In this document: in pieces, positions 1-64,000 of the stretch
How positions within the stretch are numbered: the stretch's first letter is position 1
Layout: every line of letters starts with the position of its first letter
DNA from: Candidatus Pyrohabitans jungbluthii
Lineage (GTDB): Archaea > Hydrothermarchaeota > Hydrothermarchaeia > Hydrothermarchaeales > BMS3B
DNA length: 64,000 nt
Assembly (NCBI GenBank): GCA_002010065.2
Contig: MTMD02000005.1
Span: 22,180 to 86,179, forward strand
Direction: 5' to 3'
The notes under the pieces: generated by a model
Told to the model about the DNA's origin: nothing
Databases searched by the model: none
The model's input: only the letters and a program-made list of their open reading frames with translations
Position numbers and translations under genes: made by a program

Positions 1-89
1 AGAAGGGCAGGTTCAGGGAGGAGACGACGCTTAAGCTTGAACTTCTTGAGAAGGTGTTGAGGTTGAAGGTAGACCAGGGCAACTCCTAA
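1..89 (+). CDS. 3' end of a gene entering the window (…KGRFREETTLKLELLEKVLRLKVDQGNS*)
   Basis: Open frame from position 3 to TAA at 87-89 with host-like codons; product not identifiable. Confidence 0.45.
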   Translation, partial: KGRFREETTLKLELLEKVLRLKVDQGNS

Positions 90-233
90 TACGACTACAT
101 ATAAAGACATTTTGTTGGAGAGGGCAGAATGTTTTCTGCAGAGCCCGTTATACTCCCTCGGTGAACTCACTCAACCTCAGATTCGCAAACCCCAGGGCAA
201 CATATTTATTCCCCCTCTGCATCTCTTTAAGCT

Positions 234-1973
234 ATGGCAGCGATGGAAGAGGACCACCTGGAGTTCCAGCTGAAACAGGTTAACCCTGAGGAGACGCTGG
301 AGGAGCAGTTTGTTAGAAACAAGCAGACCTACCTGTTCTACAAGTTAGCGTGGATACAGGAATTCTTTGATAAAAAGAAGCTCGCACAGGAGCTGGCTTT
401 TCTGGTTATGATGATATACATCTACGACTTTATAGACCGCCTTGGCATGCGCTTCGCTGATCGAATTCTCAACTTCCTGTCCTTTACAGGCTGGCCACTG
501 GACAAGTTCCGCTCCCTTATGGGACTCAACCTTGAAGCCAAGATAGCCATGGCTGTTGCGCTTGAGTATCCCGAGAAAACCCAGGAGGAGCAGGAGAAGA
601 TTGTAGAGCTGGTAACCACCGCCTACTCATGGCTCGGTTTGGCGAGGGAGCAGGAGTGGGACATTGCTCGCGTTGTAAAGCAGAAGCGATGGCTGTACTC
701 GCTTCTCAACTCAGAGCCGGAGCAGAAGCGCCGCGAGCTCATTGAGAAGCTGCGCGAGGAGGGAGGAAAGCGAGTAGAGCTCAACCTTGTGAACATCGGC
801 ATAGTGCCCACCGAGCTATGCCCCAACAGGTGCCGCTTCTGCTTGGCGGCGTGGAAGGCGAGTTGCGAGGAGAGGATAGGGCGAAGCATAAGCGAAGAGG
901 AGTTTGAGGTTATAGCGGACGAGGTTATAAACTTCGCCGACGAGCACTCGCTCATCGTTACGGTAACCGGCGGCGAGCCGTTCTTAGAGCTGGAACGTGT
1001 GCTCTACCTAGTGAAGCATGCACGCTCTCGCTTGGATATAACCACCAGCGCCTACTGGGCTCGCGATATTGGCAAAGCTAGGGAGATCTTGGCAAAGCTG
1101 CGCGATGCCGCGAAGGAAAACCGCAATGAGAACTTCAAGTTCACGTTGCAGGTTAGCCTGGACGCCTTCCATCAGGAGGTGTTCTTTGAGAAGGGCGAGT
1201 TTGTGCAGAACGTGCCCATAGAGTGCATAATTAACCTGCTGAAGCTGACGCAGGAGGAGTTCCCGGAGATTGAGGTGGTGCTTCTTACCAAGCTTACATC
1301 CTACGAGGATCCCCTTGCAAGGCTCATAAAGCTGCTGGAGAAGCAGGGGATGAAGGTCAAGCTTACGCGAAAGGTGACTCAGCCCGGGGTGACTGTGAGC
1401 CTCCTGGACGAGGAGCGCAATCTCGTAGCGAAGCCTGCGCTGCTCAAGGCTTACCTCGAGTTTGAGGGTACTGAGGGCAAGCCGGTGCTTATCTTCTACA
1501 CTGTCGTGGAGAGCATGGGCAAGGCCTCAGCGCTGGACGCCTTCGAGTTTCCTGGATTCAGAGAGCAGGTGCAGGAGCTTCTCAAGGGCAAGAGTGAGAT
1601 TAAGCTTCCGCTTATAGGCCTCGAGGTGAGCGACGACGGCAACGTTTACCCTGGGGCACATTCCCTCTACGCGTGGAGCGCTGGCAACCTCCTCGAAGAG
1701 GGATTAGAGGATATATATGAGCGCCTGAGCTATGACCCTCTCATAATCGCCCTCGCCGAAGCACCAGAGAAGATTTTCGCAATAGCAAAGGAGGTGGAGG
1801 GCGAACGTATTGACGTGATTGCCGTGAAGGAGTCCTCACCTTTAGCGGCGGCGTACAAGATTTTAGAAGCCCCCTGGATGCGCCTGTATATCACGCGACG
1901 CCTTCTCGGTGAGCCTCAGGATAAGGCACAGGAGGAGTACCAGAAATACAAGGAGGAGTACCGCCCAGAATAA
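234..1973 (+). CDS. Radical SAM protein with long helical N-terminal extension
   Basis: CPNRCRFC (CxxxCxxC), TGGEPF, SLDAFH; C-terminal EVSDDGNVYPG…AGNL resembles a Cys-less SPASM/Twitch remnant. Confidence 0.85.
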   Translation: MAAMEEDHLEFQLKQVNPEETLEEQFVRNKQTYLFYKLAWIQEFFDKKKLAQELAFLVMMIYIYDFIDRLGMRFADRILNFLSFTGWPLDKFRSLMGLNLEAKIAMAVALEYPEKTQEEQEKIVELVTTAYSWLGLAREQEWDIARVVKQKRWLYSLLNSEPEQKRRELIEKLREEGGKRVELNLVNIGIVPTELCPNRCRFCLAAWKASCEERIGRSISEEEFEVIADEVINFADEHSLIVTVTGGEPFLELERVLYLVKHARSRLDITTSAYWARDIGKAREILAKLRDAAKENRNENFKFTLQVSLDAFHQEVFFEKGEFVQNVPIECIINLLKLTQEEFPEIEVVLLTKLTSYEDPLARLIKLLEKQGMKVKLTRKVTQPGVTVSLLDEERNLVAKPALLKAYLEFEGTEGKPVLIFYTVVESMGKASALDAFEFPGFREQVQELLKGKSEIKLPLIGLEVSDDGNVYPGAHSLYAWSAGNLLEEGLEDIYERLSYDPLIIALAEAPEKIFAIAKEVEGERIDVIAVKESSPLAAAYKILEAPWMRLYITRRLLGEPQDKAQEEYQKYKEEYRPE

Positions 1974-2032
1974 TAAAATTATTCTATTTTGTATTACTAT
2001 TTCCTAAATTTCCCCATTTCAATACGTAATGG

Positions 2033-2047
2033 CACAAAGTTATAAAT
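2033..2047 (+). promoter_or_regulatory. BRE/TATA promoter for the small peptide gene
   Basis: cacaaag-TTATAAAT about 35 nt upstream of ATG 2082; SD GGGTGAT at 2072-2078. Confidence 0.65.
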
Positions 2048-2081
2048 ATCCCACAGAATCAAAAATAGTCAGGGTGATTAA

Positions 2082-2150
2082 ATGAAAATCGTGAAGAAGG
2101 AGAAGAAAGTCGCATATGCGACCTGCAAGTGTCACAAGAGCTGCATGTAG
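2082..2150 (+). CDS. Putative RiPP precursor peptide, 22 aa MKIVKKEKKVAYATCKCHKSCM
   Basis: Manually translated (below the ORF-track cutoff); SD, TATA, downstream T-tract; Lys-rich leader-like N-terminus and CxCxxxC C-terminus; lies upstream of an RRE-rSAM-SPASM gene. Confidence 0.75.
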   Translation: MKIVKKEKKVAYATCKCHKSCM

Positions 2151-2169
2151 CTCTTTTTCTTTTATTTTT
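2151..2169 (+). terminator. Oligo-T terminator/attenuator after the precursor gene
   Basis: ctctttttcttttattttt immediately after TAG. Confidence 0.55.
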
Positions 2170-2180
2170 GAGGTGATGGC

Positions 2181-2321
2181 ATGGACTTAACCGAAGAGAT
2201 TCGAGCGAGAGTGTGCAAGCGCTGCGACTTCTACAAAGAGGGTGAAACTCTAGAGTGCGCCGCCTTTAAGACGGCAAAGCGCTTGGTTGAGCAGGGCAGG
2301 ATTAGTTTGGACGAGATATAA
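2181..2321 (+). CDS. 46-aa Cys-containing protein MDLTEEIRARVCKRCDFYKEGETLECAAFKTAKRLVEQGRISLDEI
   Basis: Manually translated; strong SD GAGGTGA at 2170-2176; CxxC…C motif; ends 13 nt before the maturase ATG. Confidence 0.75.
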   Translation: MDLTEEIRARVCKRCDFYKEGETLECAAFKTAKRLVEQGRISLDEI

Positions 2322-2334
2322 ACTGCGCATTGCC

Positions 2335-3516
2335 ATGTACCCCAGACTTAAGAACTGTGTGCTTCGCGCAGGCGAGGGCTATTTTCTTTACAACTACGTT
2401 GAGGATGAGGTTTACGAGCTTGACCTCGAAGCGATGGAGCTGCTGCGCCGCTTCACAGGGAAAAACAGCCTCGAAGCTCTTGCCCGTGAATTTGGAGAGA
2501 AAGAGGTAAGGGAGGCGGTGGAGTACCTTCTGAGCGAGGGGTGCCTCGTTGATGAGCGTTGCGAGGATGCGCCGCAAAGCTTCGCCGTCGAGGGCTTTAC
2601 ACCATCGCTGCGCTACCTCCAGCTTCACATCACAGAGCGGTGCAACTTAGCATGCAGGCACTGCTACCTGGGCGAGAAGTCGCAGGTTGATCTGCCCAAG
2701 GAGCTGGCGTTTAAGGCTGTGGAGGAGTTCTCCAGCTTTGGATGGAAGCTTTTAATCACAGGGGGCGAGCCCCTGCTTTCCCCATACTTCTGGAAGCTGG
2801 CAAGCTTCGCTTCTCGCCAAGGGGTACGCGTGGTGGTGCTCACCAACGGCACGCTTGTCAGCGAAGCTACGGCGAAGAAGCTGGCTGAGCATGTGCATGA
2901 GGTGCAGATTAGTTTAGACGGCATTAAGCGTGGGCATGAAGTGCTACGTGGAGAGGGAAGTTTCGCCAAAGCTGTGCGCGGAATAAGGGCGGCGAGCAAA
3001 TATATGAGGGTGAGTGTTGCTACCATGATTCACCGGGAGAATCTAAAAGAATTCCCGCAGCTTGAGAAGCTTGTTAAAAGCCTGGGTGTAGAGGAGTGGA
3101 GCCTGGATGTACCCTCGCCGAAGGGGAGTCTGCTGGAAAATACAGAGCTTCTTCCACCCCGCGAAGAGGCGGCGCGGATATACTCGAGGTACGGCTTCTC
3201 CTCAGGCGTGCATGAGGGCAGCGCCGACTATGCGTGCGGCGCTCATCTGTGTTCAGTCAATGTCAAGGGCGAGGTGACGAAGTGCGGATTCTTTGAGCGC
3301 GGAGTGGGCAACCTTGCAGAAATTTCACTTAAGGAGGGCTGGGAGAGGATAGTTGAGAACTACCTGCCAAAGCTGAGCGAACTCGCTTGTGCAGGTTGCA
3401 AATACCTCAGCGCCTGCAGGGGCGGGTGCAGATTCAGGGCGCTAAGCGAGGGAGACTTTTGGGGCAAAGATAGCTTTCTATGCCTTCTCCACTCAAAGAT
3501 GCACAGTCTTCAGTGA
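2335..3516 (+). CDS. Radical SAM/SPASM peptide maturase with N-terminal RRE (PqqD-like) domain
   Basis: N-terminal YFLYNYVEDEVYELD…LLRRFTG…SLEALAREF…VEYLLSEG (RRE-like); CNLACRHC; TGGEP; SPASM C…GEVTKC…GNL…CAGCKYLSACRGGC…C; start moved to ATG 2335. Confidence 0.88.
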   Translation: MYPRLKNCVLRAGEGYFLYNYVEDEVYELDLEAMELLRRFTGKNSLEALAREFGEKEVREAVEYLLSEGCLVDERCEDAPQSFAVEGFTPSLRYLQLHITERCNLACRHCYLGEKSQVDLPKELAFKAVEEFSSFGWKLLITGGEPLLSPYFWKLASFASRQGVRVVVLTNGTLVSEATAKKLAEHVHEVQISLDGIKRGHEVLRGEGSFAKAVRGIRAASKYMRVSVATMIHRENLKEFPQLEKLVKSLGVEEWSLDVPSPKGSLLENTELLPPREEAARIYSRYGFSSGVHEGSADYACGAHLCSVNVKGEVTKCGFFERGVGNLAEISLKEGWERIVENYLPKLSELACAGCKYLSACRGGCRFRALSEGDFWGKDSFLCLLHSKMHSLQ

Positions 3517-3890
3517 CCCCTCATAGCCACTGCTTTCTTAAACTCTTCCCAGCCTATGGCAACATCTAACGTATACCCCTCCCCTGCCATTGCCTTCATC
3601 ATGTTCATAACCTTCTCTCTGAGTTTTTCCTTCCCAAGCTCTTCCACCTCCTCATGCTCCTCCGGGAAGTAGTAAACCATGAGCCTCTCCCCCATGTCGT
3701 GGTAAAGCAGGGGAATTTCATAGCGATTGAGCTTTCCGCACCTCTCACAGGCAGCGATATTGAGTTCCTGTTTGAAGAGTTTACCCTTCAGCTCCGGGTC
3801 GAGGGTGACATTTACGCTGTGGTAAAGCGCAGCCTCAACCTCGCTCCCGCACCACCCGCATTTCAGTTTGTAAACCCCAACCTGAGTCAT
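3510..3890 (-). CDS. CpXC-domain zinc-ribbon protein
   Basis: CGWCG…SVNVTLDPELK…CERCG…LLYHD pattern. Confidence 0.75.
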   Translation of the reverse strand: MTQVGVYKLKCGWCGSEVEAALYHSVNVTLDPELKGKLFKQELNIAACERCGKLNRYEIPLLYHDMGERLMVYYFPEEHEEVEELGKEKLREKVMNMMKAMAGEGYTLDVAIGWEEFKKAVAMRGH

Positions 3891-3998
3891 ATCTCAGCCT
3901 CCCATAGCTATATGTTATTGGTGCTTGCTTATATAAAATTTTAAAAGGAGTCCATCACAACAACTGGCCCTTAAAAGGCATGAGAAAAACAAAGAGGA

Positions 3999-5618
3999 TT
4001 AAAACTCCGGCATTGACGGCATCTCTGATTTCTCACCTTCCTTCTCCTTCTCAAGCTTGCTTGCAGCGATTATGTCGTCTATTCGCAGTATCATCACCGC
4101 GACCTCGCTCGCTGATGAGATCGCCTGCGTTTTGACGCACACCGGCGTTATAAGCCCTGCCTCGAAAGTGTCCTTGAGCTCGCCAGTGGTTACGTCGTAG
4201 CCGTAGTCAGGGCCCTTCTCGTGGGCTTTTCTCAGTTCTACCAGCACGTCGATGGGGTCAAGGCCGGCGTTCTCCGCCAGAGCGCGGGGTATTGCTTCAA
4301 TGGCGTCCGCAAACGCTTCTATTGCAAGCTGCTCGCGCCCGCCCACTGTAACAGCGTAATCCCTCAGCCTGAGTGCCACCTCCACCTCGGGTGCACCTGC
4401 TCCAGCTACAACTTTGCCTGCGCGTATCGCCGCGGCTACAACGCCTATCGCATCCTCAATGGCGCGCTCCGCCTCGTTCACGACGTGCTCAGTACCGCCT
4501 CGCACAAGTATTGTAACCGCCTTTGGATCCTTGCAGTCCCGCACGAATACCATCTCATCGTCGCCTATCTTAACTTCCTCTACCACACCTGCGTAGCCTA
4601 AATCAGCACTGCTCAAGTCCTCAAGGCTTGAGACTATCTTCGCTCCCGTGGCCTTAGCCAGCTTCTTCATATCGCTCTCCTTAACCCTGCGCACAGCAAA
4701 AATGCCCTCCTTGGCAAGGAAGTGCTGGGCTAGGTCGTCTATACCCTTCTGGCACAGCACAACATTAGCTCCGCTCGCTTTAATCTTCTCCACCATGCTG
4801 CGGAGCATGCGCTCCTCTTCGTCCATAAACGCCTGAAGCTGGTCGGGAGCGGTTATGTTGATTTTCGCATCCACCTCCGTCTTCTTAACTTCCAGCGCAG
4901 ACTTTATCAGTGCAATCTTAGCCTCCTTCACCGAGCGGGGCATTCCAGCATGCACCTTCTCCTTGTCCAGAACAATGCCATTCACCAGCTGGGTATCCTC
5001 TATACCACCGCCCGCCTTCTTCTCTATCTTTATTAAATCCCTGTCAACTACGCTATCCTCGCGCACCTTCTGCACAGCTTCTACGACTATGCTTGCAAGG
5101 TGCTCCTTCGCCTTCTCTGCCCCCTTGCCAGTCATCGCCATTATAGCAACCTTCTTCAGCATTTCCGCGTCGTCGGGAGAAATCTCGTGTGCCATTTCAT
5201 TGAGAATCTCCCTCGCCTTTTCAGCGGCCATGCGGTAACCCCTTGCAATAAGCGTCGCATGAACTTCCTGGTCAAGGAGCTCTTCTGCACGTTTTAGAAG
5301 TTCGCCCGCAAGCACCACCGCGGTGGTTGTGCCGTCGCCAACCTCGCTCTCCTGGGTTTTGGCGATCTCCACTATCATCTTGCCCACAGGGTGCTCTATG
5401 TCCATCTCTTTGAGTATCGTCACGCCGTCGTTGGTTATTGTGACATCGCCTAGGCTATCGACGAGCATCTTGTCCATTCCTCTCGGCCCGAGGGTGGTTC
5501 TCAGTGTCTCAGCTATTATCCTCGCTACCATTATGTTTGTGCGCCTCGCTTCACTACCACGGGTACGCTGCGTACCCTCCTTGAGTATCAGTACAGGCTG
5601 CCCTCCCATTGTTGCCAT
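3999..5618 (-). CDS. ths: Thermosome (group II chaperonin) subunit
   Basis: [26 protein letters not shown]; SD GGAGGTG favours start at 5618. Confidence 0.97.
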
Positions 5619-5717
5619 CACATCAAACACCTCCATCTCCATTATAATAAATAATGGTTAGAAAAATATTAACGGGGTGGTTTTTATTTTTTGCGCTCCC
5701 CTCGCAAGGTTATTCCT

Positions 5718-6914
5718 TCAAACCTTTATTTTTTCATACTTTAGGAGGTAGGCGAGGATGAGCCCTATGATGAATGCCCATGCTAAGTTGCTCATAAGCG
5801 TAATACCCAGCATCACCAGGGGCACGTAGAACTCCCTCTTTCCTTTTAAGTCCTTTATCATCGTCATAAGCTCTGCGCCTGCGATGAAAAGGAGCACGCC
5901 TAAGATTGAGAAGGGCAGAAGCTTTATTATCTCTATTGAGCTTTCTCCGAAGAGTATAGCAACGCCAAGGAAGAAGCTTCCTATTATTATGTTGTTCCCC
6001 GCGGTGCGTGCCCCGAAGCGGTAGTGCGCGGCTAAGCCACCTGCGCCATGGCACATGGGCATGCCCTTTAACAGGAAGGAGCCGATGTTTGCTAACCCCT
6101 GACTTATGGAGAGAGCCCTGTAGGTTACTCTGTTTGCCCTACCGCCGAAGTAGCTCTTCGCCAGGTCGTGCTGGGCGATTACCGCATTGCCGAGGGTCAT
6201 GGGAATCTGGGGGAGCACCAGAAGGAAGAAGGCGGTAACAAAATCGTCAACGCTCGGCATGCCCTCGAGAAAAATTGGCCTGGGGAGGTGCACGCCGAGA
6301 GCCACGTGGGGGGTTTCAAAGGCCAAGCCTACCAGGAAACCCCCAATCACTATTATAAGAGCAGCCGGCGCACGTCTGTTCTCAAGGAGGAGGTATGCCA
6401 CCGCTAAGCTTGCCACCCCCAGCAGGAAGTAGACGCTTACATCGCCTATACCAAGCTCAGCTAGCTTAAACTGGTAGCTTGGAACAACCTCTGAGCTTGG
6501 GGGCGCCTTTATGAATTCCAGGCCACGGATAAGTAGCAGCGTGCCCACGCTGAGCTGCACCCCTCTGACGACGGTCTTGGGAACATACCGGCTGAGTTCT
6601 ATTAAACCCGTGGCTCCGAGAAACAGCAAGATAGCACCCACGAGGAGGGCGGCGGCGTAGATTATGTTAGGAGTTATCATGGCATAGTTTGCTATTGCGT
6701 AGGCGCCGATAACCTTCATGGGCTGCACCGGCGTAGGCACGCGGTAGTAGGCTCCAGCGAGGATGTAAAAAAGCCCCACCATGAAGAACAGGCCTACAGC
6801 GCTCACGCCATTGAGAAGGATCATTCCCAGGGCGAGAGGTAGAAGCGTGCCTAGGTCGCCAAGTGAACCTGCAGCTTCCATCCTGTCAAACCTGTAATGC
6901 TTGCCTATCTGCAT
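5718..6914 (-). CDS. MOT1-family molybdate (sulfate) transporter
   Basis: GSLGDLGT, PVQPMK, PMCHGAGGLAAHYRFGART motifs; many TM helices. Confidence 0.88.
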   Translation of the reverse strand: MQIGKHYRFDRMEAAGSLGDLGTLLPLALGMILLNGVSAVGLFFMVGLFYILAGAYYRVPTPVQPMKVIGAYAIANYAMITPNIIYAAALLVGAILLFLGATGLIELSRYVPKTVVRGVQLSVGTLLLIRGLEFIKAPPSSEVVPSYQFKLAELGIGDVSVYFLLGVASLAVAYLLLENRRAPAALIIVIGGFLVGLAFETPHVALGVHLPRPIFLEGMPSVDDFVTAFFLLVLPQIPMTLGNAVIAQHDLAKSYFGGRANRVTYRALSISQGLANIGSFLLKGMPMCHGAGGLAAHYRFGARTAGNNIIIGSFFLGVAILFGESSIEIIKLLPFSILGVLLFIAGAELMTMIKDLKGKREFYVPLVMLGITLMSNLAWAFIIGLILAYLLKYEKIKV

Positions 6915-7028
6915 CTTAAGAATAAAAAGTTATAACAATAAAAAATTAATTTATTATATTTAAAATCAATTATCCTTGATATTTCGATTATTTAAGTGCC
7001 CAGCGTTTCAAAATCTGCTCAGAGGTAT

Positions 7029-7355
7029 TTACAATTTGAGCTTTTTCAGGACATTCTCAATTTCCCCATATGTGGCGTCGCCCTGAATGGCAACCTCCCG
7101 CCCTACTATCAGTGCCGGAAGCTGCTCAACACCGAGCTTTTCAGCCCTGCGCAGGTTGCGAGGAAAGTGGTATACTATAAGTTTGTTGCCATGCAGGTCT
7201 TCGAAAACGCTCATGGTGTTTACCCACTTTCGTCCAGTCTTTTCTTCCAGCGCCTGCATCAACGCCTTCTCAAACTCCTCACTCTCATTTGGAAATTCAA
7301 CGCCACAGCAGCCATCTGGCACAGGCAGGGATTTTCTGAGGAACTCTATTATCAT
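7029..7355 (-). CDS. Small thioredoxin-fold, ArsD-like protein with vicinal CC
   Basis: DGCCG near N-terminus; GVEQLPALIVGREVAIQG cis-Pro loop; 7 nt downstream of tfx. Confidence 0.55.
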   Translation of the reverse strand: MIIEFLRKSLPVPDGCCGVEFPNESEEFEKALMQALEEKTGRKWVNTMSVFEDLHGNKLIVYHFPRNLRRAEKLGVEQLPALIVGREVAIQGDATYGEIENVLKKLKL

Positions 7356-7362
7356 ATCTATC

Positions 7363-7800
7363 TCACTCCACTATGACTCTCCCACTTCTCAGAATGCTGA
7401 CCCCTATTTTACCAACGATGCGATTTCCCTGAATCCTGCTTCCCGCGTGCCTGCGCAACATGCCTATAAGCGAGGTCTTGTTGTGCACCACCTTTATGCC
7501 ATGGCGGTCTGCGATGCGGAGAATCTTCTCAGGCGCGGTGAAAAGCTCTTCGCCCTCCTCCAGGAGCACCCTCACCGGCGAGAGCCTTTCAAAGGCAATG
7601 ATGGTGCGCCTCGCCTTCTCCACATTCTCCCTGGCGCGCTTCTCGAGTATTGCCACGTTCTCCCGCGTTGTTCCCAGAAGCTCTGCAATCTCGCGCTGCT
7701 TGTAACCTTTAGCGCGCAGCTCCAGGATTTTAAGCTGCTTCTCCGTCAGGAAGCCGTTGTAGCGGGTCAAGCTACCACCTGCCGTTAAATCTGTGAGCAT
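7363..7800 (-). CDS. tfx: Tfx-family DNA-binding protein
   Basis: LTEKQLKILELRAKGYKQREIAELLGTTRENVAILEKRARENVEKA HTH plus Tfx C-terminal segment. Confidence 0.85.
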   Translation of the reverse strand: MLTDLTAGGSLTRYNGFLTEKQLKILELRAKGYKQREIAELLGTTRENVAILEKRARENVEKARRTIIAFERLSPVRVLLEEGEELFTAPEKILRIADRHGIKVVHNKTSLIGMLRRHAGSRIQGNRIVGKIGVSILRSGRVIVE

Positions 7801-7804
7801 GTAA

Positions 7805-8025
7805 ATAAATATTTCCGCTTACATCTCCGGTGCAGCATCGCTCTCTGCCCATCTTTTTTTCTGAAAGAGTAAACAGATTATATTACGTCCAACCAAATAT
7901 TTAAGTGGTGGAGGGTCAAGCTGATAGATAAAGTATATGGATTTATGAGTATACGTAAACATTTTTGCTTACAATTCCAAAATATTTGCACAACTTTTAT
8001 ATAATGGGTTATCTTTCTACGTTAC
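7805..8025. promoter_or_regulatory. Divergent tfx/tupA promoter region with four GTAA-N10-TTAC-like palindromes
   Basis: Exact at 7869-7886 and 7955-7972; one mismatch at 7805-7822 and 8008-8025; TATA ttttatata at 7995-8003. Confidence 0.6.
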
Positions 8026-8046
8026 AAAATTTTCAGGAGGTGTAGT

Positions 8047-9033
8047 ATGAAGTTGAAGCTGCTCGGAGTGTTTTTTGTGCTTTTTCTCCTCACGCTGAAC
8101 CTTGGATGCACCGCCAAGGAGGAGGCCAAAGCGCCTTCGGAGGGTGCAGCGGCACAGGAGGCACAGGCGTCTAAGGAAATGCCTAAGCTGGTCCTCGCCA
8201 CGACGACCAGCACCTACAACTCAGGCTTGCTCGAGGTGCTCAACACAGAGTTTCAGAAGAAGTACGGTGTACTTGTGGAGGTGCACGCCGTCGGCACGGG
8301 CGCAGCTATACGCATGGCGCGGGACGGTGAGGTCGACGTTGTGCTTGTGCACGCCCGCGGCAAGGAGGACAAGTTCCTTGAGGATGGCTACGGCATCAAC
8401 CGGCGCAATGTGATGTACAACGATTTTATCATTGTAGGACCCAAAAGCGACCCAGCTGGCATTCGCGGCATGAAGAGCGCAGCGGAGGCTTTCAAGAAGA
8501 TAGCCAAAGCCCAGGCGAAGTTCGTCTCCCGCGGAGACAACTCGGGCACGCATGCAAAGGAGCAGACTATCTGGAAGCTCGCCGGCATTACCCCAAGCGG
8601 CGACTGGTACGAGCAGACCGGGCAGGGAATGGGCAAGACGCTAACTATAGCCAGTGAAAAGCAGGCTTACACCCTAACCGACAGGGGCACCTTCCTCGCC
8701 TACAAGGGCAAGCTCGATTTGGAAGTGCTCGTGGAGGGCCCAGTGAAGGGCGGCGATCCCACGCTTTCGAACCCCTACGCGGTTATCGCCGTGAATCCCA
8801 AAAAGTATCCTGACCGCAACTACGAGCTGGCGATGCTGTACATAGGCTTCCTTACCTCACCAGAGGGGCAGAAGCTTATCGCTGAGTACAGGAAGAACGG
8901 AGAGCAGCTTTTCTATCCTGACGCTCTCGTGGATAGGGAGAACTACAATCAGTACCTGCCCGTGACCATTCACGGGCTATACGACGAGCAGGGTGAGCCG
9001 TACACCGGCGTTACGCTACCACCAAAGGGCTGA
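8047..9033 (+). CDS. tupA: Tungstate ABC transporter substrate-binding lipoprotein
   Basis: ATTTSTYNSGLL, GTGAA, SRGDNSGTH, QGMG; lipobox-like LGC. Confidence 0.93.
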   Translation: MKLKLLGVFFVLFLLTLNLGCTAKEEAKAPSEGAAAQEAQASKEMPKLVLATTTSTYNSGLLEVLNTEFQKKYGVLVEVHAVGTGAAIRMARDGEVDVVLVHARGKEDKFLEDGYGINRRNVMYNDFIIVGPKSDPAGIRGMKSAAEAFKKIAKAQAKFVSRGDNSGTHAKEQTIWKLAGITPSGDWYEQTGQGMGKTLTIASEKQAYTLTDRGTFLAYKGKLDLEVLVEGPVKGGDPTLSNPYAVIAVNPKKYPDRNYELAMLYIGFLTSPEGQKLIAEYRKNGEQLFYPDALVDRENYNQYLPVTIHGLYDEQGEPYTGVTLPPKG

Positions 9034-9103
9034 GGCTTCTCAGCTCGCTTTCCTTTTTTCCATCAACGTTATTTTTATACTGGCTCACTGTGAGGGTGCT
9101 CTC

Positions 9104-9841
9104 ATGGAATACCTCGTAGAGGGGATTCTTCGTGCGGTAACGCTCATCCTCACCCTCGACCCCTACGTGATAAGCGTCGCCAAGGTTCAGATTATAGTCT
9201 CTACCAGCGCCGTTATACTAGCCTCTGCCACAGCAGTGCCAATTGCAGTGCTCTTCAGCTTCAGAAACTTCCCATTTAAGAACTTCCTTCTCACACTGAT
9301 AAACACAGGCATGGGTTTGCCGCCGGTAGTAGTGGGCCTGGTGGTGTTTGTGTTCTTCATGCGCCGCGGTCCCCTCGGCTTTCTGGATTTGGTTTATACC
9401 AGGGAGATAATGGTCATTGCGCAGTACCTCCTCGCTTTTCCCATAATACTCGGCGTGAGTATTGCTGCTATCAACGCCGTACCTAAGAGCATACGTGAGA
9501 CCGCCTATACCCTCGGGGCGCGGGATCGCGAAGTGGCACTGGTGGTGATTAAGGAAGCTGCCTTTGGAATAATCACAGGCATACTCGCGGGCGCTGGCAG
9601 AGTATTCGCCGAGGTGGGCGCTATTCTTACAGTTGGCGGAAACATCGCCTACGATATAGCCACGCCTGAGGGTATAATCCACGTCTCAAAGACGCGCACT
9701 CTCTCTACGGCTATCCCCCTTGAGACCAGCCAGGGAGATATAGCCGCTGCCATAGCGTTTGGGCTTATTCTTTTAACCATAACCTTCATCCTCAACCTTC
9801 TGGTGAGCTTCCTGCGCAGGAGGGCGAGTATTGAGGCGTAG
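9104..9841 (+). CDS. tupB: Tungstate ABC transporter permease
   Basis: NTGMGLPPVVVGL, EVGA…VGGNI, TRTL; start moved to ATG 9104. Confidence 0.92.
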   Translation: MEYLVEGILRAVTLILTLDPYVISVAKVQIIVSTSAVILASATAVPIAVLFSFRNFPFKNFLLTLINTGMGLPPVVVGLVVFVFFMRRGPLGFLDLVYTREIMVIAQYLLAFPIILGVSIAAINAVPKSIRETAYTLGARDREVALVVIKEAAFGIITGILAGAGRVFAEVGAILTVGGNIAYDIATPEGIIHVSKTRTLSTAIPLETSQGDIAAAIAFGLILLTITFILNLLVSFLRRRASIEA

Positions 9842-10928
9842 CATTGTGCGCCTGGAAAACATAAGTAAGCACTTCTCTGGCAGAGAAGTGCTGAGCAGGA
9901 TAAACCTTGAGATAAGGGAGGGGGAGCTTCTAACCCTACTCGGACCAAGCGGCGCAGGCAAGACGACACTCATGCGCATTATCAACCTCTTCACCAAGCC
10001 AAGCGAGGGGAAGCTCTACTTCCGCGACAGGGAGGTAACCCGCCTGAGTGGCGACGCCCTGCTTGAGGTAAGGCGCAGCATGGTGATGGTATTTCAGAAG
10101 CCGGTGATGTTCTCGGGCAGCGTGTTTGACAATGTCGCCTATGGGTTGAGAATAAGGGGCTATTCCAGGGCAGAGATTGAGCGCAGGGTTAAAGAGGCGC
10201 TTCGCCTTGTTGGTCTGGAAGGTTACGAGGAGCGCAACGCCCGTACATTGTCTGGGGGCGAAGCCCAGCGCGTAGCCTTTGCTCGTGCAGTTGTGATTCA
10301 ACCTGAGCTTCTTTTGCTGGACGAGCCCACCACCAGCTTGGACCCGATAAGCGAAGCCAGGGTGCACAGCATAATAAGGAAGATAAAGGAGCTTGGGATA
10401 AGTGTGGTGCTCACCACGCACAAGCAGCATGAGGCTATCGCTTTGGGTGACCGTGTGGCGGTGCTCAAAGATGGCAAGCTCCAGCAGGTGGGCACCCCCC
10501 AAGAGGTTATATACACACCAAAAACACGCTTCGTCGCAGAATTTACGGGCATGGTGAACATCTACGATGGTGTTGTTGAGGAAGTGGGCAGCACCCACTG
10601 CACCGTCAGGGTGGGCGAGGTTGCTCTGATGATGCACGCCTTTGAGGCTTCTCGCGGGGAGCGCATCTGCATAGGCATACGCCCCGAGGAGGTTATGCTT
10701 CTTCGCACCGACGTGCCCCTGAACCCAAGACACAAAAACGTCCTTACCGGTGTGGTAAGCGAGATTTCACCTCAGGGCAGCGCCATGCTGAGACTGCGCA
10801 TTGCCAGCGGAGGCTTTGAGGTGAGCGCCGACGTGCCCAGGCACGTGGCTGAGAAGATGAGCATCCGCAAGGGCGGCGAGGTGCTCTTCTCTCTTAAAAC
10901 CTCCTGTTTGCGCAGGCTTGAGGAGTAG
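9831..10928 (+). CDS. tupC: Tungstate ABC transporter ATPase with TOBE domain
   Basis: GPSGAGKTT, LSGGE, LLLDEP; C-terminal OB/TOBE-like region. Confidence 0.92.
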   Translation: MRRSIVRLENISKHFSGREVLSRINLEIREGELLTLLGPSGAGKTTLMRIINLFTKPSEGKLYFRDREVTRLSGDALLEVRRSMVMVFQKPVMFSGSVFDNVAYGLRIRGYSRAEIERRVKEALRLVGLEGYEERNARTLSGGEAQRVAFARAVVIQPELLLLDEPTTSLDPISEARVHSIIRKIKELGISVVLTTHKQHEAIALGDRVAVLKDGKLQQVGTPQEVIYTPKTRFVAEFTGMVNIYDGVVEEVGSTHCTVRVGEVALMMHAFEASRGERICIGIRPEEVMLLRTDVPLNPRHKNVLTGVVSEISPQGSAMLRLRIASGGFEVSADVPRHVAEKMSIRKGGEVLFSLKTSCLRRLEE

Positions 10929-10989
10929 CTATATTAGTTTTAGGTCAGAATCAGTTAGCAGCATTGCTCCTCCTTCTAATGGAGTAAAA

Positions 10990-11075
10990 TGGTAATGGTT
11001 CACGGATATACGAAGCTCTGAGCGCAGCGAAGGGTTTTGGGTGAGCAATAGCCAACCGCATAGTTGCTGTTAGGT
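10990..11075 (-). repeat. attC-like site 1 (degenerate R' box)
   Basis: Minus strand ACCTAAC-AGCAA-CTATGCG…CGTATAT…ATTACCA; the DUF2075 stop TAA lies inside ACCTAAC; homologous to 12992-13075. Confidence 0.7.
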
Positions 11076-12968
11076 GACGTAATCATTATATATCTTATTT
11101 AATAATTCAGCCGTTTCTTTATCTTCACAGATAATGTAAGTACCTTTTATTCCTCTTGTCAAAAATATCCTATATCTATTCTTTAAAAGAAACAGCGCTT
11201 TTTCTTTTGCTTCTTTGTTTCCATTTTTCGCCTGAGAGAATAAATCTTTTAAACTTGGCTTTCCAATATTATCTTCACAATTGTCTCCGACTTCCCATTT
11301 GTTGTTTCTAATAACATAATCTCTGCCCCAAATTATGCCAGCATAATCAGTTTCAAAGCCTTGGCATCCGTAAATCGAGGCACATTTGTCAAGTTTGTTG
11401 GATTCCCCTCGTACCCAAAAAGGAACATAGTCCCTTTTAGGATCCATCAACCAATAAATTTTTTTGTTAAAATTTTTATAGATGTTTAAACCGGAGTAAA
11501 GTGGGTATCCTATTCTTAAATTTTTTATTGAAGAATGATTTTGAAAATCTCCTGGCGATTCTGTAAATGCTGCGATTAATGCAACTTTATTGTTTATTGC
11601 TTTGCTTTTCAGTGCATTATACATTTCATCAAAATCTGTAAATACCCTAAAATCATAGTTTTTCTTCCATGGGTCCACTAAGTCTTTGTTAATATTCACG
11701 GGACCAGTGATTAATTTTTCTACAAAAGCATGATAAGTCTCGCCGCCCTGAACCCTGTAAAATCCTTTCAGATACCTTTCTTTTACATACTTCCCTTGTT
11801 TTTGTGCTTCGTATTTAAAGTTTTCCGTAGTTCCTTCTTCTTCAGCATTAAGAATTTGTCCTTCATCGTAGAAAAAGACTGTAATTCTTCCTCTTTGAAC
11901 AGCATAGGTAATGTTTCTTTTGGTCATTCTTTGTGCCTCGTCATAAATTACAAGATCAAAGCTTCCATTAAAATTTTGTTCTGCAACTCCTCTAAATCTA
12001 GCTCTGGGTCCTACTGAATAAAATTTAATTGGGTTTGATAAGCCTCTTTGTATAGAATCAAAAATCTCTCTTATAGAGTTTATCAATCTATTATTGCGAT
12101 AAGCTAAAATTGTTTGATATTTTAAAGAAAGAGCGGAAAGCATAAGATGAATAGCAACTAAAGTTTTCCCGGAACCTGGAGCTCCTTGTACCAAATAAAT
12201 AATATCTTTTTTACCATTTCTTAAGTCTGCAATTATCTCTTCTATGAGCTTTAATTGTTCCTCCGATAATCCCCATCCATTTTGTGCTAAAGTTTCATAG
12301 CTTCTTTGTTTTATTTCCTCAAAGTGGTTTTTTATTGAATCAAAAAGTTGTTTGTTCTGAATATAAGTGCCATTTAAAAATTTTTCAATTGTCTTATTAT
12401 CCAGTGATGTTTTTAAACAACCTATTATAAATCGTTGGAATTGAACAGTATCATTTTTAAAGAAAACATTACCATTAAAGTTGATATTAATATTGTTTTT
12501 ATCAGCATTGTAAAATAATACACATCCTGAAAAGTTAAAATTTTTAGATTCTGAATGAGAAAATCTCAATTTACCTATGTAATTTTCCAACTGATATTCA
12601 GGATGACTTGAAATTCCTATATTACTCCGAACCAAAAAGTCTGTTACCTTATTAGCAAATGTCCATCCTTTCAACTCCGCAACAATAACCGCGGGATTAC
12701 CATTACTATTAGCACCAAATATCAATAAATCAATACGTTCATTACTAAAAGGCAAACGATATTCAAAGGTTACATCAAAATCAAGTAAGTTTTGATTGTT
12801 AAACACTTGTTTGAGGTATGCAATTGAAGATTTCCAAGCATTAATTTGTTGTATATCGGCATCCTCTCCATAAACATTCCAAAATCCATTTTTAAATGTA
12901 CTCAACAAGTCATCATCATTTTTTTGTATAAAATCTCTTATTTTACCAACATATATTTGATTTTTCAT
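11070..12968 (-). CDS. DUF2075 (Schlafen group-3-like) helicase/ATPase with N-terminal PD-(D/E)XK-like region
   Basis: FEYRLP…RIDL…ELKGW; Walker A GAPGSGKT; DEAQR; SIYGCQGFE; NRYRIFLTRG. Confidence 0.85.
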   Translation of the reverse strand: MKNQIYVGKIRDFIQKNDDDLLSTFKNGFWNVYGEDADIQQINAWKSSIAYLKQVFNNQNLLDFDVTFEYRLPFSNERIDLLIFGANSNGNPAVIVAELKGWTFANKVTDFLVRSNIGISSHPEYQLENYIGKLRFSHSESKNFNFSGCVLFYNADKNNININFNGNVFFKNDTVQFQRFIIGCLKTSLDNKTIEKFLNGTYIQNKQLFDSIKNHFEEIKQRSYETLAQNGWGLSEEQLKLIEEIIADLRNGKKDIIYLVQGAPGSGKTLVAIHLMLSALSLKYQTILAYRNNRLINSIREIFDSIQRGLSNPIKFYSVGPRARFRGVAEQNFNGSFDLVIYDEAQRMTKRNITYAVQRGRITVFFYDEGQILNAEEEGTTENFKYEAQKQGKYVKERYLKGFYRVQGGETYHAFVEKLITGPVNINKDLVDPWKKNYDFRVFTDFDEMYNALKSKAINNKVALIAAFTESPGDFQNHSSIKNLRIGYPLYSGLNIYKNFNKKIYWLMDPKRDYVPFWVRGESNKLDKCASIYGCQGFETDYAGIIWGRDYVIRNNKWEVGDNCEDNIGKPSLKDLFSQAKNGNKEAKEKALFLLKNRYRIFLTRGIKGTYIICEDKETAELLNKIYNDYVT

Positions 12969-12991
12969 TTCCTATTCCCCCAGATTATGTT

Positions 12992-13075
12992 GCCTAACAT
13001 TCCGGGGATATGTGAAGTTCGCCCGATAGGGCAAATTTTGGTGAGTGATAGCGAACCACATACTCACTGTTGTCC
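12992..13075 (-). repeat. attC-like site 2
   Basis: Minus strand GGACAAC-AGTGA-GTATGTG…CACATAT…GTTAGGC; inner hairpin TTTGCCC-TATC-GGGCGAA. Confidence 0.75.
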
Positions 13076-13140
13076 GAGTGCGTTGACACCGAAGCGAAGC
13101 GGAGAGTTCGGCTCGATGGTGATATGTCTATCAATCTACA

Positions 13141-14820
13141 TCATTTTAACTCTTCCTGTAGTGGAAAAACATTTTGGTCTTCAATAAAATCTTGCTTTAT
13201 CTCATTTATAAATTCTGGAATGTAATCGGGGAACTCATCAATAATCTTCTTAACAATATATCTATGTTTTTGAGCTTTTCTCAAACCCAACTCTTCAGAT
13301 TCTCTTTTAAACTCCTCATATCTATTATTAAGCCCGTTACTTTGGCAGTATTTCTCGAAATCCATTTTTGTTGCTGTCTCAAAGTTATTGTTAAATATTA
13401 ACAATTTCTGCCCAAATCTGCCGTTTATGAGCTTAAATACTTTGCTATCTTCGATTTTTTCAATATTGTCAACTGAAATATCAAAACATTCTGCAATAGT
13501 TTCATTGTTTCTTTTATTTGAAGATTTATCTATATCATTATCAAAAACAACTAACATTGGAATATTAAATTTGTAGAACAATCTCCAATATTTTGGTATC
13601 TGAGGCTTCCCTACAACCCCTATGACAGATATGCCTCTTTTATTTATATCAATCCCTGCTTTAGTTAATAAAAGAGGAAAGCATAATTCTTCTGTATCTC
13701 CTTCAACTAATATAATTTTCTTTGCAAAAAATGCTTCTTTTAACCTTTCGTTGGATGTAAGAGCATAAAAGTCGGTGATGTTTTCTACTGTAGATTTCCC
13801 TGCGGCACCAGTTTCATTTGAAAATTTGACTAAATCATTTTTAGAAACTTGTATTATCTTTGTACCTTTTTCTTTTGTTTTGTAAACAAGAGCTATATTT
13901 TCAAAATGCTCTGTTTCAATAAATGTTGATGAATGGGTCGTAATCATTATTTGTATATTTGAATTTCTAACTATTTCTTTGAAAATTTTAAGCAAGTGTC
14001 TTCTTGCTTGTGGATGCATATAAATTTCAGGTTCTTCAATGATCAACAAACCTTGAGCTTCATTTTTAAAATTTTTGGCATAAGCTCTCAATAGAGAGAG
14101 AATAATAAGGTTTCTGCTACCTTCACCTAATTCTTCAATATCAATATCGTAATCATCACCCAAGATTTTATCATTTGTAAGGATGTTAATGGTTTTGAAG
14201 TAATTTAATGGAGAAAACGGCTTGAAATCAACTTTTAATTTATATGATGAATCTGCTTGCATTTCCTCAAATAATACGCAGAAATCTTCTTTAAATTGTT
14301 TAAATTCGTCAATTTTTTCTAGAATTTCCATAACTTCGTTAAATTTACTTTCTAATTCTTCTGTTAAATTTCTTTTTCTAACGAGTTTATTAAATGAGTG
14401 CGCAATTTTCCCCATCAAAGCCCATTTATTAAATGAAAGTGTTTGAGGAATACCTCTTTCAGCTGAAAGATAATTACAAGGGAAGTCTTCTTTTATATTG
14501 CTCTGATTTGACCTAATTGGATTTCCATTTTCATCAAAGTATTTAGGCCAGCCTTTTTGGCTGTTAAATTCAACTCTTCTGCCATTATCAAACTTAATGG
14601 TTATTTCAATTGGATTGTTAGTATTCCTCATATAAAAATCTATTGAATCAATATTTTTACCCCACCATCCTTCTCCTAAAATATTATTAATAGCTCTAAC
14701 TATATTCGATTTACCAGCATTATTAGCTCCAACTAAAACCATCAGTCCGCTCTCGGGAAACCAGAATTCTAAATCTTTAATTGAACGAAAGTTTTTTATA
14801 TGAACTTTTTTAATTTTCAT
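13141..14820 (-). CDS. OLD-family ATP-dependent nuclease (ABC ATPase + TOPRIM)
   Basis: IKNFRSI, GANNAGKS, LGEG, IIEEPEIYMHP, TTHS, ILVEGDTE, FDND. Confidence 0.9.
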   Translation of the reverse strand: MKIKKVHIKNFRSIKDLEFWFPESGLMVLVGANNAGKSNIVRAINNILGEGWWGKNIDSIDFYMRNTNNPIEITIKFDNGRRVEFNSQKGWPKYFDENGNPIRSNQSNIKEDFPCNYLSAERGIPQTLSFNKWALMGKIAHSFNKLVRKRNLTEELESKFNEVMEILEKIDEFKQFKEDFCVLFEEMQADSSYKLKVDFKPFSPLNYFKTINILTNDKILGDDYDIDIEELGEGSRNLIILSLLRAYAKNFKNEAQGLLIIEEPEIYMHPQARRHLLKIFKEIVRNSNIQIMITTHSSTFIETEHFENIALVYKTKEKGTKIIQVSKNDLVKFSNETGAAGKSTVENITDFYALTSNERLKEAFFAKKIILVEGDTEELCFPLLLTKAGIDINKRGISVIGVVGKPQIPKYWRLFYKFNIPMLVVFDNDIDKSSNKRNNETIAECFDISVDNIEKIEDSKVFKLINGRFGQKLLIFNNNFETATKMDFEKYCQSNGLNNRYEEFKRESEELGLRKAQKHRYIVKKIIDEFPDYIPEFINEIKQDFIEDQNVFPLQEELK

Positions 14821-15050
14821 GGCTAAACCCCCCGTTCAGGATGATTTTCTTCATCTCTTCAAGTTGAGTTATTTGGTTCTGGATTTTCTCATTTAGGGTT
14901 TTGATTTTTTCATAAACACCGTCAAGGTAATTTGCTATTTCTTTTTGCTTTTCAAGGTTTATTTGGTTGTTGTGGAAGGGGGATTTTTACTAATAAAAGC
15001 TTTTTATTGGATATTCCAATCTGCCCGATCCATTTTGTAGCTTCCTTCCT
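14810..15050 (-). pseudogene. hsdS: C-terminal remnant of a type I R-M specificity subunit, frameshifted
   Basis: …QIGISNKKLLLVKIPLP / NNQINLEKQKEIANYLDGVYEKIK…LEEMKKIILNGGFSHEN*; overlaps the OLD start; no start codon found. Confidence 0.75.
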
Positions 15051-15115
15051 ACCACCTCCCGACATCCGAATTTAATGACTTTTGATATCACTTAAATCTT
15101 TCGCAGTGGTTTGGG

Positions 15116-15952
15116 TCAAAAGCCGCCGAATAGACTGTAAACCTCAGCCAAAAGCCACACCAGCAGCGCCGCGAAGAATACTGCGGGAAGCGCCGGGTAG
15201 GCTTTTTTAGCACTCTTCAGTGTGAAGCGCAGGAAGACGAGCATGGCTATGGCAGCTGAGAAGATAGCGGCGATTCCCCAGGCTAAGCCAAGCTCTGCGT
15301 AGCTCGCCGCAGCCACGGAGGAGGCGAAGAGCAGGTCGCCGAAGCCCAGAACAAGGCGATTTTCATCAGCAACGCCCACATCCACCCCGAAGGGTACGCC
15401 CGCTTTTTCTAACTGAGACGCAAGCTTGGGTATGGCTTGCTTTCTTAGTACATAGTAGTAGTCCAGCATGGCAAGCAGAGCCAAGCCGAGCACAAGCGCC
15501 CCGAGGCTGAGGTAGCTTGCCAGCGTGGCACCCGCTACGCCAGAGAAGCAAACGAGCTGCAGATTTCTCATCCACGGTTTAAGCTTTTTGGGAGCGGCAA
15601 AGGGCAGGAGCAGGGCTACAAGCAACACCAACAGGAAGAGAAGGCTCGGCGCAGGAAGTAGCGCCTCAAGCATTGAGAGCAGTATGAGGATTATTAGAGC
15701 GTAGCTGAAGTAGGCTGAGGCGAGAACCGCAAACTTGACCATTTTCAAGAATGCGCGAGAGCGGAAGAGGATGAGGTAGAGGTTAAGCGCAAGGATGAAG
15801 AGCACAGGCATGGCAAGAGCATAGCCGAAGCCAGCATTCGCCTGCGTCTCCGCCTCGCCCACGCTGGGAGTGAGGAGGAGCTCATGCTGGTACAGCAGCG
15901 CTGCAGCGCCGGAGAGAAGGAGGAAGAATATTATGAGCGCTTCGCTTCTCAT
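15116..15952 (-). CDS. Presenilin/SPP-like GxGD intramembrane aspartyl protease
   Basis: LD (YD-like), LGFGDL, PALP motifs; about 9 TM. Confidence 0.8.
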   Translation of the reverse strand: MRSEALIIFFLLLSGAAALLYQHELLLTPSVGEAETQANAGFGYALAMPVLFILALNLYLILFRSRAFLKMVKFAVLASAYFSYALIILILLSMLEALLPAPSLLFLLVLLVALLLPFAAPKKLKPWMRNLQLVCFSGVAGATLASYLSLGALVLGLALLAMLDYYYVLRKQAIPKLASQLEKAGVPFGVDVGVADENRLVLGFGDLLFASSVAAASYAELGLAWGIAAIFSAAIAMLVFLRFTLKSAKKAYPALPAVFFAALLVWLLAEVYSLFGGF

Positions 15953-16815
15953 TCTTCGAATATCTCCTCGGTCTCACCCCTAAAGACGCGCTTCGCGGGG
16001 CCACGCATTCGCAGGTTGACCACCTCTCCGTCTTCCACCTCGACTTCAACGTAGAGCGTGCCACCGCGGGCGCGTATCTCTATTGGCTTCTCCGGCGAAG
16101 CCTCGCCCAGGAGCACTGCGATGGCGCCGCATGCGGTTATACCCGTGCCGCACGCTAAGGTCTCGCCCTCCACGCCGCGCTCATAGGTGCGCACCGCGAA
16201 GAGGTTCTCTCCCAGCTTCTCCACGAAGTTGACGTTCGTGCCCTGAGGGAAAGCCTCATGGAAGCGCAGCGCCCTGCCTAAGCGGAGAACGTCTACATTG
16301 GCAAGGTCGTGCACAAATACAACGGCGTGAGGCACGCCAGTGTTTACAGCGCTCACCTCAAGCTCCTCTCCGGCTACGCGTAGCTTCTGCTTTATAAACC
16401 TCCCTTCCCCCAGCGCAGGTATCTCTTTTCGCAAAAATCGCGGCAAGCCCATCTCAACCCGCACTTCCTTGGCGATGCCGTCGCTGGGGTAAACCTCGAC
16501 ATTGAGCACTCCTGCGAGGGTCTCTATGCGCATCTTCTCCCGCTTAACTATTCCAAAGTCGTAGAGATGCTTTGCAAAGCAGCGCATGCCATTGCCGCAC
16601 ATCTCAGCCTCGCTGCCGTCGCTGTTGAAGTATCTGAAGCGCGCGTCTGCTTTATCGGAGCGCTCCACAAGCAGCAACCCATCGCCGCCCACGCCGAAGT
16701 GACGGTGGCACAGCTTCCTCGCCAGCTCAGGCTTTGTCTTTTCTTCGATCTCGCCACGCAGGTTCTCCACTAGAACAAAGTCGTTGCCCGCGCCGTGATA
16801 CTTGTAGAATTTCAT
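15949..16815 (-). CDS. dapF: Diaminopimelate epimerase
   Basis: HGAGNDF, EMCGNG, ERGVEGETLACGTG. Confidence 0.97.
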   Translation of the reverse strand: MKFYKYHGAGNDFVLVENLRGEIEEKTKPELARKLCHRHFGVGGDGLLLVERSDKADARFRYFNSDGSEAEMCGNGMRCFAKHLYDFGIVKREKMRIETLAGVLNVEVYPSDGIAKEVRVEMGLPRFLRKEIPALGEGRFIKQKLRVAGEELEVSAVNTGVPHAVVFVHDLANVDVLRLGRALRFHEAFPQGTNVNFVEKLGENLFAVRTYERGVEGETLACGTGITACGAIAVLLGEASPEKPIEIRARGGTLYVEVEVEDGEVVNLRMRGPAKRVFRGETEEIFEE

Positions 16816-16896
16816 GGCCTTGCCTCCAGTTTACTGTGTATGGTTATTGTTATGGCTAAAATTATATTTATAGCATCCTCTCATTAATGTAATATA

Positions 16897-18447
16897 ATGG
16901 GCTCCCGGTATGAAGTATGCATTATAGGTGGGGGGATAACCGGTGCTGGCATTGCCAGAGACCTAGCAATGAGAGGTGTGGATGTAATCCTTCTGGAGCG
17001 AGGTGACCTGTCTACAGGCTCCACCGGCAGGAGCCACGGCTTACTGCACAGCGGGGGGAGGTATGTGGTCACTGACATAGATAGCGCAAGGCAGTGCGCC
17101 TCCGAGAATGAGATTTTGAGGAAAGTTGCCGGGAGCTTTATCCATGCCACGGGCGGGCTGTTCGTTTCTCTTAAGGGTGACGATGACTCCTACTTGGAAA
17201 GATTCCTGCAGGGGTGCAGGAGCGCTGGAGTGAAGGCGAGTGAGATATCGCCGGAGGAGGCTCTAAAGCTTGAGCCAAACCTGAGCAGTAGCGTAGAGGC
17301 TGCGGTGGAGGTGAACGACGCTGTTGCTGACCCCTTTATGCTCACTGTTGCAAACGCGTACGCCGCTCGCGAAGAGGGTGCTGAGATTGAGACCTACGCA
17401 AGAGTGGTGGAGATCGACGGTGAGAGGGTGGGTTACCTGCAAAATCACAGAAGGCACACGATAAAGGCAGAGGTCATAATAAACGCCTCTGGCGTTTGGG
17501 CTGGCGAAGTTGCGAAGCTTGCTGGGAAAAAGATTGAGGTTAAGGCTTACAAGGGCACCATTCTGGTCTATCAGGGTAGAGCGGTGCAGAGGGTGGTAAA
17601 CCACCTCCGCCTGCCTTCGCAGGGCGACATCCTTCTCCCCCACCAGAGCACCACCCTGGTGGGCACCACCCTTATGCCAGAGGCAAAGCTTGAGAAGTTC
17701 CTAATTGAGAGAGAAGAAGTGGAGCTTCTTAAGAGGGAAGGCGCAGCCAAGGTTCCCCTCCTTCGTAAGATGAGGCTTTTAAGGGCTTACGCGGGCTTGA
17801 GACCAATAGTGGGCGAGTGGAAAGAGAGAGGTTATGCGCTTATCGAAGATGGAAACTTCATCACCATCACCGGGGGTAAGTTCACCATATTTCGATTAAT
17901 GGCAGAGCGCGCGAGCGACGCCGCTTGCAGAATGCTTGGTGTTAGGGCGAGGTGCCTCACAGCGAAAGAGCCGATTATTGAGGAAGGCGAGGATGAGAAG
18001 CTGAAGGCGAAACTTGGGGAGCGCACTATGGGGAGGCTTTATAAGAAGTACGGAGCGCTTACGCAGAAGCTTTCGCTCTACGCAGGGAAAAAGAAGGTCA
18101 CCTGCCTGTGCGAGGGAGTCAGCGAGGGCGAAGTGATTTTCTCGGCGAAAGAGCTTTTCTGTAAAAATATTCGCGACATAAGGCGGCGCACAAGGCTGGG
18201 AATGGGCTTCTGCCAGGGCAGGAGGTGCACCCTTGAAGCGGCTCTCGCCCTTTTCTCAGAGGGCATAATTTCTCCAGAGGAGGCGCAGATGCAGATCATA
18301 AACAGCTTAAGAGAGAGGTGGAAGGGGTTAATGCCTGTGATGGAGGAATCCTTAAAGGAGGCAAAGCTTACTGAAGCGACGTACGCATGCGCCGGCAACT
18401 ACGATAAGATTAAAAAGCACATCTCTGGGCTGGTGAGTTTCCTTTGA
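16897..18447 (+). CDS. glpA: Anaerobic glycerol-3-phosphate dehydrogenase subunit A-like
   Basis: GGGITG FAD site, HGLLHSGGRY, C-terminal CLCE…RTRLGMGFCQGRRC (BFD-like 2Fe-2S). Confidence 0.88.
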   Translation: MGSRYEVCIIGGGITGAGIARDLAMRGVDVILLERGDLSTGSTGRSHGLLHSGGRYVVTDIDSARQCASENEILRKVAGSFIHATGGLFVSLKGDDDSYLERFLQGCRSAGVKASEISPEEALKLEPNLSSSVEAAVEVNDAVADPFMLTVANAYAAREEGAEIETYARVVEIDGERVGYLQNHRRHTIKAEVIINASGVWAGEVAKLAGKKIEVKAYKGTILVYQGRAVQRVVNHLRLPSQGDILLPHQSTTLVGTTLMPEAKLEKFLIEREEVELLKREGAAKVPLLRKMRLLRAYAGLRPIVGEWKERGYALIEDGNFITITGGKFTIFRLMAERASDAACRMLGVRARCLTAKEPIIEEGEDEKLKAKLGERTMGRLYKKYGALTQKLSLYAGKKKVTCLCEGVSEGEVIFSAKELFCKNIRDIRRRTRLGMGFCQGRRCTLEAALALFSEGIISPEEAQMQIINSLRERWKGLMPVMEESLKEAKLTEATYACAGNYDKIKKHISGLVSFL

Positions 18448-19499
18448 AGCTGGTGGTTATAGGCTCGGGCATCGCTGGCATCGTAGCTGCGCTGAGAGCA
18501 GCATCTCTAAAAAGGGAAGTGCTCCTGGTATCTCAGGGCAAGAGTGCCACTTCTCGTTCGCTGGGCGTGGTGGACGTGCTGGGTTATCTCAATGGAGAGG
18601 AAGTTAAAAGCCCTGAAGAGGGGATAAAGACGCTCGCCGAGACGAAGGAGGAGCATCCATACTCTCTGCTGGGGTTTAAAAAGGTGGCAGAAAGCCTGAA
18701 TTTCTTTAAAAGCATGGCAGAGAAGGCTGGCATTCCCTTCAAAGGCAGTATTGAGAAGAACATCCATGTGGCGACGCAGTTCGGTACCGTCAAGCCTACT
18801 TGCCTCGCCCTAGACGAAGTCTACAATGCCAGGGTTGAGGAGTGGCACACCAGGGCTGTGGCTATCGCCGGGAAGGAGGAGAGGAATTTCAATCCCGGCT
18901 TTGTCGCCGCATCCCTGGCAGAGCTCCTACCGAAGCTTGGAATTGCTCAGCCAGCGAGAATTTCAGGCAGCGAGCATGGCGACCTCGTGATTAAACCTCT
19001 AGAGCAGATTGCACCGGGGGAAAAGGCTTATGCCCTGCCCATTCTGGGAGACGGCAGCTTTATTGCGCAGAGGCTTCTGGAGCATGCTGTAAAGCTCGGG
19101 GTAAAGGTGGTGGAGGACAGGATTGACAGAGCGAGGGTTGAGGGAGGTGAGGTAAAGGAGGTAATGGGAAAAGAGAGCTATAAGGGTGATGCCTTTATTC
19201 TTGCCACCGGTGACTGGGTGGGAGGCGGTCTCTCAGGGTTAAAGGAAAAGGTGTTTGGACTGGAGCTACTCAGGGTTGAGGGGAAGCTTGTAAGGAAGAC
19301 GCCTTTTCCGGAGAAGGGGCACCCTTACTCCAGGGTGGGCGTTAAGGTCGATGAAAGTCTCAGCCCATTTTATAGAGGGGAAAAAATATCCAATTTAAAG
19401 GTGGCAGGTGCGCTGCTGGGAGGCTATGACTACTGCACTGAGAAGAGTGGCTGGGGCGTGGCTATCGCAAGTGCATACGTGGCAGGAGGTATGGAATGA
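18444..19499 (+). CDS. glpB: Anaerobic glycerol-3-phosphate dehydrogenase subunit B-like
   Basis: GSGIAG, HPYS, GTVKPT, LATG, EKSGWGVAI; overlaps glpA stop. Confidence 0.8.
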   Translation: MKLVVIGSGIAGIVAALRAASLKREVLLVSQGKSATSRSLGVVDVLGYLNGEEVKSPEEGIKTLAETKEEHPYSLLGFKKVAESLNFFKSMAEKAGIPFKGSIEKNIHVATQFGTVKPTCLALDEVYNARVEEWHTRAVAIAGKEERNFNPGFVAASLAELLPKLGIAQPARISGSEHGDLVIKPLEQIAPGEKAYALPILGDGSFIAQRLLEHAVKLGVKVVEDRIDRARVEGGEVKEVMGKESYKGDAFILATGDWVGGGLSGLKEKVFGLELLRVEGKLVRKTPFPEKGHPYSRVGVKVDESLSPFYRGEKISNLKVAGALLGGYDYCTEKSGWGVAIASAYVAGGME

Positions 19500-20269
19500 A
19501 GGACTATAAGGGCTACATATTTGACATGGACGGCGTGGTTTATCGAGGAAACACGCTTATTCCGGGGGCGGTGGAGACACTGGAGTCTCTAAAAAGGAGA
19601 GGCAAAAGGCTTGTGTTTGTGAGCAACAACTCCACAAGGGCGAGGGACGACTACGCGGAGAGGATTAGAGAGATGGGGCTGCCCATAGAAATGGATGAAG
19701 TAATCCCGGCCACCTATGCCACAGCTCGCTTTCTTGCAGATAACTATACGGAGAAGAGGATATTCGTGGTGGGTGCCCTGGGGCTGATAAAGGAGCTTCT
19801 CAGGGCAGAGCTTACGTTGGTGGATACCCCTGAAAAGGCGGACATCCTCGTTACAGGCTCAGACCCGGCGATTAACTACCAGAAGCTGAGCCAGGCGACC
19901 TCGCTATTGCTCAAAGGCAAGCTGTGGGTTACTACCAACACTGACAAGCTGTACCCAGCGGAGGATAGGATAATCCCCGGCACTGGCGCGGTGGTGGGGG
20001 CGCTGCAGTACATCACAGGCAGGGCTCCGGATGTGGTAATCGGTAAGCCCTCAAGGCACATAATGGAGCAGGCACTTAAAGCTCTTGGCGTTGAGAGAGA
20101 GGATTGCCTTATGGTTGGGGACATTATTGAGAGCGACGTTCTGGCAGGGAAGAATGCTGGAATAGATACCGCTCTCGTCCTCACAGGGGTAACAAGCCGT
20201 GAGGATGTGGAAAGGTCGGAAATAAAGCCTGATTATGTGCTGAATAGCATAAAAGACCTGGAGGGGTGA
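19496..20269 (+). CDS. HAD-IIA (NagD-like) phosphatase
   Basis: FDMDGV, SNNS, GKPS, MVGD…D, VLTGV. Confidence 0.92.
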   Translation: MKDYKGYIFDMDGVVYRGNTLIPGAVETLESLKRRGKRLVFVSNNSTRARDDYAERIREMGLPIEMDEVIPATYATARFLADNYTEKRIFVVGALGLIKELLRAELTLVDTPEKADILVTGSDPAINYQKLSQATSLLLKGKLWVTTNTDKLYPAEDRIIPGTGAVVGALQYITGRAPDVVIGKPSRHIMEQALKALGVEREDCLMVGDIIESDVLAGKNAGIDTALVLTGVTSREDVERSEIKPDYVLNSIKDLEG

Positions 20270-21501
20270 AGGTGCTAAGGGAGTTTATAGGGGATGAGCT
20301 CATAAAAGCATTGGAAAGGGCAAAAGAAGGGATTTGCTCAGTGGAGTTCAGGGATGTAGTAATTGTACATCACAACGACGCCGACGGGATATGCGCGGGT
20401 ACAATTCTTTACAAATCCTTCTCTGCCTTGGGAATGAAGCCAGGGATGGTGTGCATTGAGAAGGTTCACCCAGCGATAATAGAGAAGATTCACGCCAGGG
20501 AAGATTCCCTTATTGTTTACACAGACCTGGGAGGTTTAGCGGGGGATATAATCAGAGATATGGATGCAGGAAGAAACTTGGTTTTAATTCTAGACCATCA
20601 TCCAGCAAAGGAGGTAAGTGGAGAGAAAATTCTGGTAATAGACTCGGAGCTTTTCGGGGTCAGCGGCGATGTTTTCATCTCAGCCTCCACTCTCACCTAC
20701 CTCTTCTGCAGGTATATTACTGATTCAGAGATAGAGGGCTGCGCCACCCTAGCTGTGGTGGGCTCAGTTGGAGACTACCACGACAGGAGCGGCGGTATTC
20801 TGGGCTATGACCGCTATGCACTGGAGCAGGCTATAGACGCTGGTGAGGCGAAGATTAAGATTGATGACAGCAGGGAGAGGTATTTCCTTAATAAGTTTAA
20901 CGAGTTCGCCGACGTTGTGGCAGACTACCTTACCACCCTTGGCTCAGTTGGATACTATGAGGGAGGCTATAAACTGGGCATGGAGGCAGCTCTGCATGGG
21001 TTTTCAGATGAGGTAATAAAGCGAGCCAACGAGCTGAAAAGGCTGAAAGATGAGAAGTTTAAGCGGAAGATTGAGGAGCTGAAAAATGGGGGAATTCGGA
21101 AGGAAAAGCATGTGCAGTGGTTCCACGTGGGCAGGGATTTCATGCCCATGGGGGTTAAGGTTATAGGGCTTTTCTGCCATGGGATTAAGGATATGAGCTT
21201 TATCGACGAGGATAAGTTTGTAGCAGGTTTTCAGGATTTTATACCAGAGCTGCCAGACTTGGGGAGAATAGACTGGGAGGGTGTGAAGGTTAGCTTCAGG
21301 GCTCCTGCGCCTCTGGAGAGGAAAGTTCTCTCGGGAGAGGTGCCTGGATTAGATATAACCCTGCCCAGAGCTACAGAACGCGTGGGAGGCACAGCCGACG
21401 CAAGCCACCGCATAGCTGCTGCTTCGCTGATAGATAAAGACAGGGAAGAGGAGCTTATCCGCGAGTGGGAGGCGATTATGGAGGAGCTTAGCTCCACCTA
21501 A
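20266..21501 (+). CDS. DHH-family phosphoesterase (RecJ/NrnA-like)
   Basis: HHNDADG, DLG, LDHH, GSVGD motifs. Confidence 0.8.
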   Translation: MKVLREFIGDELIKALERAKEGICSVEFRDVVIVHHNDADGICAGTILYKSFSALGMKPGMVCIEKVHPAIIEKIHAREDSLIVYTDLGGLAGDIIRDMDAGRNLVLILDHHPAKEVSGEKILVIDSELFGVSGDVFISASTLTYLFCRYITDSEIEGCATLAVVGSVGDYHDRSGGILGYDRYALEQAIDAGEAKIKIDDSRERYFLNKFNEFADVVADYLTTLGSVGYYEGGYKLGMEAALHGFSDEVIKRANELKRLKDEKFKRKIEELKNGGIRKEKHVQWFHVGRDFMPMGVKVIGLFCHGIKDMSFIDEDKFVAGFQDFIPELPDLGRIDWEGVKVSFRAPAPLERKVLSGEVPGLDITLPRATERVGGTADASHRIAAASLIDKDREEELIREWEAIMEELSST

Positions 21502-21586
21502 CCCGCCTTCCCTATTCTCAGCGCATCAGTTCACCGCCAAGCTTAGGCCCATGTTGCCAACGGGACGGCTAGCTACATTTTATACT

Positions 21587-22057
21587 TCATTTAATTGCTA
21601 GGCACTTAACCCCCTCTCCGCCGAGCATGAGCTGCCTGAGCTTCTTCTCACAGTAGTCCACCCACGGCGAAAGATGCGCCACCACCACTTCCACATTTTG
21701 GTGGTTTATAGTGCCTTGCTTCTGTCTGTGCAGGCAGGTAAGAAGCTCCTGGTATGCTTTCATTGCAGCCTCAACCTCACCGCACGCTTCGTAGAGGCGA
21801 GCCGCATGCATGTAGCAGTTCGTTGCCAGGTCTACCATGAACATTGCCAGCTCATGACGATGGCTGCGGATATTCTCATAAACCGTGAGGTAGCTGTCGC
21901 CGGCGAGCTGATAAAACACCGCTGCAAGCGCATGCCCTTCCACTTCGCAAGCGCGCTCCATGAAGCTCTTAGCCAGCTCAATCACCGCACCTAAGCCAAG
22001 GCGCATCGCAGCCTCAAGCGCTTCATAGCCTCTTGCCAGTTCCGCGTCTACATCCAT
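21587..22057 (-). CDS. Hypothetical helical (TPR/SNAP-like) protein
   Basis: Ala-rich helical pattern; upstream TATA-like tttaagcc. Confidence 0.5.
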   Translation of the reverse strand: MDVDAELARGYEALEAAMRLGLGAVIELAKSFMERACEVEGHALAAVFYQLAGDSYLTVYENIRSHRHELAMFMVDLATNCYMHAARLYEACGEVEAAMKAYQELLTCLHRQKQGTINHQNVEVVVAHLSPWVDYCEKKLRQLMLGGEGVKCLAIK

Positions 22058-22106
22058 GCCCTCACATCTACCCAAAGGCTTAAATATCTGACGATTCTAT
22101 TAACAT

Positions 22107-22685
22107 ATGTTAACCAAAATGGCAACAATAAAGGACATCTTCGGTGTGCTCAGAAGCAAAACCAGGAGGGAAATCCTCAGGTTACTCCTGAAGAAGGAGA
22201 TGCACCTCTCAGGCATAGCTCGCGAGCTTGGCATCTCAGTACCTCAAGCATCGAAGCACTGCAGGCTGCTGGAGGAGAAGGGTTTAATAGAGCGCAGAAC
22301 CTTCGGCAGGACAAATGTACTAAGAGCGAAGCCAGAGAGAATATACGAGCTTCTAGAGTACTTCGCAGAGGAGGTGAGCGTAGAGGTGCCGGCAGGAACG
22401 AATGTGCTCGACGCTCTGAAGCAGGTGGCAAATGTACAGGTGGAGCGCGTGGGCGCTCGCGGCTTTGTGGTGAGCATAGACGGAGAGGAGGGCTACTACA
22501 TCTATGAGGTCAACGGCAGGCTTCCAGACGTGCCAATGCACGAGTTCACGCTGAGCGAAGATGTCACCGTGGAGCTCAAGAAGATTGTAAACGTGCCAAA
22601 GAAGCGGATGAAAATTAGGGTTAAGAGGGGGTATCCCTCGCCGAGGGAGGGCGTGCTCAAATCACAAGGCTCACATTCTCCTTGA
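22107..22685 (+). CDS. ArsR-family HTH regulator fused to a DUF4430/transcobalamin-C-like beta-grasp domain
   Basis: RREILRLL…LSGIARELGISVPQASKHCRLLEEKGLI; GTNVLDAL…FVVSIDG…YEVNG. Confidence 0.72.
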   Translation: MLTKMATIKDIFGVLRSKTRREILRLLLKKEMHLSGIARELGISVPQASKHCRLLEEKGLIERRTFGRTNVLRAKPERIYELLEYFAEEVSVEVPAGTNVLDALKQVANVQVERVGARGFVVSIDGEEGYYIYEVNGRLPDVPMHEFTLSEDVTVELKKIVNVPKKRMKIRVKRGYPSPREGVLKSQGSHSP

Positions 22686-23097
22686 GGCATTCGAAAACCA
22701 CGCTGGCGCGAACCTCGTTTATGCCTGAGATTCTCGAAATCCTCTTTTCCACTATCTCCTTCAGCTTTGCGATGCTCTCGGTGCGTATCTTTGCAACTAT
22801 GTCGTACTCCCCCAGAGTGGTGTAAACCTCGGTGACGTCTTCCACATCTGCAATCTCCCTTGCTATCGCAGCGCTGTCCGAGATGCTGCATCTTATGTTG
22901 AGTATACAGGTTATTGGCTTGCCCATAGCCTCTTGGCTAATAAGCACTGTGAAAGCCTTAATTGTGCCTTTTTCCAGCTTTTTTATGCGTTTGTGCACAG
23001 CCACGTCGGAAATTTTGGTTTTCTTGGCTATCTCTTTATAAGAGGTGCGGGAGTTCTTCATCAGCATCTCCAGGATTTTCCTATCCACATCATCCAT
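22657..23097 (-). CDS. Lrp/AsnC transcriptional regulator
   Basis: MDDVDRKIL…RIKKLE HTH; TLGEYDIV RAM domain. Confidence 0.92.
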   Translation of the reverse strand: MDDVDRKILEMLMKNSRTSYKEIAKKTKISDVAVHKRIKKLEKGTIKAFTVLISQEAMGKPITCILNIRCSISDSAAIAREIADVEDVTEVYTTLGEYDIVAKIRTESIAKLKEIVEKRISRISGINEVRASVVFECLKENVSLVI

Positions 23098-23289
23098 CGC
23101 TAACACCAGTTTGCGATTCTAACCTCATAGTCTAAGGGGTGAGCGTTTATAGCTATTGAGTTAGTACATATAAATATCTTTTGCTGTATGGTTAAGAAAA
23201 CTCTTTCGAAACATTTATATGCGTTGTAAACCACGTATCTATTAATCTTAAAACCTCTGATAATTAGAAATCCAAATGTGGGGTTGAGC

Positions 23290-25332
23290 ATGGGCGTGAC
23301 AGGTACCCGGATTCGTGTTGTCAAAGCTTCAGGTGAGATGGAGGCATTTGACCCTAACATGGTTACCAACGACTGTGTAGACGCCGGGATAGATTTCTGG
23401 ACCGCTGTGGAAGTGGCCCAGGAGGTTGCCAAGCGAATAAGGGATGGGGTCTCTACCAGAGAGATTCAGCAGGAGACGCTCCGGGTGCTCTATGCAATGA
23501 ATCCAGAAGCTGCGGAGCGCTACAAGCGCTACCACAGCATGTATGTTCGTACATCTCGCAATACCATCGAAGCCTTCGACAGGAAGAAAATTGTGGAGTC
23601 ACTCATCCGCGAGACCTCCCTGCCCAGAGAAATAGCTGAGAACATAGCGAAGGAGGCTGAGGCGGAGCTGCGCAGGCTTAAGCTGGAGTTTATCTCCGCC
23701 CCGTTGATACGCGAGGTGGTGAATGTAAAGCTCCTTGAGCATGGTTTCGAGGAGGCACGAGCTAGCTATACCCGCCTTGGAATGCCTGTCTACGACGCCT
23801 CTCGCTTAGTTGAGGGCGAGGCGAAGAGTGCAGAGGCGGTGCACCGCGCCATGGCTGCCAACGTGCTTAAGGAGTTTGCACTTCTGAAGGTTCTTCCTCT
23901 AACCCTTGCGGACGCTCATATGAAGGGTGACCTTCACATCCACGCCCTTGAGGCTTTCGCAACGAAAGCGAGCGCCTTTGCCCATGACCTCCGCCCCTAC
24001 CTCATCGCTGGCATTAAGGGCGGGAGCAGCGCAACCCCGCCAGCGGAGCATGCGGTAGAGGCGGTGCTCACCGCAATAAACGCGCTCCGCCATGGAGAGG
24101 GGAGCTTTTCAACCTCGCAGTGCCTGGACTACATAAACGTGTGGCTTGCTCCTTATATAAGCGGAATGGGCAGCGCAGAAATAGCGCGAGTCGCCAGAAT
24201 GTTGATTTACGAGGTTTCACAGCTTAGCAATGGGGAGCACGCCTACGAGCTGGGCGTTGAATACGGCATACCCGAGTTTCTTGCCTCTGAGCCAGCGACG
24301 CTTCCTGGTGGTGACGTGGGCGACGCTGTCTATGCAGACTTTGAGGAGGAAGCACGCGCCCTTGCTCTTGCCATTGCAGAAGCCTTCGCATCGGGAGACC
24401 ACTTAGCCAAGCCCTTCCTCTGTCCCAAGGTGTACTTCAGGCTGCGTAAAGAGTATGAGGAAAAAGAAGGCTACGACGCATACCTGCGCGCTGCCCACCT
24501 AGCAGCTTCGAGGGGAGCGAGTCATTGCTTTGCGGCTCCTCACGAAGGAGAGCTTCAGATCGCAAACTACACATTTCCAGGCGAGGAGGTGCTGCACCAG
24601 CTGAGCGCAGGCATGCTCCAGGTGGTCACCCTCAATCTCCCCAGAATAGCCTACCAGAGCGAAGGCAGAGAGAGAAAGCTTTTTGAGCTTCTTGAAGAGA
24701 GGGTAAAGCTTGCCATAGATGCGCTTCTTTTAAAGAAGGAGGTTATAGACCGCCGCGTTATGGCTGGGATGCTGCCCATGCTCTCTGAGAATTATGCTAC
24801 GGCGAGGCTTCTTCTCGGCGTGGGCTACGTTGGGCTGAATGAGATGCTCACCGCTTACCTTGACAAAGAGCTTCACGATGGCGAGGCGGCAAAGCTCGGG
24901 GAGCGCGTGGTGAGGTATATGCACGCCCTTGTGGAGCAGTTCAGCCGAGATACAGGGCTAAGCTTTGTGCTCACACAAGCAATAGACGAGAACCCGGCAA
25001 TGAGGCTGGCGAAGCTCGACCATGGCATGTTTGCGGACAGGCTTATAGCAAGAGGTGATAGGCAGGAGGGGAGCGTTTACTATACCCATGCTTCCTGGGT
25101 AAGAGCAGATGCTGAGCTTCCTATCCACCAGCGGCTGAGTATAGAGGGCGAGTTTCATCCTCTCTGCAAAGGTGGTGCAGTTTCCCGAATACTAATAAGC
25201 GAAGCTTTGCCAGAGGTGACAGCGCTGATGGAGCTTTCGCGGAAAGTAGCGGAGCACACCAAGCTGCGCTTCTGGAGCTATTCCCATGAGGGCGACACGG
25301 GCGCAGGTTGCGGCTCTGCCGCAGGGAGGTGA
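23290..25332 (+). CDS. nrdD: Class III ribonucleotide reductase-like protein, two ATP-cones, catalytic motifs absent
   Basis: ATP-cones, HMKGDLHIH, TLNLPR, VGLNE, YYT; lacks the C-terminal Zn-finger and RxxGY glycyl loop. Confidence 0.75.
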   Translation: MGVTGTRIRVVKASGEMEAFDPNMVTNDCVDAGIDFWTAVEVAQEVAKRIRDGVSTREIQQETLRVLYAMNPEAAERYKRYHSMYVRTSRNTIEAFDRKKIVESLIRETSLPREIAENIAKEAEAELRRLKLEFISAPLIREVVNVKLLEHGFEEARASYTRLGMPVYDASRLVEGEAKSAEAVHRAMAANVLKEFALLKVLPLTLADAHMKGDLHIHALEAFATKASAFAHDLRPYLIAGIKGGSSATPPAEHAVEAVLTAINALRHGEGSFSTSQCLDYINVWLAPYISGMGSAEIARVARMLIYEVSQLSNGEHAYELGVEYGIPEFLASEPATLPGGDVGDAVYADFEEEARALALAIAEAFASGDHLAKPFLCPKVYFRLRKEYEEKEGYDAYLRAAHLAASRGASHCFAAPHEGELQIANYTFPGEEVLHQLSAGMLQVVTLNLPRIAYQSEGRERKLFELLEERVKLAIDALLLKKEVIDRRVMAGMLPMLSENYATARLLLGVGYVGLNEMLTAYLDKELHDGEAAKLGERVVRYMHALVEQFSRDTGLSFVLTQAIDENPAMRLAKLDHGMFADRLIARGDRQEGSVYYTHASWVRADAELPIHQRLSIEGEFHPLCKGGAVSRILISEALPEVTALMELSRKVAEHTKLRFWSYSHEGDTGAGCGSAAGR

Positions 25333-25339
25333 GGGTGAG

Positions 25340-26023
25340 ATGGAACTGGTGTTCTCACACATAGAGCACCTTTCAACCACCGCCTATCCCGGCAAGCCCT
25401 GCACAGTTGTGCACACTCATGGATGCCCCCTGGGGTGCTTCTACTGCGCAGCAGAGGATGCTAATGCTAAGAAGACGGAGACGCAGAAGCTTGTGAAGCT
25501 TTTCGAGGAGGGGAAAGAGCTGATAGATGCTGTAGCTATTGCGGGATGCGAACCTCTTATGCAGTCAGCCTCTTTAGAGCTTGCAGCGCAGCTTAAGGAG
25601 AGGGGGTTTGATATAAAGCTCCACACCACGGGCTACTATCCAAGTGCACTGGAGAGTGTGGTTGAAGAAAGGCTTGCGGATGTCGTGGAGATGGACATAA
25701 AGGCGCCTCTGGATACTGAAAAGTATGCGATGGTAACCGGGAGAGGCGACGCGGTTGACAGGATTTTTCAGTCCCTTGATGTGCTCTCTTCCTCGCAGGT
25801 GCGCTGCCAGGTTACAACAACTCTCGCACCCCCTGTATTCTCCCACGAGGATCTCCCTGAACTTGTTCATGTCCTCTCCTGCTATGGCTTCAAAAAGCTG
25901 AGAGTGAAAAACTACCCTGGCGAAGGAGTGGTAGAACCATGGCTTCTGCATTCGCATGGGGAAGCGCTTCTCAGCAGAGGCGTGGCAGAATGCTTCGCCG
26001 GGAGGTGGTCGGATAGTAATTGA
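25340..26023 (+). CDS. nrdG: NrdG/PFL-AE-like radical SAM activase (divergent)
   Basis: YPGK…GCPLGCFYC, GCEP, MDIKAP; SD before ATG 25340. Confidence 0.78.
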   Translation: MELVFSHIEHLSTTAYPGKPCTVVHTHGCPLGCFYCAAEDANAKKTETQKLVKLFEEGKELIDAVAIAGCEPLMQSASLELAAQLKERGFDIKLHTTGYYPSALESVVEERLADVVEMDIKAPLDTEKYAMVTGRGDAVDRIFQSLDVLSSSQVRCQVTTTLAPPVFSHEDLPELVHVLSCYGFKKLRVKNYPGEGVVEPWLLHSHGEALLSRGVAECFAGRWSDSN

Positions 26024-26339
26024 CATTCTCCTCGATGTCAACATCCCGAAGCGGGTGAAAAAGCTCAACCACGGTACGCGGGTGTTGCACATCGGCGATG
26101 TAGATACCCACATGAGCGACGAGGAAATCCTCCACCTATTAGCCAAGCTGCGCTGCATAATTGTCACCCATGACCGCGAGTTAGCTATGCGAGCGGCGAA
26201 GAAGCACCACGTTCTTTTTATCAAAAATTCCCTCCCGGCGGAAAATATAGTGCGCTGCCTTGAGAAGCACCGCAGGCTTTTGCGCAGGGCGAGCATCTTT
26301 TGCGAGGGGCGCGAGGATTGCGATTCGTGCCCGTCTTAA
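25956..26339 (+). CDS. PIN-like (DUF5615/Mut7-C-like) small protein; true start probably near 26013-26019
   Basis: ILLDVNIP…SDEEIL…IIVTHDREL. Confidence 0.65.
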   Translation: MGKRFSAEAWQNASPGGGRIVIDILLDVNIPKRVKKLNHGTRVLHIGDVDTHMSDEEILHLLAKLRCIIVTHDRELAMRAAKKHHVLFIKNSLPAENIVRCLEKHRRLLRRASIFCEGREDCDSCPS

Positions 26340-26440
26340 AACAATATGTTTCGATTGCAGAGACGCTGCTGAAATATGGTTGTGATGCCAATAGTTACAA
26401 GAAATGAGAAACACTTCAGGTGGATAGAGGAGATCACAGG

Positions 26441-26965
26441 TTATCCAAAAAACCTCTCCTCATACCTCGCCTTCGCCCTTTCAAGCTCTGCAAGTGCCTC
26501 TTCCCGGGGCTGCCAGTCCTCCACCACTATTTCTCTACCCTCCAGCTCCCGGTAGCGGGCGAAGAAGTGCTCCACCTCGCGCAGAAGGTGCGGAGGCACG
26601 TCTTCAAGCTCCGCCATGTGCTGAAGCTGCGGATCCCTAGCCGCCACCCCGAGAAGCTTGGGGTCTCGCCTTCGCTGCGCCTTTACCTCGAGCATTCCCA
26701 GAACCCGAGCCTCCACCACTATCCCAGGATAAAGCGCCTCTTGGCACAGCACCAGGATATCTAAAGGTGAGGAGTCCTCGCACCAGGTGCGAGGGATGAA
26801 GCCGTAGTTCGCTGGCGAAGCGAAAGAAGTGAAGCTCACCCGGGATAGCTTTATAACCCCAAGCTCAAAATCGTACTCGTACTTCGCCTTTGTGCCGCGG
26901 GGCACCTCTATCACAGCGAGCACATCGCCATGCTTTGGCTGCGCTTTAAGATGGAGCAGGTTCAT
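26441..26965 (-). CDS. ppa: Family I inorganic pyrophosphatase (divergent active site)
   Basis: IEVPRG…KYEYD, NYGFIP, DSSPLD (canonical DGDPLD), HFFARY. Confidence 0.82.
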   Translation of the reverse strand: MNLLHLKAQPKHGDVLAVIEVPRGTKAKYEYDFELGVIKLSRVSFTSFASPANYGFIPRTWCEDSSPLDILVLCQEALYPGIVVEARVLGMLEVKAQRRRDPKLLGVAARDPQLQHMAELEDVPPHLLREVEHFFARYRELEGREIVVEDWQPREEALAELERAKARYEERFFG

Positions 26966-26997
26966 TGAATTAGGTAGGTAGCTTTGGTAATATAAAT

Positions 26998-28089
26998 CTA
27001 CTTCGCCACCCCTGTCTTCTCTAGGCATATCTCAAAGTCCTTCTTGCTTGGGTTCTGATCCTCTAAGATGGTGTAGCGTGAGGGTCTTATGTTCTTCGCG
27101 TACATCAGCGCTTCCAGCATCTGCTTCTTTGTGAGACCTATCTCCCTAGCGGTAGTGGGGGCAAGGATCTTCTCTAGGGAGTACTTCAGAAGCTCCCAGT
27201 CACCCTCGCCATAGTAGTGCTGATGCATGTACTCCATAATTATCGTGCCTATCCCCACCTGCTCCCCGTGGGTGCCCCTCCCGTAACCCAAGTAATCTAA
27301 TGCGTGGCTGAACTTGTGGGCAGAGCCGGAGACCGGGCGAGAGGTGCCATACATGTTTATGGCGAGCCCGCCGAGGATAAGCCCCCTCACCAGAAGCTTG
27401 AGATACTTGGCGTCCCTGAAGTCCAGCTCATCTGCGCTCTTAAGCAGAAGCATCGCAGGCATGGAGGAGATACTCGCCACTATTTCGTCGTAGTCCTCGT
27501 CTATCTTCTCCACCCCGAGAAGCCAGTCCTTCACCTCCACCAAATTGGAGATCAAATCCCCATAGCCTGAGCGGAGGAGTCTGACAGGGCTGTTCCTGAT
27601 AATCTCCAGGTCGGCGATAATGGACACAGGAGAGGCGGCTTTGATTGAGATTGGCATCCCTTTCTCCTTGAAGCTCGCCAGGGGTGAAGCTATGCCGTCA
27701 TGGGCGGCGTTGGTGGGAATACTTATAAGCAGAGCGTTTGAGTGGAAGGCCACCACCTTCGCTACGTCAAGCACCTTGCCTCCGCCCACCCCTAATACGG
27801 CGTCATACTCGCCAAGGTCGCCTCTAATCTCCTGCTCAATTTTTTTCGCAGTTACCCTTGAGGCGGTTTTAACAATAAATTTCTTGGATTTACACTCGTC
27901 GCTGGTGCAGATAAGCTCCTCCACCTTCTTACCAGCGATTTCATTTGTCCTGGGTCCAGTTACAATTACCACATTTCTCAAATCATACCTGCCAACCAGC
28001 TTTGAAACATGGTTTAAGGCTTCTCTGTGTATCCTTACATCCACGGGCAGGAGTATCTGCTTGAAGTGTTTCAATATCATGGCCATCAC
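26998..28089 (-). CDS. egsA: sn-glycerol-1-phosphate dehydrogenase
   Basis: GGGKVLDVAK, PTNAAHDGIASP, SRPVSGSAHKFSHALD, HGEQVG, RYTIL. Confidence 0.9.
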   Translation of the reverse strand: MMAMILKHFKQILLPVDVRIHREALNHVSKLVGRYDLRNVVIVTGPRTNEIAGKKVEELICTSDECKSKKFIVKTASRVTAKKIEQEIRGDLGEYDAVLGVGGGKVLDVAKVVAFHSNALLISIPTNAAHDGIASPLASFKEKGMPISIKAASPVSIIADLEIIRNSPVRLLRSGYGDLISNLVEVKDWLLGVEKIDEDYDEIVASISSMPAMLLLKSADELDFRDAKYLKLLVRGLILGGLAINMYGTSRPVSGSAHKFSHALDYLGYGRGTHGEQVGIGTIIMEYMHQHYYGEGDWELLKYSLEKILAPTTAREIGLTKKQMLEALMYAKNIRPSRYTILEDQNPSKKDFEICLEKTGVAK

Positions 28090-28652
28090 ATCTGTCTCAT
28101 TGAATAAATCATCCTGTGGAAAGCTGTAAGGAATCCGAGGGCAGCGAGGAAGACCAGGAGGTAGTACACCTCACCTATAAGCAAACCTATTATTATGGCC
28201 AGGATTCTGAAGTCCCTCGTGGCTATTCCAACTTTACATTCCGCGCCAACTGCTTCGGCCATTATCCTGGTCACGCTAACCAGGAAGGTACCCACAATCG
28301 CTAGGCTTCCAGCCAGCCAGTACTCCGCGGGGTTAAAGGCGATCAGAGCGATTATTAAAGCTGCGTCTACAAATCTGTCCAGCACCCTGTCAAGGTAAGC
28401 TCCCTTCTTTGTTACCCTGCTGGAGAGCCTCGCCAGGTCGCCGTCGGTGCAGTCCAGAATCTGAGATACCAGAAGCACCACCACGCCTGCGATTATGCTC
28501 TGAGTGGCTATAAGGTAGGCGGCGTAGAATCCCAGGAGTGTTGCTATAATAGTTACCATGTTCGGTGTCAGTGGCGTTCGCATCAGCAGCTTTGCAATGG
28601 GTATAGAAAATCGCCTGTAAATGTAGTGAGTAAGTGGATATTTCAACTCCAT
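28086..28652 (-). CDS. CDP-alcohol phosphotransferase
   Basis: TPNMVT, DCTDGDLAR…GAYLDRVLD signature. Confidence 0.92.
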   Translation of the reverse strand: MELKYPLTHYIYRRFSIPIAKLLMRTPLTPNMVTIIATLLGFYAAYLIATQSIIAGVVVLLVSQILDCTDGDLARLSSRVTKKGAYLDRVLDRFVDAALIIALIAFNPAEYWLAGSLAIVGTFLVSVTRIMAEAVGAECKVGIATRDFRILAIIIGLLIGEVYYLLVFLAALGFLTAFHRMIYSMRQM

Positions 28653-28820
28653 TTTAAACGACCTGATAATCCCTTTTTAAGTATTTTTTATTGTAACTCA
28701 GCCTTACTGCATAAATTCCCACCAAAGGCTGATTAAGCAAATCCCACCTCTCTTTTGATAGAATTTTAATCACAAGAAATATTATTGTAGTTCAATATTG
28801 TCATTTAGAGGGGTAAAACG

Positions 28821-29573
28821 ATGAAGGCGGTTATCCTTGCAGCGGGCATGGGTAGCAGGCTTGGTGAGTTTACCAGAGATAAACCAAAGACTCTGCTGCT
28901 GGTGAGAGGCAAGCCGCTGATATTCCACATCTTGGGGAGCCTCTCCACTAATGGGATAGAAGAAGTGATAATAATAACTGGCTACGAAGATGAAAAGATT
29001 AGAGAGGAGGTGAGAGACGGCTCTGCGTGGGGACTAAAGGTAAGATACGTTAACAACCCCCGCTATGATTCAACAAACAATATCTACAGCCTTCGCCTGG
29101 CGGAGAAGGAGGTGGCATCACAGGGATTTTTGATTGTGAATTCGGACGTCTTCTTTCATCCCGAGATTTTAAGGAGGCTTCTTGAGGCTAAAAATAGTGG
29201 GATTACCCTTATGGTGGATGTTGAAAAGAGTCTGGGGGAAGAGGAGATGAAGGTAGTAGCCCGGGAGGAGCGTATTACAGATATCGGGAAGGGGCTACTC
29301 CCCAGAGATGCGGATGGGGAATATATAGGTCTTGCGCGTATTGATTCTGAGTTTACCTCCATATTTTTTGATGCTATTAAGGAAGTGCTACGCGACCAGG
29401 GGGCAGGGGTTTTCTACGAGGAGGCTTTTAAAAGACTTATAGAGAAGGGTTTCCCAATAAAATACAGCACGACCGGTGGGTATCCATGGATAGAGATTGA
29501 CACCCCACAGGACCTGAGAACTGCCGAGGCTGACATAGCACCAGAGATAGAAAAGGGGCGTGTTGACCTATAA
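28821..29573 (+). CDS. Cytidylyltransferase (IPCT/LicC-like NTP transferase)
   Basis: ILAAGMGSRL, PK, NNIYSL, EEMKV, GEYIG, WIEIDTPQD. Confidence 0.88.
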   Translation: MKAVILAAGMGSRLGEFTRDKPKTLLLVRGKPLIFHILGSLSTNGIEEVIIITGYEDEKIREEVRDGSAWGLKVRYVNNPRYDSTNNIYSLRLAEKEVASQGFLIVNSDVFFHPEILRRLLEAKNSGITLMVDVEKSLGEEEMKVVAREERITDIGKGLLPRDADGEYIGLARIDSEFTSIFFDAIKEVLRDQGAGVFYEEAFKRLIEKGFPIKYSTTGGYPWIEIDTPQDLRTAEADIAPEIEKGRVDL

Positions 29574-29648
29574 GATTCCTATAAGGGCTAAATCTTCGAG
29601 ATACGCCCTTTCAAAGCTTTTATTATATGGACAATCAACACGATTTAC

Positions 29649-29830
29649 ATGCTGAGGAGATTTTTCATTCTTCTGCTTCTAGTAGGTGCTGTGCATGCCC
29701 AAGAAGTGCGCTTCTCTGGGTGGAGTATCATCACGAAGTTTGCGCTTAGCTTCTATAACCCTGTAAGGGGGTGAGTTCTCTCCATAGGCGGCGATAGTTA
29801 TGTGGTAGCGAGGAGTAAAAGCTCTATACG
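29649..29830 (+). pseudogene. Degenerate duplicate of the 5' part of the downstream surface-protein gene
   Basis: MLRRFFILLLLVGAVHAQEVRFSGW…KFALSFYNPVRG*VLSIGGDSYVV versus EESLLKFYSW…EFVLSFYDPSEAETINVRGKEYLL; in-frame TGA at 29772. Confidence 0.55.
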
Positions 29831-29933
29831 GCCCCACATTGTGATTTTAATCTCATTAGCAGCTGTGCATCTTCGGGATAAACAGGTAAATTTAATACTT
29901 AATAACTCCAAGTTTTACTATAGGTGGATGTTT

Positions 29934-31076
29934 ATGAGAAGAGAGATATTGGCGTTTATTCTGGTCCTTTTACCTTTTAATGCTGCAGCAGAGGAATCTC
30001 TTCTGAAGTTCTATTCCTGGGACCCTGCTACAAAGACGCCTCGCATTTTAGAGGGGGAGGAGATAGACATTTCAGGCGAACAGGGCACCTACTACTTTAT
30101 CAACCCTCCTCTTAGGGTGGATGCAAACAGGGACGGCGATACCCTGGATGAAGAAGATTATGTGCTCTACAATGCGCTGTACATTATCAACTCCTCATAC
30201 GCTGAGTTTGTGCTTAGCTTCTACGATCCCAGCGAGGCAGAGACAATAAATGTAAGGGGAAAAGAGTATCTGCTCATATACTCAAACCCATACCAGCAGC
30301 AGTTCCGCTATGCAGAGAGGTACCATTACCTCACTCTGCCCCGGAAGGGAAGTATCCTCTCTAGGGAGGCTACACCATTCCCACAGGACGCCAACCTTAA
30401 GGTCGAGTATGTTAACCCCACCGTCAGCCTGGGCAATGTGATTGGAACTCTCGCTTTCTTTGTAGGCAATAATTACCATTCCTCTGTCAGCATCTTTGAG
30501 GGAAGGTTCCCCAAGGATATAACTTCGGAGCTTAAAGACCCATTTAAGAAGTACAAGATATATGTGGTTGAGGCAGATTCTACGCACGCGAAGCTTGTCA
30601 TAGTGAAAAGGGGCGAGGAAAACGCTGTCTGGGTGAAGAATGGTGATACAGATGTGCTGGGCTACAGCAGGGTGGCGGCCTTCACCCTGAAATATGGGGG
30701 CAGAGGTGAGGGGGGACCATCACTGGGCAATGACGCCAAATACTTTATCCACTTTCGCGGCGAAGCTTTCAAGCTCACTCAGGGTTGCGTGGATATAGAG
30801 GGCACCTTATACGAGCTTTGCTACGATGGTGTGAGGAAGCTAAGCATAAGGCTCAGAGAGGAGTTTGCAGTGCCACCAGAGCCTAAGCCCGAGGAGACAC
30901 AGGCTCCAATAACAACGTCTCCACTAGAGACTACTCCAGCGCCCACCCAGCCACCAGCTACAGAAAAACCAGAAGAAGAAAAGAAAGGTGTGTGTGGACC
31001 TACTCTGCTTGCGCTGCTCGCCCTAATTCCCCTGCTCAGGCGCCCCTCATTCGCCTCTTGTACTCCTCCAGCTTAG
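29934..31076 (+). CDS. Secreted surface protein with Pro/Thr linker and CGP-CTERM sorting signal
   Basis: Signal peptide, DANRDGD Ca-loop-like motif, PT-rich stalk, KKGVCGP-hydrophobic-RR. Confidence 0.8.
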   Translation: MRREILAFILVLLPFNAAAEESLLKFYSWDPATKTPRILEGEEIDISGEQGTYYFINPPLRVDANRDGDTLDEEDYVLYNALYIINSSYAEFVLSFYDPSEAETINVRGKEYLLIYSNPYQQQFRYAERYHYLTLPRKGSILSREATPFPQDANLKVEYVNPTVSLGNVIGTLAFFVGNNYHSSVSIFEGRFPKDITSELKDPFKKYKIYVVEADSTHAKLVIVKRGEENAVWVKNGDTDVLGYSRVAAFTLKYGGRGEGGPSLGNDAKYFIHFRGEAFKLTQGCVDIEGTLYELCYDGVRKLSIRLREEFAVPPEPKPEETQAPITTSPLETTPAPTQPPATEKPEEEKKGVCGPTLLALLALIPLLRRPSFASCTPPA

Positions 31077-31476
31077 CTCTGAGTTCTGAATCCTTGAGGG
31101 CAAGAATCTCAATAGCTAAGAGTGCCGCATTTTTAGCGTTGTCTATGCCCACAGTAGCAACCGGCACGCCAGGTGGTAGCTGGGCAATTGCAAGCAGCGC
31201 ATCTAAGCCGAGAAGCTTCACCTCCCGTGGTACGCCTATCACAGGCTTTATTGTGTGGCTTGCTATTACTCCGGGTAGCGCGGCGCTTAAGCCAGCGATG
31301 GCGATGAAAACCTCGCAGTCATCTCGTTCTGCAATCGCCTTAACCTTTTCCGGCGTGCGATGAGCGCTTGCTACGTGCACTTCGCAAGCAACGCCGAACT
31401 CCTTTAAGACAGCCTCAGCCTTCTCCGCGAGTTCGCGGTCAGACTCGCTTCCTATAACCACAATCACCTTGCTCAT
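31036..31476 (-). CDS. purE: N5-CAIR mutase / AIR carboxylase
   Basis: GSESD, SAHRTP, AGLSAALPG, PPGVPVATV. Confidence 0.96.
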   Translation of the reverse strand: MSKVIVVIGSESDRELAEKAEAVLKEFGVACEVHVASAHRTPEKVKAIAERDDCEVFIAIAGLSAALPGVIASHTIKPVIGVPREVKLLGLDALLAIAQLPPGVPVATVGIDNAKNAALLAIEILALKDSELRAKLEEYKRRMRGA

Positions 31477-31485
31477 CTCATCACC

Positions 31486-32190
31486 TCAATAAACCTCTAA
31501 GCACGAGCCATAGTCAAGCTTTACCTCACCTTTGCACAGCGCCACTATTGCAGAGGCAACCTCCTCTGGAGAGCGCAGCTTTGAGAAGTCGTCCTCAGGG
31601 TAGAGGGAGCGGTACATCGCTGTATCCGTACCTCCTGGACAGACGGCATAAACTTTAACTTTTGGTGAGACCTCGTACGCGAGGGCTTCGGTTAAGCCAA
31701 GTACGGCGAACTTGCTGGCGCAGTAGGCGCTGAGCTCAGGGAAGCCCATCTTTCCCATGCCGGAGGAGACGTTTACTATGATGCCGCCCCTCTCCAGCAT
31801 GCCGCTGCGCAGCGCTTCGCGGCAGCACAGGAATACGCCCTTTACATTCGTCGCCATTATGTTATCAAACTCCTTCTCATCTGTATCTATTAGTCGCTTT
31901 CGTATCGCCACGCCGGCGTTGTTTATCAGTATCTCTACCCTGCCAAGCTCACTGGCGGCTGCGAACATAGCTTTAACCTGAGCAACGCTGCGAACGTCAG
32001 TGGGTACCGTCAGCGCCTCGCCGCCTTCGTGGGAGATTTCATCTGCCACGCGCTCAAGCTCGCTTCTCGTGCGCGAGGCAAGCACCACCTTGACGCCTTC
32101 CTGTGCGAGGAGCTTGGCTGTGGCAGCGCCTATCCCACGTCCTGCACCTGTGACCACTGCAACCTTTCCCTTGAGCTGCATCTTTCCCAT
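31486..32190 (-). CDS. Short-chain dehydrogenase/reductase
   Basis: TGAGRGIG, NNAG, YCASK. Confidence 0.93.
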   Translation of the reverse strand: MGKMQLKGKVAVVTGAGRGIGAATAKLLAQEGVKVVLASRTRSELERVADEISHEGGEALTVPTDVRSVAQVKAMFAAASELGRVEILINNAGVAIRKRLIDTDEKEFDNIMATNVKGVFLCCREALRSGMLERGGIIVNVSSGMGKMGFPELSAYCASKFAVLGLTEALAYEVSPKVKVYAVCPGGTDTAMYRSLYPEDDFSKLRSPEEVASAIVALCKGEVKLDYGSCLEVY

Positions 32191-32261
32191 GTTCCTTTGC
32201 AGGCCGATTTAAATAAAGGTTGTGGAAATACTTATTTATCCTCATAAGCAGAGGCAGAGGC

Positions 32262-34187
32262 ATGTTCGAGATAAAGTATAAAGACGGTGCAGGAAGAGCA
32301 GGTGTGTTCGAAGTTCATGGCAAAAAGCTGGAGACGCCTTACCTCTTCCCTGTAATAAATCCCAAGCGTCAGGTGCTTGATGTAAAGGAGATTGAGAGGC
32401 TTGGCTTTAATGGCATAATCACCAACTCCTACATAATCTACCGCGATCCTGCGCTGAGACAGCGTGCTTTAGAGCGAGGAATCCACGCTCTTATTGGCTT
32501 TGACGGTGTGGTGATGACCGACTCGGGCTCCTTCCAACTATACCAGTATGGCAGGGTTGAGGTCTCTCCCAGTGAGATAGTGCATTTCCAGGATGAGATA
32601 GGCGTGGACATAGGTGTGATTCTTGACATTCCTACACCTCCAGATGTGGGCTATGAGCGTGCGGAGCGGGAGCTTGAGGAGACACTGACCCGTGCCAAGG
32701 AGGCGGCTAGGCTTAGCAGAAAAATGCTCCTCGCAGGCACAGTGCAGGGCTCCACCTATGCTGAGCTAAGGGAGCGCGCAGCTTCAGGAATAGCAGCGCT
32801 GGGTTTCGACGTGCATGCAATAGGGGGCGTGGTTCCCCTCATGGAGGAGTACCGCTTCGCCGACCTCGCAAGGGTAATCCTCCATGCGAAGCTTAAGCTG
32901 GGGCATGCGAAGCCGGTGCATCTATTTGGTGCTGGGCATCCCATAGTATTTGCCTTCGCCTCGCTCTTGGGATGCGACCTCTTTGACAGCGCCTCCTATG
33001 CCCTCTACGCCAGGGATGGGCGCTACATCACCGCGAGGGGTACGTATAAGCTTGAGGAGCTTCACGAACTTCCCTGCTCGTGTGAGGTTTGTGCAGAGCA
33101 CTCTGCAAGGGAGCTTAAGGGCTTAGAGGCAGAAGAACGCGAACAGCTGCTGGCGAAGCACAACCTCATCGCCTGCCTGGAGGAGATAAAACGCGTGAGG
33201 CAGGCGATATACGAGGGCTCGCTGTGGGAGCTTGTGGAGCAGCGAGCGAGGGCGCATCCAGCATTGCTCGAGGCGCTGCGTGTCCTTAAGGGCTATTCGC
33301 CCCAGCTTGAACGCCTGGAGCCCGTGACAAAGCGCTCAGCCTTTTTCTACTCAGGCATGGAATCACTCTCGCGTCCGGCAGTGGCGAGGCACATTGAGAG
33401 GCTTTCCTGGATTGAGCGCGTGGGTAAAGAGCTTGTGCTTTTGCCCGACTGCGAGAAGCCGTACTCGCGCACCTATCGCTTGGCGAGCAGTGAGCGCTAC
33501 CACGTATGCATAGCCTCGCCGGTCTTTGGGATAATCCCCCTGGAGATTGAGGAGACGTACCCCTTAACCCAGCATGAGGGTGTTGCTACGCTTGACAGGG
33601 AGCAGCTAGCCTTCATGCGTCGTGTTATAGCTGAGTACGCTCAGCGTTTTACAAAGGTGCATTACCACACTAGCTTGGAATTTCTGGGCATCGAAGGCGA
33701 AGCTTTCGACGAAGTTTCGCAATTTCGCTTTGCTGGCGGGGAGGAGCTTAAGCTGCGAGCCCTCGCTGATTACCAGCTTGGCAAGGGCGCGGGCGAGGTG
33801 CTATTCGCTGGCGCCAGGGCAGAGTACTCCAGGCGTACCGGCAGAATAAGGCGCGCTTTTGTTGATGGCGAACTAGTAGCGACGCTGCGCGCCAGCGACG
33901 GTATAGTTGTGCCGACCATAGCTGGAGCAGAGCGCCTGCTTCGCCTTCGCTACCCGCGATGCCGTGTCGTCGTTGCAGAAGAAGCCAGGCAATTCGCAAA
34001 AGAGGGTAAGAGCGTTTTTGCGAAGTTCGTTGTAGATTGCGACCCCGAGATAAGGGCTATGCAGGAAGTTGTTGTGGTGGATGAAAGCGATGAGCTTTTA
34101 GCCACGGGCACATCGCTGCTGAGCGCCGAGGAAATGCTGGAGTTTGAGCGTGGGATAGCTGTAAAGCCGAGGCACAGGAGGCGTTAG
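32262..34187 (+). CDS. tgtA: Archaeosine tRNA-guanine(15) transglycosylase
   Basis: MTDSGSFQ, HLFGAGHP, DLFDSASY, CSCEVC, C-terminal PUA domain. Confidence 0.95.
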   Translation: MFEIKYKDGAGRAGVFEVHGKKLETPYLFPVINPKRQVLDVKEIERLGFNGIITNSYIIYRDPALRQRALERGIHALIGFDGVVMTDSGSFQLYQYGRVEVSPSEIVHFQDEIGVDIGVILDIPTPPDVGYERAERELEETLTRAKEAARLSRKMLLAGTVQGSTYAELRERAASGIAALGFDVHAIGGVVPLMEEYRFADLARVILHAKLKLGHAKPVHLFGAGHPIVFAFASLLGCDLFDSASYALYARDGRYITARGTYKLEELHELPCSCEVCAEHSARELKGLEAEEREQLLAKHNLIACLEEIKRVRQAIYEGSLWELVEQRARAHPALLEALRVLKGYSPQLERLEPVTKRSAFFYSGMESLSRPAVARHIERLSWIERVGKELVLLPDCEKPYSRTYRLASSERYHVCIASPVFGIIPLEIEETYPLTQHEGVATLDREQLAFMRRVIAEYAQRFTKVHYHTSLEFLGIEGEAFDEVSQFRFAGGEELKLRALADYQLGKGAGEVLFAGARAEYSRRTGRIRRAFVDGELVATLRASDGIVVPTIAGAERLLRLRYPRCRVVVAEEARQFAKEGKSVFAKFVVDCDPEIRAMQEVVVVDESDELLATGTSLLSAEEMLEFERGIAVKPRHRRR

Positions 34188-34188
34188 C

Positions 34189-34965
34189 TTGAAGGCTGCG
34201 CGGGTGCTTCGCGAGGCACTGGCGCTTCTCCGCGCGGAGCCCAAGCTTTTCGTACCCCGAATCGCCACTACCTTCATCTATACCGCCTTTCTGCTCTACC
34301 TCAGCAAGGTGCTCTATGAAGTTGTGCTCATGCTTCAGCGTGGCGAAGTGGCTGGAATAAAAGCCCTCGCTCTGCCTTTAGTAGCCAGCCTCCCCGCTAT
34401 TCTCGCGGTGGATATGCTCACCTATGGCATGTACGCCTCACTGGCGGCGCAACATAGGCGTGGTGAGGTCTCCCTTATTCTTGCGCTGAGGCAAGCGCTC
34501 TCGCGGTGGCGAAGCCTCCTGGCGATAGGCGTCGCTGCCCTGCTCTTCGTAGCCTGCGTTTTCCTTATCAGCTCTCTAACCCTAGCCGGCTTCATGTACA
34601 CCCGCTCTGCCCTCTTCGCACTGGTAACCCTGGGGATATCCTTACTTGGCGTTGTGGTTTTTGCGCTGCTCTTCTTCTTTGCCGTGCCGGTGACTGTGCT
34701 CGAGGGCAGGAGCTTTCTCGCCACAATGGAAAGAAGCGCCTCTCTTGGAGTGAGGCGAAGCAGCGAGGTGGTGGCACTGAACCTGTTCTTCATGCTCCTC
34801 ATATTCATAACCATGCTCATAGGCATGGCCACGCAGTTCAGGGGCAAGGCTTTTGCTGCGGGAGTTGTGCTATTCTTAATTGGAAGGCTGATTCAGGCGG
34901 TGGTTTACACCTACATGAGTGTGGTCGCGCCTACGGCTTACCTGCTGGAGGAAGAGGATGGTTGA
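34189..34965 (+). CDS. Multi-pass membrane protein
   Basis: Six to seven hydrophobic segments; coupled between tgtA and xpf. Confidence 0.7.
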   Translation: MKAARVLREALALLRAEPKLFVPRIATTFIYTAFLLYLSKVLYEVVLMLQRGEVAGIKALALPLVASLPAILAVDMLTYGMYASLAAQHRRGEVSLILALRQALSRWRSLLAIGVAALLFVACVFLISSLTLAGFMYTRSALFALVTLGISLLGVVVFALLFFFAVPVTVLEGRSFLATMERSASLGVRRSSEVVALNLFFMLLIFITMLIGMATQFRGKAFAAGVVLFLIGRLIQAVVYTYMSVVAPTAYLLEEEDG

Positions 34966-35626
34966 GGTAATTGCGGATGTTCGCGAGCAGGCTTCGCAGG
35001 TGCCTGTACTGCTCCAGGAGCTAGGGGCTAAGGTAAAACTGCGCAGCCTTACTGTCGCCGACTATGTGGTGAGTGAGCGCGTTGGCATAGAGCGCAAGTC
35101 AGCGCGAGACTATCTGTCGTCGCTTTTTTCTGGCAGGCTTTTCGACCAGGCGAGCAGGCTGAGTGAGGCTTATGAAAAGCCGGTGATACTCATCGAAGGC
35201 TACTTAGAGGAGGAGCTCGACTGGTTCAATAACTTCTCTGCCATATGGGGTAGCCTCTTTTCGCTTAGCCTCGACATGGGCGTAACGGTACTTCAGGCAA
35301 AAGACCAGGCGTCTGTGGCTAGGGCGATTCTCACCCTTGCAAGGAGGGAGCAGGAGGAGCGGCGCTCAAAGCCGAGGATTAGAGCTAAGCCCAGAATGCT
35401 GAGCATGGATGAAAAACAGGTGTTCTTGGTGAGCGGGCTGCCTAGCGTTGGTACAGAGCTCGCAGAGCGCCTGCTCGCCCATTTCCGTACGCCGCGAAGA
35501 GTTTTCGCCGCAAAGGAAAGGGAGCTGGTGAAGGTGCCGGGGATAGGCAGGAAAAAGGCTCGCAGCATAGCGAGGGTACTCGACTCAGAGTTCCGCTCTT
35601 TTAAGCAGGCTTCGCTGGAGGAGTGA
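34958..35626 (+). CDS. xpf: Short XPF/ERCC4 structure-specific endonuclease with HhH and C-terminal PIP-like box
   Basis: DVRE, ADY, IERKS…D, tandem HhH, terminal QASLEE. Confidence 0.9.
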   Translation: MVEVIADVREQASQVPVLLQELGAKVKLRSLTVADYVVSERVGIERKSARDYLSSLFSGRLFDQASRLSEAYEKPVILIEGYLEEELDWFNNFSAIWGSLFSLSLDMGVTVLQAKDQASVARAILTLARREQEERRSKPRIRAKPRMLSMDEKQVFLVSGLPSVGTELAERLLAHFRTPRRVFAAKERELVKVPGIGRKKARSIARVLDSEFRSFKQASLEE

Positions 35627-36072
35627 GCTTGCCGAGGGATGAGGTGCATGTCATTGTGGGCGTGGTTGTGCTTATCCCAGTGCTGCACCTTGCTTGGGAG
35701 CGCCTCTCCCCCAGTGATGTGCTCCTTTTTACCCTCGCCTACCTGTTCAGTCTGCTGTGGCTTTCCCCTGACTTGGACCTGGATAAGGGCTCCAGAAGCA
35801 TGCGTCGCTGGGGCATACTTGCGGCGATATGGGTGCCCTACGCAAAACTAATGCGCCATCGCGGGCTGAGCCACAGCCTTTTTGCGGGTTTCGTCACGAG
35901 GCTTGCCTACCTGGCGGTGTTTCTCCTGCCCGTCATCTCTCTCATTGATCGTGGGCTTAACCTTAATCTCAGCGCCGCAAGCGTGGGTGTTTTTGTTCTA
36001 GGGATGTGGGTTCCCCATGCTCTCCACGTGCTCCTCGACAGGCTCGACGAAGCTCTCGGAGGAAGGCTCTAG
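35623..36072 (+). CDS. DUF2227-like metal-binding membrane protein
   Basis: LSPDLD, HRGLSHS, HxxxD motifs. Confidence 0.75.
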   Translation: MSLPRDEVHVIVGVVVLIPVLHLAWERLSPSDVLLFTLAYLFSLLWLSPDLDLDKGSRSMRRWGILAAIWVPYAKLMRHRGLSHSLFAGFVTRLAYLAVFLLPVISLIDRGLNLNLSAASVGVFVLGMWVPHALHVLLDRLDEALGGRL

Positions 36073-37274
36073 CGGCGGCTGCGCAGCCTAATCGCTAAAG
36101 CTAGGAGTAGTACTGCAAGCACTGCAAAAATCGCCAGGTTCTGTTTGCTTCTATCATCCCCGCTCCTCTCCCAGTCCTCTAAGAAAAGTTTCTCGAAATA
36201 GCGCGCTGGCGAGCCGTAGATTATCACATTCACCTCGCGGTTCTTCTTGGGCGAGTGCTCATTCCAGTTCATGCTTCCCAGCATCACAGCTTTGCCGTCG
36301 ACCACCATGCCCTTGAGGTGGTACTTCTTGATTTTGTTATTTGTCTTAGCGAGGCGTGCCTCAAGCGGGAGGTTCTCTCTCTGCGCGATCTCATTCACAT
36401 AGCGAACGGTGCGCAGGTTGCTCCTAGGGTCATCTTCCTTCACATGGTACCAGGTGGAGTCCAGAAGTATCTTTACCTCCACACCACGACGAGCCGCATT
36501 TATCGCCTCCTCTAGGAAGAGATTGGGCGTTGTAGCAGGCGAGCCCTCCTTTGTTTTGCCCCAGTAGGTGTATATGTAGAATTGCTCTATGTAGATAGAG
36601 CGGTTCGCACTTCTAAGCAGGGCAAGCGTGGCGTCTATCGCATTCTCAGGGGCAATAACCGCAACCACAGGGAAATTGCCCATGAAGCTCCTTCCGGTAA
36701 AGCGGGCTTTCGTCTCGCTCATGGCTAAGTCAGCGCCTTCCTTGCCTTGGTATCTCACGCTTTGCCTGAGGTCTGCGAAGAAAATCTCTGCGAGAAATCT
36801 TGATAGCTCCTCGCTTGCAAGGATAGCGCCCCACCCACGGTTGCCCTTCCCATACACTGGAAACCCGCTGTCACCAAAATTTTCAGTGGTTATCAGAACG
36901 CTTGCATTGTCTGCAATGGCGTACTTAGCATGGTTAAACCTCAGCTTGCCGTCGTAAAGATAGACCTCTGCCCCATTCGCGGCAAGCGTGCTGAGAAGCA
37001 TGCGCTCCTTCTCCGGCATACCTCCGGCTGGTGCCTTGTCAACCATAACCACGACCTGGGTGCCCTCTTCAAGTTCCCTGAGCAGCGCCCCCGCTATCTC
37101 TTCGCTGGTGAATGTGTAAACGTTAATATAGAGCGAGGTGTTTGAAGAGTCTATGAAGCTGGTAAGTGTGGCAAGCGCTGACTCTGGCGAGGAGAATGCT
37201 GTAACCTGTGTGGCGGTGAATTCCGTTGAGTATGCGCATGGGAGCAGGAGTAGTATGAGGAGTATGTATCTCAT
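36069..37274 (-). CDS. Secreted, membrane-anchored phospholipase D-family protein
   Basis: Two HKD motifs (HAKYAIAD, HLKGMVVD); signal peptide; C-terminal TM. Confidence 0.88.
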   Translation of the reverse strand: MRYILLILLLLPCAYSTEFTATQVTAFSSPESALATLTSFIDSSNTSLYINVYTFTSEEIAGALLRELEEGTQVVVMVDKAPAGGMPEKERMLLSTLAANGAEVYLYDGKLRFNHAKYAIADNASVLITTENFGDSGFPVYGKGNRGWGAILASEELSRFLAEIFFADLRQSVRYQGKEGADLAMSETKARFTGRSFMGNFPVVAVIAPENAIDATLALLRSANRSIYIEQFYIYTYWGKTKEGSPATTPNLFLEEAINAARRGVEVKILLDSTWYHVKEDDPRSNLRTVRYVNEIAQRENLPLEARLAKTNNKIKKYHLKGMVVDGKAVMLGSMNWNEHSPKKNREVNVIIYGSPARYFEKLFLEDWERSGDDRSKQNLAIFAVLAVLLLALAIRLRSRR

Positions 37275-37363
37275 TGTCTAAAGTATTTCAATACTCGATA
37301 AAAAGGTTCACCCATCAAAAGAATTAAAAATTTTGACGCCTATATAAGAGAAGGTTGCCCCGC

Positions 37364-39046
37364 ATGAAAGATGCGAACTTTAAGCTCTGGAAAGATGTTG
37401 TAGAAAACCTGGATGAGGCTGTGCATGTAATCAACAGAGATTTTAAGATAGTCCTCGCCAACCGTAGGCTCGCTGAACTTGTGGGTCTGCAGAAGGAGGA
37501 AATAACAGGAAAGAAGCTTTTTGAGCTTTTTCCTGCAGAGAAGGGGGTTGAGAGGGAGTACTTAGAGGTTTTTAACTCGGGAGAGGGATTGCGAACCACC
37601 GAAAGAATGGTATTTGGAGGTAAAGAGTACTACATGAGGACAACAAAGCTCCCTCTTGACCTGAAGGGTGAGAGGCTTGTTTTAACAATTATTCGCGATG
37701 TAACTGATGAAGAACTCGCCAAAAAGGAAATATTGAAACTTAAAAACTTTAGTGATAGTATTTTTGAGAGTATATCCACTGGAATAATGGTCCTCGACAG
37801 AGATTTTAAGATAAGGGCTATGAATGCATACCAAGTGGAGCACATGCGCAGGTTTGGAAAGCTTAATATAAATCGTGAGGAGGTAATCGGGAAGCATTTC
37901 AGTGAGATAAGCACGCTGCTAGAGGAGGAGCATCGCGGCGAAAGCTTCAGGGAGCTTTTCAGACGTGTGCTGGAGCAAGGCGAGGTTATAAAGATTTACA
38001 ACCATGAGCATCGCTCAAAGGCAGGGGCTACAGTTTATCTAAACTTTACGCTTCAGCCCTTGAGAGGAGCAGGCGGTGAAATAGAGGGGGTAGTACTTCT
38101 CAGTGAGGATGCCACCGAAAAAGCTATGCTGGAGCAGGAGGTTGAGCAGAGCAGGGACTTTCTCAAGAGAATACTTGAAAGCCTAGGTCAGGGTGTCGTC
38201 GTTGTAGACCGGGAATTCAGGATTTTAATGTGCAATACAGCCTACACTGAGATGGCTGGGCTAAGCAGGGAAGAGATTATTGGAAAGAAGTGTTATGAGG
38301 TTGCTCACCTCCGGCAATGGTCATGCGCAGAGGAAAGGGAACTCTGTCCTGCTGTTGAGGTTTTTTCAACCGGAAAGCCCGTAAAGGTTGTGCATGAGCA
38401 TCGCAGAAAAGACGGGAGTAGCTATTACGCTGAGGTAAACGCGTATCCTCTGAGAAACGATAGGGGTGAAGTGGTTCAGGTTATAGAGATGGTAAACGAC
38501 ATAACAGAGAGATACGAGCTTGAAAAGAAGCTGAGGGAGACGAGGGACTTCCTTAACAATATTGTAAAAAGCTCCGGGGATGCAATAGTAGCAACCGACT
38601 TGGAGGGCAGGATAACCTTCTGGAGCCAGGGAGCAGAGAATTTGTTTGGCTACAAAGCGAAGGAAATGCTGGGTGGGAGCATATACGACCTATATCCTGA
38701 GGAGTTTAAGGTTAAGAGGAAGAGAATGGAGGAGTTCCTCCTAGAGTATCCTGAAAATGCAATAAGAAACTACAGGATGAAGATTTACAAAAAGGACGGT
38801 AAACTTGTGGATATAAGCCTCTCCCTTTCTCTGCTAAAGGATGCAAAGGGCGAGCCCATCGGCATGGTTGGTATATCCAAAGATATAACCAGAGAAGTTA
38901 AGGCTGAAGAGGAACTGAAGCGAAAGATACGTGAGCTTGAGGACTTCTACAACATGGCGATTGGAAGGGAAATAAAGATGATAGAACTCAAAAATGAGAT
39001 TGAGAGGCTGCGTGAGGAGATTCGCAGGTTGCGAGGCGAAGCGTGA
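37364..39046 (+). CDS. Cytoplasmic four-PAS sensor protein without kinase domain
   Basis: Four PAS/PAC repeats ending RDVT/EDAT/NDIT/KDIT; coiled-coil tail. Confidence 0.85.
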
Positions 39047-40533
39047 TGCTCAAATTTCTGAGAGAGCTCACTGCGACAATAAAAACTCATAGGCTGAGTA
39101 TTGCAATAGGTGTAAGTGGTTGGCTCCTGCTCATCCTCTATCTCACCTATGAATACAAAGCCATGGCTGGTCTCCGGGGGCTTATTGCTCACCTCACAAG
39201 AATTGACCCCATATTTCTCACATTTCACATTATGATTTTCCTCGCCCCGGTGGTTTCAACAGCTTTCGCCTACCTAGTGAGCAAAAAGATTGAGCTTGAA
39301 GCTGAGCTCAGAAAACACACAGAAGAGCTGATAAAGATAGTCGAGGAGAGAACAACGCAACTTAGGCACTACTCGGAGCATCTGAAGGAGCTTGTGGATG
39401 AGCGCACCGCTGAGCTTCGCGCCATTCTTGTTGCCTCGATGGATGCGGTGATAAATTTCAGCAGCAGGGGCGAGATTCTGATGTGGAGTCGAGGAGCAGA
39501 AGATATCCTCGGCTATAGTGAAGCTGAGGTTGCCGGTGAAGCCTTTGAGAATCTCTTTCCCCCGGAGATTAGGGAGGAGCTAAGGGAACTCATCAAAAAG
39601 GCGAGAATTGAGGGATTTGCAAGGCAGGGAGAACTCAAGATGCGCAGAAAAGACGGAAGCGTTATCGATGTAGAGATGACCTTGACATCCCTGGGTAAGC
39701 TGGGATTCACCGCAATAGTGCGCGACATTACCCAGAGGAAACAATATGAGGAGATGCTCAAGCGCAGCCGGGATGCGTACTTCAATATGCTCCAAGACTT
39801 GGAGAAGGCACATGAGGAACTAAAGTTTGCCTATAATGAGCTTCGGGAGATAGACAGGATTAAAACCGACATAATATCCAATGTAAGCCATGAACTAAAG
39901 ACGCCGCTAACTGTGGCGAGGGGATTTATAGAGCTTGCTATGGGCGAGGCAAATGATAATGTAAAGGGATACCTCAAGAAGGCTGCAGAGGCTCTCGACA
40001 GGCAGAGCCACATAATAGATGACCTGGTGAAGGTTGCAGAGATACACAGGGGTGAAATATCGCTTAATTTCGAAGTGGCCGATATTGAGAATATTATATG
40101 GGAGGTAGTGGAGAGGAAGGAAGATATGGCGGCACGCCACAGGGTTAGAATATATGTGGAGCTTGATAACGGTCTGCCTCCTGTTAAGGTTGACGTCAGC
40201 GGCATTAAGCATGTGCTCAACAACCTACTGGACAATGCGATAAAGTTCAACCGCATAGGGGGGGAGGTGAAGGTAAAGGTAACCAATCCGAAGAGTGGTG
40301 GCTATATAGTAATCTGCATTGAGGACACCGGCATAGGTATAGAAAAGCAGCACCTTGAGAAGATATTCGAGCCTCTGTATCAAGTGGACTCCTCCACCAC
40401 GAGGCGCTACCCAGGCACGGGTATGGGCTTAGCCCTAGCAAAGCGCATGGTGGAACTGCACGGCGGAAGCATATGGGCAGAAAGCGAGCCGGGGAAGGGG
40501 AGCAAGTTCTGCTTTACCCTGCCCGTTGAATAA
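39043..40533 (+). CDS. Membrane PAS sensor histidine kinase
   Basis: [29 protein letters not shown]. Confidence 0.95.
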
Positions 40534-40680
40534 TCAGTGCAGCTTTACTGAGAGGTGCACTAGGAATGCGGCGAAAAGGGCGAGGAGTAGCGCTTTGATA
40601 AGGTCGCCGGAGAATAGCCTCTCCACGGCTATGGTCATGAGCGCAATCGCAGCCAGCTTGATAATATGCTCAAGCTTCAT
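40534..40680 (-). CDS. 48-aa two-TM protein, last gene of the cytochrome b operon
   Basis: Manually translated MKLEHIIKLAAIALMTIAVERLFSGDLIKALLLALFAAFLVHLSVKLH; ATGA overlap with the petD stop. Confidence 0.6.
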   Translation of the reverse strand: MKLEHIIKLAAIALMTIAVERLFSGDLIKALLLALFAAFLVHLSVKLH

Positions 40681-41117
40681 GTTAGTAGCTCAGCGTAACT
40701 GGTTATGTCTGCGGTGTAGGCATAGTAGGCAAGGTAGAGGAGGAGCAGCACGAAAGCAATGCCTGCAATGCTCCAAGCACGCCTTTTCAGGGGGTGCTCT
40801 GCCTCTTCCTCGCCCCTGTCTATAAAGGGGAGAAGTAGTATTACCAGGAGGATAACCACTGGCAGAGCTACAGCCATGCTCTGGTTGGGGGAGATGTTGC
40901 TATCCCAGAAGGCGAGGAAGCCGAAGAGGGGTGAGAGGTACCACTGCGGCTCTATCGCGGTGATTTCACCCACTTTTGCCTCTTCACCAAGAGGTGCAGG
41001 AAAGTAGGCTGCGAGCAGAAGGAGCACACCCAGCACAAAGCTGGCGACACCTAACTCGCGGACCACCTGGTAGGGGAAGAATGGTATCCTTAGCTCCTGC
41101 TTTTTCATCCTCAACAC
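40677..41117 (-). CDS. petD: Cytochrome b6 subunit IV-like protein
   Basis: PFFPYQ, IEPQWYL (PEWY variant), LLPFID. Confidence 0.85.
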   Translation of the reverse strand: MLRMKKQELRIPFFPYQVVRELGVASFVLGVLLLLAAYFPAPLGEEAKVGEITAIEPQWYLSPLFGFLAFWDSNISPNQSMAVALPVVILLVILLLPFIDRGEEEAEHPLKRRAWSIAGIAFVLLLLYLAYYAYTADITSYAELLT

Positions 41118-41118
41118 C

Positions 41119-41778
41119 TCACATGTAGCTCGCTATCCCCTGCCTCCTCACCATGAGGAAATGGATAATCATCAGGGTAAAGGCAGCCATGGGTATGAGG
41201 AAGACATGCAGGAAGTATAGCCTCGTAAGAGTCTCTCCGGTTATCGCCACCTCGCCAAGAAAAACCCTCACCACCCATGCGCCTGCGAAGGGCAGCGATG
41301 CAGGGGCGAGCACCACAACGCTGGTGGCGCCGTAGCTTGCAACGTCCCAGCGCAGGGCATAGCCGCTGAACCCAAAGGTGAAGGTAAGTAAGAGCAGAGC
41401 CACGCCCACTAGCCAGTTCAGCTCCCTAGGCTTGCGGTAGGCGCCCATGAAGTACACCCTGAGCATGTGCAGGAGCACTGCCGCAATCATAACGTTGCCA
41501 GCCCAGTAGTGAAGGCTCCTAACAAGGGAGCCCAGAGGCACTTCATAAGTTATCACCCTCACGCTCTCATACGCGAAGGCTGCATCTGGCAGGTAGTACC
41601 TTGCGAGAGCTATTCCGGTGACCACCTCTACGAGGAAGGCGAGGAAGGCTACGCCACCAAGGCAGTAGACGGGGTTGGCAGCCTGTTTTGGCACCATTTT
41701 GCGCAAAGCACGCTCTATATCGCTGCGAATTCCAAGCCTCTCGTCCAGCCAGTCTATTAGCTTAGTGGTGAGGCTCAT
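41119..41778 (-). CDS. petB: Cytochrome b6-like protein (split cytochrome b, N-part)
   Basis: W.DERL, YCLGG, four heme-ligand His, PRELNW, RRQGI. Confidence 0.9.
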   Translation of the reverse strand: MSLTTKLIDWLDERLGIRSDIERALRKMVPKQAANPVYCLGGVAFLAFLVEVVTGIALARYYLPDAAFAYESVRVITYEVPLGSLVRSLHYWAGNVMIAAVLLHMLRVYFMGAYRKPRELNWLVGVALLLLTFTFGFSGYALRWDVASYGATSVVVLAPASLPFAGAWVVRVFLGEVAITGETLTRLYFLHVFLIPMAAFTLMIIHFLMVRRQGIASYM

Positions 41779-42110
41779 TGCCCACCCCCCGAGATGTACT
41801 TCAGTAGCAAAGCCAAGCTGCTAACCGCAATGGCTGCGATCGCGATGAGCGCGGTGCCCTTAATAAACCCCTTCTCGCTGGAAATGATCCCCACCCTGCT
41901 CCTCCTCTCGAGGATATCAGTGAGAAGCTCGCCCAGAAGCTCGTACCTCACTAGGTACAGCACAACTCCTAGGAGCAGAAAGGCAGCACCCAGGTAGGTA
42001 CCCACAAGCTTTGGCTCCCCACCGATGAGAGCCTCCCTCATCGCAGCAAGGGATAGCAGGATTACCGCAAGGGAAAGCGGCACGAGGGTGGAAATGCGTA
42101 CCATGCCCAT
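41775..42110 (-). CDS. Three-TM membrane protein of the cytochrome b operon
   Basis: Hydrophobic; ATGA overlap with petB; start moved to ATG 42110. Confidence 0.65.
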   Translation of the reverse strand: MGMVRISTLVPLSLAVILLSLAAMREALIGGEPKLVGTYLGAAFLLLGVVLYLVRYELLGELLTDILERRSRVGIISSEKGFIKGTALIAIAAIAVSSLALLLKYISGGGQ

Positions 42111-42111
42111 T

Positions 42112-42282
42112 TCAACCACCGAGCTTTTCAAATATGTAGTCGAGCAGGAGGACTAAGAAAATCGCGGCAAAACTCAGCGCAAAGCTCAGAGGTTCGCCAA
42201 GCGCATAGTCGCGCGAGGGCACCGCAGAAGGTATTGCTAAGAGAGGAGCAGCGGCTACCAAAGCATTCGTTTTTTCCATCAT
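42112..42282 (-). CDS. 56-aa membrane protein, first gene of the cytochrome b operon
   Basis: Manually translated MMEKTNALVAAAPLLAIPSAVPSRDYALGEPLSFALSFAAIFLVLLLDYIFEKLGG; TATA about 30 nt upstream; stop abuts the next ATG. Confidence 0.55.
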   Translation of the reverse strand: MMEKTNALVAAAPLLAIPSAVPSRDYALGEPLSFALSFAAIFLVLLLDYIFEKLGG

Positions 42283-42351
42283 TCCGGATTAAAGATTGCC
42301 CCCCTGTGGTATATAAAGGTTCAGTTTTTCCATGTATGCTGGAAGAAACCA

Positions 42352-43950
42352 TCATTCAGTTTCTGGCATATTGCTAGAAAAATTGGCAAGCCCCTCCTGC
42401 TCTTTCATAAGCTTGTACTCAATGCTGTCCGCGAGCGCTATCCAGCTTGCCTCGATGATGTTCTCAGACACGCCTACGGTGCCCCAGCTATGCTTGCCGT
42501 CGCTGCTCTCTATGAGCACGCGCACCTTTGCTCCTGTGCCCTCGTGGGTGTCGAGCACGCGCACCTTATAATCTGTGAGGTATACCTGCTTAAGCACAGG
42601 GTAGAACTTCTCCAGCGCCTTGCGCAGCGCATTATCTAAAGCGTTAACAGGGCCATTTCCTTCTGCAGCCGTGTGCTCATACTTATCGCGAACCCTCACC
42701 TTCACCGTCGCCTCGGAGCGAATCCGCTCGCGTTCGGTGCTCACAATTACGCGGAAGCCTTCCAGCTCAAAGAAGGGCTTTGTTAGGCCAAGGGCGCGCT
42801 TCATGAGCAGCTCAAAACTCGCTTCGGCGCCTTCGAATTGATATCCCTGCTTCTCCATCTCCTTGAGCTTCTGGAGTATGAGCTTTACTTCGGGTGAGTC
42901 CTTCTCTAAGGCAATACCGTACTCCTTAGCTTTAACGTAGATGTTTGTCCTACCCGAGAGCTCAGACACCAGAAAGCGCCGCACGTTACCCACGCTCTCC
43001 GGATCAACGTGCTCATATGTGCGCGGGGCCTTGTAGACCGCATCCACGTGAATCCCCGCCTTATGGGCGAAGGCGGAGCTACCCACGTAGGGCAAGTTGT
43101 GCTGATGCGGAAGATTGGCGATCTCACTCACAAAGCGCGAGACCTCCGTGAGCTTTTGCAGCTGCTCATCGCTTATGCAGTCTATGCCAAGCTTCAGCTT
43201 GAGGTTGGGGATTATGGAGCAGAGGTTAGCGTTACCACAGCGCTCGCCATAGCCGTTTATAGTGCCTTGAACCTGCACCGCGCCCATTCTCACGGCGATA
43301 ATCGAGTTTGCCACTGCGGTGTCAGCGTCGTTATGTGCATGTATCCCCAAAGGCGTTGTAACCTTGCTTTTAACCTCCTTTATAATTTCCATGGTCTCGA
43401 AGGGTAAGGTTCCGCCGTTGGTGTCGCAGAGCACTAAGCAATCAACCCTCGCCTCCTCAGCGGCGCGTAGCGTGGCAAGGGCATACTCTGGGTTGCCCTT
43501 ATAGGCATCGAAGAAGTGCTCCGCGTCGAAGAAGACCTCCAACCCATGATCCTTGAGAAATTCCACGCTCTCGGTAATCATCGCCAGGTTTTCCTCAAGC
43601 TCAACCTTGAGCGCTGCCTTCACGTGCAGGTCCCAGCTCTTCCCGAAGATGGTCACAGTATTAACGCCGCTATCCACAAGAGCACGGAGGTTCACATCCT
43701 TAGAAGCGCTCACCTTAGCCCTGCGAGTGCTGCCAAAAGCTACAAGGCGAGCGTTGCTGAGCTCAAGCTTCCTCGCCTTCTCGAAGAATTCAGCATCTTT
43801 GGGGTTCGAGCCCGGCCACCCGCCCTCGATGTAGTGTATACCAAGCTCGTCCAGCTTTGCGGCAATGCGAAGCTTGTCCTCTACTGAGAAGGAGATGTGC
43901 TCTGACTGCGTACCGTCTCGCAGAGTGGTGTCGTAGAGCTTCACCTGCAT
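42352..43950 (-). CDS. cimA: Citramalate synthase (bacterial-type, LeuA-like)
   Basis: [51 protein letters not shown]. Confidence 0.92.
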
Positions 43951-44019
43951 CGCTCGCAACCCCTATGGCGCTGGACACGTCATACCCATGAGATAACAAT
44001 TACAAGCAAAACAATAACT

Positions 44020-44208
44020 CTACCTGTTGCCCGAAATCTTCATCGCAAGCACAAAAAAGGCGAAGCCCAGCAGAAAGAGCACTGAAAACTGGGAGATGTC
44101 ATCATTTAAAAGGTAGTGCACAGAGAAGAGTATGCACGCGAATCCAAATACTCCGTTTATCAGTGCAGGCTTAAAGGAGCCAACCCTGTAAAGCTGCACG
44201 GGTCGCAA
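44020..44208 (-). CDS. Small two-TM hypothetical protein
   Basis: Hydrophobic 62-aa ORF with SD-like GAGGGAGG. Confidence 0.45.
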   Translation of the reverse strand: MRPVQLYRVGSFKPALINGVFGFACILFSVHYLLNDDISQFSVLFLLGFAFFVLAMKISGNR

Positions 44209-44285
44209 AATTCCTCCCTCTATATCTATTCCTGATTTTACTGGCAGGTATATTTAAATCTTTTGATTTGAGATTATGTGTGCGT

Positions 44286-45293
44286 ATGAAGAGATTGAAG
44301 CTCAATCTGCTGGTTCTTATACTTGTAACACTCCTCCTTGTGGGTGCAGCCGGGAAGATAAGCTGGCGTGAGGCATTAGCTCTCGCTTCAGGGGCGAGAT
44401 ATGAATTTATCGCTGCTGCCGTTGGCATAACCATTGCAAGATTTCTGCTCTGGAGCTTAAAATGGCTGCTACTAATAAGACCTTTGGCAAAGGGTGTGCG
44501 TTTCTCGCGGATTTTTGTGATTCTGCTTGCAGGCTTATTTGTGAGCACCTCAACGCCTGGAGCCAATGTTGGTGGCGAGCCCCTTCGCGCCTACTACCTT
44601 GCTAAAGAGGCTAGAATCAAGAAGAGCGCCGCAATGGCAACGGTGATGATGGACAAGGCGGGAAACTACACTGCCTTCTTCATCTTTTCCCTAGCTTCGA
44701 TCTTCCTGCTCTGGCTCTTCCTCGAGATACCCCCAGCGCTCAAGTTCCTTGGAGAGGTGCTTCTCTTCATCATCGCTCTTGCCGCTCTCTCCTCCACCTA
44801 CCTGAGGCGAAGCGAAGCCGCTCAAGCGAAGGTCCTCCGCTTTGTGTATCATCTTCCTCCCCTTGAGATGCTCAGGAGGAGGTTCAGCAGCTACGCAGCC
44901 TTTGAGAGCTTCGTGTCTAGCAGGTTTGAGCTGTTTCTGCGCACATTAAGAGAGCTGTCAACGCAGCGGCGCGCGCTCGTGGCAAACCTGCTGCTCTCTT
45001 TTGCTATCTGGCTGACCTCTTACATAAAAACCTACCTAGTATTCCTGGCGCTTGGGGTTAACGCCTCTCTGCTTCTTGTTACTGCGGTGAAAACCGTGGC
45101 AATCCTAGTAGGTATGGCGAGCTTTTTGCCAGGTGGCATGGGCGCAACAGAGGCGACAATGGTGGCGCTTTTCGCAGGCGCGGGCATAGAGGGCAGTGTA
45201 GCCCTTGCTGGAATACTGCTCTCACGCGCAATTTACTACTTCTTCGCCCTTGGCTTGGGCTACGCATGCCTCCTCTGCCTCAGGCTTCACTAG
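44286..45293 (+). CDS. UPF0104/LPG-synthase-TM (flippase-like) membrane protein
   Basis: TPGANVGGEPLRAY, LPGGMGATE, R…Y motif. Confidence 0.85.
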   Translation: MKRLKLNLLVLILVTLLLVGAAGKISWREALALASGARYEFIAAAVGITIARFLLWSLKWLLLIRPLAKGVRFSRIFVILLAGLFVSTSTPGANVGGEPLRAYYLAKEARIKKSAAMATVMMDKAGNYTAFFIFSLASIFLLWLFLEIPPALKFLGEVLLFIIALAALSSTYLRRSEAAQAKVLRFVYHLPPLEMLRRRFSSYAAFESFVSSRFELFLRTLRELSTQRRALVANLLLSFAIWLTSYIKTYLVFLALGVNASLLLVTAVKTVAILVGMASFLPGGMGATEATMVALFAGAGIEGSVALAGILLSRAIYYFFALGLGYACLLCLRLH

Positions 45294-45328
45294 GCTTAGT
45301 TGCATGCGTTAAGTTTTGCGCTTAACGC

Positions 45329-46330
45329 ATGGTCAAGCCTAGGCTGCGTGACTTCCTCATAACCCGCGAAGGCATGATATTTGCGGTTGTGAGTTATGCT
45401 CATCCTCCGGGACGCTACTTAGCCTTCCTGCGCTACTACCCCTGTGAGCATGGGGAGCGACGCCGCTCAGGTAAGGGCTACTGCAAGGTCGCTTCGACGA
45501 CGCGGTCCTTCGAATACCTTCAGGAGCGCTACCCGGGGTACATATTCACCCACGCTGGGGCACGCCTTCAGGCGGTGCCTTCCTCGAGGGTGGAGGAGGT
45601 GCTAACTCCAAGGGAAAGGCTGGCGGAGATAGCAGAGGAGCCAACAGATGCACTCGAAGAAAAGGCTGCACAGCTTGCGGAGATTTTTTCCAGTGTGGTG
45701 CCTGCGAGCAAGCTGGGTGTAACCGGCTCGCTGCTCGCGGGCTTGCATTTACCCACGTCGGACATAGACTTTGTTATTTACGGGACGGAGAACCATCGCA
45801 GGGCGAGAGAGCTTCTTGCGGAGCTCATTGAAAATGAGAACTCTGGCATACGAGAGCTTAACATTGAGGAATGGCGTCAGGCGTATGAGAAGCGCTTTCC
45901 CGGTCACAAAACGCTGAGCTTTGAGGATTTCCTATGGCATGAGCGGCGGAAGTTTCACAAGGCTAGCGTGGCTGGCACCGCCTTCGACCTGCTGCTGGTG
46001 CGGGAGAGGTGCGCTGTGAGCTGGGGAGAGGAGAGCTACACCCGCCTCGGCCTCACTACGGTGAGCTGCGTTGTGGAGGACGCCTCCCTCGCATTTGACT
46101 ACCCGGCTCGCTACGCTGTGAGCTGCGACGATGCTGGCATTGAAGAAATTGTAGCTTACACTCACACCTACGCGGGGCAGGCGATGGAGGGGGAGCGCAT
46201 CCTGGCGAGGGGCTACCTGGAGGAGGTAAGATCGCGGAGGAGAAGCTACCTGCGCCTCGTCGTTGGCACAACGCGTGAGGCTGCGGGGGAGTACATCAAG
46301 GTTATAAACGCGCCTCCAGCCAGGCGATAA
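45329..46330 (+). CDS. Archaeal predicted nucleotidyltransferase (COG1665-like)
   Basis: RLRDF, GVTGS…SDIDFVIYG, HTYAGQA, VVGTTREA. Confidence 0.82.
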   Translation: MVKPRLRDFLITREGMIFAVVSYAHPPGRYLAFLRYYPCEHGERRRSGKGYCKVASTTRSFEYLQERYPGYIFTHAGARLQAVPSSRVEEVLTPRERLAEIAEEPTDALEEKAAQLAEIFSSVVPASKLGVTGSLLAGLHLPTSDIDFVIYGTENHRRARELLAELIENENSGIRELNIEEWRQAYEKRFPGHKTLSFEDFLWHERRKFHKASVAGTAFDLLLVRERCAVSWGEESYTRLGLTTVSCVVEDASLAFDYPARYAVSCDDAGIEEIVAYTHTYAGQAMEGERILARGYLEEVRSRRRSYLRLVVGTTREAAGEYIKVINAPPARR

Positions 46331-46994
46331 CCTTCTTCCTGAGCTCAGGTGAAGCGCTAAGCATCTCTGTGCCGTGCCCTGCATTGCTAAGCCTCTCAAA
46401 CACCTTCTCGCCTTTTACAAGGGAGTATAGCTGCTCAGCCGACGAGAAGGCGTAGGCATCTTCTTCGCTGGCGGCGAAGAGGACAGAGCGCGAATACCGC
46501 GCTGCTGCGTCGTCAGTAACCACACCGCGGTAGTTCAGGCCAGGAGATAGGAGCACCACGGTCTTAATTTCGCTATCTTCCGCAGCGTAGCGCAGGGCTA
46601 TGTTCGCACCTATGCTTGCCCCTACTATGCCTATCCTGCCCGGCTTTACCCCCATGCCAAGGAGGTACTCCTTCGCCGCTTTCACGTCCAGAACCATGGT
46701 GTTGAAATCGCTTGCAGAAAAGCTCCGCCAGTCTCCTGAGCTGCTTCCATGTCCGCGGAGGTCAATCGCTATAACAGAAAAGCCGCGCTTCTGAAGCTCC
46801 TGTGCAAAGGCAGTGTAATCCCCGCGGTTCCTCCCCAGCATGTGGAGCAGTATAACCCCTCGCTCTCCTCCAGGATAGTAGGTGGCAGCTATCTTGGCTC
46901 CATCTTCTGTGGCCAGGGTAACCTCCTCTTTCACGCCGCCACCTGTACATGCAGTGAGGAGGAGAAGCACCGCAATGAGCAAAAACCACCTCAT
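46302..46994 (-). CDS. Alpha/beta hydrolase lipoprotein
   Basis: LTAC lipobox, DLRGHG, GASIG nucleophile elbow, GHG. Confidence 0.85.
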   Translation of the reverse strand: MRWFLLIAVLLLLTACTGGGVKEEVTLATEDGAKIAATYYPGGERGVILLHMLGRNRGDYTAFAQELQKRGFSVIAIDLRGHGSSSGDWRSFSASDFNTMVLDVKAAKEYLLGMGVKPGRIGIVGASIGANIALRYAAEDSEIKTVVLLSPGLNYRGVVTDDAAARYSRSVLFAASEEDAYAFSSAEQLYSLVKGEKVFERLSNAGHGTEMLSASPELRKKVIAWLEARL

Positions 46995-47025
46995 ACGTAA
47001 ACATTGCCCTAGGAACATAATAAAA

Positions 47026-47334
47026 TTAGCGCTGGCTCTCAAGCTTCTCAATCAGTGAGCGCAGGTAGGCGATGCCCTCCTCCAGAAGCTTCTCCCCTTT
47101 CTCGGTAATGCGGTAGTACTTCTTGTTTTCGCTTCGCCTCGCCTCAACGTAGCCCTCGCTTTCCAGGCGATAAAGCACAACATAAGGCGTTACCAGCGCC
47201 GGTGAGATTCCAAACCTCTCCTTAAGCAGAGGCTTTATCTCATAAGCATAAAGCTCCCGCTCCTTCAGGAGCCGGAGTATGTAGAGCCAGAGCACTTCCT
47301 TTGTTGTCTTATCTCTCAGACGGCGCAGAGGCAT
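47026..47334 (-). CDS. PadR-family regulator
   Basis: YAYEI, YVVLYRLESEG, KYYRITEKG. Confidence 0.9.
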   Translation of the reverse strand: MPLRRLRDKTTKEVLWLYILRLLKERELYAYEIKPLLKERFGISPALVTPYVVLYRLESEGYVEARRSENKKYYRITEKGEKLLEEGIAYLRSLIEKLESQR

Positions 47335-47354
47335 GAGTAACTATTGACACGGGG

Positions 47355-48821
47355 CTATAAATTTGTATCCACATCTTTTGGTAGCCTGACGTAGAATACA
47401 CAACCCCTTGGTGAGTTGTCTTCCACCCACACCTCGCCTCGGTGAAGCTCTACGATGCGCTTTACTATGGCTAAGCCTAAGCCTGTGCCCCTAACCCCCC
47501 GCTTCTCCTTCCTTGTGAATCTCTCAAAAACCGCCTTTTTGAACTCATCGGGTATCCCAGGGCCAAAATCTTTAACCGCAACTAAGTAGCTATTACCTTT
47601 ATCCCTGACCTCTATCACTACCTTTTTGCCATCGCTGGCGTACTTGGCGGCATTAGTAAGAAGGTTGAGGAACACATGCTCTATTATCGTCGAAGCCTTT
47701 ATTGGCAGTTCTTTTTTAAAATTGAGCTCTACATTCATGCCTTTCTCTTCAAGCAGGGGCTTAGTTTCAGCCACGGCGCGCTGTATTACTTCGGCGAGGT
47801 TGAGCGGCGTGAACTCTAAGCTTTTACTTGAATCAAGTTTTGCCAGTATAGAGGCGTCCTCAACTATTTGAATTAATCTATCAACGCTCCGCTTTATTGC
47901 CTCGAGGTCTTCTTTCTCTTCCTCAGTATGCGCCTCCTCTTCCAGAAGCTCTACGAAGTTCTTTGCAACGCCCGCAGGGTTAAGTATGTCGTGGCGCAAT
48001 ATATCAAGGAAAAGGTCCTTCATCCGGTTGCTCTGCTCTAGCTGTGCCGCGTAGCTGCGCAGCTTCTTCTCTGCAAGCACCCTCTCCGTGACGTCACGAT
48101 AAAGCTCAATTATCTGTTCCACCTCACCCTCGCCGTTGAACACCGGGTAGGCAAACACCTCAAAGTATCTCATTTTTCCCTCTGCATCCTCCACTTCCAT
48201 CAGGAGGCTCACCGGCGCGCGGGTGGTTATCACTTCCTCCATGAGACAGGAACCGTGGGTGGCACAGATGTTTATCTTGTCCCTAGGGATGTCGCTGCAA
48301 GTCTTCCCTATGAGCTCTTCACGGCTGAGCCCTATTAGCCTCTCAAAGGTCCTGTTCACCTCTCTTATTTTGAACTCCATGTCTATCGCTACAAGTGCCT
48401 CCTGAATGCTGTCCATCAGGAGTCGCAGGTAATCCTTTGTCTTTTCAATCTCTCTGGTTCGCTCCTCAACCTTTCTCTCCAGATTTTCCGCATACTCTCG
48501 AAGCTTTTCATGCAACTCCTTCTGCTCCCTGAAGCTGTATTCGCTGAGATGCATCACTATCAGCACAAAGATTGCGCCAAGGAGGAAGATCAGTGCCCCA
48601 ATAAAAGTTTCACTGATGTACTCCAAGCCCATGACAACCTCATGGAGGTAAAGGACATAGCTGAGCAGAAAAAGCACTATAAGAATCCCGGCTGCCTTCC
48701 ATAACTTTTCGTATCGGCTTTCCTTGAGGTGGCCGGGTATTCGGGCATACTTCATCGCTGCTGCTACCATGAACAGAGTGCCCGATACGACAAGCAGCAG
48801 GGGTAGGAGTTCTACGCTCAT
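47355..48821 (-). CDS. Membrane PAS sensor histidine kinase
   Basis: RHDILNP, NLLTNAAKY, DFGPGI, GTGLGL. Confidence 0.93.
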   Translation of the reverse strand: MSVELLPLLLVVSGTLFMVAAAMKYARIPGHLKESRYEKLWKAAGILIVLFLLSYVLYLHEVVMGLEYISETFIGALIFLLGAIFVLIVMHLSEYSFREQKELHEKLREYAENLERKVEERTREIEKTKDYLRLLMDSIQEALVAIDMEFKIREVNRTFERLIGLSREELIGKTCSDIPRDKINICATHGSCLMEEVITTRAPVSLLMEVEDAEGKMRYFEVFAYPVFNGEGEVEQIIELYRDVTERVLAEKKLRSYAAQLEQSNRMKDLFLDILRHDILNPAGVAKNFVELLEEEAHTEEEKEDLEAIKRSVDRLIQIVEDASILAKLDSSKSLEFTPLNLAEVIQRAVAETKPLLEEKGMNVELNFKKELPIKASTIIEHVFLNLLTNAAKYASDGKKVVIEVRDKGNSYLVAVKDFGPGIPDEFKKAVFERFTRKEKRGVRGTGLGLAIVKRIVELHRGEVWVEDNSPRGCVFYVRLPKDVDTNL

Positions 48822-48916
48822 CCTAGCAGTTAGCTGTAGGTTGTCGATATATAAGCACTATTTTATAATCATAAAATACTTATACTATTTTACATATATA
48901 AAGTACTGGTGAGCAC

Positions 48917-49987
48917 ATGGGAAAGGTGAGAGTAGCTATAATCGGCGTAGGCAACTGCGCCTCGTCGCTGGTGCAGGGAGTGGAGTACTATAAGAACGCT
49001 AATGAAGACGAGAACATCCCTGGCTTGATGCACGTAAAGCTGGGTGACTATCACATCCGTGACATAGAATTCACCGCAGCCTTTGACATAGATAAGAACA
49101 AGGTGGGCAAGGATTTGAGCGAGGCGATTTTTGCCGAGCCGAATAACACTATAAAGTTCGCCGACGTACCCAACTTGGGCGTGGAAGTTATGCGGGGCAT
49201 GACTCACGACGGTGTGGGGAAGTATTTAAGCGAGAAGATAGAGAAGCATCCCTCGCCCACCGTCGACGTAGCTGGTGTACTTGAGGAAACCAACACAGAC
49301 GTGGTTGTGAATTACCTCCCTGTGGGCAGCGAGTTCGCCACAAAGTGGTATGTAGAGCAGGCGCTAAAGGCGGGTTGCGCCTTTGTGAACTGCATTCCCG
49401 TATTTATAGCGCGAGAGCAGCGATGGCAGGAGGTTTTTAAGAAAGCGGGGGTGCCCATAATAGGCGATGACATCAAGAGTCAGGTCGGCGCCACCATAGT
49501 GCACCGCACCCTTGCGAACCTCTTCAAGGCGCGTGGAGTTAAGCTTGAGCGCACCATGCAGCTCAACGTGGGAGGCAACACCGACTTCTACAACATGCTG
49601 GAGCGTGAGCGCTTGGAGAGCAAGAAGATTTCAAAAACCAGCGCGGTTACGTCAATGCTGGACTACGACATAGGCGAAGACAATGTGCACATTGGTCCGA
49701 GTGACTACGTTGCATGGCTAACCGACAGAAAATGGGCATACATCCGCTTAGAGGGGCGAAGCTTCGGCGACGTACCGCTCAACATAGAGCTGAAGCTTGA
49801 GGTGTGGGACTCCCCTAATAGCGCGGGCGTTGTGATAGACGCTGTAAGGTGTGCGAAGATTGCACTTGACAGAGGCGAAGCGGGAGCGCTTGAAGCGCCT
49901 TCAGCTTACTTCATGAAGTCCCCGCCTGCTCAGTATCCTGACGACGTAGCCAGAGAGATGGTAGAATCATGGATTCGCGGCGCATAG
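48917..49987 (+). CDS. ino1: myo-inositol-1-phosphate synthase
   Basis: [38 protein letters not shown]. Confidence 0.96.
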
Positions 49988-50320
49988 CTATATAACATTT
50001 AAAGAGCGAAGCACCACGCTCAGGATGATAATTACAACCAGGATGTACAGCACCTTGCGCGTGTCTAAGCTGGAGAAGAACTCCCTCAGCTTGGAAGCTA
50101 TGCCTTTCTCAGGTGCTCTGCCCGCGAGTTGCTTGTACTCTGCCTTGAAAGGTTCGTATATCCACTTCTCTGGCTCCTTGCCTCGCGACTCCTTGTACAC
50201 CACCAAGCCAGGGCACGCGTGGTTCTCAGGCAAGCGATGCTCTGCACAGAACTTGCCGCCGCAGAACTTGCAGGTGAATGGCATACTCTCACTGGCGCCG
50301 CAGTAGCTGCACTTTGCCAC
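49988..50320 (-). CDS. AN1-type zinc finger protein with C-terminal TM
   Basis: CSYCG…PFTCKFCGGKFCAEHRLPENHAC. Confidence 0.88.
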   Translation of the reverse strand: MAKCSYCGASESMPFTCKFCGGKFCAEHRLPENHACPGLVVYKESRGKEPEKWIYEPFKAEYKQLAGRAPEKGIASKLREFFSSLDTRKVLYILVVIIILSVVLRSLNVI

Positions 50321-50604
50321 TACCTACGCCTCCTCTCCAGCTCTGCATATACTTCTGAAAGCTCGACACCTTTTGCGGCGAGGAGCACCATGAGGTGGAA
50401 GATCAGGTCTGCGCTCTCATAGATGAGCTCCTCTTTTCCGCCGCTTTTTGAGGCGAGGATTACTTCTATCGCCTCTTCGCCCACCTTTTCCAGAATCTTA
50501 TCCTCACCCTTGGCAAAGAGCGAGGCTACATAGCTTTCAGGCGGGGGATTTTCCTTTCTCTGCTTTATGACCTCAAATACCTCGTCAAGCACAGAACAGC
50601 TCAT
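50320..50604 (-). CDS. hisE: Phosphoribosyl-ATP pyrophosphatase
   Basis: SYVASL, KVGEEAIE, ESADLIFH. Confidence 0.95.
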   Translation of the reverse strand: MSCSVLDEVFEVIKQRKENPPPESYVASLFAKGEDKILEKVGEEAIEVILASKSGGKEELIYESADLIFHLMVLLAAKGVELSEVYAELERRRR

Positions 50605-51386
50605 TTTCGCTTTCCTCCGACTATGTCTGCGACGATTCCATGTTCTGTCTCCTCGGCGATTTTGATGTCGTCTATGCTCCGCAACCCCTGCGCTCGAGCG
50701 GTGCGCTCCAGCCCGAGCTCAATATCGCGGCTGAGCACTATTATGTACGCGTCTATCTCCTCTATGCCCAGCTTTTTCGCCGCAAGGGCGCGGTGATGTC
50801 CATCCACGAGTATAAGGCGCTCGCCGGTCTTTATCACCACCACGGGCTCAGCTAAACCCCGCTTCAGCTCATACTCGCGTCCGCGAAACTCGTCAGGGTG
50901 AACCTTCGCCTGCGTTGGAATAAGCTCAGAAATTTTCACCCTTCCCAGGCGCACTATGCTTTTAACTCCGTAGAGCTTTTCCAGCGAATCCTGAAGCTTC
51001 TTCACCTTTCCAGGGGTTGCCCGCTCGATGTGGGAGCGTATTACGTCGGTTATTGTTACTATGCCTATAAGCTTCATTTCGCGGTCGACCACAGGCAGGC
51101 GGGAAAAGCCTCGCCTGAACATAACCCGGGCTGCGTCTATAAGCCTGGTATCCGGAAAAGTTACGGTCACGTCTTTTGTCATTACATCGCGCACGTACTT
51201 GCCCCCTTCGCGGAGCACCATATCGCGAGTGGTGATGATTCCTATGATGTTTCCATTCTCCACCACGGGGAAGCCGTCGTGATTTGTCTCCCGCATCAGC
51301 TTTTTAACCTCTTCCAGCGTCTGGTCTGGTGAAACGGTGATAACATTGGTGGACATGTAATCTTTTACCTTCTGGTTGGCGCTCAT
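50601..51386 (-). CDS. CBS-pair plus ParB/Srx-like domain protein
   Basis: Two CBS repeats; PTQ…LVDGHHR. Confidence 0.85.
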   Translation of the reverse strand: MSANQKVKDYMSTNVITVSPDQTLEEVKKLMRETNHDGFPVVENGNIIGIITTRDMVLREGGKYVRDVMTKDVTVTFPDTRLIDAARVMFRRGFSRLPVVDREMKLIGIVTITDVIRSHIERATPGKVKKLQDSLEKLYGVKSIVRLGRVKISELIPTQAKVHPDEFRGREYELKRGLAEPVVVIKTGERLILVDGHHRALAAKKLGIEEIDAYIIVLSRDIELGLERTARAQGLRSIDDIKIAEETEHGIVADIVGGKRK

Positions 51387-51424
51387 CGGTACTTAAATTA
51401 ACCTGGCTCAACATAAGTGTTTCC

Positions 51425-51667
51425 ATGGCGAAGCGCATCCTCGACGAGCTGAAGTGGCATCCTGCGAAGAGTTTAAGTGAGGTGGAGATTACCTATGTGC
51501 ACCGCTCGCCGAGAGGGGATGAGGTTACCATTTCAGGCGAGGAGATAATTGCTCTGGAGAAGAGCTTCTTCGTAGTGCACCGCGGTGGGCAAGAAACCAG
51601 AATACCCTACCACCGGATTAAAGAGATACGCCGTGGCGATGAGGTGCTTTACCGGAAGCGGGGCTAA
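51425..51667 (+). CDS. DUF504/UPF0248 RNA-repair-domain protein
   Basis: LKWHP, YVHR, IPYHRI. Confidence 0.85.
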   Translation: MAKRILDELKWHPAKSLSEVEITYVHRSPRGDEVTISGEEIIALEKSFFVVHRGGQETRIPYHRIKEIRRGDEVLYRKRG

Positions 51668-52695
51668 GCGTACCACTCCAGACTCTCCGCAACGTAGTCT
51701 ATAAAGCTGGCGAAAACCTCCTTCACCTCCCCGCTGAGCGAGGTTTTTTCTATTTCCGCCTTCGCCCTTGCGGCATGCTGCCGCGCGATGCGCTTTGCTT
51801 CATCGAGGGCGCCGCAGCTTCGCACGAGTTCTTTAACCCTCTCAACCTCCGCTTCTCCAGCGCTTCGCGAGGCGAGTATTCTGCGAAGCTCCTCCCGTTC
51901 TTCACCCTCTGCAAGCTTCATGGCTAAGGCGATGTGCAGGGGCTTCTTCCCCCGGAGCACATCTCTTCCCGGCTCGCGTCCATACTGCTCCCTCGTGGCG
52001 AAGGTGCCAATGATGTCGTCCTGTATATCGAAGGCATAGCCTATCTCAGCGCCTGCCTTCTCCAGATGTTCGCGCTCTTCTTTCCCTGCCTCCGCAAGAG
52101 CAGCGCCGGCGAGCAGCGTCAGCCTGAACAGTGAGGGTGCGCGCCTGCTCGCCATGGCATACCACTCCTCCACACTCGGTTCTACGTGCTCAAAGTACGC
52201 ATCAAGCACCTGGCTTTCGTTAACCTCGCGATAAGCGCGCGCAAACAGGCGGCGAAGCTCCTCCGATTTTGGGATATCTTCAAGTGCTTCAAGCGCCATT
52301 GCGTAGAGCATGTTGCCCGCGAATATCGCCGCTGCCTCGCCGAAGCCCTCGCCCAGGTCAAAGAGGCGGTGAAAAGCCCTGCCCCCGCGGCGCTCCTCGT
52401 CTCTATCCACAAGGTCGTCGTGAACTAGTATCGCATGGCGGTATAACTCAAGCGCCAACCCGAGCGTCCTGGCATATGCATCCATCTCACCCTTAAAACC
52501 AGTGTAAACAAGAAGCGCACTCGTGGTCGCGAGCCGCCTCCCCTTCCTGAGCACATACCCCTCCAGATTTTCGTACACCCTGCCCATAAAGGGGTGGTAC
52601 CTTGTCGCCTCCTCCCTTGCGCGGGAAAAGTACCGCCTTACCTCGCTTTCAATTAAAGCATCGTACTCGTCCAGTATCTCATCGCTCATCTCCAC
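51664..52695 (-). CDS. Polyprenyl diphosphate synthase (GGPP synthase-like)
   Basis: HDDLVD…RRG, IQDD, GKK motifs. Confidence 0.88.
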   Translation of the reverse strand: MEMSDEILDEYDALIESEVRRYFSRAREEATRYHPFMGRVYENLEGYVLRKGRRLATTSALLVYTGFKGEMDAYARTLGLALELYRHAILVHDDLVDRDEERRGGRAFHRLFDLGEGFGEAAAIFAGNMLYAMALEALEDIPKSEELRRLFARAYREVNESQVLDAYFEHVEPSVEEWYAMASRRAPSLFRLTLLAGAALAEAGKEEREHLEKAGAEIGYAFDIQDDIIGTFATREQYGREPGRDVLRGKKPLHIALAMKLAEGEEREELRRILASRSAGEAEVERVKELVRSCGALDEAKRIARQHAARAKAEIEKTSLSGEVKEVFASFIDYVAESLEWYA

Positions 52696-53036
52696 TACCT
52701 CAGCCTTACCTCTTCGAAGTACACCCTTCCAGAGGCTACAATCTCTTTAATCCTGCCCTGCCTCCTCGAAAGTTTTGAATTTGCTGACTTGAACTCTATG
52801 AAAATTATCCTGTCATCCTCGAATTGTACACCATCGATGGGCGTGCCCAGAAACCGGAAGTTCTCGGGGTTGTAGGGATACTCCTTGAGAAAGGGCAGAA
52901 ACTGCTCGTATATCCTGCCGTGTCGCGAAGCCAAGCTCTTGCGCAGTGAAAGCTCTCGCCTCGCTGCGCTGCGATAGTGCAGCAGAAGCAGAAGCTCAAT
53001 CAAGGCTATGACTGCGAGCAGCGTGGTGATGTCCAT
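52695..53036 (-). CDS. Membrane-anchored Holliday-junction-resolvase-like endonuclease
   Basis: EQFLPF, FLGTPIDG, FIEFKS. Confidence 0.8.
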   Translation of the reverse strand: MDITTLLAVIALIELLLLLHYRSAARRELSLRKSLASRHGRIYEQFLPFLKEYPYNPENFRFLGTPIDGVQFEDDRIIFIEFKSANSKLSRRQGRIKEIVASGRVYFEEVRLR

Positions 53037-53081
53037 GCGAGAGTCTTAGCATTCGCCGGTGTAATATACTTTCCGGGAGGG

Positions 53082-53624
53082 CTACACCACACCCAGCCGC
53101 AGAATCCTTATTCCAAGTATCACAAGAATTAAGCCTGAGATTCTCCTGAGAACTTTTGGATTTGAATATCTATTGAGGAGAATTCCGCCCAGGAGGGTGG
53201 AAAGGAAGCCAGCCACGACTGAAAGGAGCACGGGCAATAGCGTGCGGTGCTCAATTCCTATATTCACCTCGTTGGGGGTGTGGAGCAGGGAGTAAATTAA
53301 AGCGATCGCAAACCCAACCTTCACAACCTCTCCGGGTCTTATACCTGCGCTTATTCCGAGGAACTCCAGCCCGAGGGTTATTAACAGCAGCGCAGAGAAG
53401 AGGTAGAAGTGGGGAAATAGGGCGTTTCTCATAATCTCCGCGAAAGCCGCCGTTAGCAGCGACAGCACGGCTACTGCGAGATAGACCAGAGATACTGCAT
53501 AAAACTTCCTCTTCAGGGTGGCGGCAATGCTTATGCAGCCCGCACCGGAGAATACTGTAACTCCGAAAACTAATGCCAGCTTTAAGTCAGCTATGATGCC
53601 TGTGGTAAGAGCGGCGAGGAGCAC
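53082..53624 (-). CDS. Multi-pass membrane protein (5' end uncertain)
   Basis: Hydrophobic ORF; frame stays open about 18 codons upstream without a canonical start. Confidence 0.55.
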   Translation of the reverse strand: MLLAALTTGIIADLKLALVFGVTVFSGAGCISIAATLKRKFYAVSLVYLAVAVLSLLTAAFAEIMRNALFPHFYLFSALLLITLGLEFLGISAGIRPGEVVKVGFAIALIYSLLHTPNEVNIGIEHRTLLPVLLSVVAGFLSTLLGGILLNRYSNPKVLRRISGLILVILGIRILRLGVV

Positions 53625-53763
53625 CCCATCGAATACCGGGGATGCGGCTATGAGGAAAAGCCTGTAAAGTCCCGCTGATCACCTTCCAGTGTGGCTATTG
53701 AAAGTCCAGCTGACCACCCACCATAATGCACCCCGAGTTAAGCTTCTGGTTTTAAATAATCCT

Positions 53764-54087
53764 CTAATGGCAGGATGAGCATCCACTGCCGCAGGCGCTC
53801 TCCGCGTAGGGGTTGTGAATCGCAAATCCAGCGCCGTAAGGGGTTTCCACGTAGTCTATTTCTGAATCTGCGAGGTAGGCCTCAACAGCCTCGCTTATGA
53901 ATATCCTTATCCCGTTGCTTTCTATCTCCTTCTCGTCCTCTTCTGCTTCCTTGGCGAGGCTCAAGCCATAGCTCGGGCCACTGCAGCCTACGCCGGTGAT
54001 GTATATCTTAATTCCGTAGTCTTCCTTGCCCTCTTCCTTGAGAATCTTCTTCAGTTCTTCGGCAGCTCTTTCGGTTATCTTCACCAT
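53764..54087 (-). CDS. IscA/HesB A-type Fe-S carrier
   Basis: ITERAA, GCSGPSY, IDY, NP…CGSGC. Confidence 0.9.
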   Translation of the reverse strand: MVKITERAAEELKKILKEEGKEDYGIKIYITGVGCSGPSYGLSLAKEAEEDEKEIESNGIRIFISEAVEAYLADSEIDYVETPYGAGFAIHNPYAESACGSGCSSCH

Positions 54088-54180
54088 TTTACCACCTTTC
54101 TCCTTCGCCCATGCATTGCCATCTTAAAGGATTATAAAAAATTGTTCTTCTTGATACCCTCGCCGCTCGCTAAGAGGAAG

Positions 54181-55317
54181 ATGCACCTTACCAAAGAGGA
54201 GGAGCGCCTTCTAGCAGGCGAAGGCGGTGAAGCGTTGAGAAAGGCGATGGAGATTCTCCTTACTTTGGGGGAGATGAACAACGCAGAGAGGCTCATACCC
54301 ATAACCAGCGCTCAGGTCTCAGGGGTTTCCTACAAAACCATAGGCGACGCCGGCTTAGAGTTTCTGCGCGATATGGCAGAGAGCGGAGCTAAGGTTAAGG
54401 TGCTCACGACGCTCAACCCGGCAGGTGCCCCGGTGGAGGCGGCTCACGAACTCGGCTTTCCAGAGGAGTTTATCAGAAAGCAGAGGGAGATTCTTCGCGC
54501 GTATGAAAGCATGGGGATACTCGTCTCCTGCACCTGCACCCCCTACTATGTGGGCAACCTGCCGCGCTTTGGTGAGCACATCGCCTGGGCGGAGTCGAGC
54601 AGTGTTATCTACGCCAACTCTGTAATAGGCGCGCGCACCAACCGCGAGAGCGCCATCTCAGCGCTGGCGGCGGCGCTTGTGGGCAAGGTACCCGAATACG
54701 GGCTTCATCTCTCTGAAAACAGACAGGGAAGCTTCAGGGTGGAGATAAAAACAAAGCTTGAAAGCAGTACCGACTACGCAGCTCTGGGCTACTACGTGGG
54801 AAGGAATTACAAGGGCATACCAGTCTTCGCGGGAGCTTCACCGCAGGGCGAGGATTTAAAAGCCCTCGGCGCTGCCCTTGCTACTGGCGCAATTTCTATG
54901 TTCCACTTCGCAGGGGCTACGCCGGAGTATCGCGAGGAGAAGCTCGAGAAGATAGAGGTGGGTGAGGAGGAGCTTCGCGAGGCGTGGGAAGAGCTCAACA
55001 CCTGCGAGGAGCCGGATATAGTAACCATAGGCTGTCCTCACGCGAGTTTGAAAGAGGTGCTCGCCGTAGCAAAGCTTAACCCTCGCAGAGAGGTGTGGAT
55101 TTTCACCTCGAGGCAAGTGAAGGAGCTTGCTGAACGCTACATCAAAAATGAGAATATTAAGATCATCGCCGATACCTGCATGGTGGTTGCTCCCTTAGAA
55201 GAGCTGGGCATCAAATGCATAGGCGTCAACTCCGCCAAGGCCGCCTTCTATTCGGCCAACCTCTCAAAAATAAGCGTGAGATTCGACTCCATTGAGAATC
55301 TCTTGAGAGAGGAGTAA
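54181..55317 (+). CDS. Aconitase X large subunit (phosphomevalonate dehydratase-like)
   Basis: SGVSYKTIG, CTCTPY, AESS, GCPH, DTCMVV. Confidence 0.88.
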   Translation: MHLTKEEERLLAGEGGEALRKAMEILLTLGEMNNAERLIPITSAQVSGVSYKTIGDAGLEFLRDMAESGAKVKVLTTLNPAGAPVEAAHELGFPEEFIRKQREILRAYESMGILVSCTCTPYYVGNLPRFGEHIAWAESSSVIYANSVIGARTNRESAISALAAALVGKVPEYGLHLSENRQGSFRVEIKTKLESSTDYAALGYYVGRNYKGIPVFAGASPQGEDLKALGAALATGAISMFHFAGATPEYREEKLEKIEVGEEELREAWEELNTCEEPDIVTIGCPHASLKEVLAVAKLNPRREVWIFTSRQVKELAERYIKNENIKIIADTCMVVAPLEELGIKCIGVNSAKAAFYSANLSKISVRFDSIENLLREE

Positions 55318-55688
55318 ATGGCTTGCTCGGGGTTAGCGGCGAAGTAAAAGAGGTGCGCCCCGCAGGAGCAGTCGCTGGAGCCGAAGCCGAGCACAGGTAC
55401 CTGTGCCCCCTGAAGGTTGCGAAGCACCTGTGCGAGAGCGCACTCACACTTATTCTCAGAGATTATGCTGAACACGGCAATCAACGTCGCAACCTCGAGG
55501 AGGTAGTCTATGTGCCAGTGCTTGCGCTTCTCACCGCGAAGATGCCTGGCAATGCGCTTTTCCAGGCTGAGCATGGCTGAGCCCACATACGCGTAGTATC
55601 CCGGAGTAAAGTGAAAGCTTCCCAGCCTACCTACCACTATTCTCTCGGCATGCCTGAGCCTGAGCAGGAGCACATAGCAGCCCTTCAT
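55248..55688 (-). CDS. GIY-YIG (DUF123) nuclease-family protein
   Basis: GCY, YAYVGSA, HWHIDYL, GFGSSDC.C..HL. Confidence 0.88.
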   Translation of the reverse strand: MKGCYVLLLRLRHAERIVVGRLGSFHFTPGYYAYVGSAMLSLEKRIARHLRGEKRKHWHIDYLLEVATLIAVFSIISENKCECALAQVLRNLQGAQVPVLGFGSSDCSCGAHLFYFAANPEQAIYSSLKRFSMESNLTLIFERLAE

Positions 55689-55889
55689 AACAACTTCACT
55701 TATAATCTAAAATATTAAGATTTATACCTGTGGTATTTCAGCTTTTTAAAAAATGGTTTCGCGATTTATAGAAGTAAAAGTTATATACTTTAAAAACCAA
55801 GAGTGGAATGAAAAGTACCTATAAATTATATCTAATTAAGTTATGGATGTTTAGGAAGCGGTTTCATGAGCGTGGTGTGAGGTGTGCAT

Positions 55890-56468
55890 ATGGTAAAGGA
55901 GCACCTAAATTTAGATGAAAAGGACAGAGAAATTATTTCATTACTGGAGGAGAATCCTGAGCTCTCCCAGAGCGAGATTGCGGAGAGGGTTGGTATATCC
56001 CAGCCCAGCGTAGGGGTAAGGCTAAGAAAGCTGAAGAACAAGGGTGTAGTCTCCTTCTTAATAGGGATGAACTTCAAGCGCGTTGGGCTGTACTTAGCTA
56101 AGGTTGACGTGTGTGCAAAGAATACAGTGGAGATTTTGGATAGCTTCAAGGGGTGCCCATACTTCCTTAATGGTCTTATCGTCTCAGGCAGGAACAACCT
56201 TTGCCTATTTCTTGTGAGTGAGGACATCTCAACCATTGAAGCGATTGTGGACAAGCACCTGCGGGCAAATCCGAATGTAAGCAACGTGGAGATGAACGTG
56301 GTTATAACGCCCAGCGATGATCTGATATTTCCCGTGAAGATGAAGTTCGAAAGGCAGGAGTTTCCGCCTTGCGGCTCCACAGGTGAATGCCACGATTGCG
56401 CCTTTTACGAGTCGGAGCGCTGCCTGGGGTGTCCGATTACCGGGCACTATCGGGGCAAGTTCTGGTAG
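55890..56468 (+). CDS. Lrp/AsnC regulator with Cys-rich C-terminal tail
   Basis: HTH SQSEIAERVGISQPSV; tail PPCG…CHDC…CLGCP. Confidence 0.85.
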   Translation: MVKEHLNLDEKDREIISLLEENPELSQSEIAERVGISQPSVGVRLRKLKNKGVVSFLIGMNFKRVGLYLAKVDVCAKNTVEILDSFKGCPYFLNGLIVSGRNNLCLFLVSEDISTIEAIVDKHLRANPNVSNVEMNVVITPSDDLIFPVKMKFERQEFPPCGSTGECHDCAFYESERCLGCPITGHYRGKFW

Positions 56469-57112
56469 TGTAGTTTGGCGTCGCAGGGCACGAAGCGGGA
56501 GATTATCTCCTGCGTTTTTTCAGCACTCTGCCTGAGATAATCCCGCTCAATTCCCTTTACGCCGCACAGCACCACCGTCGCCGCTCTTGTTGCGGCGGTT
56601 ATCTTGGTGGCGTCAGCATCGCGGTATGGGTAAATGGAGAGTATCTTCTCCTCGTCGCTTAGTACTATTTCACCTTTGGTGACAAGCTCCTTTCCGCCTA
56701 TTCCGACGAAGCTTTCGCCATTGGAGGTTCTTATAATGAGCTCACCTTTAACCTTACCCGCGTCGTACGCGCCCATGGGTATTAAGGTGAGCGCCGAGGC
56801 GAGGTTGTATGCATCCACGAGGTTGTTTATCTCCGGCAGAGGTTTGCCGGCTAATATTCTACGCACGAGTGCTTCAGAAGCGGGGCGAAGCTTCGTGGGG
56901 TCTATGCCTATGCGCCAGTAGAAGTCGCGATACGCTCTTACCACGGGGTTATCCTTCAGCGAGGCAAGGGTGTGCTTCTCTCTGATTTCCTTAAAAACCT
57001 CCTCCTTGAAGGCTGCAAACTCCTGCGAGGCGGGCTTAACTTCCAGATTGCTGAGGCGGAGCACCTCGACGCTAATGCCATACTTTTCTTTAAGTTCAGG
57101 TGAAATTTGCAT
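56447..57112 (-). CDS. B3/4 (PheRS-beta editing-like) domain protein
   Basis: YRDFYW…DPTKLRPASEAL.RR, INNLVDAYN. Confidence 0.88.
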   Translation of the reverse strand: MQISPELKEKYGISVEVLRLSNLEVKPASQEFAAFKEEVFKEIREKHTLASLKDNPVVRAYRDFYWRIGIDPTKLRPASEALVRRILAGKPLPEINNLVDAYNLASALTLIPMGAYDAGKVKGELIIRTSNGESFVGIGGKELVTKGEIVLSDEEKILSIYPYRDADATKITAATRAATVVLCGVKGIERDYLRQSAEKTQEIISRFVPCDAKLHYQNLPR

Positions 57113-57148
57113 AATGCCTCCTCTGGATATGATGGGAAAAAATGGTAG

Positions 57149-57223
57149 TGCTCCGGTCGGGATTCGAACCCGAGTCGCGGGATCGAGAGTCCCGCATGAT
57201 TGGCCGGGCTACACTACCGGAGC
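57149..57223 (-). tRNA. tRNA-Glu(CTC)
   Basis: GCTCCGG acceptor stem, anticodon arm GCGGGA-CT-CTC-GA-TCCCGC, T-loop TTCGAAT. Confidence 0.96.
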
Positions 57224-57273
57224 GAATCATCTACATTACCTGCTTTCACTTGGTAAATATTTCTTGAAGGACA

Positions 57274-58644
57274 ATGTGCGCAATCGCAGGAGGCTTCTCA
57301 ACAAGCGTTGCGAGGATGCTTGAGCTTCTTTACCACAGAGGCAGCGATGGCTATGGTGCTTTCGCTAGGGATGAGCTCTGCCTAGCCCATGCCCTGCATG
57401 CCACCCACTCCAGAGATGCCCAACCCATAGCGGGATGCTCCTCTCTGGTTGTGGTAGCTAATGGCGAGATTTACAATTACCGCGAACTCAGGGAGAGGTT
57501 GGCCTCGCATGAGTTTAAAACGCGAAGCGACTGTGAGTCGATTGTGCATGCGGTGGAGGAATACTACAGGGGCAACCTACAGGAAGCGGTGGCGAAAGCT
57601 CTTCCCCTTTTAGACGGCGAGTTCACCTTTGCGGTAAGCGATGGCGAGGTTATAGTCTTAGCGAGGGACTTTGCGGGTACTAAGCCGGTGTACTTCTCAA
57701 AGCTAAGCTTTGCTTCTGAGAAGAAGGCGCTCTGGGCTATAAGAGAGGAAGCTTTAAGCCTAAACCCGGGTGAGGTTGTCTCCCTAACTAAGCACAGCAT
57801 GAACCGAAGGCGGGTTAGGAGGTACACGCTTCGCAAAGTTGCTTACCCGGAGGCTGAGCTTGCAGAGGCGCTGGTGAGCGCCGTCAAAAAGCGTGCCAGG
57901 CATGTGGAGCGCTTTGGGATACTCTTCTCTGGCGGCGTAGATAGCGCCCTTATCGCATGTATATGCGCAAACCTGGGCTATGAGCCTAAGCTCTACGCCG
58001 TTGCTATGCCTGGCTCGCTGGACGAGAAGAGGCTGAAAATAGAGAAATTTCTTGGCTTGGAAGTAGTGTACAGGGAGATTGGGTATGAGGAGGTGGCAAG
58101 CGCAATAGACAAGGTGCTCTACGCAATTGAGGAGCCAGATGCGCTTAAGCTGAGCATCGCCATGCCTATTTACTTGGCGGCTGAGCTGGCGAAGGCTAAC
58201 GGAGAGAAGGTGCTCCTCACCGGGCAGGGTAGTGATGAGCTTTTCGCGGGTTACGCTAAGTATGCTGCGCTTAGCAAGGAGGAGCTAAACTTGGCTCTGC
58301 GTAGTGATTTTGAGAACCTGTACAGTGTAAACCTCGAACGGGACGATAAAGCGGCGATGGCAGCGCAGATAGAGCTTCTCCACCCTTACCTTGACCGCCG
58401 CGTAGTAGAGGAGGCACTTTCGCTTCCACCGGAGCTGAAGATTGCTCAAGGGATGCGTAAGTATATCCTGCGGAAAGTTGCCAAGAAGCTCGGGCTCCCT
58501 GAAACCATAGCAATGCGGGAGAAGAAGGCAGTACAGTACTCCACAGGCGTGGCGAAAGCGCTTAAGAAGTTTGCTCGTGCAGAAGGTAAAAAGCTGGGCG
58601 AATACGTGGAGGAGCGCTTCGCAGCCCTCTTTACTACCTCTTAA
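57274..58644 (+). CDS. asnB: Asparagine synthetase B (glutamine-hydrolysing)
   Basis: N-terminal Cys, NGEIYN, ARD..G.KP, SGGVDS, GQGSDELFAGY. Confidence 0.9.
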   Translation: MCAIAGGFSTSVARMLELLYHRGSDGYGAFARDELCLAHALHATHSRDAQPIAGCSSLVVVANGEIYNYRELRERLASHEFKTRSDCESIVHAVEEYYRGNLQEAVAKALPLLDGEFTFAVSDGEVIVLARDFAGTKPVYFSKLSFASEKKALWAIREEALSLNPGEVVSLTKHSMNRRRVRRYTLRKVAYPEAELAEALVSAVKKRARHVERFGILFSGGVDSALIACICANLGYEPKLYAVAMPGSLDEKRLKIEKFLGLEVVYREIGYEEVASAIDKVLYAIEEPDALKLSIAMPIYLAAELAKANGEKVLLTGQGSDELFAGYAKYAALSKEELNLALRSDFENLYSVNLERDDKAAMAAQIELLHPYLDRRVVEEALSLPPELKIAQGMRKYILRKVAKKLGLPETIAMREKKAVQYSTGVAKALKKFARAEGKKLGEYVEERFAALFTTS

Positions 58645-58837
58645 GTTTGAAGTAAACCCCGCTCTCTTCTCTACGAAGCTTTACCCAGCCTTTCTCCTTC
58701 ATTTCAAGCAGGCGCCTTGCTACGAAGGTCTTGCTTTCGCCGGTGATTTTCGCTATCTCCTCGATGCTAAGCTCTTTTGGATAGACACTCTCAAGAATGT
58801 CCAGAATCAGCTTATCTCCTCTTCGCAATTTTCTCAC
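58634..58837 (-). CDS. Small winged-HTH protein
   Basis: LSIEEIAKITGES…VARRLLEMKEKGWV; ATGA-type overlap with the upstream gene. Confidence 0.65.
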   Translation of the reverse strand: MRKLRRGDKLILDILESVYPKELSIEEIAKITGESKTFVARRLLEMKEKGWVKLRREESGVYFKLKR

Positions 58838-60048
58838 CAGTTGTCCAGGCTGAGCTGGTTTTTCGCAGCCTTTCTCTTTTTTGCCTGTTTGGCAAAGATT
58901 ATCTCTCCGTACTTTCCACCCCCGCCCTCTATAATTTCAAAGTCCTGCACCCTGAAGCGGCGAATTAACTCAGCGATACCTTCGCCTCCAACCTTGGCAA
59001 TCTCCTCCGTATCCACGTCCACAAGCACGCGGATCTCACTCCCGAAGGCGAGCACCAGACTGCGCCACAAGCTCTGAACTCGGGAGGAGTAAACATTGCT
59101 CACCTTAAGAGCCTGGGCGATTATCTCCGCGAGGGGGGCGATTCTCAGGTAGGGTGGGCGATGCTCAGGGTGGTGTGGCTTATCCCAGGTGGCGATTTCC
59201 CGTATCCTGTCGCGAACGCCCTTCTTGATCCTGCCGCCGCACTGTATGCATCGCCATTTTAGCTTCTCAGCATCCTCAAGCTCGTAATGGGTGTAGCATT
59301 TAATGCACGCGGTGCGGTGGTACTTGCCAAGGCGCGGATCGAAGCCCACGTTCAGCACAACGCGATTCCCTTTCTGGCGAAGAAGAGCGCGCTTTATCTC
59401 TGTGAAGCTCACTTCGCTGAGCTTGAACCTGTTGAACTCCCTGCCCAGCTTGTTGGGCCACGGCGAGTGGGCGTCGCTGTTGGAGAGGAAGGTTATGTCT
59501 TGGAGTTCAGCTATGGTGTCAGCCAGCTCAGTGTCTGCACTCAGCCCCAGCTCAAGGAAGGCTATTTTAGCGCTGCCGTAGCACTCACGAAGAGAATCGT
59601 ACTCCTTGTAGATGCTCGTCCAGGGCACGAAGGCATGCGAAGGCCCCACAAGACCGCCCACATCGTTGACCATGTCCGCGATTTCCTCGCCCTTAAGCGT
59701 CAGATGAGGTCTGCCATCTTTTTCGATGTCCACGGAATACTTCCTGAACCTCCCTCTAAGCTCTTCCGCGGCAGAGAGTGAGGGGAGAATTATAAAGTGG
59801 TGTACCCTTCTCGCGTCCTCCACCTCCAGAGTAAGAATGAAGCGCGTGCCCCCGGAGAGAAAGATGCCCTCCTCCACCTCCTCCAGCGAGCGAATCTCAT
59901 CTAACCACGCAGGGTGGAGGGCATCTCCCGTTCCCACCAGGTGCAGACCTTTGAGGGGTGCCTGCTCCGCTATTGTAGCTATTCGCATATTGCTAGAGGT
60001 TGCACCCGAGAAGTGGCTGTGGATGTGGAGGTCGGCATTTATCTCCAA
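58834..60048 (-). CDS. endoQ: Endonuclease Q-like PHP-domain protein (TIGR00375 type)
   Basis: DLHIHS, GTGD, ELGLSAD, SNSDAHS, GKYH, CxxC…CxxC, C-terminal PIP-like QLSLDNW; start TTG 60048 after GGTGA. Confidence 0.85.
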   Translation of the reverse strand: MEINADLHIHSHFSGATSSNMRIATIAEQAPLKGLHLVGTGDALHPAWLDEIRSLEEVEEGIFLSGGTRFILTLEVEDARRVHHFIILPSLSAAEELRGRFRKYSVDIEKDGRPHLTLKGEEIADMVNDVGGLVGPSHAFVPWTSIYKEYDSLRECYGSAKIAFLELGLSADTELADTIAELQDITFLSNSDAHSPWPNKLGREFNRFKLSEVSFTEIKRALLRQKGNRVVLNVGFDPRLGKYHRTACIKCYTHYELEDAEKLKWRCIQCGGRIKKGVRDRIREIATWDKPHHPEHRPPYLRIAPLAEIIAQALKVSNVYSSRVQSLWRSLVLAFGSEIRVLVDVDTEEIAKVGGEGIAELIRRFRVQDFEIIEGGGGKYGEIIFAKQAKKRKAAKNQLSLDNW

Positions 60049-60150
60049 ACCATCACCGGAATGTAGTTTATCGTGTGAATACTTAAAGTCTTTGCATAAC
60101 AAAAGATTCATATTGCAGCTTGAGGTTATTGATTATCAGGAGGATTAAGT

Positions 60151-61398
60151 GTGAGAAGGTTCATACCCCTCATTTTAGCGTTAGCGCTTTTTCCGGTCGC
60201 CTTCGCTGCGCAAACTGTTCAGGACTCTGGAATTATAATGAGCATCGAGGTCGAGTACGACTTTAAAAGCCCGGAGCACAGCATAGTTACCTTCACCTAT
60301 AAATTTACGAACCCGGAAAAGGAGGCAATCCCCCTAGACTATGCCTCCAGCTTCACCTTCTTCCGTGAGGGCTCCGAGATACTGGAGGTATACGACATCC
60401 CCAAGGGGAGCATTCAGTACAAGCTGAGCGAAGATAAAAGAGGGGTCACATTCTTTTTTGCCCGTACTTTTGCTCCTGGTGAGGAGTATGAGATAAAAAT
60501 AAAGGTAAACTCCCCGGAGACCACCGAGAAGGGTGATGGTGTGTGGAAGTTCAAGGACATCGAGGGCAACTTCTTTGACTGGCCAATCAATGGCATACGC
60601 GTTTCCTTTCTCCTCCCCGAGAGTCTGTTCAGAAGCTACAAGATAGTCAGGCTAGACCCGGGCGCCGAGCTGATATATGAAGACCAGAGGAAGGGTGCAG
60701 TTTGGGAGCGCAGAATTCTCTACCCAGGTGAGAGCTACCTCACCACAGCCGACTTCGCAGTTACCTGGAATACCCATGCAATTATTTTGACCCTTATCTT
60801 TGCAGCCCTTTTGGGCGCGGTTGCATATTTCTTTTATTCGGGTGGCCGCAGGAAGATAGTGATTCGCAGAGGTTTTATAAAGACTCTCCCTAACCATGCC
60901 GGCGAGAGTGACATAATAAGCAAGGTGGAGGAATTCATTAAGAGTGCCAAGAGCGAGGTGGCGATAACTTCGCCCTGGATATTCTATGTGGACTGGTTTA
61001 CCTCAAACATAAAGCAGCTCACAGATCGCGGAGTTAAGGTGAGGATAATAACCTGGCCTTGGTACGAGCGCAGGAAGGTGGGCGGGAGATGGGAGTACAT
61101 AGAGAATCGAAGGCAGAGCTTCGCCTTGGAGAGGTTTCTGGACATGTTTCCTCCTGGCACTGTGAAGCTGAATGAGAACCTCCACTCCAAGCTTGTCATC
61201 GTGGACAGAAAGAAGGTTATCGCTTCCTCAGCCAACCTGACGCAGACGGGCTTCTGGGAGAACTACGAGGCGGGGATATGGATAGAGGATGAGGAGGTGG
61301 CAAAGGCAGCGATGGAGTACTTTGAGAAGGTGTGGAACTCGAAGGATAGCGTCACCTTAACTAGGGAGTTTATGAGGGAGAAGGAGGGGAGGAGCTGA
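60151..61398 (+). CDS. Membrane protein with extracellular domain and cytoplasmic PLD-like (single HKD) domain
   Basis: Signal peptide, one TM, HSKLVIVD…SANLT…NYE. Confidence 0.8.
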   Translation: MRRFIPLILALALFPVAFAAQTVQDSGIIMSIEVEYDFKSPEHSIVTFTYKFTNPEKEAIPLDYASSFTFFREGSEILEVYDIPKGSIQYKLSEDKRGVTFFFARTFAPGEEYEIKIKVNSPETTEKGDGVWKFKDIEGNFFDWPINGIRVSFLLPESLFRSYKIVRLDPGAELIYEDQRKGAVWERRILYPGESYLTTADFAVTWNTHAIILTLIFAALLGAVAYFFYSGGRRKIVIRRGFIKTLPNHAGESDIISKVEEFIKSAKSEVAITSPWIFYVDWFTSNIKQLTDRGVKVRIITWPWYERRKVGGRWEYIENRRQSFALERFLDMFPPGTVKLNENLHSKLVIVDRKKVIASSANLTQTGFWENYEAGIWIEDEEVAKAAMEYFEKVWNSKDSVTLTREFMREKEGRS

Positions 61399-61442
61399 AT
61401 AACGCTTATTTATAATAAAAAGTTTTGAACAATGATAGATAA

Positions 61443-61510
61443 TGGTGAGGGGACTCGAACCCCTTCCTCCTGGTTGACGGCCAGGTATGCTACCCTTACA
61501 CCACACCCGG
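61443..61510 (-). pseudogene. tRNA-Asp(GTC)-like relic with truncated acceptor stem
   Basis: D-arm, CCTGG-CC-GTC-AA-CCAGG, AGGGG-TTCGAGT-CCCCT; only 4 acceptor pairs; C at position 33. Confidence 0.7.
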
Positions 61511-61620
61511 AATCAATATGGTTCGAGTCCGAACCGGATTATACAATCCGCATTATTTTTATAAATTCTTTAATTACTAATAATTTAACATCTGTAACAA
61601 TTTCCATAGTAAGAAGGTGG

Positions 61621-61631
61621 TGCTCCGGTCG
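61621..61631. repeat. 11-bp copy of the tRNA-Glu 3' end (candidate att scar)
   Basis: TGCTCCGGTCG, identical to 63946-63956 and 57149-57159. Confidence 0.5.
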
Positions 61632-61779
61632 AGCACGCCTGAGCCACCACAAAAGCCTATGTAGTTTTTAATTGCTTTTAATATATATAAACTTAGCGTT
61701 GAGTAAGTTAAATGACTTCACCTGATATACTGCTATTTTACCTTTGCGTAAAATTTATATTTAAAAATTTAATTTGTGT

Positions 61780-62571
61780 TTATGTTTTTCTTTTTCTATA
61801 ATTTAAATACCAATTAGCAATATTAGCAATAATTCCTAATATTGATACACCTATAGCAATTTTTGATAAAAAAGATGCCTCTGCGCTAGATGCTTTTATT
61901 GCTTTTAATTGTTTTTCGAGCAGAGAAATTTGTTTTTTACTGGAATTTACTTGTTCCTGAAGAAGATTAATTTGAGTTCTACTATTATTTACCTGTACAT
62001 TTAGTAATTCTAATTGTTCTCGCATTTTATCTAGTTTTGATTGTTCAATTATCAGTCGTTGTTTTTCGATTTCTGGTACAACACTAATAGTCACTTCATT
62101 ATTTTTAGTTGGGGTTATATAACCCAAAGTTACAAATTCACCTTCAGAACGTGAAAAACTTTGCAATTCTATTTTAACTACCTTAATTGTGTATTGACCC
62201 ACTTTTGAAATCGAAAAATCAATCCAATTACCATCTTTATAGTGCCACGTTGAATATGCATAAAATTTTTTCCTTTCACCTACTTTTATTTCATATATCT
62301 CAGTAAGAGAACCCATATGAGAAGTAATAAATTTATCAATAACATAACCGTCAGAGTCAATTAAATACGCTGTAGCAATGAGCTCACTTACAAAGAAACT
62401 AGACCCGCCTACATTCTCAATTTCTGCATTTATTCTAATTTTTTCATTCGGAGAATATATATTAGAGTCTGTCCAAATTCGCGCTAATCTTAGTGAATTT
62501 ATTTCTGAAGAAAATACATTTGAACTACATATTGTGAGGATTACAATCAAAGCAAATATTCGTTTCAGCAT
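61780..62571 (-). CDS. Secreted Ig-like protein with coiled coil and C-terminal TM anchor
   Basis: Signal peptide MLKRIFALIV…; TDSNIYSPNE…IENVG; Q/L heptads; TM plus RKRK. Confidence 0.65.
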   Translation of the reverse strand: MLKRIFALIVILTICSSNVFSSEINSLRLARIWTDSNIYSPNEKIRINAEIENVGGSSFFVSELIATAYLIDSDGYVIDKFITSHMGSLTEIYEIKVGERKKFYAYSTWHYKDGNWIDFSISKVGQYTIKVVKIELQSFSRSEGEFVTLGYITPTKNNEVTISVVPEIEKQRLIIEQSKLDKMREQLELLNVQVNNSRTQINLLQEQVNSSKKQISLLEKQLKAIKASSAEASFLSKIAIGVSILGIIANIANWYLNYRKRKT

Positions 62572-62739
62572 AGAATTTGATAAGGCTGTAAATTTAATAA
62601 ACTTTATGGTTTTGGGATAGCACAGTTTTTGAGAGGTAGAGAAAACCATAACAATAATATAAATATGATAAAGATAGGAAATGAACGATAAGTTTAATAT
62701 CATAGTGAATTGGATAATAAGAAATTCGGGGGATAAAAG

Positions 62740-63672
62740 ATGATTAATTTGGGGCTCTCTGCAAAATCTATCCATTCCATTCTTCAGAGAATGGATTGGG
62801 TTAAGATTTATAAAGAAGAGTTAATTATTCGTCTATTAGGCTTGGAAGAAGTAAAAAATGCCTTTCCTGAAAGAAGATTTATTAACCTAATAAAGCCACA
62901 ATTGGATATAATCTTCCCAAAAGAATTCTCAAAAAAGTCCAAGATAATGGATATTAGAGAATCAATTCGAAGATGGATGATAATTGCCAATCTTAAATCT
63001 TTCTCACTAATTAAAATTCTAGATCAAATACCAAAAGAATTATCAGAGTCAGCAGAAATATGTAGTAAATATTCAGATATTCCAATTGGGCCATTAGATT
63101 CGGAAACTGTTAGGCAAATGACACATGAAAAATTGAAAAAATGGCGAGAAGGTAACATTGCCTTATTTTATACCGGAGTGTCTATAACAAATTTATTAGG
63201 TATATTCGTATCCGAACTATTTTTTACAATTGAGGCAATGTGTAGAGCGATCTGTATTGGTAGTTGTCTCAATTTTGCTGTTAAATCAATCTTACCAGAT
63301 ATTACAATTCAGCATAACGAAATATTTAAAACTCTAAAATGGTTGGCCGATAATGAAAAAAACAGTGTAAATTGTAAACTATGCCCCATTAATAATGAAT
63401 GTAATATCAATGCTTATTCAAAAATAGCGGAAATATACGAATTATTTTATCATATGAGAGCTATAAAAGATTATAGGGCTGAATTTTATTTCAATACTGA
63501 ATTTAAAGAATTTTTGTTAAATGAATATATGATTCAGAGTTTTAAAGCAGCTTGTATCATTGATAACATTATGAACAAATTATTCCTAAATTATCTTACA
63601 TCTCCATTATCTTTAGCAGCACAAAAAAGAAGAAATATCAAAGATCTTATCAAAATCAAAAAGAAATTATAA
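62740..63672 (+). CDS. Hypothetical protein with HEPN-like C-terminal half
   Basis: FFTIEAMCRA…QHNE…HMRAIKDY resembles the HEPN E…H…Rx4Y pattern. Confidence 0.5.
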   Translation: MINLGLSAKSIHSILQRMDWVKIYKEELIIRLLGLEEVKNAFPERRFINLIKPQLDIIFPKEFSKKSKIMDIRESIRRWMIIANLKSFSLIKILDQIPKELSESAEICSKYSDIPIGPLDSETVRQMTHEKLKKWREGNIALFYTGVSITNLLGIFVSELFFTIEAMCRAICIGSCLNFAVKSILPDITIQHNEIFKTLKWLADNEKNSVNCKLCPINNECNINAYSKIAEIYELFYHMRAIKDYRAEFYFNTEFKEFLLNEYMIQSFKAACIIDNIMNKLFLNYLTSPLSLAAQKRRNIKDLIKIKKKL

Positions 63673-63708
63673 TATCCATATTTAGTCGACCATTTAAAGG
63701 TGAGGTAG

Positions 63709-63793
63709 ATGGAGGAAATAATTCGTAAAATTCTTAAAGATTTTGTACCATATGAGCCAGAATCAGATTGTCTCTCCAAGTTTGTTAATATTT
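63709..63793 (+). pseudogene. 5' fragment of a gene cut by the att-like repeat
   Basis: SD AGGTGAGGT before ATG 63709; AT-rich codons end where the tRNA-derived repeat starts. Confidence 0.4.
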
Positions 63794-63815
63794 TGCTCCG
63801 GTCGGGATTCAGAAC
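63794..63815. repeat. Copy of the tRNA-Glu 3' end (att-like)
   Basis: TGCTCCGGTCGGGATTC(A)GAAC versus TGCTCCGGTCGGGATTCGAAC at 63946. Confidence 0.75.
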
Positions 63816-63916
63816 GCAACTGCAGTCAGTTGCATCAACATATTGTGGTATCTTACGATACCACCATGCTCCCACCGCATTTGCCATTATTTCCCTGTCG
63901 GGGCGGGGTATACCTA

Positions 63917-63940
63917 AGGGGAGGGGTATTCCCCTCCCCT
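63917..63940. other. Perfect 10-bp hairpin just 3' of tRNA-Glu(TTC)
   Basis: AGGGGAGGGG-TATT-CCCCTCCCCT. Confidence 0.7.
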
Positions 63941-63945
63941 GGCAA

Positions 63946-64000
63946 TGCTCCGGTCGGGATTCGAACCCGAGTCGCCGGCTCGAAAGGCCGGCATGATTGG
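63946..64000 (-). tRNA. tRNA-Glu(TTC), 5' end beyond the window
   Basis: GCCGGC-CT-TTC-GA-GCCGGC anticodon arm, T-arm, 3' CCGGAGCA. Confidence 0.93.

What the first reader, a model, noticed from the sequence alone, without database searches (positions are those of the whole stretch)
2033..3516. Candidate undescribed archaeal radical-SAM RiPP system: 22-aa Cys/His precursor, CxxC helper and RRE-rSAM-SPASM maturase
Seen: two ORFs too short for the ORF track. The first, 2082-2150, encodes MKIVKKEKKVAYATCKCHKSCM and has its own BRE/TATA, a GGGTGAT SD and a T-tract after the stop. The second, 2181-2321, has a GAGGTGA SD. They precede a radical SAM enzyme with an RRE-like N-terminus and a full SPASM domain. 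Known: RRE plus rSAM plus SPASM is the architecture of sactipeptide, ranthipeptide and triceptide maturases, and precursor-terminator-maturase is a typical way to make excess substrate. Inference: KIVKK is the RRE-binding leader strand and the core is TCKCHKSCM. It could be crosslinked through Cys thioethers, or through a three-residue cyclophane at H-K-S or Y-A-T. I do not recognise this precursor family, and very few archaeal RiPPs are characterised.
Basis: partly seen in the sequence, partly recalled or inferred. Interest (0 to 1): 0.9.

Follow-up and report, generated by a model that had tools for sequence, protein, structure and literature searches.

The report
Tiny cysteine peptide with radical-SAM maturase
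A 22-residue cysteine-rich peptide gene, a small three-cysteine helper gene and a radical-SAM enzyme form a conserved, so far unnamed cassette found in Hydrothermarchaeota and several bacterial phyla, and extra copies of the peptide gene often sit next to copper-export pump genes, which hints at a role in metal handling.

Summary
The 22-aa ORF (2082-2150), the 46-aa ORF (2181-2321) and a 393-aa radical-SAM/SPASM gene (2335-3516) are all present.

- **Conservation of the peptide.** A strict peptide pattern hits 11 of 16 orthologous archaeal loci and 17 of 23 distant loci (22 bacterial, 1 Methanobacteriota), against 0 of 71 control loci.
- **Co-occurrence.** Across 61 related genomes: both peptide and enzyme in 15, enzyme only in 1, peptide only in 4, neither in 41.
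- **The enzyme.** It has CxxxCxxC and a 7-Cys SPASM motif. Its N-terminal domain folds like a RiPP recognition element; the top fold hits are lasso B1, SuiB, TbiB1 and MccB.
- **The helper.** It is a new domain with three invariant Cys and no Pfam or NCBIfam match. It occurs only beside this enzyme family and is sometimes fused to it.
- **Naming.** No curated family reaches its cutoff for the enzyme, the helper or the peptide.
- **Chemistry.** Only the three Cys are conserved family-wide, and 17 of 31 peptides have no Trp/Phe/Tyr. Cys-based chemistry, most likely thioethers, is therefore favoured over a cyclophane.
- **New context.** Peptide genes are multi-copy. Of 21 non-cassette copies, 6 lie 20-90 nt downstream of a copper P-type ATPase, 2 lie beside HMA-domain ORFs, and 4 lie within about 0.3 kb of thioredoxin-like, CcmF or CcmE genes.

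No peptide modification has been shown.

The parts
2040..2049 (+). TATA-like box (TTATAAATAT) preceded by an A/G-rich stretch; candidate archaeal promoter of the peptide gene.
   Evidence: Read directly. Similar TATA-like boxes lie 30-40 nt before the start in L002, L003, L008 and L016. No transcript data.
2072..2078 (+). Shine-Dalgarno-like GGGTGAT, three bases before the ATG.
   Evidence: GGAGG/GGTGA-type sites precede the peptide start in nearly all loci printed.
2082..2150 (+). Precursor peptide gene, 22 aa, MKIVKKEKKVAYATCKCHKSCM. It has a basic N-terminal part (M-x-I-x-K...) and a C-terminal C-K-C-x-x-S-C core.
   Evidence: Invariant positions are M1, C17 and C21. I3, K5, C15, K16 and S20 are conserved in at least 90% of 31 sequences.
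2151..2169 (+). T-rich run after the stop codon; candidate partial archaeal terminator between precursor and enzyme genes.
   Evidence: A comparable run is present after 5 of 12 archaeal copies. Its function is inferred.
2170..2176 (+). Shine-Dalgarno-like GAGGTGA for the helper gene.
2181..2321 (+). Helper gene, 46 aa, a new small domain with three invariant cysteines (C12, C15, C26; CxxC...C).
   Evidence: Found in 27 of 39 family loci and 0 of 71 control loci. No Pfam or NCBIfam family. Fused to the radical-SAM enzyme in P0154, P0171 and L042.
2335..2559 (+). N-terminal RRE-like (PqqD-like winged-helix) domain of the maturase, residues 1-75.
   Evidence: Model of residues 1-90 has pLDDT 86.8 with strands 3-5, 8-12, 16-20 and 25-29, then helices 31-38, 46-53 and 55-68. 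Top PDB fold hits are RRE domains. The profile aligns to CteB from residue 17.
2608..3114 (+). Radical-SAM core (about residues 92-260) with CxxxCxxC at C103, C107 and C110 (nt 2641-2664).
   Evidence: Pfam Radical_SAM E 4.2e-22. Invariant Cys. Whole-protein model pLDDT 91.8, most similar to SuiB, SkfB and CteB.
3235..3483 (+). SPASM domain with seven invariant Cys (C301, C317, C352, C355, C361, C365, C383), in the pattern Cx10Gx4C ... CxxCx5Cx3C ... C.
234..1973 (+). Neighbouring 579-aa radical-SAM gene (CPNRCRFC). It is next to the cassette only in two genera and is probably not an obligate part.
   Evidence: Orthologues occur in 7 genomes without the maturase, and on other contigs in 4 genomes that have it.

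Best explanation
This is a genuine, self-contained three-gene peptide-maturation cassette: precursor peptide, CxxC...C helper, and an RRE/radical-SAM/SPASM enzyme.

**Proposed mechanism.**
- The enzyme's N-terminal RRE domain binds the conserved basic N-terminal part of the 20-22-aa peptide (M-x-I-x-K-hydrophobic-x-K/R-K).
- This places the C-terminal C-K-C-x-x-S-C core in the active site.
- The 5'-deoxyadenosyl radical, together with the two auxiliary SPASM clusters, then modifies the core at its three conserved cysteines. The most likely product is a small ring system closed by intramolecular thioether crosslinks of sacti/ranthi type.
- The helper acts as a subunit of the enzyme, possibly a metal or Fe-S binding module.

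**Proposed role.** No peptidase or exporter is conserved beside the cassette. Further copies of the peptide gene in Hydrothermarchaeales lie directly behind copper-exporting ATPase genes and beside thioredoxin-like and cytochrome-c-maturation genes. The product therefore more likely serves cellular metal or thiol handling (for example copper(I) binding) than as an antibiotic.

**Shown versus inferred.**
- Shown: gene existence, conservation, co-occurrence, domain architecture, helper linkage and fusion, and the copper-ATPase context.
- Inferred: substrate relationship, leader/core split, thioether chemistry, helper role, and metal function.
For: **Peptide and enzyme travel together.**
- The peptide is adjacent in 11 of 16 archaeal orthologue loci and 18 of 23 distant loci (22 bacterial, 1 Methanobacteriota), against 0 of 71 control loci.
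- Genomes whose enzyme locus lacked an adjacent peptide carry it elsewhere: G005 and G036 and the genomes of L038 and L039.
- Across 61 genomes the table is 15 both, 1 enzyme only, 4 peptide only, 41 neither.

**The peptide is a real coding gene.**
- It shows third-position and synonymous variation and has a ribosome-binding site.
- Peptide length is held at 20-22 aa across two domains of life.

**The enzyme has the architecture of an RRE-dependent RiPP maturase.**
- CxxxCxxC and a 7-Cys SPASM motif are invariant.
- The full model has pLDDT 91.8, with best PDB matches SuiB (TM 0.73 to the SuiA complex), SkfB and CteB.
- The N-terminal domain's top nine fold hits are all RRE-bearing proteins: 6jx3_B, SuiB, TbiB1 and MccB.
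- The profile matches SkfB at 8e-25 and CteB at 1.2e-16 from residue 17.

**Cysteines are the target.** Only the three Cys, K16 and S20 are conserved in the core. The nearest solved relatives by sequence, SkfB and CteB, make Cys thioethers; those functions are taken from the PDB titles.

**The helper belongs to the enzyme.**
- It is found in 27 of 39 family loci and 0 of 71 controls.
- Three Cys are invariant across 35 sequences.
- It is fused to the radical-SAM enzyme in P0154, P0171 and L042.

**Metal context.**
- Of 21 non-cassette peptide copies, 6 lie 20-90 nt downstream of, and on the same strand as, a Cu-type P1B ATPase. Two were checked by NCBIfam: TIGR01511 at 575 and 586 bits against a cutoff of 397.
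- 2 copies lie beside HMA-domain ORFs.
- 4 copies lie within about 0.3 kb of thioredoxin-like, CcmF or CcmE genes, and a fifth lies 1.2 kb from one.

**No export or cleavage genes.** No conserved protease or transporter neighbours were found.
Against: - No modification, binding or expression has been shown for any member.
- Four genomes have peptide genes but no orthologous enzyme and no helper was found: G001 (82% complete), G017 (96%), G018 (81%) and G029 (70%). The peptide may therefore work unmodified, or another enzyme may act on it. One search had no positive control of its own.
- 12 of 39 family loci show no helper within the flanks. Two of these are explained: L006 is cut by its contig end, and for L012 the helper lies just outside the flank. 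The other ten are eight loci labelled Nitrospirota/Nitrospirae/Nitrospiria/Nitrospiraceae (L032, L034, L037-L040, L045, L048, L052) and one labelled 'uncultured bacterium' (L047). The helper is therefore not always needed or not always linked.
- The Foldseek E-values for the isolated RRE domain are weak. The best is 5.7e-3 and the tool reports no match at E <= 0.001. A sequence profile of the domain alone finds PqqD only at E 1.3.
- The enzyme is below the cutoff of every curated maturase family, for example StsB 87.8 against 625 and PapB 71.2 against 340. The thioether chemistry is therefore an analogy, not a family assignment.
- The copper-ATPase link is seen only in Hydrothermarchaeales families f5, f8 and f9. 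It is absent from the window's own cassette and from the bacterial loci examined. Related genomes are not independent observations.
Confidence: 0.6

Rival explanations
1. The peptide is the precursor of a peptide-derived redox or metal cofactor, made and used inside the cell in the manner of PQQ or mycofactocin, rather than a crosslinked peptide that acts as such.
For: - The precursor is very short, of fixed length, and conserved across archaea and several bacterial phyla.
- The cassette is minimal and has no conserved peptidase or exporter.
- The only curated peptide-maturase model that aligns in one stretch across the core and SPASM domains is mycofactocin MftC (residues 96-365, 89.8 bits).
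- Peptide genes lie beside redox and cytochrome-maturation genes.
Against: - MftC scores 89.8 against a cutoff of 265, and PqqE scores 46-64 bits in the bacterial homologues against a cutoff of 381.
- No conserved dependent oxidoreductase lies beside the cassette.
- Distribution is patchy within the order: 13 of 34 order-level genomes hold the enzyme.
- Cofactor precursors normally have one essential residue pair, whereas here three Cys plus K and S are conserved.
Confidence: 0.15
2. The peptide is a small metal-binding protein that works unmodified, for example a minimal copper(I) chaperone for CopA. Its adjacency to the radical-SAM enzyme then reflects another relationship, such as metal or cluster delivery to the enzyme or shared regulation.
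For: - Of 21 non-cassette copies, 6 lie directly behind Cu P1B-ATPase genes and 2 beside HMA ORFs.
- Four genomes have the peptide but no maturase or helper was found.
- The archaeal core C-K-C-H-K-S-C-M is made of residues that commonly ligate copper(I). That property is general knowledge and was not tested here.
Against: - The enzyme carries an RRE-like peptide-binding domain, whose only known role is binding a precursor peptide.
- Peptide and enzyme co-occur in 15 of the 16 enzyme-bearing genomes, and the pair is conserved across domains of life.
- Three of the four peptide-only genomes are 70-82% complete.
- None of the 31 peptides matches HMA or any other Pfam family.
Confidence: 0.15
3. 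The enzyme makes a three-residue cyclophane (triceptide type) on an aromatic residue at Y-A-T or H-K-S.
For: - The archaeal peptides keep Tyr12 in 14 of 14 sequences and often His18.
- The RRE/radical-SAM/SPASM architecture is shared with cyclophane synthases (general knowledge).
Against: - 17 of the 31 aligned peptides have no Trp, Phe or Tyr at all, and His18 is replaced by K, N, S or C.
- The AmcB model scores 47.5 bits against a cutoff of 425 for a bacterial member and is not among the best 25 families for the window's enzyme.
Confidence: 0.03
4. The small ORFs are not protein-coding genes but chance frames or regulatory upstream ORFs of the radical-SAM gene.
For: They are very short, gene callers rarely annotate the 22-aa ORF, and no expression data exist.
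Against: - Amino-acid conservation holds across two domains of life while third codon positions vary.
- The ORF has its own ribosome-binding site.
- In many bacteria the ORF lies downstream of the enzyme gene, where an upstream ORF cannot act.
- Unlinked extra copies exist.
- Control loci show the pattern in 0 of 71 cases.
Confidence: 0.02

Closest known systems
CteB/CteA (sactipeptide synthase of Clostridium thermocellum; PDB 5wgg, 5why)
   Same: - N-terminal RRE, radical-SAM core and SPASM domain in one chain.
- A Cys-containing short precursor.
- The profile of the window's family aligns to CteB from residue 17 through the core (E 1.2e-16).
- It is among the top fold matches for both the whole protein and the RRE domain.
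   Different: - About 13-19% identity in the structural alignments.
- No curated sactipeptide or ranthipeptide model reaches its cutoff.
- The precursor here is only 20-22 aa with a CxCxxxC core.
- An extra three-Cys helper protein is present.
- Crosslinks have not been shown.
SuiB/SuiA (streptide Lys-Trp crosslinking enzyme; PDB 5v1q, 5v1s, 5v1t)
   Same: It is the best whole-protein fold match (TM 0.73 over about 450 columns to the SuiA-bound form). Its RRE is also among the best matches to the N-terminal domain.
   Different: - 14-22% identity.
- SuiB joins Lys to Trp, whereas most peptides of this family have no aromatic residue.
- The sequence profile finds SuiB only at E 2.6e-7 over the core.
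CrpC/CrpA of Methanococcus voltae (PMC13692751; abstract, outline and section 8 read)
   Same: It is an archaeal RRE/radical-SAM/SPASM enzyme acting on a Cys-rich, genomically adjacent substrate. It is reported to install ranthionine thioethers.
   Different: - CrpC belongs to TIGR04463 and CrpA is a large repeat protein.
- That study only screened proteins of at least 100 aa, so a 22-aa precursor could not have been found.
- TIGR04463 is not among the best 25 families for the window's enzyme.
Mycofactocin system MftA/MftB/MftC and PQQ system PqqA/PqqD/PqqE
   Same: - A very short conserved precursor, an RRE-type recognition module and a radical-SAM/SPASM enzyme.
- No dedicated exporter.
- The MftC model aligns across the core and SPASM domains.
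- PqqE is among the fold matches.
   Different: - Scores are far below the cutoffs: 89.8 against 265 for MftC, and 46-64 against 381 for PqqE.
- The RRE is fused here rather than a separate protein.
- The target residues are cysteines, not Val-Tyr or Glu/Tyr.
- The helper has no counterpart in those systems.
Copper-binding RiPPs (methanobactins, bufferins). Recalled from general knowledge; not tested or read here.
   Same: They are ribosomal peptides whose cysteines are enzymatically altered and which serve copper handling. Here 8 of 21 non-cassette peptide gene copies lie by a copper ATPase or HMA gene.
   Different: As recalled, those systems use non-radical-SAM iron enzymes (the DUF692/MNIO type), have longer precursors with signal or leader peptides, and are bacterial. 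No metal binding has been shown here.

Membership tests
RRE-dependent radical-SAM/SPASM RiPP maturase (general class) | CxxxCxxC radical-SAM cluster motif. | tested here: met
   C103, C107 and C110 are invariant in 20 sequences. Pfam Radical_SAM E 4.2e-22.
RRE-dependent radical-SAM/SPASM RiPP maturase (general class) | C-terminal SPASM motif with seven Cys (Cx9-15Gx4C, gap, CxxCx5Cx3C, gap, C). | tested here: met
   C301, G312, C317, C352, C355, C361, C365 and C383 are all invariant. Pfam's own SPASM model did not list a hit at E <= 0.1.
RRE-dependent radical-SAM/SPASM RiPP maturase (general class) | PqqD-like RRE fold (three strands plus three helices) at the N-terminus. | tested here: met
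   The top nine PDB fold hits are RRE-bearing proteins, best E 5.7e-3, TM 0.68, rmsd 2.3 A. Sequence-only evidence is weak (PqqD E 1.3), but CteB aligns from residue 17.
RRE-dependent radical-SAM/SPASM RiPP maturase (general class) | A conserved short precursor gene co-located with the enzyme. | tested here: met
RRE-dependent radical-SAM/SPASM RiPP maturase (general class) | The enzyme modifies the peptide. | not testable with these tools
   This needs anaerobic reconstitution or co-expression followed by mass spectrometry.
Sactipeptide / ranthipeptide maturases (AlbA, StsB, PapB, SCIFF-type) | Membership of a curated maturase family above its cutoff. | tested here: not met
   StsB scores 87.8 against 625 and PapB 71.2 against 340. 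AlbA is not in the best 25 for the window's enzyme, and scores 43-63 against 850 in bacterial members.
Sactipeptide / ranthipeptide maturases (AlbA, StsB, PapB, SCIFF-type) | Cys sulfur to acceptor-carbon thioether crosslinks in the product. | not testable with these tools
   Only the presence of three conserved donor Cys is shown.
Triceptide (three-residue cyclophane) maturases | A conserved aromatic residue at the first position of the crosslinked triad. | tested here: not met
   17 of 31 peptides have no Trp, Phe or Tyr. AmcB scores 47.5 against 425.
Mycofactocin MftC / PQQ PqqE | Curated family score above cutoff and the characteristic precursor C-terminus. | tested here: not met
   TIGR03962 scores 89.8 against 265. 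TIGR02109 scores 46-64 against 381. The precursor ends in ...SC(M).
HMA/CopZ metallochaperones (for the peptide) | An HMA ferredoxin-like fold with MxCxxC. | tested here: not met
   0 of 31 peptides match any Pfam family at E <= 10. At 20-22 aa they are too short for the fold.

The most novel reading that the evidence does not exclude
The cassette makes a previously unknown, ancient class of radical-SAM-tailored, cysteine-derived metal-handling peptide shared by Hydrothermarchaeota and anaerobic bacteria. The 20-22-aa peptide is converted, with the help of a new three-Cys helper domain, into a compact sulfur-rich ligand. This ligand works with the copper-exporting ATPase and protects or serves thiol-dependent envelope processes such as cytochrome c maturation. 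It would be a radical-SAM counterpart of methanobactins and bufferins, and the first such system in archaea.
Probability: 0.2. Interest if true: 0.85.

Novelty: new variant of a known kind. Interest (0 to 1): 0.7.

Why it matters
- **Few archaeal examples.** Few ribosomal peptides modified by radical-SAM enzymes are characterised in archaea.
- **An unnamed family.** This family is named by no Pfam or NCBIfam model, and its peptide motifs appear in none of the 8.4 million papers searched. Even so, it spans Hydrothermarchaeota, Methanoperedens-like archaea and at least five bacterial phyla.
- **A tractable system.** The precursor is among the shortest known (20-22 aa) and almost entirely conserved. 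That makes the chemistry easy to approach with synthetic peptides.
- **A new domain.** The helper is a new small Cys domain with 303 cluster representatives at E <= 1e-3 in 1.84 billion proteins. Its role is open.
- **A concrete hypothesis.** The recurrent placement of peptide genes behind copper ATPase genes gives a testable physiological idea, metal handling, which is unusual for a newly found RiPP family.

Tried and rejected
- **Helper-enzyme complex prediction.** The verdict was 'no answer' (score 0.00, controls not run). It is not used for or against binding. The 22-aa peptide itself was not sent, because the tool asks for chains of at least 30 residues.
- **Sequencing runs.** No RNA holder was listed, only DNA or metagenome runs. 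Read laying was therefore not used, and nothing is concluded about expression.
- **CcmE as a regular neighbour.** Only the window genome's own second peptide copy has CcmE immediately downstream. None of the other 29 CcmE loci fetched from relatives carries the peptide within its flanks. Peptide copies do lie in the same contig stretch as CcmF and CcmE in G022, G032 and G013. I therefore keep 'cytochrome-maturation neighbourhood' only as context, not as a pair.
- **The upstream 579-aa radical-SAM protein as a second maturase.** It has orthologues in 7 genomes without the maturase (G006, G008, G009, G014, G016, G029, G035). In G011, G013, G022 and G036 it sits on other contigs. No peptide was found in its flanks outside the two genera where it abuts the cassette. 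Rejected as an obligate part.
- **Conserved neighbours of the cassette.** None was found beyond the three genes. TPR and GHMP-kinase genes follow in 3-4 loci only (three Nitrospirota-type, plus a TPR/response-regulator gene in the Desulfobacterales locus L053).
- **Resemblance to ribosomal protein bL36.** A recalled resemblance of the basic N-terminus plus Cys was not borne out. 0 of 31 peptides match any Pfam family.
- **Weak DUF6171 hit of the helper.** The hit (E 0.031) did not recur in any of 10 other helpers.
- **Literature.**
  - Searches were searches.
  - For PMC13692751 I read the abstract, outline and section 8.
  - For PMC13635244 and PMC12144867 I read only the passages around the search terms.
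  - None describes this family.
  - The supplements of these papers are closed and may list such clusters under generic 'ranthipeptide/sactipeptide' labels.
  - The 2011 Haft and Basu survey of radical-SAM target peptides (recalled) was not held.


Full report
**What is in the window.**
- A 22-codon ORF at 2082-2150 encodes MKIVKKEKKVAYATCKCHKSCM.
- It is preceded by TTATAAATAT (2040-2049) and GGGTGAT (2072-2078), and followed by a T-rich run (2151-2169).
- GAGGTGA (2170-2176) precedes a 46-codon ORF at 2181-2321, which encodes MDLTEEIRARVCKRCDFYKEGETLECAAFKTAKRLVEQGRISLDEI.
- Thirteen bases later comes a 393-codon gene, 2335-3516.
- My first translation was one base out of frame. ATG 2335 is the start shared with orthologues.

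Around the cassette lie four other genes:
- a second radical-SAM gene of 579 aa at 234-1973 (+);
- a CpXC protein at 3510-3890 (-);
- a thermosome subunit at 3999-5642 (-);
- a MOT1-type transporter at 5718-6914 (-).

The organism is a member of Hydrothermarchaeota. The closest named relative of the enzyme is a Candidatus Pyrohabitans protein at 81% identity.

**The enzyme.**
- Pfam finds only the radical-SAM core (E 4.2e-22).
- NCBIfam lists 78 families, none near its cutoff. The best is heme b synthase AhbD at 118.9 bits against 500. The peptide maturases StsB (87.8 against 625), PapB (71.2 against 340) and MftC (89.8 against 265) are also far below.
- Three bacterial homologues behave the same way.
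- An alignment of 20 family members shows invariant C103, C107 and C110, plus seven invariant Cys in the SPASM pattern: C301, C317, C352, C355, C361, C365 and C383.
- The AlphaFold model is confident (pLDDT 91.8, pTM 0.90).
- Its best PDB matches are SuiB, SkfB and CteB, all peptide-modifying radical-SAM enzymes. The TM-score is 0.73 to SuiB bound to its peptide.
- A profile search of PDB sequences gives SkfB at 8.1e-25 and CteB at 1.2e-16. The CteB alignment starts at residue 17, inside the N-terminal domain.

**The N-terminal domain.**
- Residues 1-73 are predicted as four short strands followed by three helices and a strand.
- Folded alone with 24 homologues, the domain model has pLDDT 86.8.
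- Foldseek against the PDB returns no hit at E <= 0.001, which I state plainly.
- The ranking is nevertheless consistent. The top nine rows are the lasso-peptide leader-binding protein B1 (6jx3_B; E 5.7e-3, TM 0.68, rmsd 2.3 A over 84 columns), five SuiB chains, two TbiB1 chains and MccB. McbB and CteB follow further down. All of these carry RiPP recognition elements.
- A sequence profile of the domain alone is not informative (PqqD at E 1.3).
- I therefore regard the RRE fold as supported at the structural level.

**The peptide is conserved wherever the enzyme family occurs.**
- A search of 61 related genomes finds clear orthologues of the enzyme (E <= 2.2e-123) in 16 genomes. The next-best hit is 9.3e-31.
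- tblastn and pattern scans of the 16 fetched loci find the 22-aa ORF beside the enzyme in 11.
  - L016 has two copies.
  - L006 is cut by a contig end.
  - In G043 the peptide and helper lie 1.7-1.9 kb upstream, just outside the first flank.
- A scan of public genome contigs recovered 23 further full-length homologues at 35-45% identity. They come from a Methanobacteriota archaeon, Nitrospirota, Desulfobacterales, Syntrophaceae, Geobacteraceae, Actinomycetota (including Candidatus Solincola), Rokuibacteriota and Dehalococcoidia.
- 18 of these 23 have a 20-21-aa ORF of the same family immediately upstream or downstream, for example MKIKKVKRVSRGMCKCKSSC.
- Two of the five exceptions (L032, L046) end at a contig edge where the gene would be expected. 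For two others (L038, L039) the peptide gene is elsewhere in the same genome.
- Controls: 0 of 71 loci around other radical-SAM/SPASM genes contain the strict pattern.
- In the whole 1.99-Mb genome the strict pattern occurs at only two places, both true copies. The looser tail pattern occurs 27 times, of which 2 are real.
- The alignment of 31 peptides has invariant M1, C17 and C21. I3, K5, C15, K16 and S20 are conserved in at least 90%.
- Codon-level comparison of 12 archaeal copies gives 428, 332 and 750 differences at positions 1, 2 and 3, with 392 synonymous codon differences.
- Almost every copy has a GGAGG/GGTGA site just before the start. Several bacterial copies are followed by a G+C-rich hairpin and a T run.
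- This is a translated gene, not a chance frame.

**Co-occurrence.** A profile of the peptide searched over the same 61 genomes hits 19 of them, all with best E <= 2.1e-5. Crossed with the enzyme results:

| Peptide | Enzyme | Genomes |
|---|---|---|
| present | present | 15 |
| not found | present | 1 (G002, whose enzyme gene is cut by a contig end) |
| present | not found | 4 (G001, G017, G018, G029) |
| not found | not found | 41 |

- The four peptide-only genomes also gave no helper match. That call had no internal positive control, and three of the four genomes are 70-82% complete.
- Related genomes are not independent, so I give no statistic.

**The helper.**
- An iterated profile started from the 46-aa protein finds the domain in 27 of 39 family loci and 0 of 71 controls.
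- Three cysteines (C12, C15, C26) are invariant in 35 sequences.
- In five deltaproteobacterial or Nitrospirota loci the domain is duplicated in tandem within one protein of about 120-135 aa.
- In L042 the two repeats run without a stop codon into the enzyme.
- Two independent database clusters, P0154 (509 aa) and P0171 (501 aa), show the same helper-helper-RRE-radical-SAM-SPASM fusion.
- A full scan of 1.84 billion cluster representatives finds 303 members at E <= 0.001, mostly two-domain proteins of 108-146 aa.
- No Pfam or NCBIfam model matches. Database names are 'hypothetical protein'.
- The fusion argues that the helper is a subunit of the enzyme rather than a second substrate. What it does (metal or Fe-S binding, electron transfer, peptide handling) is open.
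- Eight Nitrospirota-type loci (L032, L034, L037-L040, L045, L048, L052) and one unclassified bacterial locus (L047) show no helper within their flanks.

**What the chemistry can and cannot be.**
- The only core residues kept across the family are the three Cys, K16 and S20.
- Tyr12 is kept in all 14 archaeal 22-mers but is absent from the 20-21-aa forms. 17 of the 31 peptides have no Trp, Phe or Tyr, and His18 varies.
- A cyclophane on an aromatic residue therefore cannot be the common reaction.
- The closest solved relatives by sequence make Cys thioethers.
- The SPASM domain has seven rather than eight conserved Cys. In CteB this pattern leaves an open iron that binds a substrate Cys; that point is recalled from the CteB literature and was not tested here.
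- I therefore favour thioether formation, with perhaps 40% confidence in that specific chemistry. The product remains unknown.

**Where else the peptide gene sits.** Peptide genes are multi-copy, with up to 4 per genome. Thirteen of the hits lie beside the enzyme, and one more (G034:C111) sits beside a helper at a contig start. I fetched the surroundings of the other 21 copies and annotated them.
- Six copies lie 20-90 nt downstream of, and on the same strand as, a heavy-metal P1B ATPase (G022, G032, G017, G029, G034, G030).
  - Two of these ATPases were checked by NCBIfam. They pass the copper-ATPase model TIGR01511 at 575 and 586 bits (cutoff 397) and carry three HMA domains.
  - The others are 41-75% identical to one of the checked pair.
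- Two further copies lie beside small HMA-domain ORFs (G032:C17, G018:C58).
- Four copies lie within about 0.3 kb of thioredoxin-like, CcmF or CcmE genes: G000:C8, G001 and two in G013. A fifth, G022:C261:7917, lies 1.2 kb from a thioredoxin-like gene.
- Three copies are directly followed by a geranylgeranyl-reductase-family flavoprotein.
- Six copies have no recognised neighbour.
- The window genome's own second copy (MRIVKREKKAAYTTCKCHKSCM, contig C8) lies between a methyltransferase gene and CcmE, with a thioredoxin-like gene just upstream.
- The CcmE pairing itself is not general: 0 of the 29 other CcmE loci fetched has the peptide.
- Leader and core are the same in cassette-linked and ATPase-linked copies of one genome, so all could be substrates of the one enzyme.
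- No such metal context was seen in the bacterial loci or around the window's cassette.

**Interpretation.**
- The cassette has everything a minimal RiPP pathway needs and nothing more. No peptidase or exporter is conserved.
- Add the extreme conservation of the peptide and the copper-ATPase, thioredoxin and Ccm neighbourhoods. Together these point to a peptide that serves the producing cell in metal or thiol handling, rather than a diversifying antibiotic.
- The peptide-only genomes leave room for a function of the unmodified peptide. A peptide-derived cofactor is a third possibility. I rank these in the rival list.

**Comparison with what is known.**
- Architecture and likely logic match RRE-dependent radical-SAM/SPASM maturases such as CteB, SuiB, and CrpC of Methanococcus voltae (PMC13692751; abstract, outline and section 8 read).
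- The family fails every curated family cutoff tested.
- It differs in three ways: its 20-22-aa precursor, its helper domain, and its distribution across archaea and bacteria.
- Searches of the paper library for the peptide motifs and for combinations of radical SAM, SPASM, archaea, Nitrospirota, Methanoperedens, copper and CopA found no description of it.
- Surveys of archaeal RiPP clusters mention radical-SAM classes only generically (passages seen in PMC12144867 and PMC13635244). Their supplements could not be opened and may list such clusters.
- I therefore rate it a new variant of a known kind. It is well supported as a gene system but unproven as chemistry.

**Limits.**
- No expression data exist. 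No RNA run holds the region, so nothing is concluded about expression.
- The complex prediction gave no verdict.
- All counts come from metagenome-assembled genomes with short contigs, so absences are weak.

Noticed in passing
window 234-1973 (+): This 579-aa radical-SAM protein (CPNRCRFC, large N- and C-terminal extensions) matches no curated family above cutoff; the best hits are viperin-like and HxsB/HxsC at about 25 bits. It abuts the cassette only in genera g1 and g2. In G006 and G008 its orthologue lies about 2 kb from a CcmE gene (coordinates).
   Followed up: partly
own genome contig C8:187597-187662 (-), outside the window (locus L111 5935-6000): A second, unlinked copy of the peptide gene (MRIVKREKKAAYTTCKCHKSCM) lies 34 nt upstream of a CcmE gene. 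A methyltransferase gene and a thioredoxin-like gene sit just upstream of it.
   Followed up: yes
own genome C8:187138-187563 and C2:99145-99570: The CcmE gene is present twice with identical protein sequence. The repeat covers only about 446 nt at 98.7% identity, which is just the gene. This could be a recent duplication or an assembly effect.
   Followed up: no
L015 3206-3277 (+) (G036): A possible divergent peptide (..VKIRKNDNSTCKQNCCKRTF) lies about 0.5 kb downstream of the enzyme gene. A canonical copy lies unlinked on contig C129.
   Followed up: partly
L165, L175, L177 (G018, G034, G033): A geranylgeranyl-reductase-family flavoprotein gene (TIGR02032, 72-117 bits, below the cutoff of 158.8) directly follows the peptide gene in three loci. 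It lies within a few kb in four more. Its relation to the peptide is unknown.
   Followed up: partly
L037, L045, L048, L053: In three Nitrospirota loci a large TPR protein and a GHMP-kinase-family gene follow the peptide gene. In the Desulfobacterales locus L053 a response-regulator/TPR protein lies nearby.
   Followed up: no
own genome C15:65458-67102 (+): Two adjacent radical-SAM/SPASM paralogues (E 5.6e-26 and 1.3e-21 to the query) recur as a pair in G001, G004 and G009. They probably form a separate maturation system.
   Followed up: no
window 3510-3890 (-): A CpXC-family zinc-ribbon-like protein (Pfam PF14353, E 5e-23) converges on the 3' end of the maturase gene. It is conserved in that position only in the closest relative, L002.
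   Followed up: no
P0236 (474 aa), P0290 (416 aa), P0289 (233 aa): These longer proteins carry the helper domain, one of them near its C-terminus. They may be other fusion architectures and were not inspected.
   Followed up: no

What the first reader, a model, noticed from the sequence alone, without database searches (positions are those of the whole stretch)
10990..13075. Integron-type gene cassette in an archaeal chromosome, with two attC sites and no integrase
Seen: two related 84-86 bp imperfect palindromes flank the DUF2075 gene. On the coding strand the unit starts G/TTAGGC about 25-30 nt before the ATG, leaving no room for a promoter. It ends with the stop codon inside ACCTAAC, which is complementary to that start. 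The L-box stems covary (TATGTG/CACATA versus TATGCG/CGTATA). The distal site has GTT mutated to ATT and may be frozen. Known: this matches attC cassette anatomy; archaeal integrons and CALINs are reported but rare. Inference: cross-domain capture of a bacterial-type cassette.
Basis: partly seen in the sequence, partly recalled or inferred. Interest (0 to 1): 0.75.

Follow-up and report, generated by a model that had tools for sequence, protein, structure and literature searches.

The report
Integrase-less gene-cassette array in an archaeon
Two folded recombination sites of the integron (attC) type close two imported anti-virus genes in the chromosome of a hydrothermal archaeon, and they belong to a site family that is common in this phylum and differs from textbook integrons in its site shape and its likely enzyme.

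Summary
Window 10990-11075 and 12992-13075 are two related (73% identical) elements on the minus strand, each just behind a gene. They are the only two copies in the 2.0-Mb genome. A covariance model built only from 34 sites of other genera scores them at 71 and 54 bits, and nothing else in the 64 kb.

The family occurs in 25 of 38 Hydrothermarchaeota genomes, in gene-spaced arrays and almost always behind same-strand stop codons. The 3' box of one site is complementary to the 5' box of the next, which is the integron cassette signature. In three relatives an attI-like site lies 58-80 nt behind an IntI/XerA-like recombinase gene, followed by cassettes. The window genome has neither, so this is a two-cassette orphan array (CALIN-like). 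It carries an OLD nuclease and a DUF2075 nuclease-helicase in a 30%-GC island. A congener has a different cassette at the same locus, and another has the site empty.

Departures from canonical integrons:
- The sites show no extrahelical bases.
- The central spacer is asymmetric.
- A three-way junction is conserved.
- The associated recombinase lacks the IntI-specific domain.

Archaeal integrons are already published (Ghaly 2022). "Bacterial-type cassette" is only partly supported.

The parts
12992..13075 (-). Proximal attC-type site (W_R). It closes the OLD cassette. Its 3' box GTTAGGC (12998-12992) holds the G|TT boundary at which the DUF2075 cassette begins. The 5' box is GGACAAC (13075-13069). 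The L stems are 13062-13057 and 13014-13009.
   Evidence: Sequence. It scores 71.1 bits, E 2.8e-17, with model R2, which was built without this genome. Family covariation is shown.
10990..11075 (-). Distal attC-type site (W_L). It closes the DUF2075 cassette. The 5' box ACCTAAC (11075-11069) contains the gene's TAA stop. The L stems are 11062-11057 and 11012-11007. The 3' box is ATTACCA (10996-10990), with ATT in place of GTT.
   Evidence: Sequence. It scores 54.5 bits, E 1.3e-12, with R2. Its 3' half is shared with the terminal site of congener G001.
11070..12968 (-). Cassette gene 2: a 632-aa DUF2075 / Schlafen-group-3 helicase with an N-terminal D...ExK nuclease-like motif (Nhi/AbiO/PDC-S41-like defence candidate). 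GC is about 30%.
   Evidence: Pfam PF09848 at 1.2e-68. PADLOC PDC-S41 at 1.2e-31, Nhi at 1.4e-14 and AbiO at 3e-12. D80, E98 and K100 are invariant in alignment A4. GC profile.
10996..12997 (-). Cassette 2 as a unit, from the TT after G|TT of W_R to the base that stands for G in the 3' box of W_L. It comprises a 29-nt leader with a GGGGG ribosome-binding stretch, the DUF2075 gene, and its attC-type site.
   Evidence: Boundary logic. The same 5' end (GTTAGG[C/A]RAC, 29-35 nt before the ATG) and the same 3' end (TAA inside CCTAAC) occur in homologous cassettes L072, L073 and L075.
13141..14820 (-). Cassette gene 1: a 559-aa OLD-family ATPase-TOPRIM nuclease (defence candidate). GC is about 31%.
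   Evidence: Pfam AAA_15 at 8.5e-41 and OLD-like TOPRIM at 2.3e-21. PADLOC Old at 4e-56 and GajA at 1.9e-41.
12998..15044 (-). Cassette 1 region: an hsdS-like remnant, the OLD gene, a 65-nt GC-rich spacer and W_R. Its 5' boundary is not a recognisable G|TT box. 15044 is where homology to the congener's flank resumes.
   Evidence: The expected partner of the W_R 5' box was not found in 14801-15400. Homology breaks are shown. A low-depth contig in run X2 joins 11016 to 15044.
14826..14990 (-). Start-less reading frame resembling the C-terminal coiled-coil end of a type I restriction specificity subunit (a remnant).
   Evidence: Translation. The Pfam Methylase_S match is only E 0.044, below threshold, so support is weak.
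9831..10928 (+). Host flank: the ATPase of an ABC transporter with a TOBE domain (the operon spans 8047-10928).
   Evidence: Pfam. The flank is conserved in relatives.
15116..15952 (-). Host flank: a membrane protein gene, followed upstream by dapF (15949-16815). Both lie on the same strand as the cassettes, so read-through transcription is possible (inference).
   Evidence: ORFs. Pfam. Conserved in G001 and G004.

Best explanation
Window ~10990-15044 is a 4.1-kb, 30%-GC, integrase-less array of two mobile gene cassettes on the minus strand. It lies between an ABC-transporter operon and a membrane-protein gene of a Hydrothermarchaeota chromosome. Each cassette is an ORF followed by an attC-type site: OLD nuclease plus W_R, then DUF2075 nuclease-helicase plus W_L.

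Inferred mechanism, by analogy with integrons:
- The G-rich antisense ('bottom') strand of a site folds. The 5' and 3' boxes pair to form an R box, and the inner repeats pair to form an L box.
- A tyrosine recombinase cuts at AA|C (G|TT on the coding strand). It exchanges this strand with an attI-like site or with another attC-type site.
- Cassettes are thereby inserted or excised as circles.

The likely enzyme is an IntI/XerA-related recombinase that lacks the IntI-specific domain. It is encoded next to attI-like sites in some relatives but not in this genome, so any movement here would need the enzyme in trans.

Shown: the site family, the array and boundary logic, locus polymorphism, absence of the recombinase, and the gene identities.
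Inferred: strand folding, the cleavage point, which enzyme acts, and the defence function of the two genes.
For: 1. Family. Model R1 finds sites in 20 of 35 genomes of the order. Model R2 finds 72 sites in 25 of 38 genomes of the phylum. G000 has only the two window sites.

2. Cross-validation. R2 was built without this genome or genus, and it scores the window sites 71.1 and 54.5 bits.

3. Structure.
- 76.8% of cells are paired, against 64.1% when shuffled.
- 99 cells change on both sides, against 33.7 (0 of 500 shuffles reach the observed value).
- All slid registers fall far below.

4. Position.
- 34 of 40 assessable sites start -18 to +85 nt after a same-strand ORF stop.
- The figure is 10 of 38 for opposite-strand ORFs.
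- In 6 sites the stop codon is the TAA of the 5' box.

5. Cassette boundaries.
- In 10 adjacent site pairs, the 3' box of site n matches the 5' box of site n+1 at 5.0 of 7 variable positions.
- The figure is 3.42 within one site and 3.44 for all other pairs (permutation p 0.0008).

6. Platform in relatives.
- An attI-like site (...ATATGAASGAG|TTA...GAA) lies 58-80 nt after the recombinase stop in G012, G018 and G011.
- In 5 of 5 attI-to-attC pairs on one contig, the junction is complementary to the cassette's 5' box at 8-10 of about 10 positions.

7. Locus polymorphism.
- G001 (same genus) has a different cassette at the same site.
- G004 has a 165-nt empty intergenic region there.
- A contig of a related strain in run X3 joins 10928 to 15146.

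8. Strand.
- The antisense strand is more stable in 38 of 43 sites (-14.08 against -11.99 kcal/mol).
- The sense strand has negative GC skew.
- Both match the direction and size reported for 263 attC sites (2.12 kcal/mol; passages of PMC5027507).

9. No IntI and no G012-type recombinase in G000. No attI-like motif either.
Against: - No extrahelical bases. 16 of 43 sites have a perfect 11-bp L helix. The conserved 'TT' that I first took for a bulge pairs inside a hairpin of a three-way junction.
- The central spacer is 5-6 nt on the AAC arm of the bottom strand but only 1-2 nt on the other arm. Canonical sites have 5-6 nt on each arm (passage).
- At the fixed offsets I used, only 24 of 43 5' boxes fit RYYYAAC and 10 of 43 3' boxes fit GTTRRRY. 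AAC is present in 38 of 43 and GTT in 29 of 43.
- In the window, the 5' box of W_R (GGACAAC) has no complementary partner upstream of OLD. W_L has ATT.
- Single-sequence folds are not better than shuffles.
- 2 of the 10 adjacent pairs show only 3-4 of 7 complementary positions without an explanation.
- The IntegronFinder/HattCI attC model could not be run, and no recombination was observed. The run data were contigs, which cannot show rare excision.
- Linkage of the recombinase to arrays rests on three genomes. G006 has 6-7 sites, is 99% complete, and has no such gene.
Confidence: 0.85

Rival explanations
1. It is an ordinary archaeal CALIN of the kind already published. The sites would be found by the standard attC model, they would be recombined by canonical IntI with the additional domain, and the departures I list fall within normal attC diversity.
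For: Ghaly et al. 2022 report integrons, mostly CALINs, in 75 archaeal MAGs, including 3-4% of Hydrothermarchaeota genomes. [quoted passage not shown] That arrangement matches G012, G018 and G011. The strand energy bias matches canonical attCs.
Against: No recombinase in 35 genomes of the order reaches the TIGR02249 cut-off. All five two-part matches skip model positions ~172-235. The G012 protein has 20 residues where VchIntIA has 60. Extrahelical bases are absent and the spacer is asymmetric. Prevalence here is 25 of 38 genomes, against the 3-4% reported. I could not see the supplements of that paper, so I cannot say whether their Hydrothermarchaeota sites belong to this family.
Confidence: 0.3
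2. The sites are dif-like targets of a Xer-type recombinase, and the gene units are Xer-dependent modules. This would be comparable to the pdif modules of Acinetobacter plasmids or to IMEX elements (both recalled). Recombination would occur on double-stranded DNA, with no folded single strand.
For: The associated recombinase passes the NCBIfam XerA model (237.6 bits, cut-off 220) and is collinear with XerA 5hxy. The attI-like site and the folded attC both present two imperfectly inverted arms around a 5-6-nt spacer.
Against: The recombinase is sporadic, with strong matches in about 4-6 of 35 genomes, so it is not a housekeeping gene. The units are bounded at G|TT with integron-type box complementarity. 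The long stems covary. The strand asymmetry, including a conserved G.T in the antisense strand against A.C in the sense strand, argues for single-strand folding.
Confidence: 0.1
3. The elements are RNA-level 3' structures (terminators or mRNA stabilisers) that travel with genes. They are not recombination sites.
For: They lie directly behind same-strand stop codons and carry conserved hairpins.
Against: The antisense strand folds better than the sense strand in 38 of 43 sites. The 10-nt complementarity between a cassette's start and its own 5' box has no RNA rationale. Gene content differs at one locus between congeners. The sites are linked to attI-like sites and a recombinase. Rfam gave no match.
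Confidence: 0.03
4. The elements are a MITE/REP-type dispersed repeat, or the attL/attR ends of a single 4-kb integrated island.
For: They are two similar elements in a low-GC island.
Against: There are only two copies in the genome. The elements lie in direct rather than inverted orientation, and one sits inside the island between two genes, not at its ends. At 73% identity with compensatory changes, they are not a fresh duplication. Elsewhere the family forms arrays of up to 5 sites, each behind a different gene.
Confidence: 0.02

Closest known systems
Archaeal integrons and CALINs (Ghaly et al. 2022, Sci Adv, PMC9668308)
   Same: Co-oriented ORFs are separated by folded sites that have AAC...GTT ends. 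Most arrays lack an integrase. The attI site lies directly downstream of the integrase gene. Sites are more alike within an order than between orders. Restriction and other defence functions are among the cassettes. Hydrothermarchaeota is listed among the carrier phyla.
   Different: The IntIs of that paper were required to match the IntI-specific domain profile. The recombinase beside arrays here lacks that region. Prevalence here is 25 of 38 genomes, against 3-4%. I could not check their supplementary lists, so overlap with this family is unknown.
Bacterial sedentary chromosomal integrons with lineage-specific attC families (e.g. Vibrio VCR arrays) and canonical attC structure (Nivina et al. 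2016, PMC5027507)
   Same: Both have R and L boxes, a boundary at G|TT, and a 3' box that belongs to the next cassette. In both the bottom strand is about 2 kcal/mol more stable and G-rich. In both the site family is conserved within a lineage.
   Different: There are no extrahelical bases. The central spacer is 5-6 nt on one arm and 1-2 nt on the other. The terminal structure is a conserved three-way junction with a near-invariant CCCAAAT motif. Arrays are short, with 1-9 sites per genome.
Integron cassettes that encode phage defence (bioRxiv 10.1101/2024.07.02.601719; only the search listing and the start of the abstract were seen)
   Same: Single-gene defence candidates are carried as promoterless cassettes.
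   Different: Here the host is an archaeon, the cassettes are large (about 2.0 kb each), and the defence function is inferred only from family matches.
XerA/dif and Xer-dependent gene modules (pdif modules, IMEX; recalled, not read here)
   Same: The recombinase is short and Xer-like without the IntI insertion. The sites present two inverted arms around a short spacer.
   Different: The sites have integron-type boundaries, long covarying hairpins, strand asymmetry, and array growth from an attI-like site.
Gabija (OLD-family GajA plus a helicase GajB; composition recalled)
   Same: An OLD-family nuclease gene is followed by a helicase gene.
   Different: The two genes are separated by an attC-type site. 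They are not linked elsewhere: no OLD homologue lies beside any of the 49 fetched loci that hold DUF2075 homologues, nor beside the other cassette loci.

Membership tests
Integron attC site / gene cassette | Inverse core (RYYYAAC) at the 5' end and core (GTTRRRY) at the 3' end of the site | tested here: inconclusive
   In the window, the W_L 5' box ACCTAAC and the W_R 3' box GTTAGGC fit the consensus. The W_R 5' box GGACAAC keeps only AAC, and the W_L 3' box ATTACCA does not fit. In the family, read at fixed offsets, 24 of 43 sites fit RYYYAAC strictly and 38 of 43 have AAC. 10 of 43 fit GTTRRRY strictly and 29 of 43 have GTT.
Integron attC site / gene cassette | The crossover at G|TT makes the 3' box of one site belong to the next cassette, so it is complementary to the 5' box of the next site | tested here: met
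   10 adjacent pairs show 5.0 of 7 variable positions complementary. The figure is 3.42 within one site and 3.44 for other pairs, p 0.0008. The window pair shows 5 of 7 variable positions, 8 of 10 in all.
Integron attC site / gene cassette | Hairpin with paired inner repeats (L box), conserved as structure rather than as sequence | tested here: met
   13 of 16 model pairs show changes on both sides. 99 cells do so, against 33.7 in shuffles (0 of 500 reach it). Slid registers are far lower.
Integron attC site / gene cassette | Two or three extrahelical bases on the arm opposite the AAC triplet of the bottom strand | tested here: not met
   16 of 43 sites have an uninterrupted 11-bp L helix. The conserved TT pairs within a junction hairpin. 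The feature is defined as in the passages of PMC5027507.
Integron attC site / gene cassette | Unpaired central spacer of about 5-6 nt on each arm | tested here: not met
   The spacer is 5-6 nt on the 3' arm of the sense strand, which is the AAC arm of the bottom strand. On the other arm it is 1-2 nt. The offset is about 4 nt (3-4) in nearly all sites with a well-defined L helix and exactly 4 in all 11-bp-helix sites except the palindromic site in its weaker orientation.
Integron attC site / gene cassette | Bottom strand folds better and is purine/G-rich | tested here: met
   The antisense strand has lower energy in 38 of 43 sites, with means of -14.08 against -11.99 kcal/mol. The sense strand is 20.0% G and 28.6% C. 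Compare the passages.
Integron attC site / gene cassette | Detected by the IntegronFinder or HattCI attC model | not testable with these tools
   That model is not in Rfam (searches gave no relevant hit) and is not installed here.
Integron attC site / gene cassette | Site follows a promoterless ORF in the same orientation | tested here: met
   34 of 40 assessable sites do so. In the window the leader is 29 nt.
CALIN (at least two attC sites less than 4 kb apart, no integron integrase) | Two sites less than 4 kb apart and no IntI | tested here: met
   The sites are 2.0 kb apart. The best TIGR02249 match in the whole genome is 26.8 bits, against a cut-off of 265. No homologue of the G012 recombinase scores above 26 bits. 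Membership still depends on accepting the sites as attC.
Integron integrase IntI (for the recombinase beside arrays in relatives) | IntI-specific additional domain around patch III | tested here: not met
   In the G012 protein, residues 231-252 stand where VchIntIA has residues 170-231. All five two-part matches in the order skip TIGR02249 positions ~172-235. The whole protein scores 230.1 bits, below the 265 cut-off.
Integron integrase IntI (for the recombinase beside arrays in relatives) | Gene adjacent to an attI site that heads a cassette array | tested here: met
   G012, G018 and G011 show it, that is 3 of the 3 strong matches for which downstream sequence resembling the motif is available. 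The weaker matches G026 and G008 do not show the motif.
XerA / dif chromosome-resolution system | Single housekeeping recombinase present throughout the lineage | tested here: not met
   Strong matches occur in only about 4-6 of 35 genomes, and there is none in G000 at 99.95% completeness. The protein does pass NF040815.
MITE / REP repeat | Many dispersed copies placed independently of gene ends | tested here: not met
   There are two copies in G000, and sites show a strong position bias behind stop codons.

The most novel reading that the evidence does not exclude
The window holds an orphan array of a distinct, cross-domain class of integron-like system.

- Its recombinase is an IntI/XerA-related enzyme without the domain that canonical integrases use to read extrahelical bases.
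- Its attI is itself a small hairpin-type site.
- Its attC sites have no extrahelical bases, and strand choice is set instead by an asymmetric spacer and a conserved three-way junction.

This class is common in Hydrothermarchaeota (25 of 38 genomes) and reaches bacterial MAGs. It may be largely invisible to the standard integron criteria.

The DUF2075 cassette, with conserved ends in Archaea and in MAGs labelled bacterial, would then be a traceable example of cross-domain cassette traffic.
Probability: 0.45. Interest if true: 0.75.

Novelty: new variant of a known kind. Interest (0 to 1): 0.6.

Why it matters
Integrons are the best understood gene-capture machines of bacteria. Their mechanism is thought to depend on the IntI-specific domain reading extrahelical bases of a folded attC strand. 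Here a family follows integron bookkeeping (G|TT boundaries, attI-headed arrays, orphan arrays) but lacks both of those features.

If it recombines, strand choice and site recognition must work differently. In that case surveys based on the IntI-domain profile and the canonical attC model would undercount gene-cassette systems in Archaea.

The window also offers concrete test material:
- two intact sites, one with GTT and one with ATT;
- a natural empty site;
- a cassette whose ends are conserved across domains.

It further shows that 2-kb single-gene defence candidates (OLD, DUF2075/Nhi-like) travel as cassettes in a hydrothermal archaeon. The attC-type site (49% GC) resembles the host in composition, while the gene (30% GC) does not. 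That contrast bears on the open question of how cassettes are made.

Tried and rejected
- Rfam, 9-17 kb at E up to 10 and the whole window at gathering score, gave nothing relevant.
- Single-sequence DNA folds did not beat shuffles.
- BLAST of each element against its own genome did not even find the other copy. A covariance model was needed.
- The search for related loci with the single DUF2075 protein found nothing. The alignment query worked.
- My first structure model treated a conserved TT as an extrahelical bulge on the sense strand. That would have made the coding strand the recombined one. I rejected this after three results:
  - the antisense folds;
  - the hairpin that closes AAA...CTT, with G.T in the antisense strand;
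  - the attI and array logic.
- G.T against A.C counts within the L stems show no strand bias (39 against 45).
- I tried to decide from shared genes whether the site body travels with the upstream or the downstream gene. Only one informative pair turned up: upstream genes 70% identical with similar L cores.
- Gabija-like linkage of OLD and the helicase was rejected.
- A partner box for the 5' box of W_R upstream of OLD was not found.
- The hsdS-remnant reading has only a sub-threshold Pfam match.
- The sequencing-run data were contigs only. They show strain-level alternatives, not excision events. Parts without cover in run X3 (14262-14649) carry no meaning.
- I did not build a generic attC model from plasmid integrons. 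A negative result from a small home-made model would have been uninformative.
- Earlier notes of this scan describe similar systems. I treat them as leads, not as evidence.
Full report
**Observation**

- W_L is 10990-11075 and W_R is 12992-13075. Both are read on the minus strand, and they align at 73% column identity.
- W_R lies between a 559-aa OLD-family nuclease gene (13141-14820) and a 632-aa DUF2075 helicase gene (11070-12968). W_L follows the helicase gene.
- The G|TT of GTTAGGC lies 29 nt before the DUF2075 ATG.
- The gene's TAA sits inside ACCTAAC, which pairs with GTTAGGC at 6 of 7 positions.
- The inner stems are TATGTG/CACATA and TATGCG/CGTATA. The distal 3' box has ATT.
- The genes sit in a 30%-GC island in a ~52%-GC chromosome.

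Folded alone, the elements are not better than shuffles, and Rfam has nothing for them.

**Not a dispersed repeat**

BLAST and a degenerate 32-nt pattern find only the two copies in the 1.99-Mb, 99.95%-complete genome.

**A family in relatives**

A search with the left flank showed three states of this locus.
- G001, a congener, has a different AT-rich gene (192 aa) at the same locus. A related element follows that gene, and then a terminal element whose 3' half matches W_L.
- G004, another congener, has an empty 165-nt intergenic region there.
- G024, a genome of another family, has a related element behind a low-GC bPH-domain gene.

A covariance model from four elements (R1) found 53 matches in 20 of 35 genomes of the order. 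Many were spaced one gene apart on one contig or lay at contig ends.

A second model, R2, was built from 34 sites of other genera, with no sequence of this genome or genus.
- It scores W_R at 71.1 bits (E 2.8e-17) and W_L at 54.5 bits (E 1.3e-12).
- Nothing else in the 64 kb scores above 10.2 bits.
- It finds 72 sites in 25 of 38 genomes of the phylum.

The host is a Hydrothermarchaeota archaeon. This rests on the names of its DapF relatives: 78% identity to Candidatus Pyrohabitans and 56-62% to Hydrothermarchaeales.

**Structure**

On 43 distinct sites the modelled pairs behave as follows.
- 76.8% of cells are standard pairs, against 64.1% in shuffles.
- 99 cells carry changes on both sides, against 33.7 (0 of 500 shuffles reach this).
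- Every slid register is far lower.

The sense-strand consensus runs in this order:
- GTC plus a 5' box ending TAAC;
- 1-2 nt;
- an L arm of up to 11 nt;
- a variable part with a near-invariant CCCAAAT;
- AACTTC;
- the complementary L arm;
- 5-6 nt;
- a 3' box GTTA...GA(A/C).

**Position and boundaries**

Position:
- 34 of 40 assessable sites begin -18 to +85 nt after the stop of a same-strand ORF of at least 50 aa. The figure for opposite-strand ORFs is 10 of 38.
- In 6 sites the stop codon is the TAA of the 5' box.

Boundaries:
- In 10 adjacent pairs, the 3' box of one site is complementary to the 5' box of the next at 5.0 of 7 variable positions.
- The figure is 3.42 within one site and 3.44 for all other pairs (p 0.0008). 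Two pairs are complementary at 10 of 10.
- Two pairs score only 3-4 of 7. For one of them, R2 later found a missed site in between (G018:C10:57733).

This is the bookkeeping expected if units are cut at G|TT and circularise, as integron cassettes do.

**Platform and enzyme**

No genome of the order has a match over the TIGR02249 (integron integrase) cut-off. The best matches are G018 (143+103 bits, split by a frameshift) and G012 (349 aa), and both lie on contigs that carry arrays.

The G012 protein:
- It scores 230 bits on TIGR02249, against a cut-off of 265.
- It passes the NCBIfam XerA model, whose name reads 'tyrosine recombinase/integron integrase'.
- Its best solved relative is VchIntIA, but it has 20 residues where that protein has 60. 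It is collinear with XerA.
- All five two-part matches in the order skip model positions ~172-235.

The attI-like site:
- A conserved site (...ATATGAASGAG|TTA...GAA, preceded by short palindromes) lies 58-80 nt behind the stop codon in G012, G018 and G011.
- The motif occurs exactly 9 times in the order and never in G000.
- Where an attI-like site and an attC-type site share a contig (G012, G018, G024, G020 twice), the bases after G|TT are complementary to the cassette's own 5' box at 8-10 of about 10 positions.
- In G012 the first cassette is a methylase plus a CfrBI-like endonuclease.

G000 has no relative of this recombinase above 26 bits. The window array is therefore an orphan.

The recombinase family is very large: 7799 of the 8000 candidates scored at E<=1e-40. 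Members at 60-80% identity are labelled from several archaeal phyla and from 'bacterium'.

**Which strand**

I first read a conserved TT as a bulge on the coding strand. That would give the coding strand the geometry of a canonical bottom strand, as defined in the passages of Nivina et al. 2016. Further tests reversed this.
- The antisense strand folds better in 38 of 43 sites (means -14.08 against -11.99 kcal/mol).
- The sense strand is G-poor. The direction and size match the 2.12 kcal/mol and the G enrichment reported for 263 attC sites (passages).
- The TT pairs with the AAA of CCCAAAT to close one hairpin of a three-way junction. That hairpin covaries and has G.T in the antisense strand where the sense strand has A.C.
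- The attI-to-array order also requires the crossover at G|TT on the coding strand.

So the polarity is canonical but the shape is not.
- There are no extrahelical bases. 16 of 43 sites have a perfect 11-bp L helix.
- The spacer is 5-6 nt on the AAC arm of the bottom strand and 1-2 nt on the other.

**The cassettes**

- OLD: PADLOC Old at 4e-56.
- DUF2075: PF09848 at 1.2e-68, with PADLOC hits to PDC-S41, Nhi and AbiO. D80, E98 and K100 are invariant, which suggests a PD-(D/E)xK nuclease. That motif assignment is my inference.
- Both are defence candidates.
- They are not a conserved pair. No OLD homologue lies beside any other fetched locus.

DUF2075 relatives at 61-67% identity lie mostly in MAGs labelled bacterial, and in one labelled Undinarchaeota. 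The bacterial labels are Gracilibacteria, Aminicenantes, Aquificaceae, Bacteroidales, Desulfothermus and Defluviitoga.
- In L072, L073 and L075 the gene has the same cassette ends as in the window: GTTAGG[C/A]RAC 29-35 nt before the ATG, and TAA inside CCTAAC.
- R1 hits flank it in L073, L075 and L076.
- L072 has an attI-like site directly upstream.
- In Aquificaceae and others the gene has no such ends.
- L072 and L075 are contigs of 4.2-4.4 kb, so their taxonomic labels are weak. L073 lies on an 87-kb contig.
- The MAG holding L075 also encodes a recombinase that lacks the same region, followed by a similar site.

Cross-domain movement of this cassette is therefore plausible. Its direction is open, and the site type is native to the archaeal phylum.

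**Population data**

Three runs hold the stretch, all as contigs. When they were laid on the window:
- Run X3 has a contig of a related strain, with about 10 differences in the flank, that joins 10928 to 15146 with 9 other letters. This is an empty site.
- Run X2 has a low-depth contig that joins 11016, inside W_L, to 15044.
- Contigs cannot show rare excision.

**Literature**

- Ghaly et al. 2022. I read the Results, two Methods sections and some passages; the supplements were closed. The paper already reports archaeal integrons, mostly CALINs, in nine phyla including Hydrothermarchaeota. It reports attI downstream of intI, and IntIs defined by the IntI-specific profile.
- Smyshlyaev et al. 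2021 (passages only) note that the insertion is 'not fully conserved' in their integron-like subgroup.
- Two searches for archaeal or integron-like cassette systems with other recombinases returned no paper that links an insertion-less recombinase to cassette arrays. This covers only the held library.
- Earlier notes of this scan describe similar systems in other genomes. They agree with my reading but are not independent evidence.

**Verdict**

The integron-type reading is right in logic: an orphan two-cassette array. The family departs from canonical attC and IntI definitions in features that I tested. 'Bacterial-type' and 'frozen' are not established.

Noticed in passing
window 61500-64000: A second low-GC stretch (30-40% GC) begins next to a tRNA gene (61444-61507, minus strand) and runs to another tRNA at the window end (63946-64000). 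It may be an element integrated at a tRNA.
   Followed up: no
window 13076-13140: A GC-rich 65-nt spacer lies between the OLD stop and W_R. It contains CCGCTTCGCTTCGG-like strings that resemble the variable part of other family sites. It may be a remnant of a further site. No model hit was found there.
   Followed up: partly
window 14826-14990 (minus strand): A start-less frame resembles the C-terminal end of a type I restriction specificity subunit. The Pfam Methylase_S match is only E 0.044.
   Followed up: partly
L121 (G018:C10:45500-60500) 2380-9648: About 7.3 kb lies between the attI-like site and the first detected attC-type site. It holds nucleotidyl-, CDP-alcohol- and glycosyl-transferase genes and a GH130 gene. 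This is either one giant cassette or sites that the models miss.
   Followed up: partly
L122 (G012:C32) 1988-4388: The first cassette behind the attI-like site is a two-gene restriction-modification unit: an N6/N4 methylase plus a CfrBI-type endonuclease (2.5e-110).
   Followed up: yes
L121 12876-12957 (G018:C10:58375-58456): One site scores almost equally on both strands (28.0 and 27.7 bits). It is a near-perfect palindrome of the family.
   Followed up: no
G020 contigs C19, C76, C124: Three exact attI-like motifs occur in one genome that shows no recombinase match (93% complete). Two of them are followed by one cassette and an attC-type site. The 'attI-like' site may be a second, short class of cassette site rather than a unique platform site.
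   Followed up: partly
L153 (G036:C41) 2330-2440: A MAG labelled Bacteroidales encodes a 386-aa recombinase that also skips TIGR02249 positions 180-237. It is followed by ...GCGCATATAAACTAG|TTAGCG, which resembles the archaeal attI-like sites.
   Followed up: partly
G000:C6:74010-74576 and ~400-aa homologues in most genomes of the order: The only clear tyrosine recombinase of G000 is a 403-aa protein that matches Xer/IntI models weakly (26.8 bits). Proteins of similar size recur across the order and may be the lineage's housekeeping recombinase.
   Followed up: no
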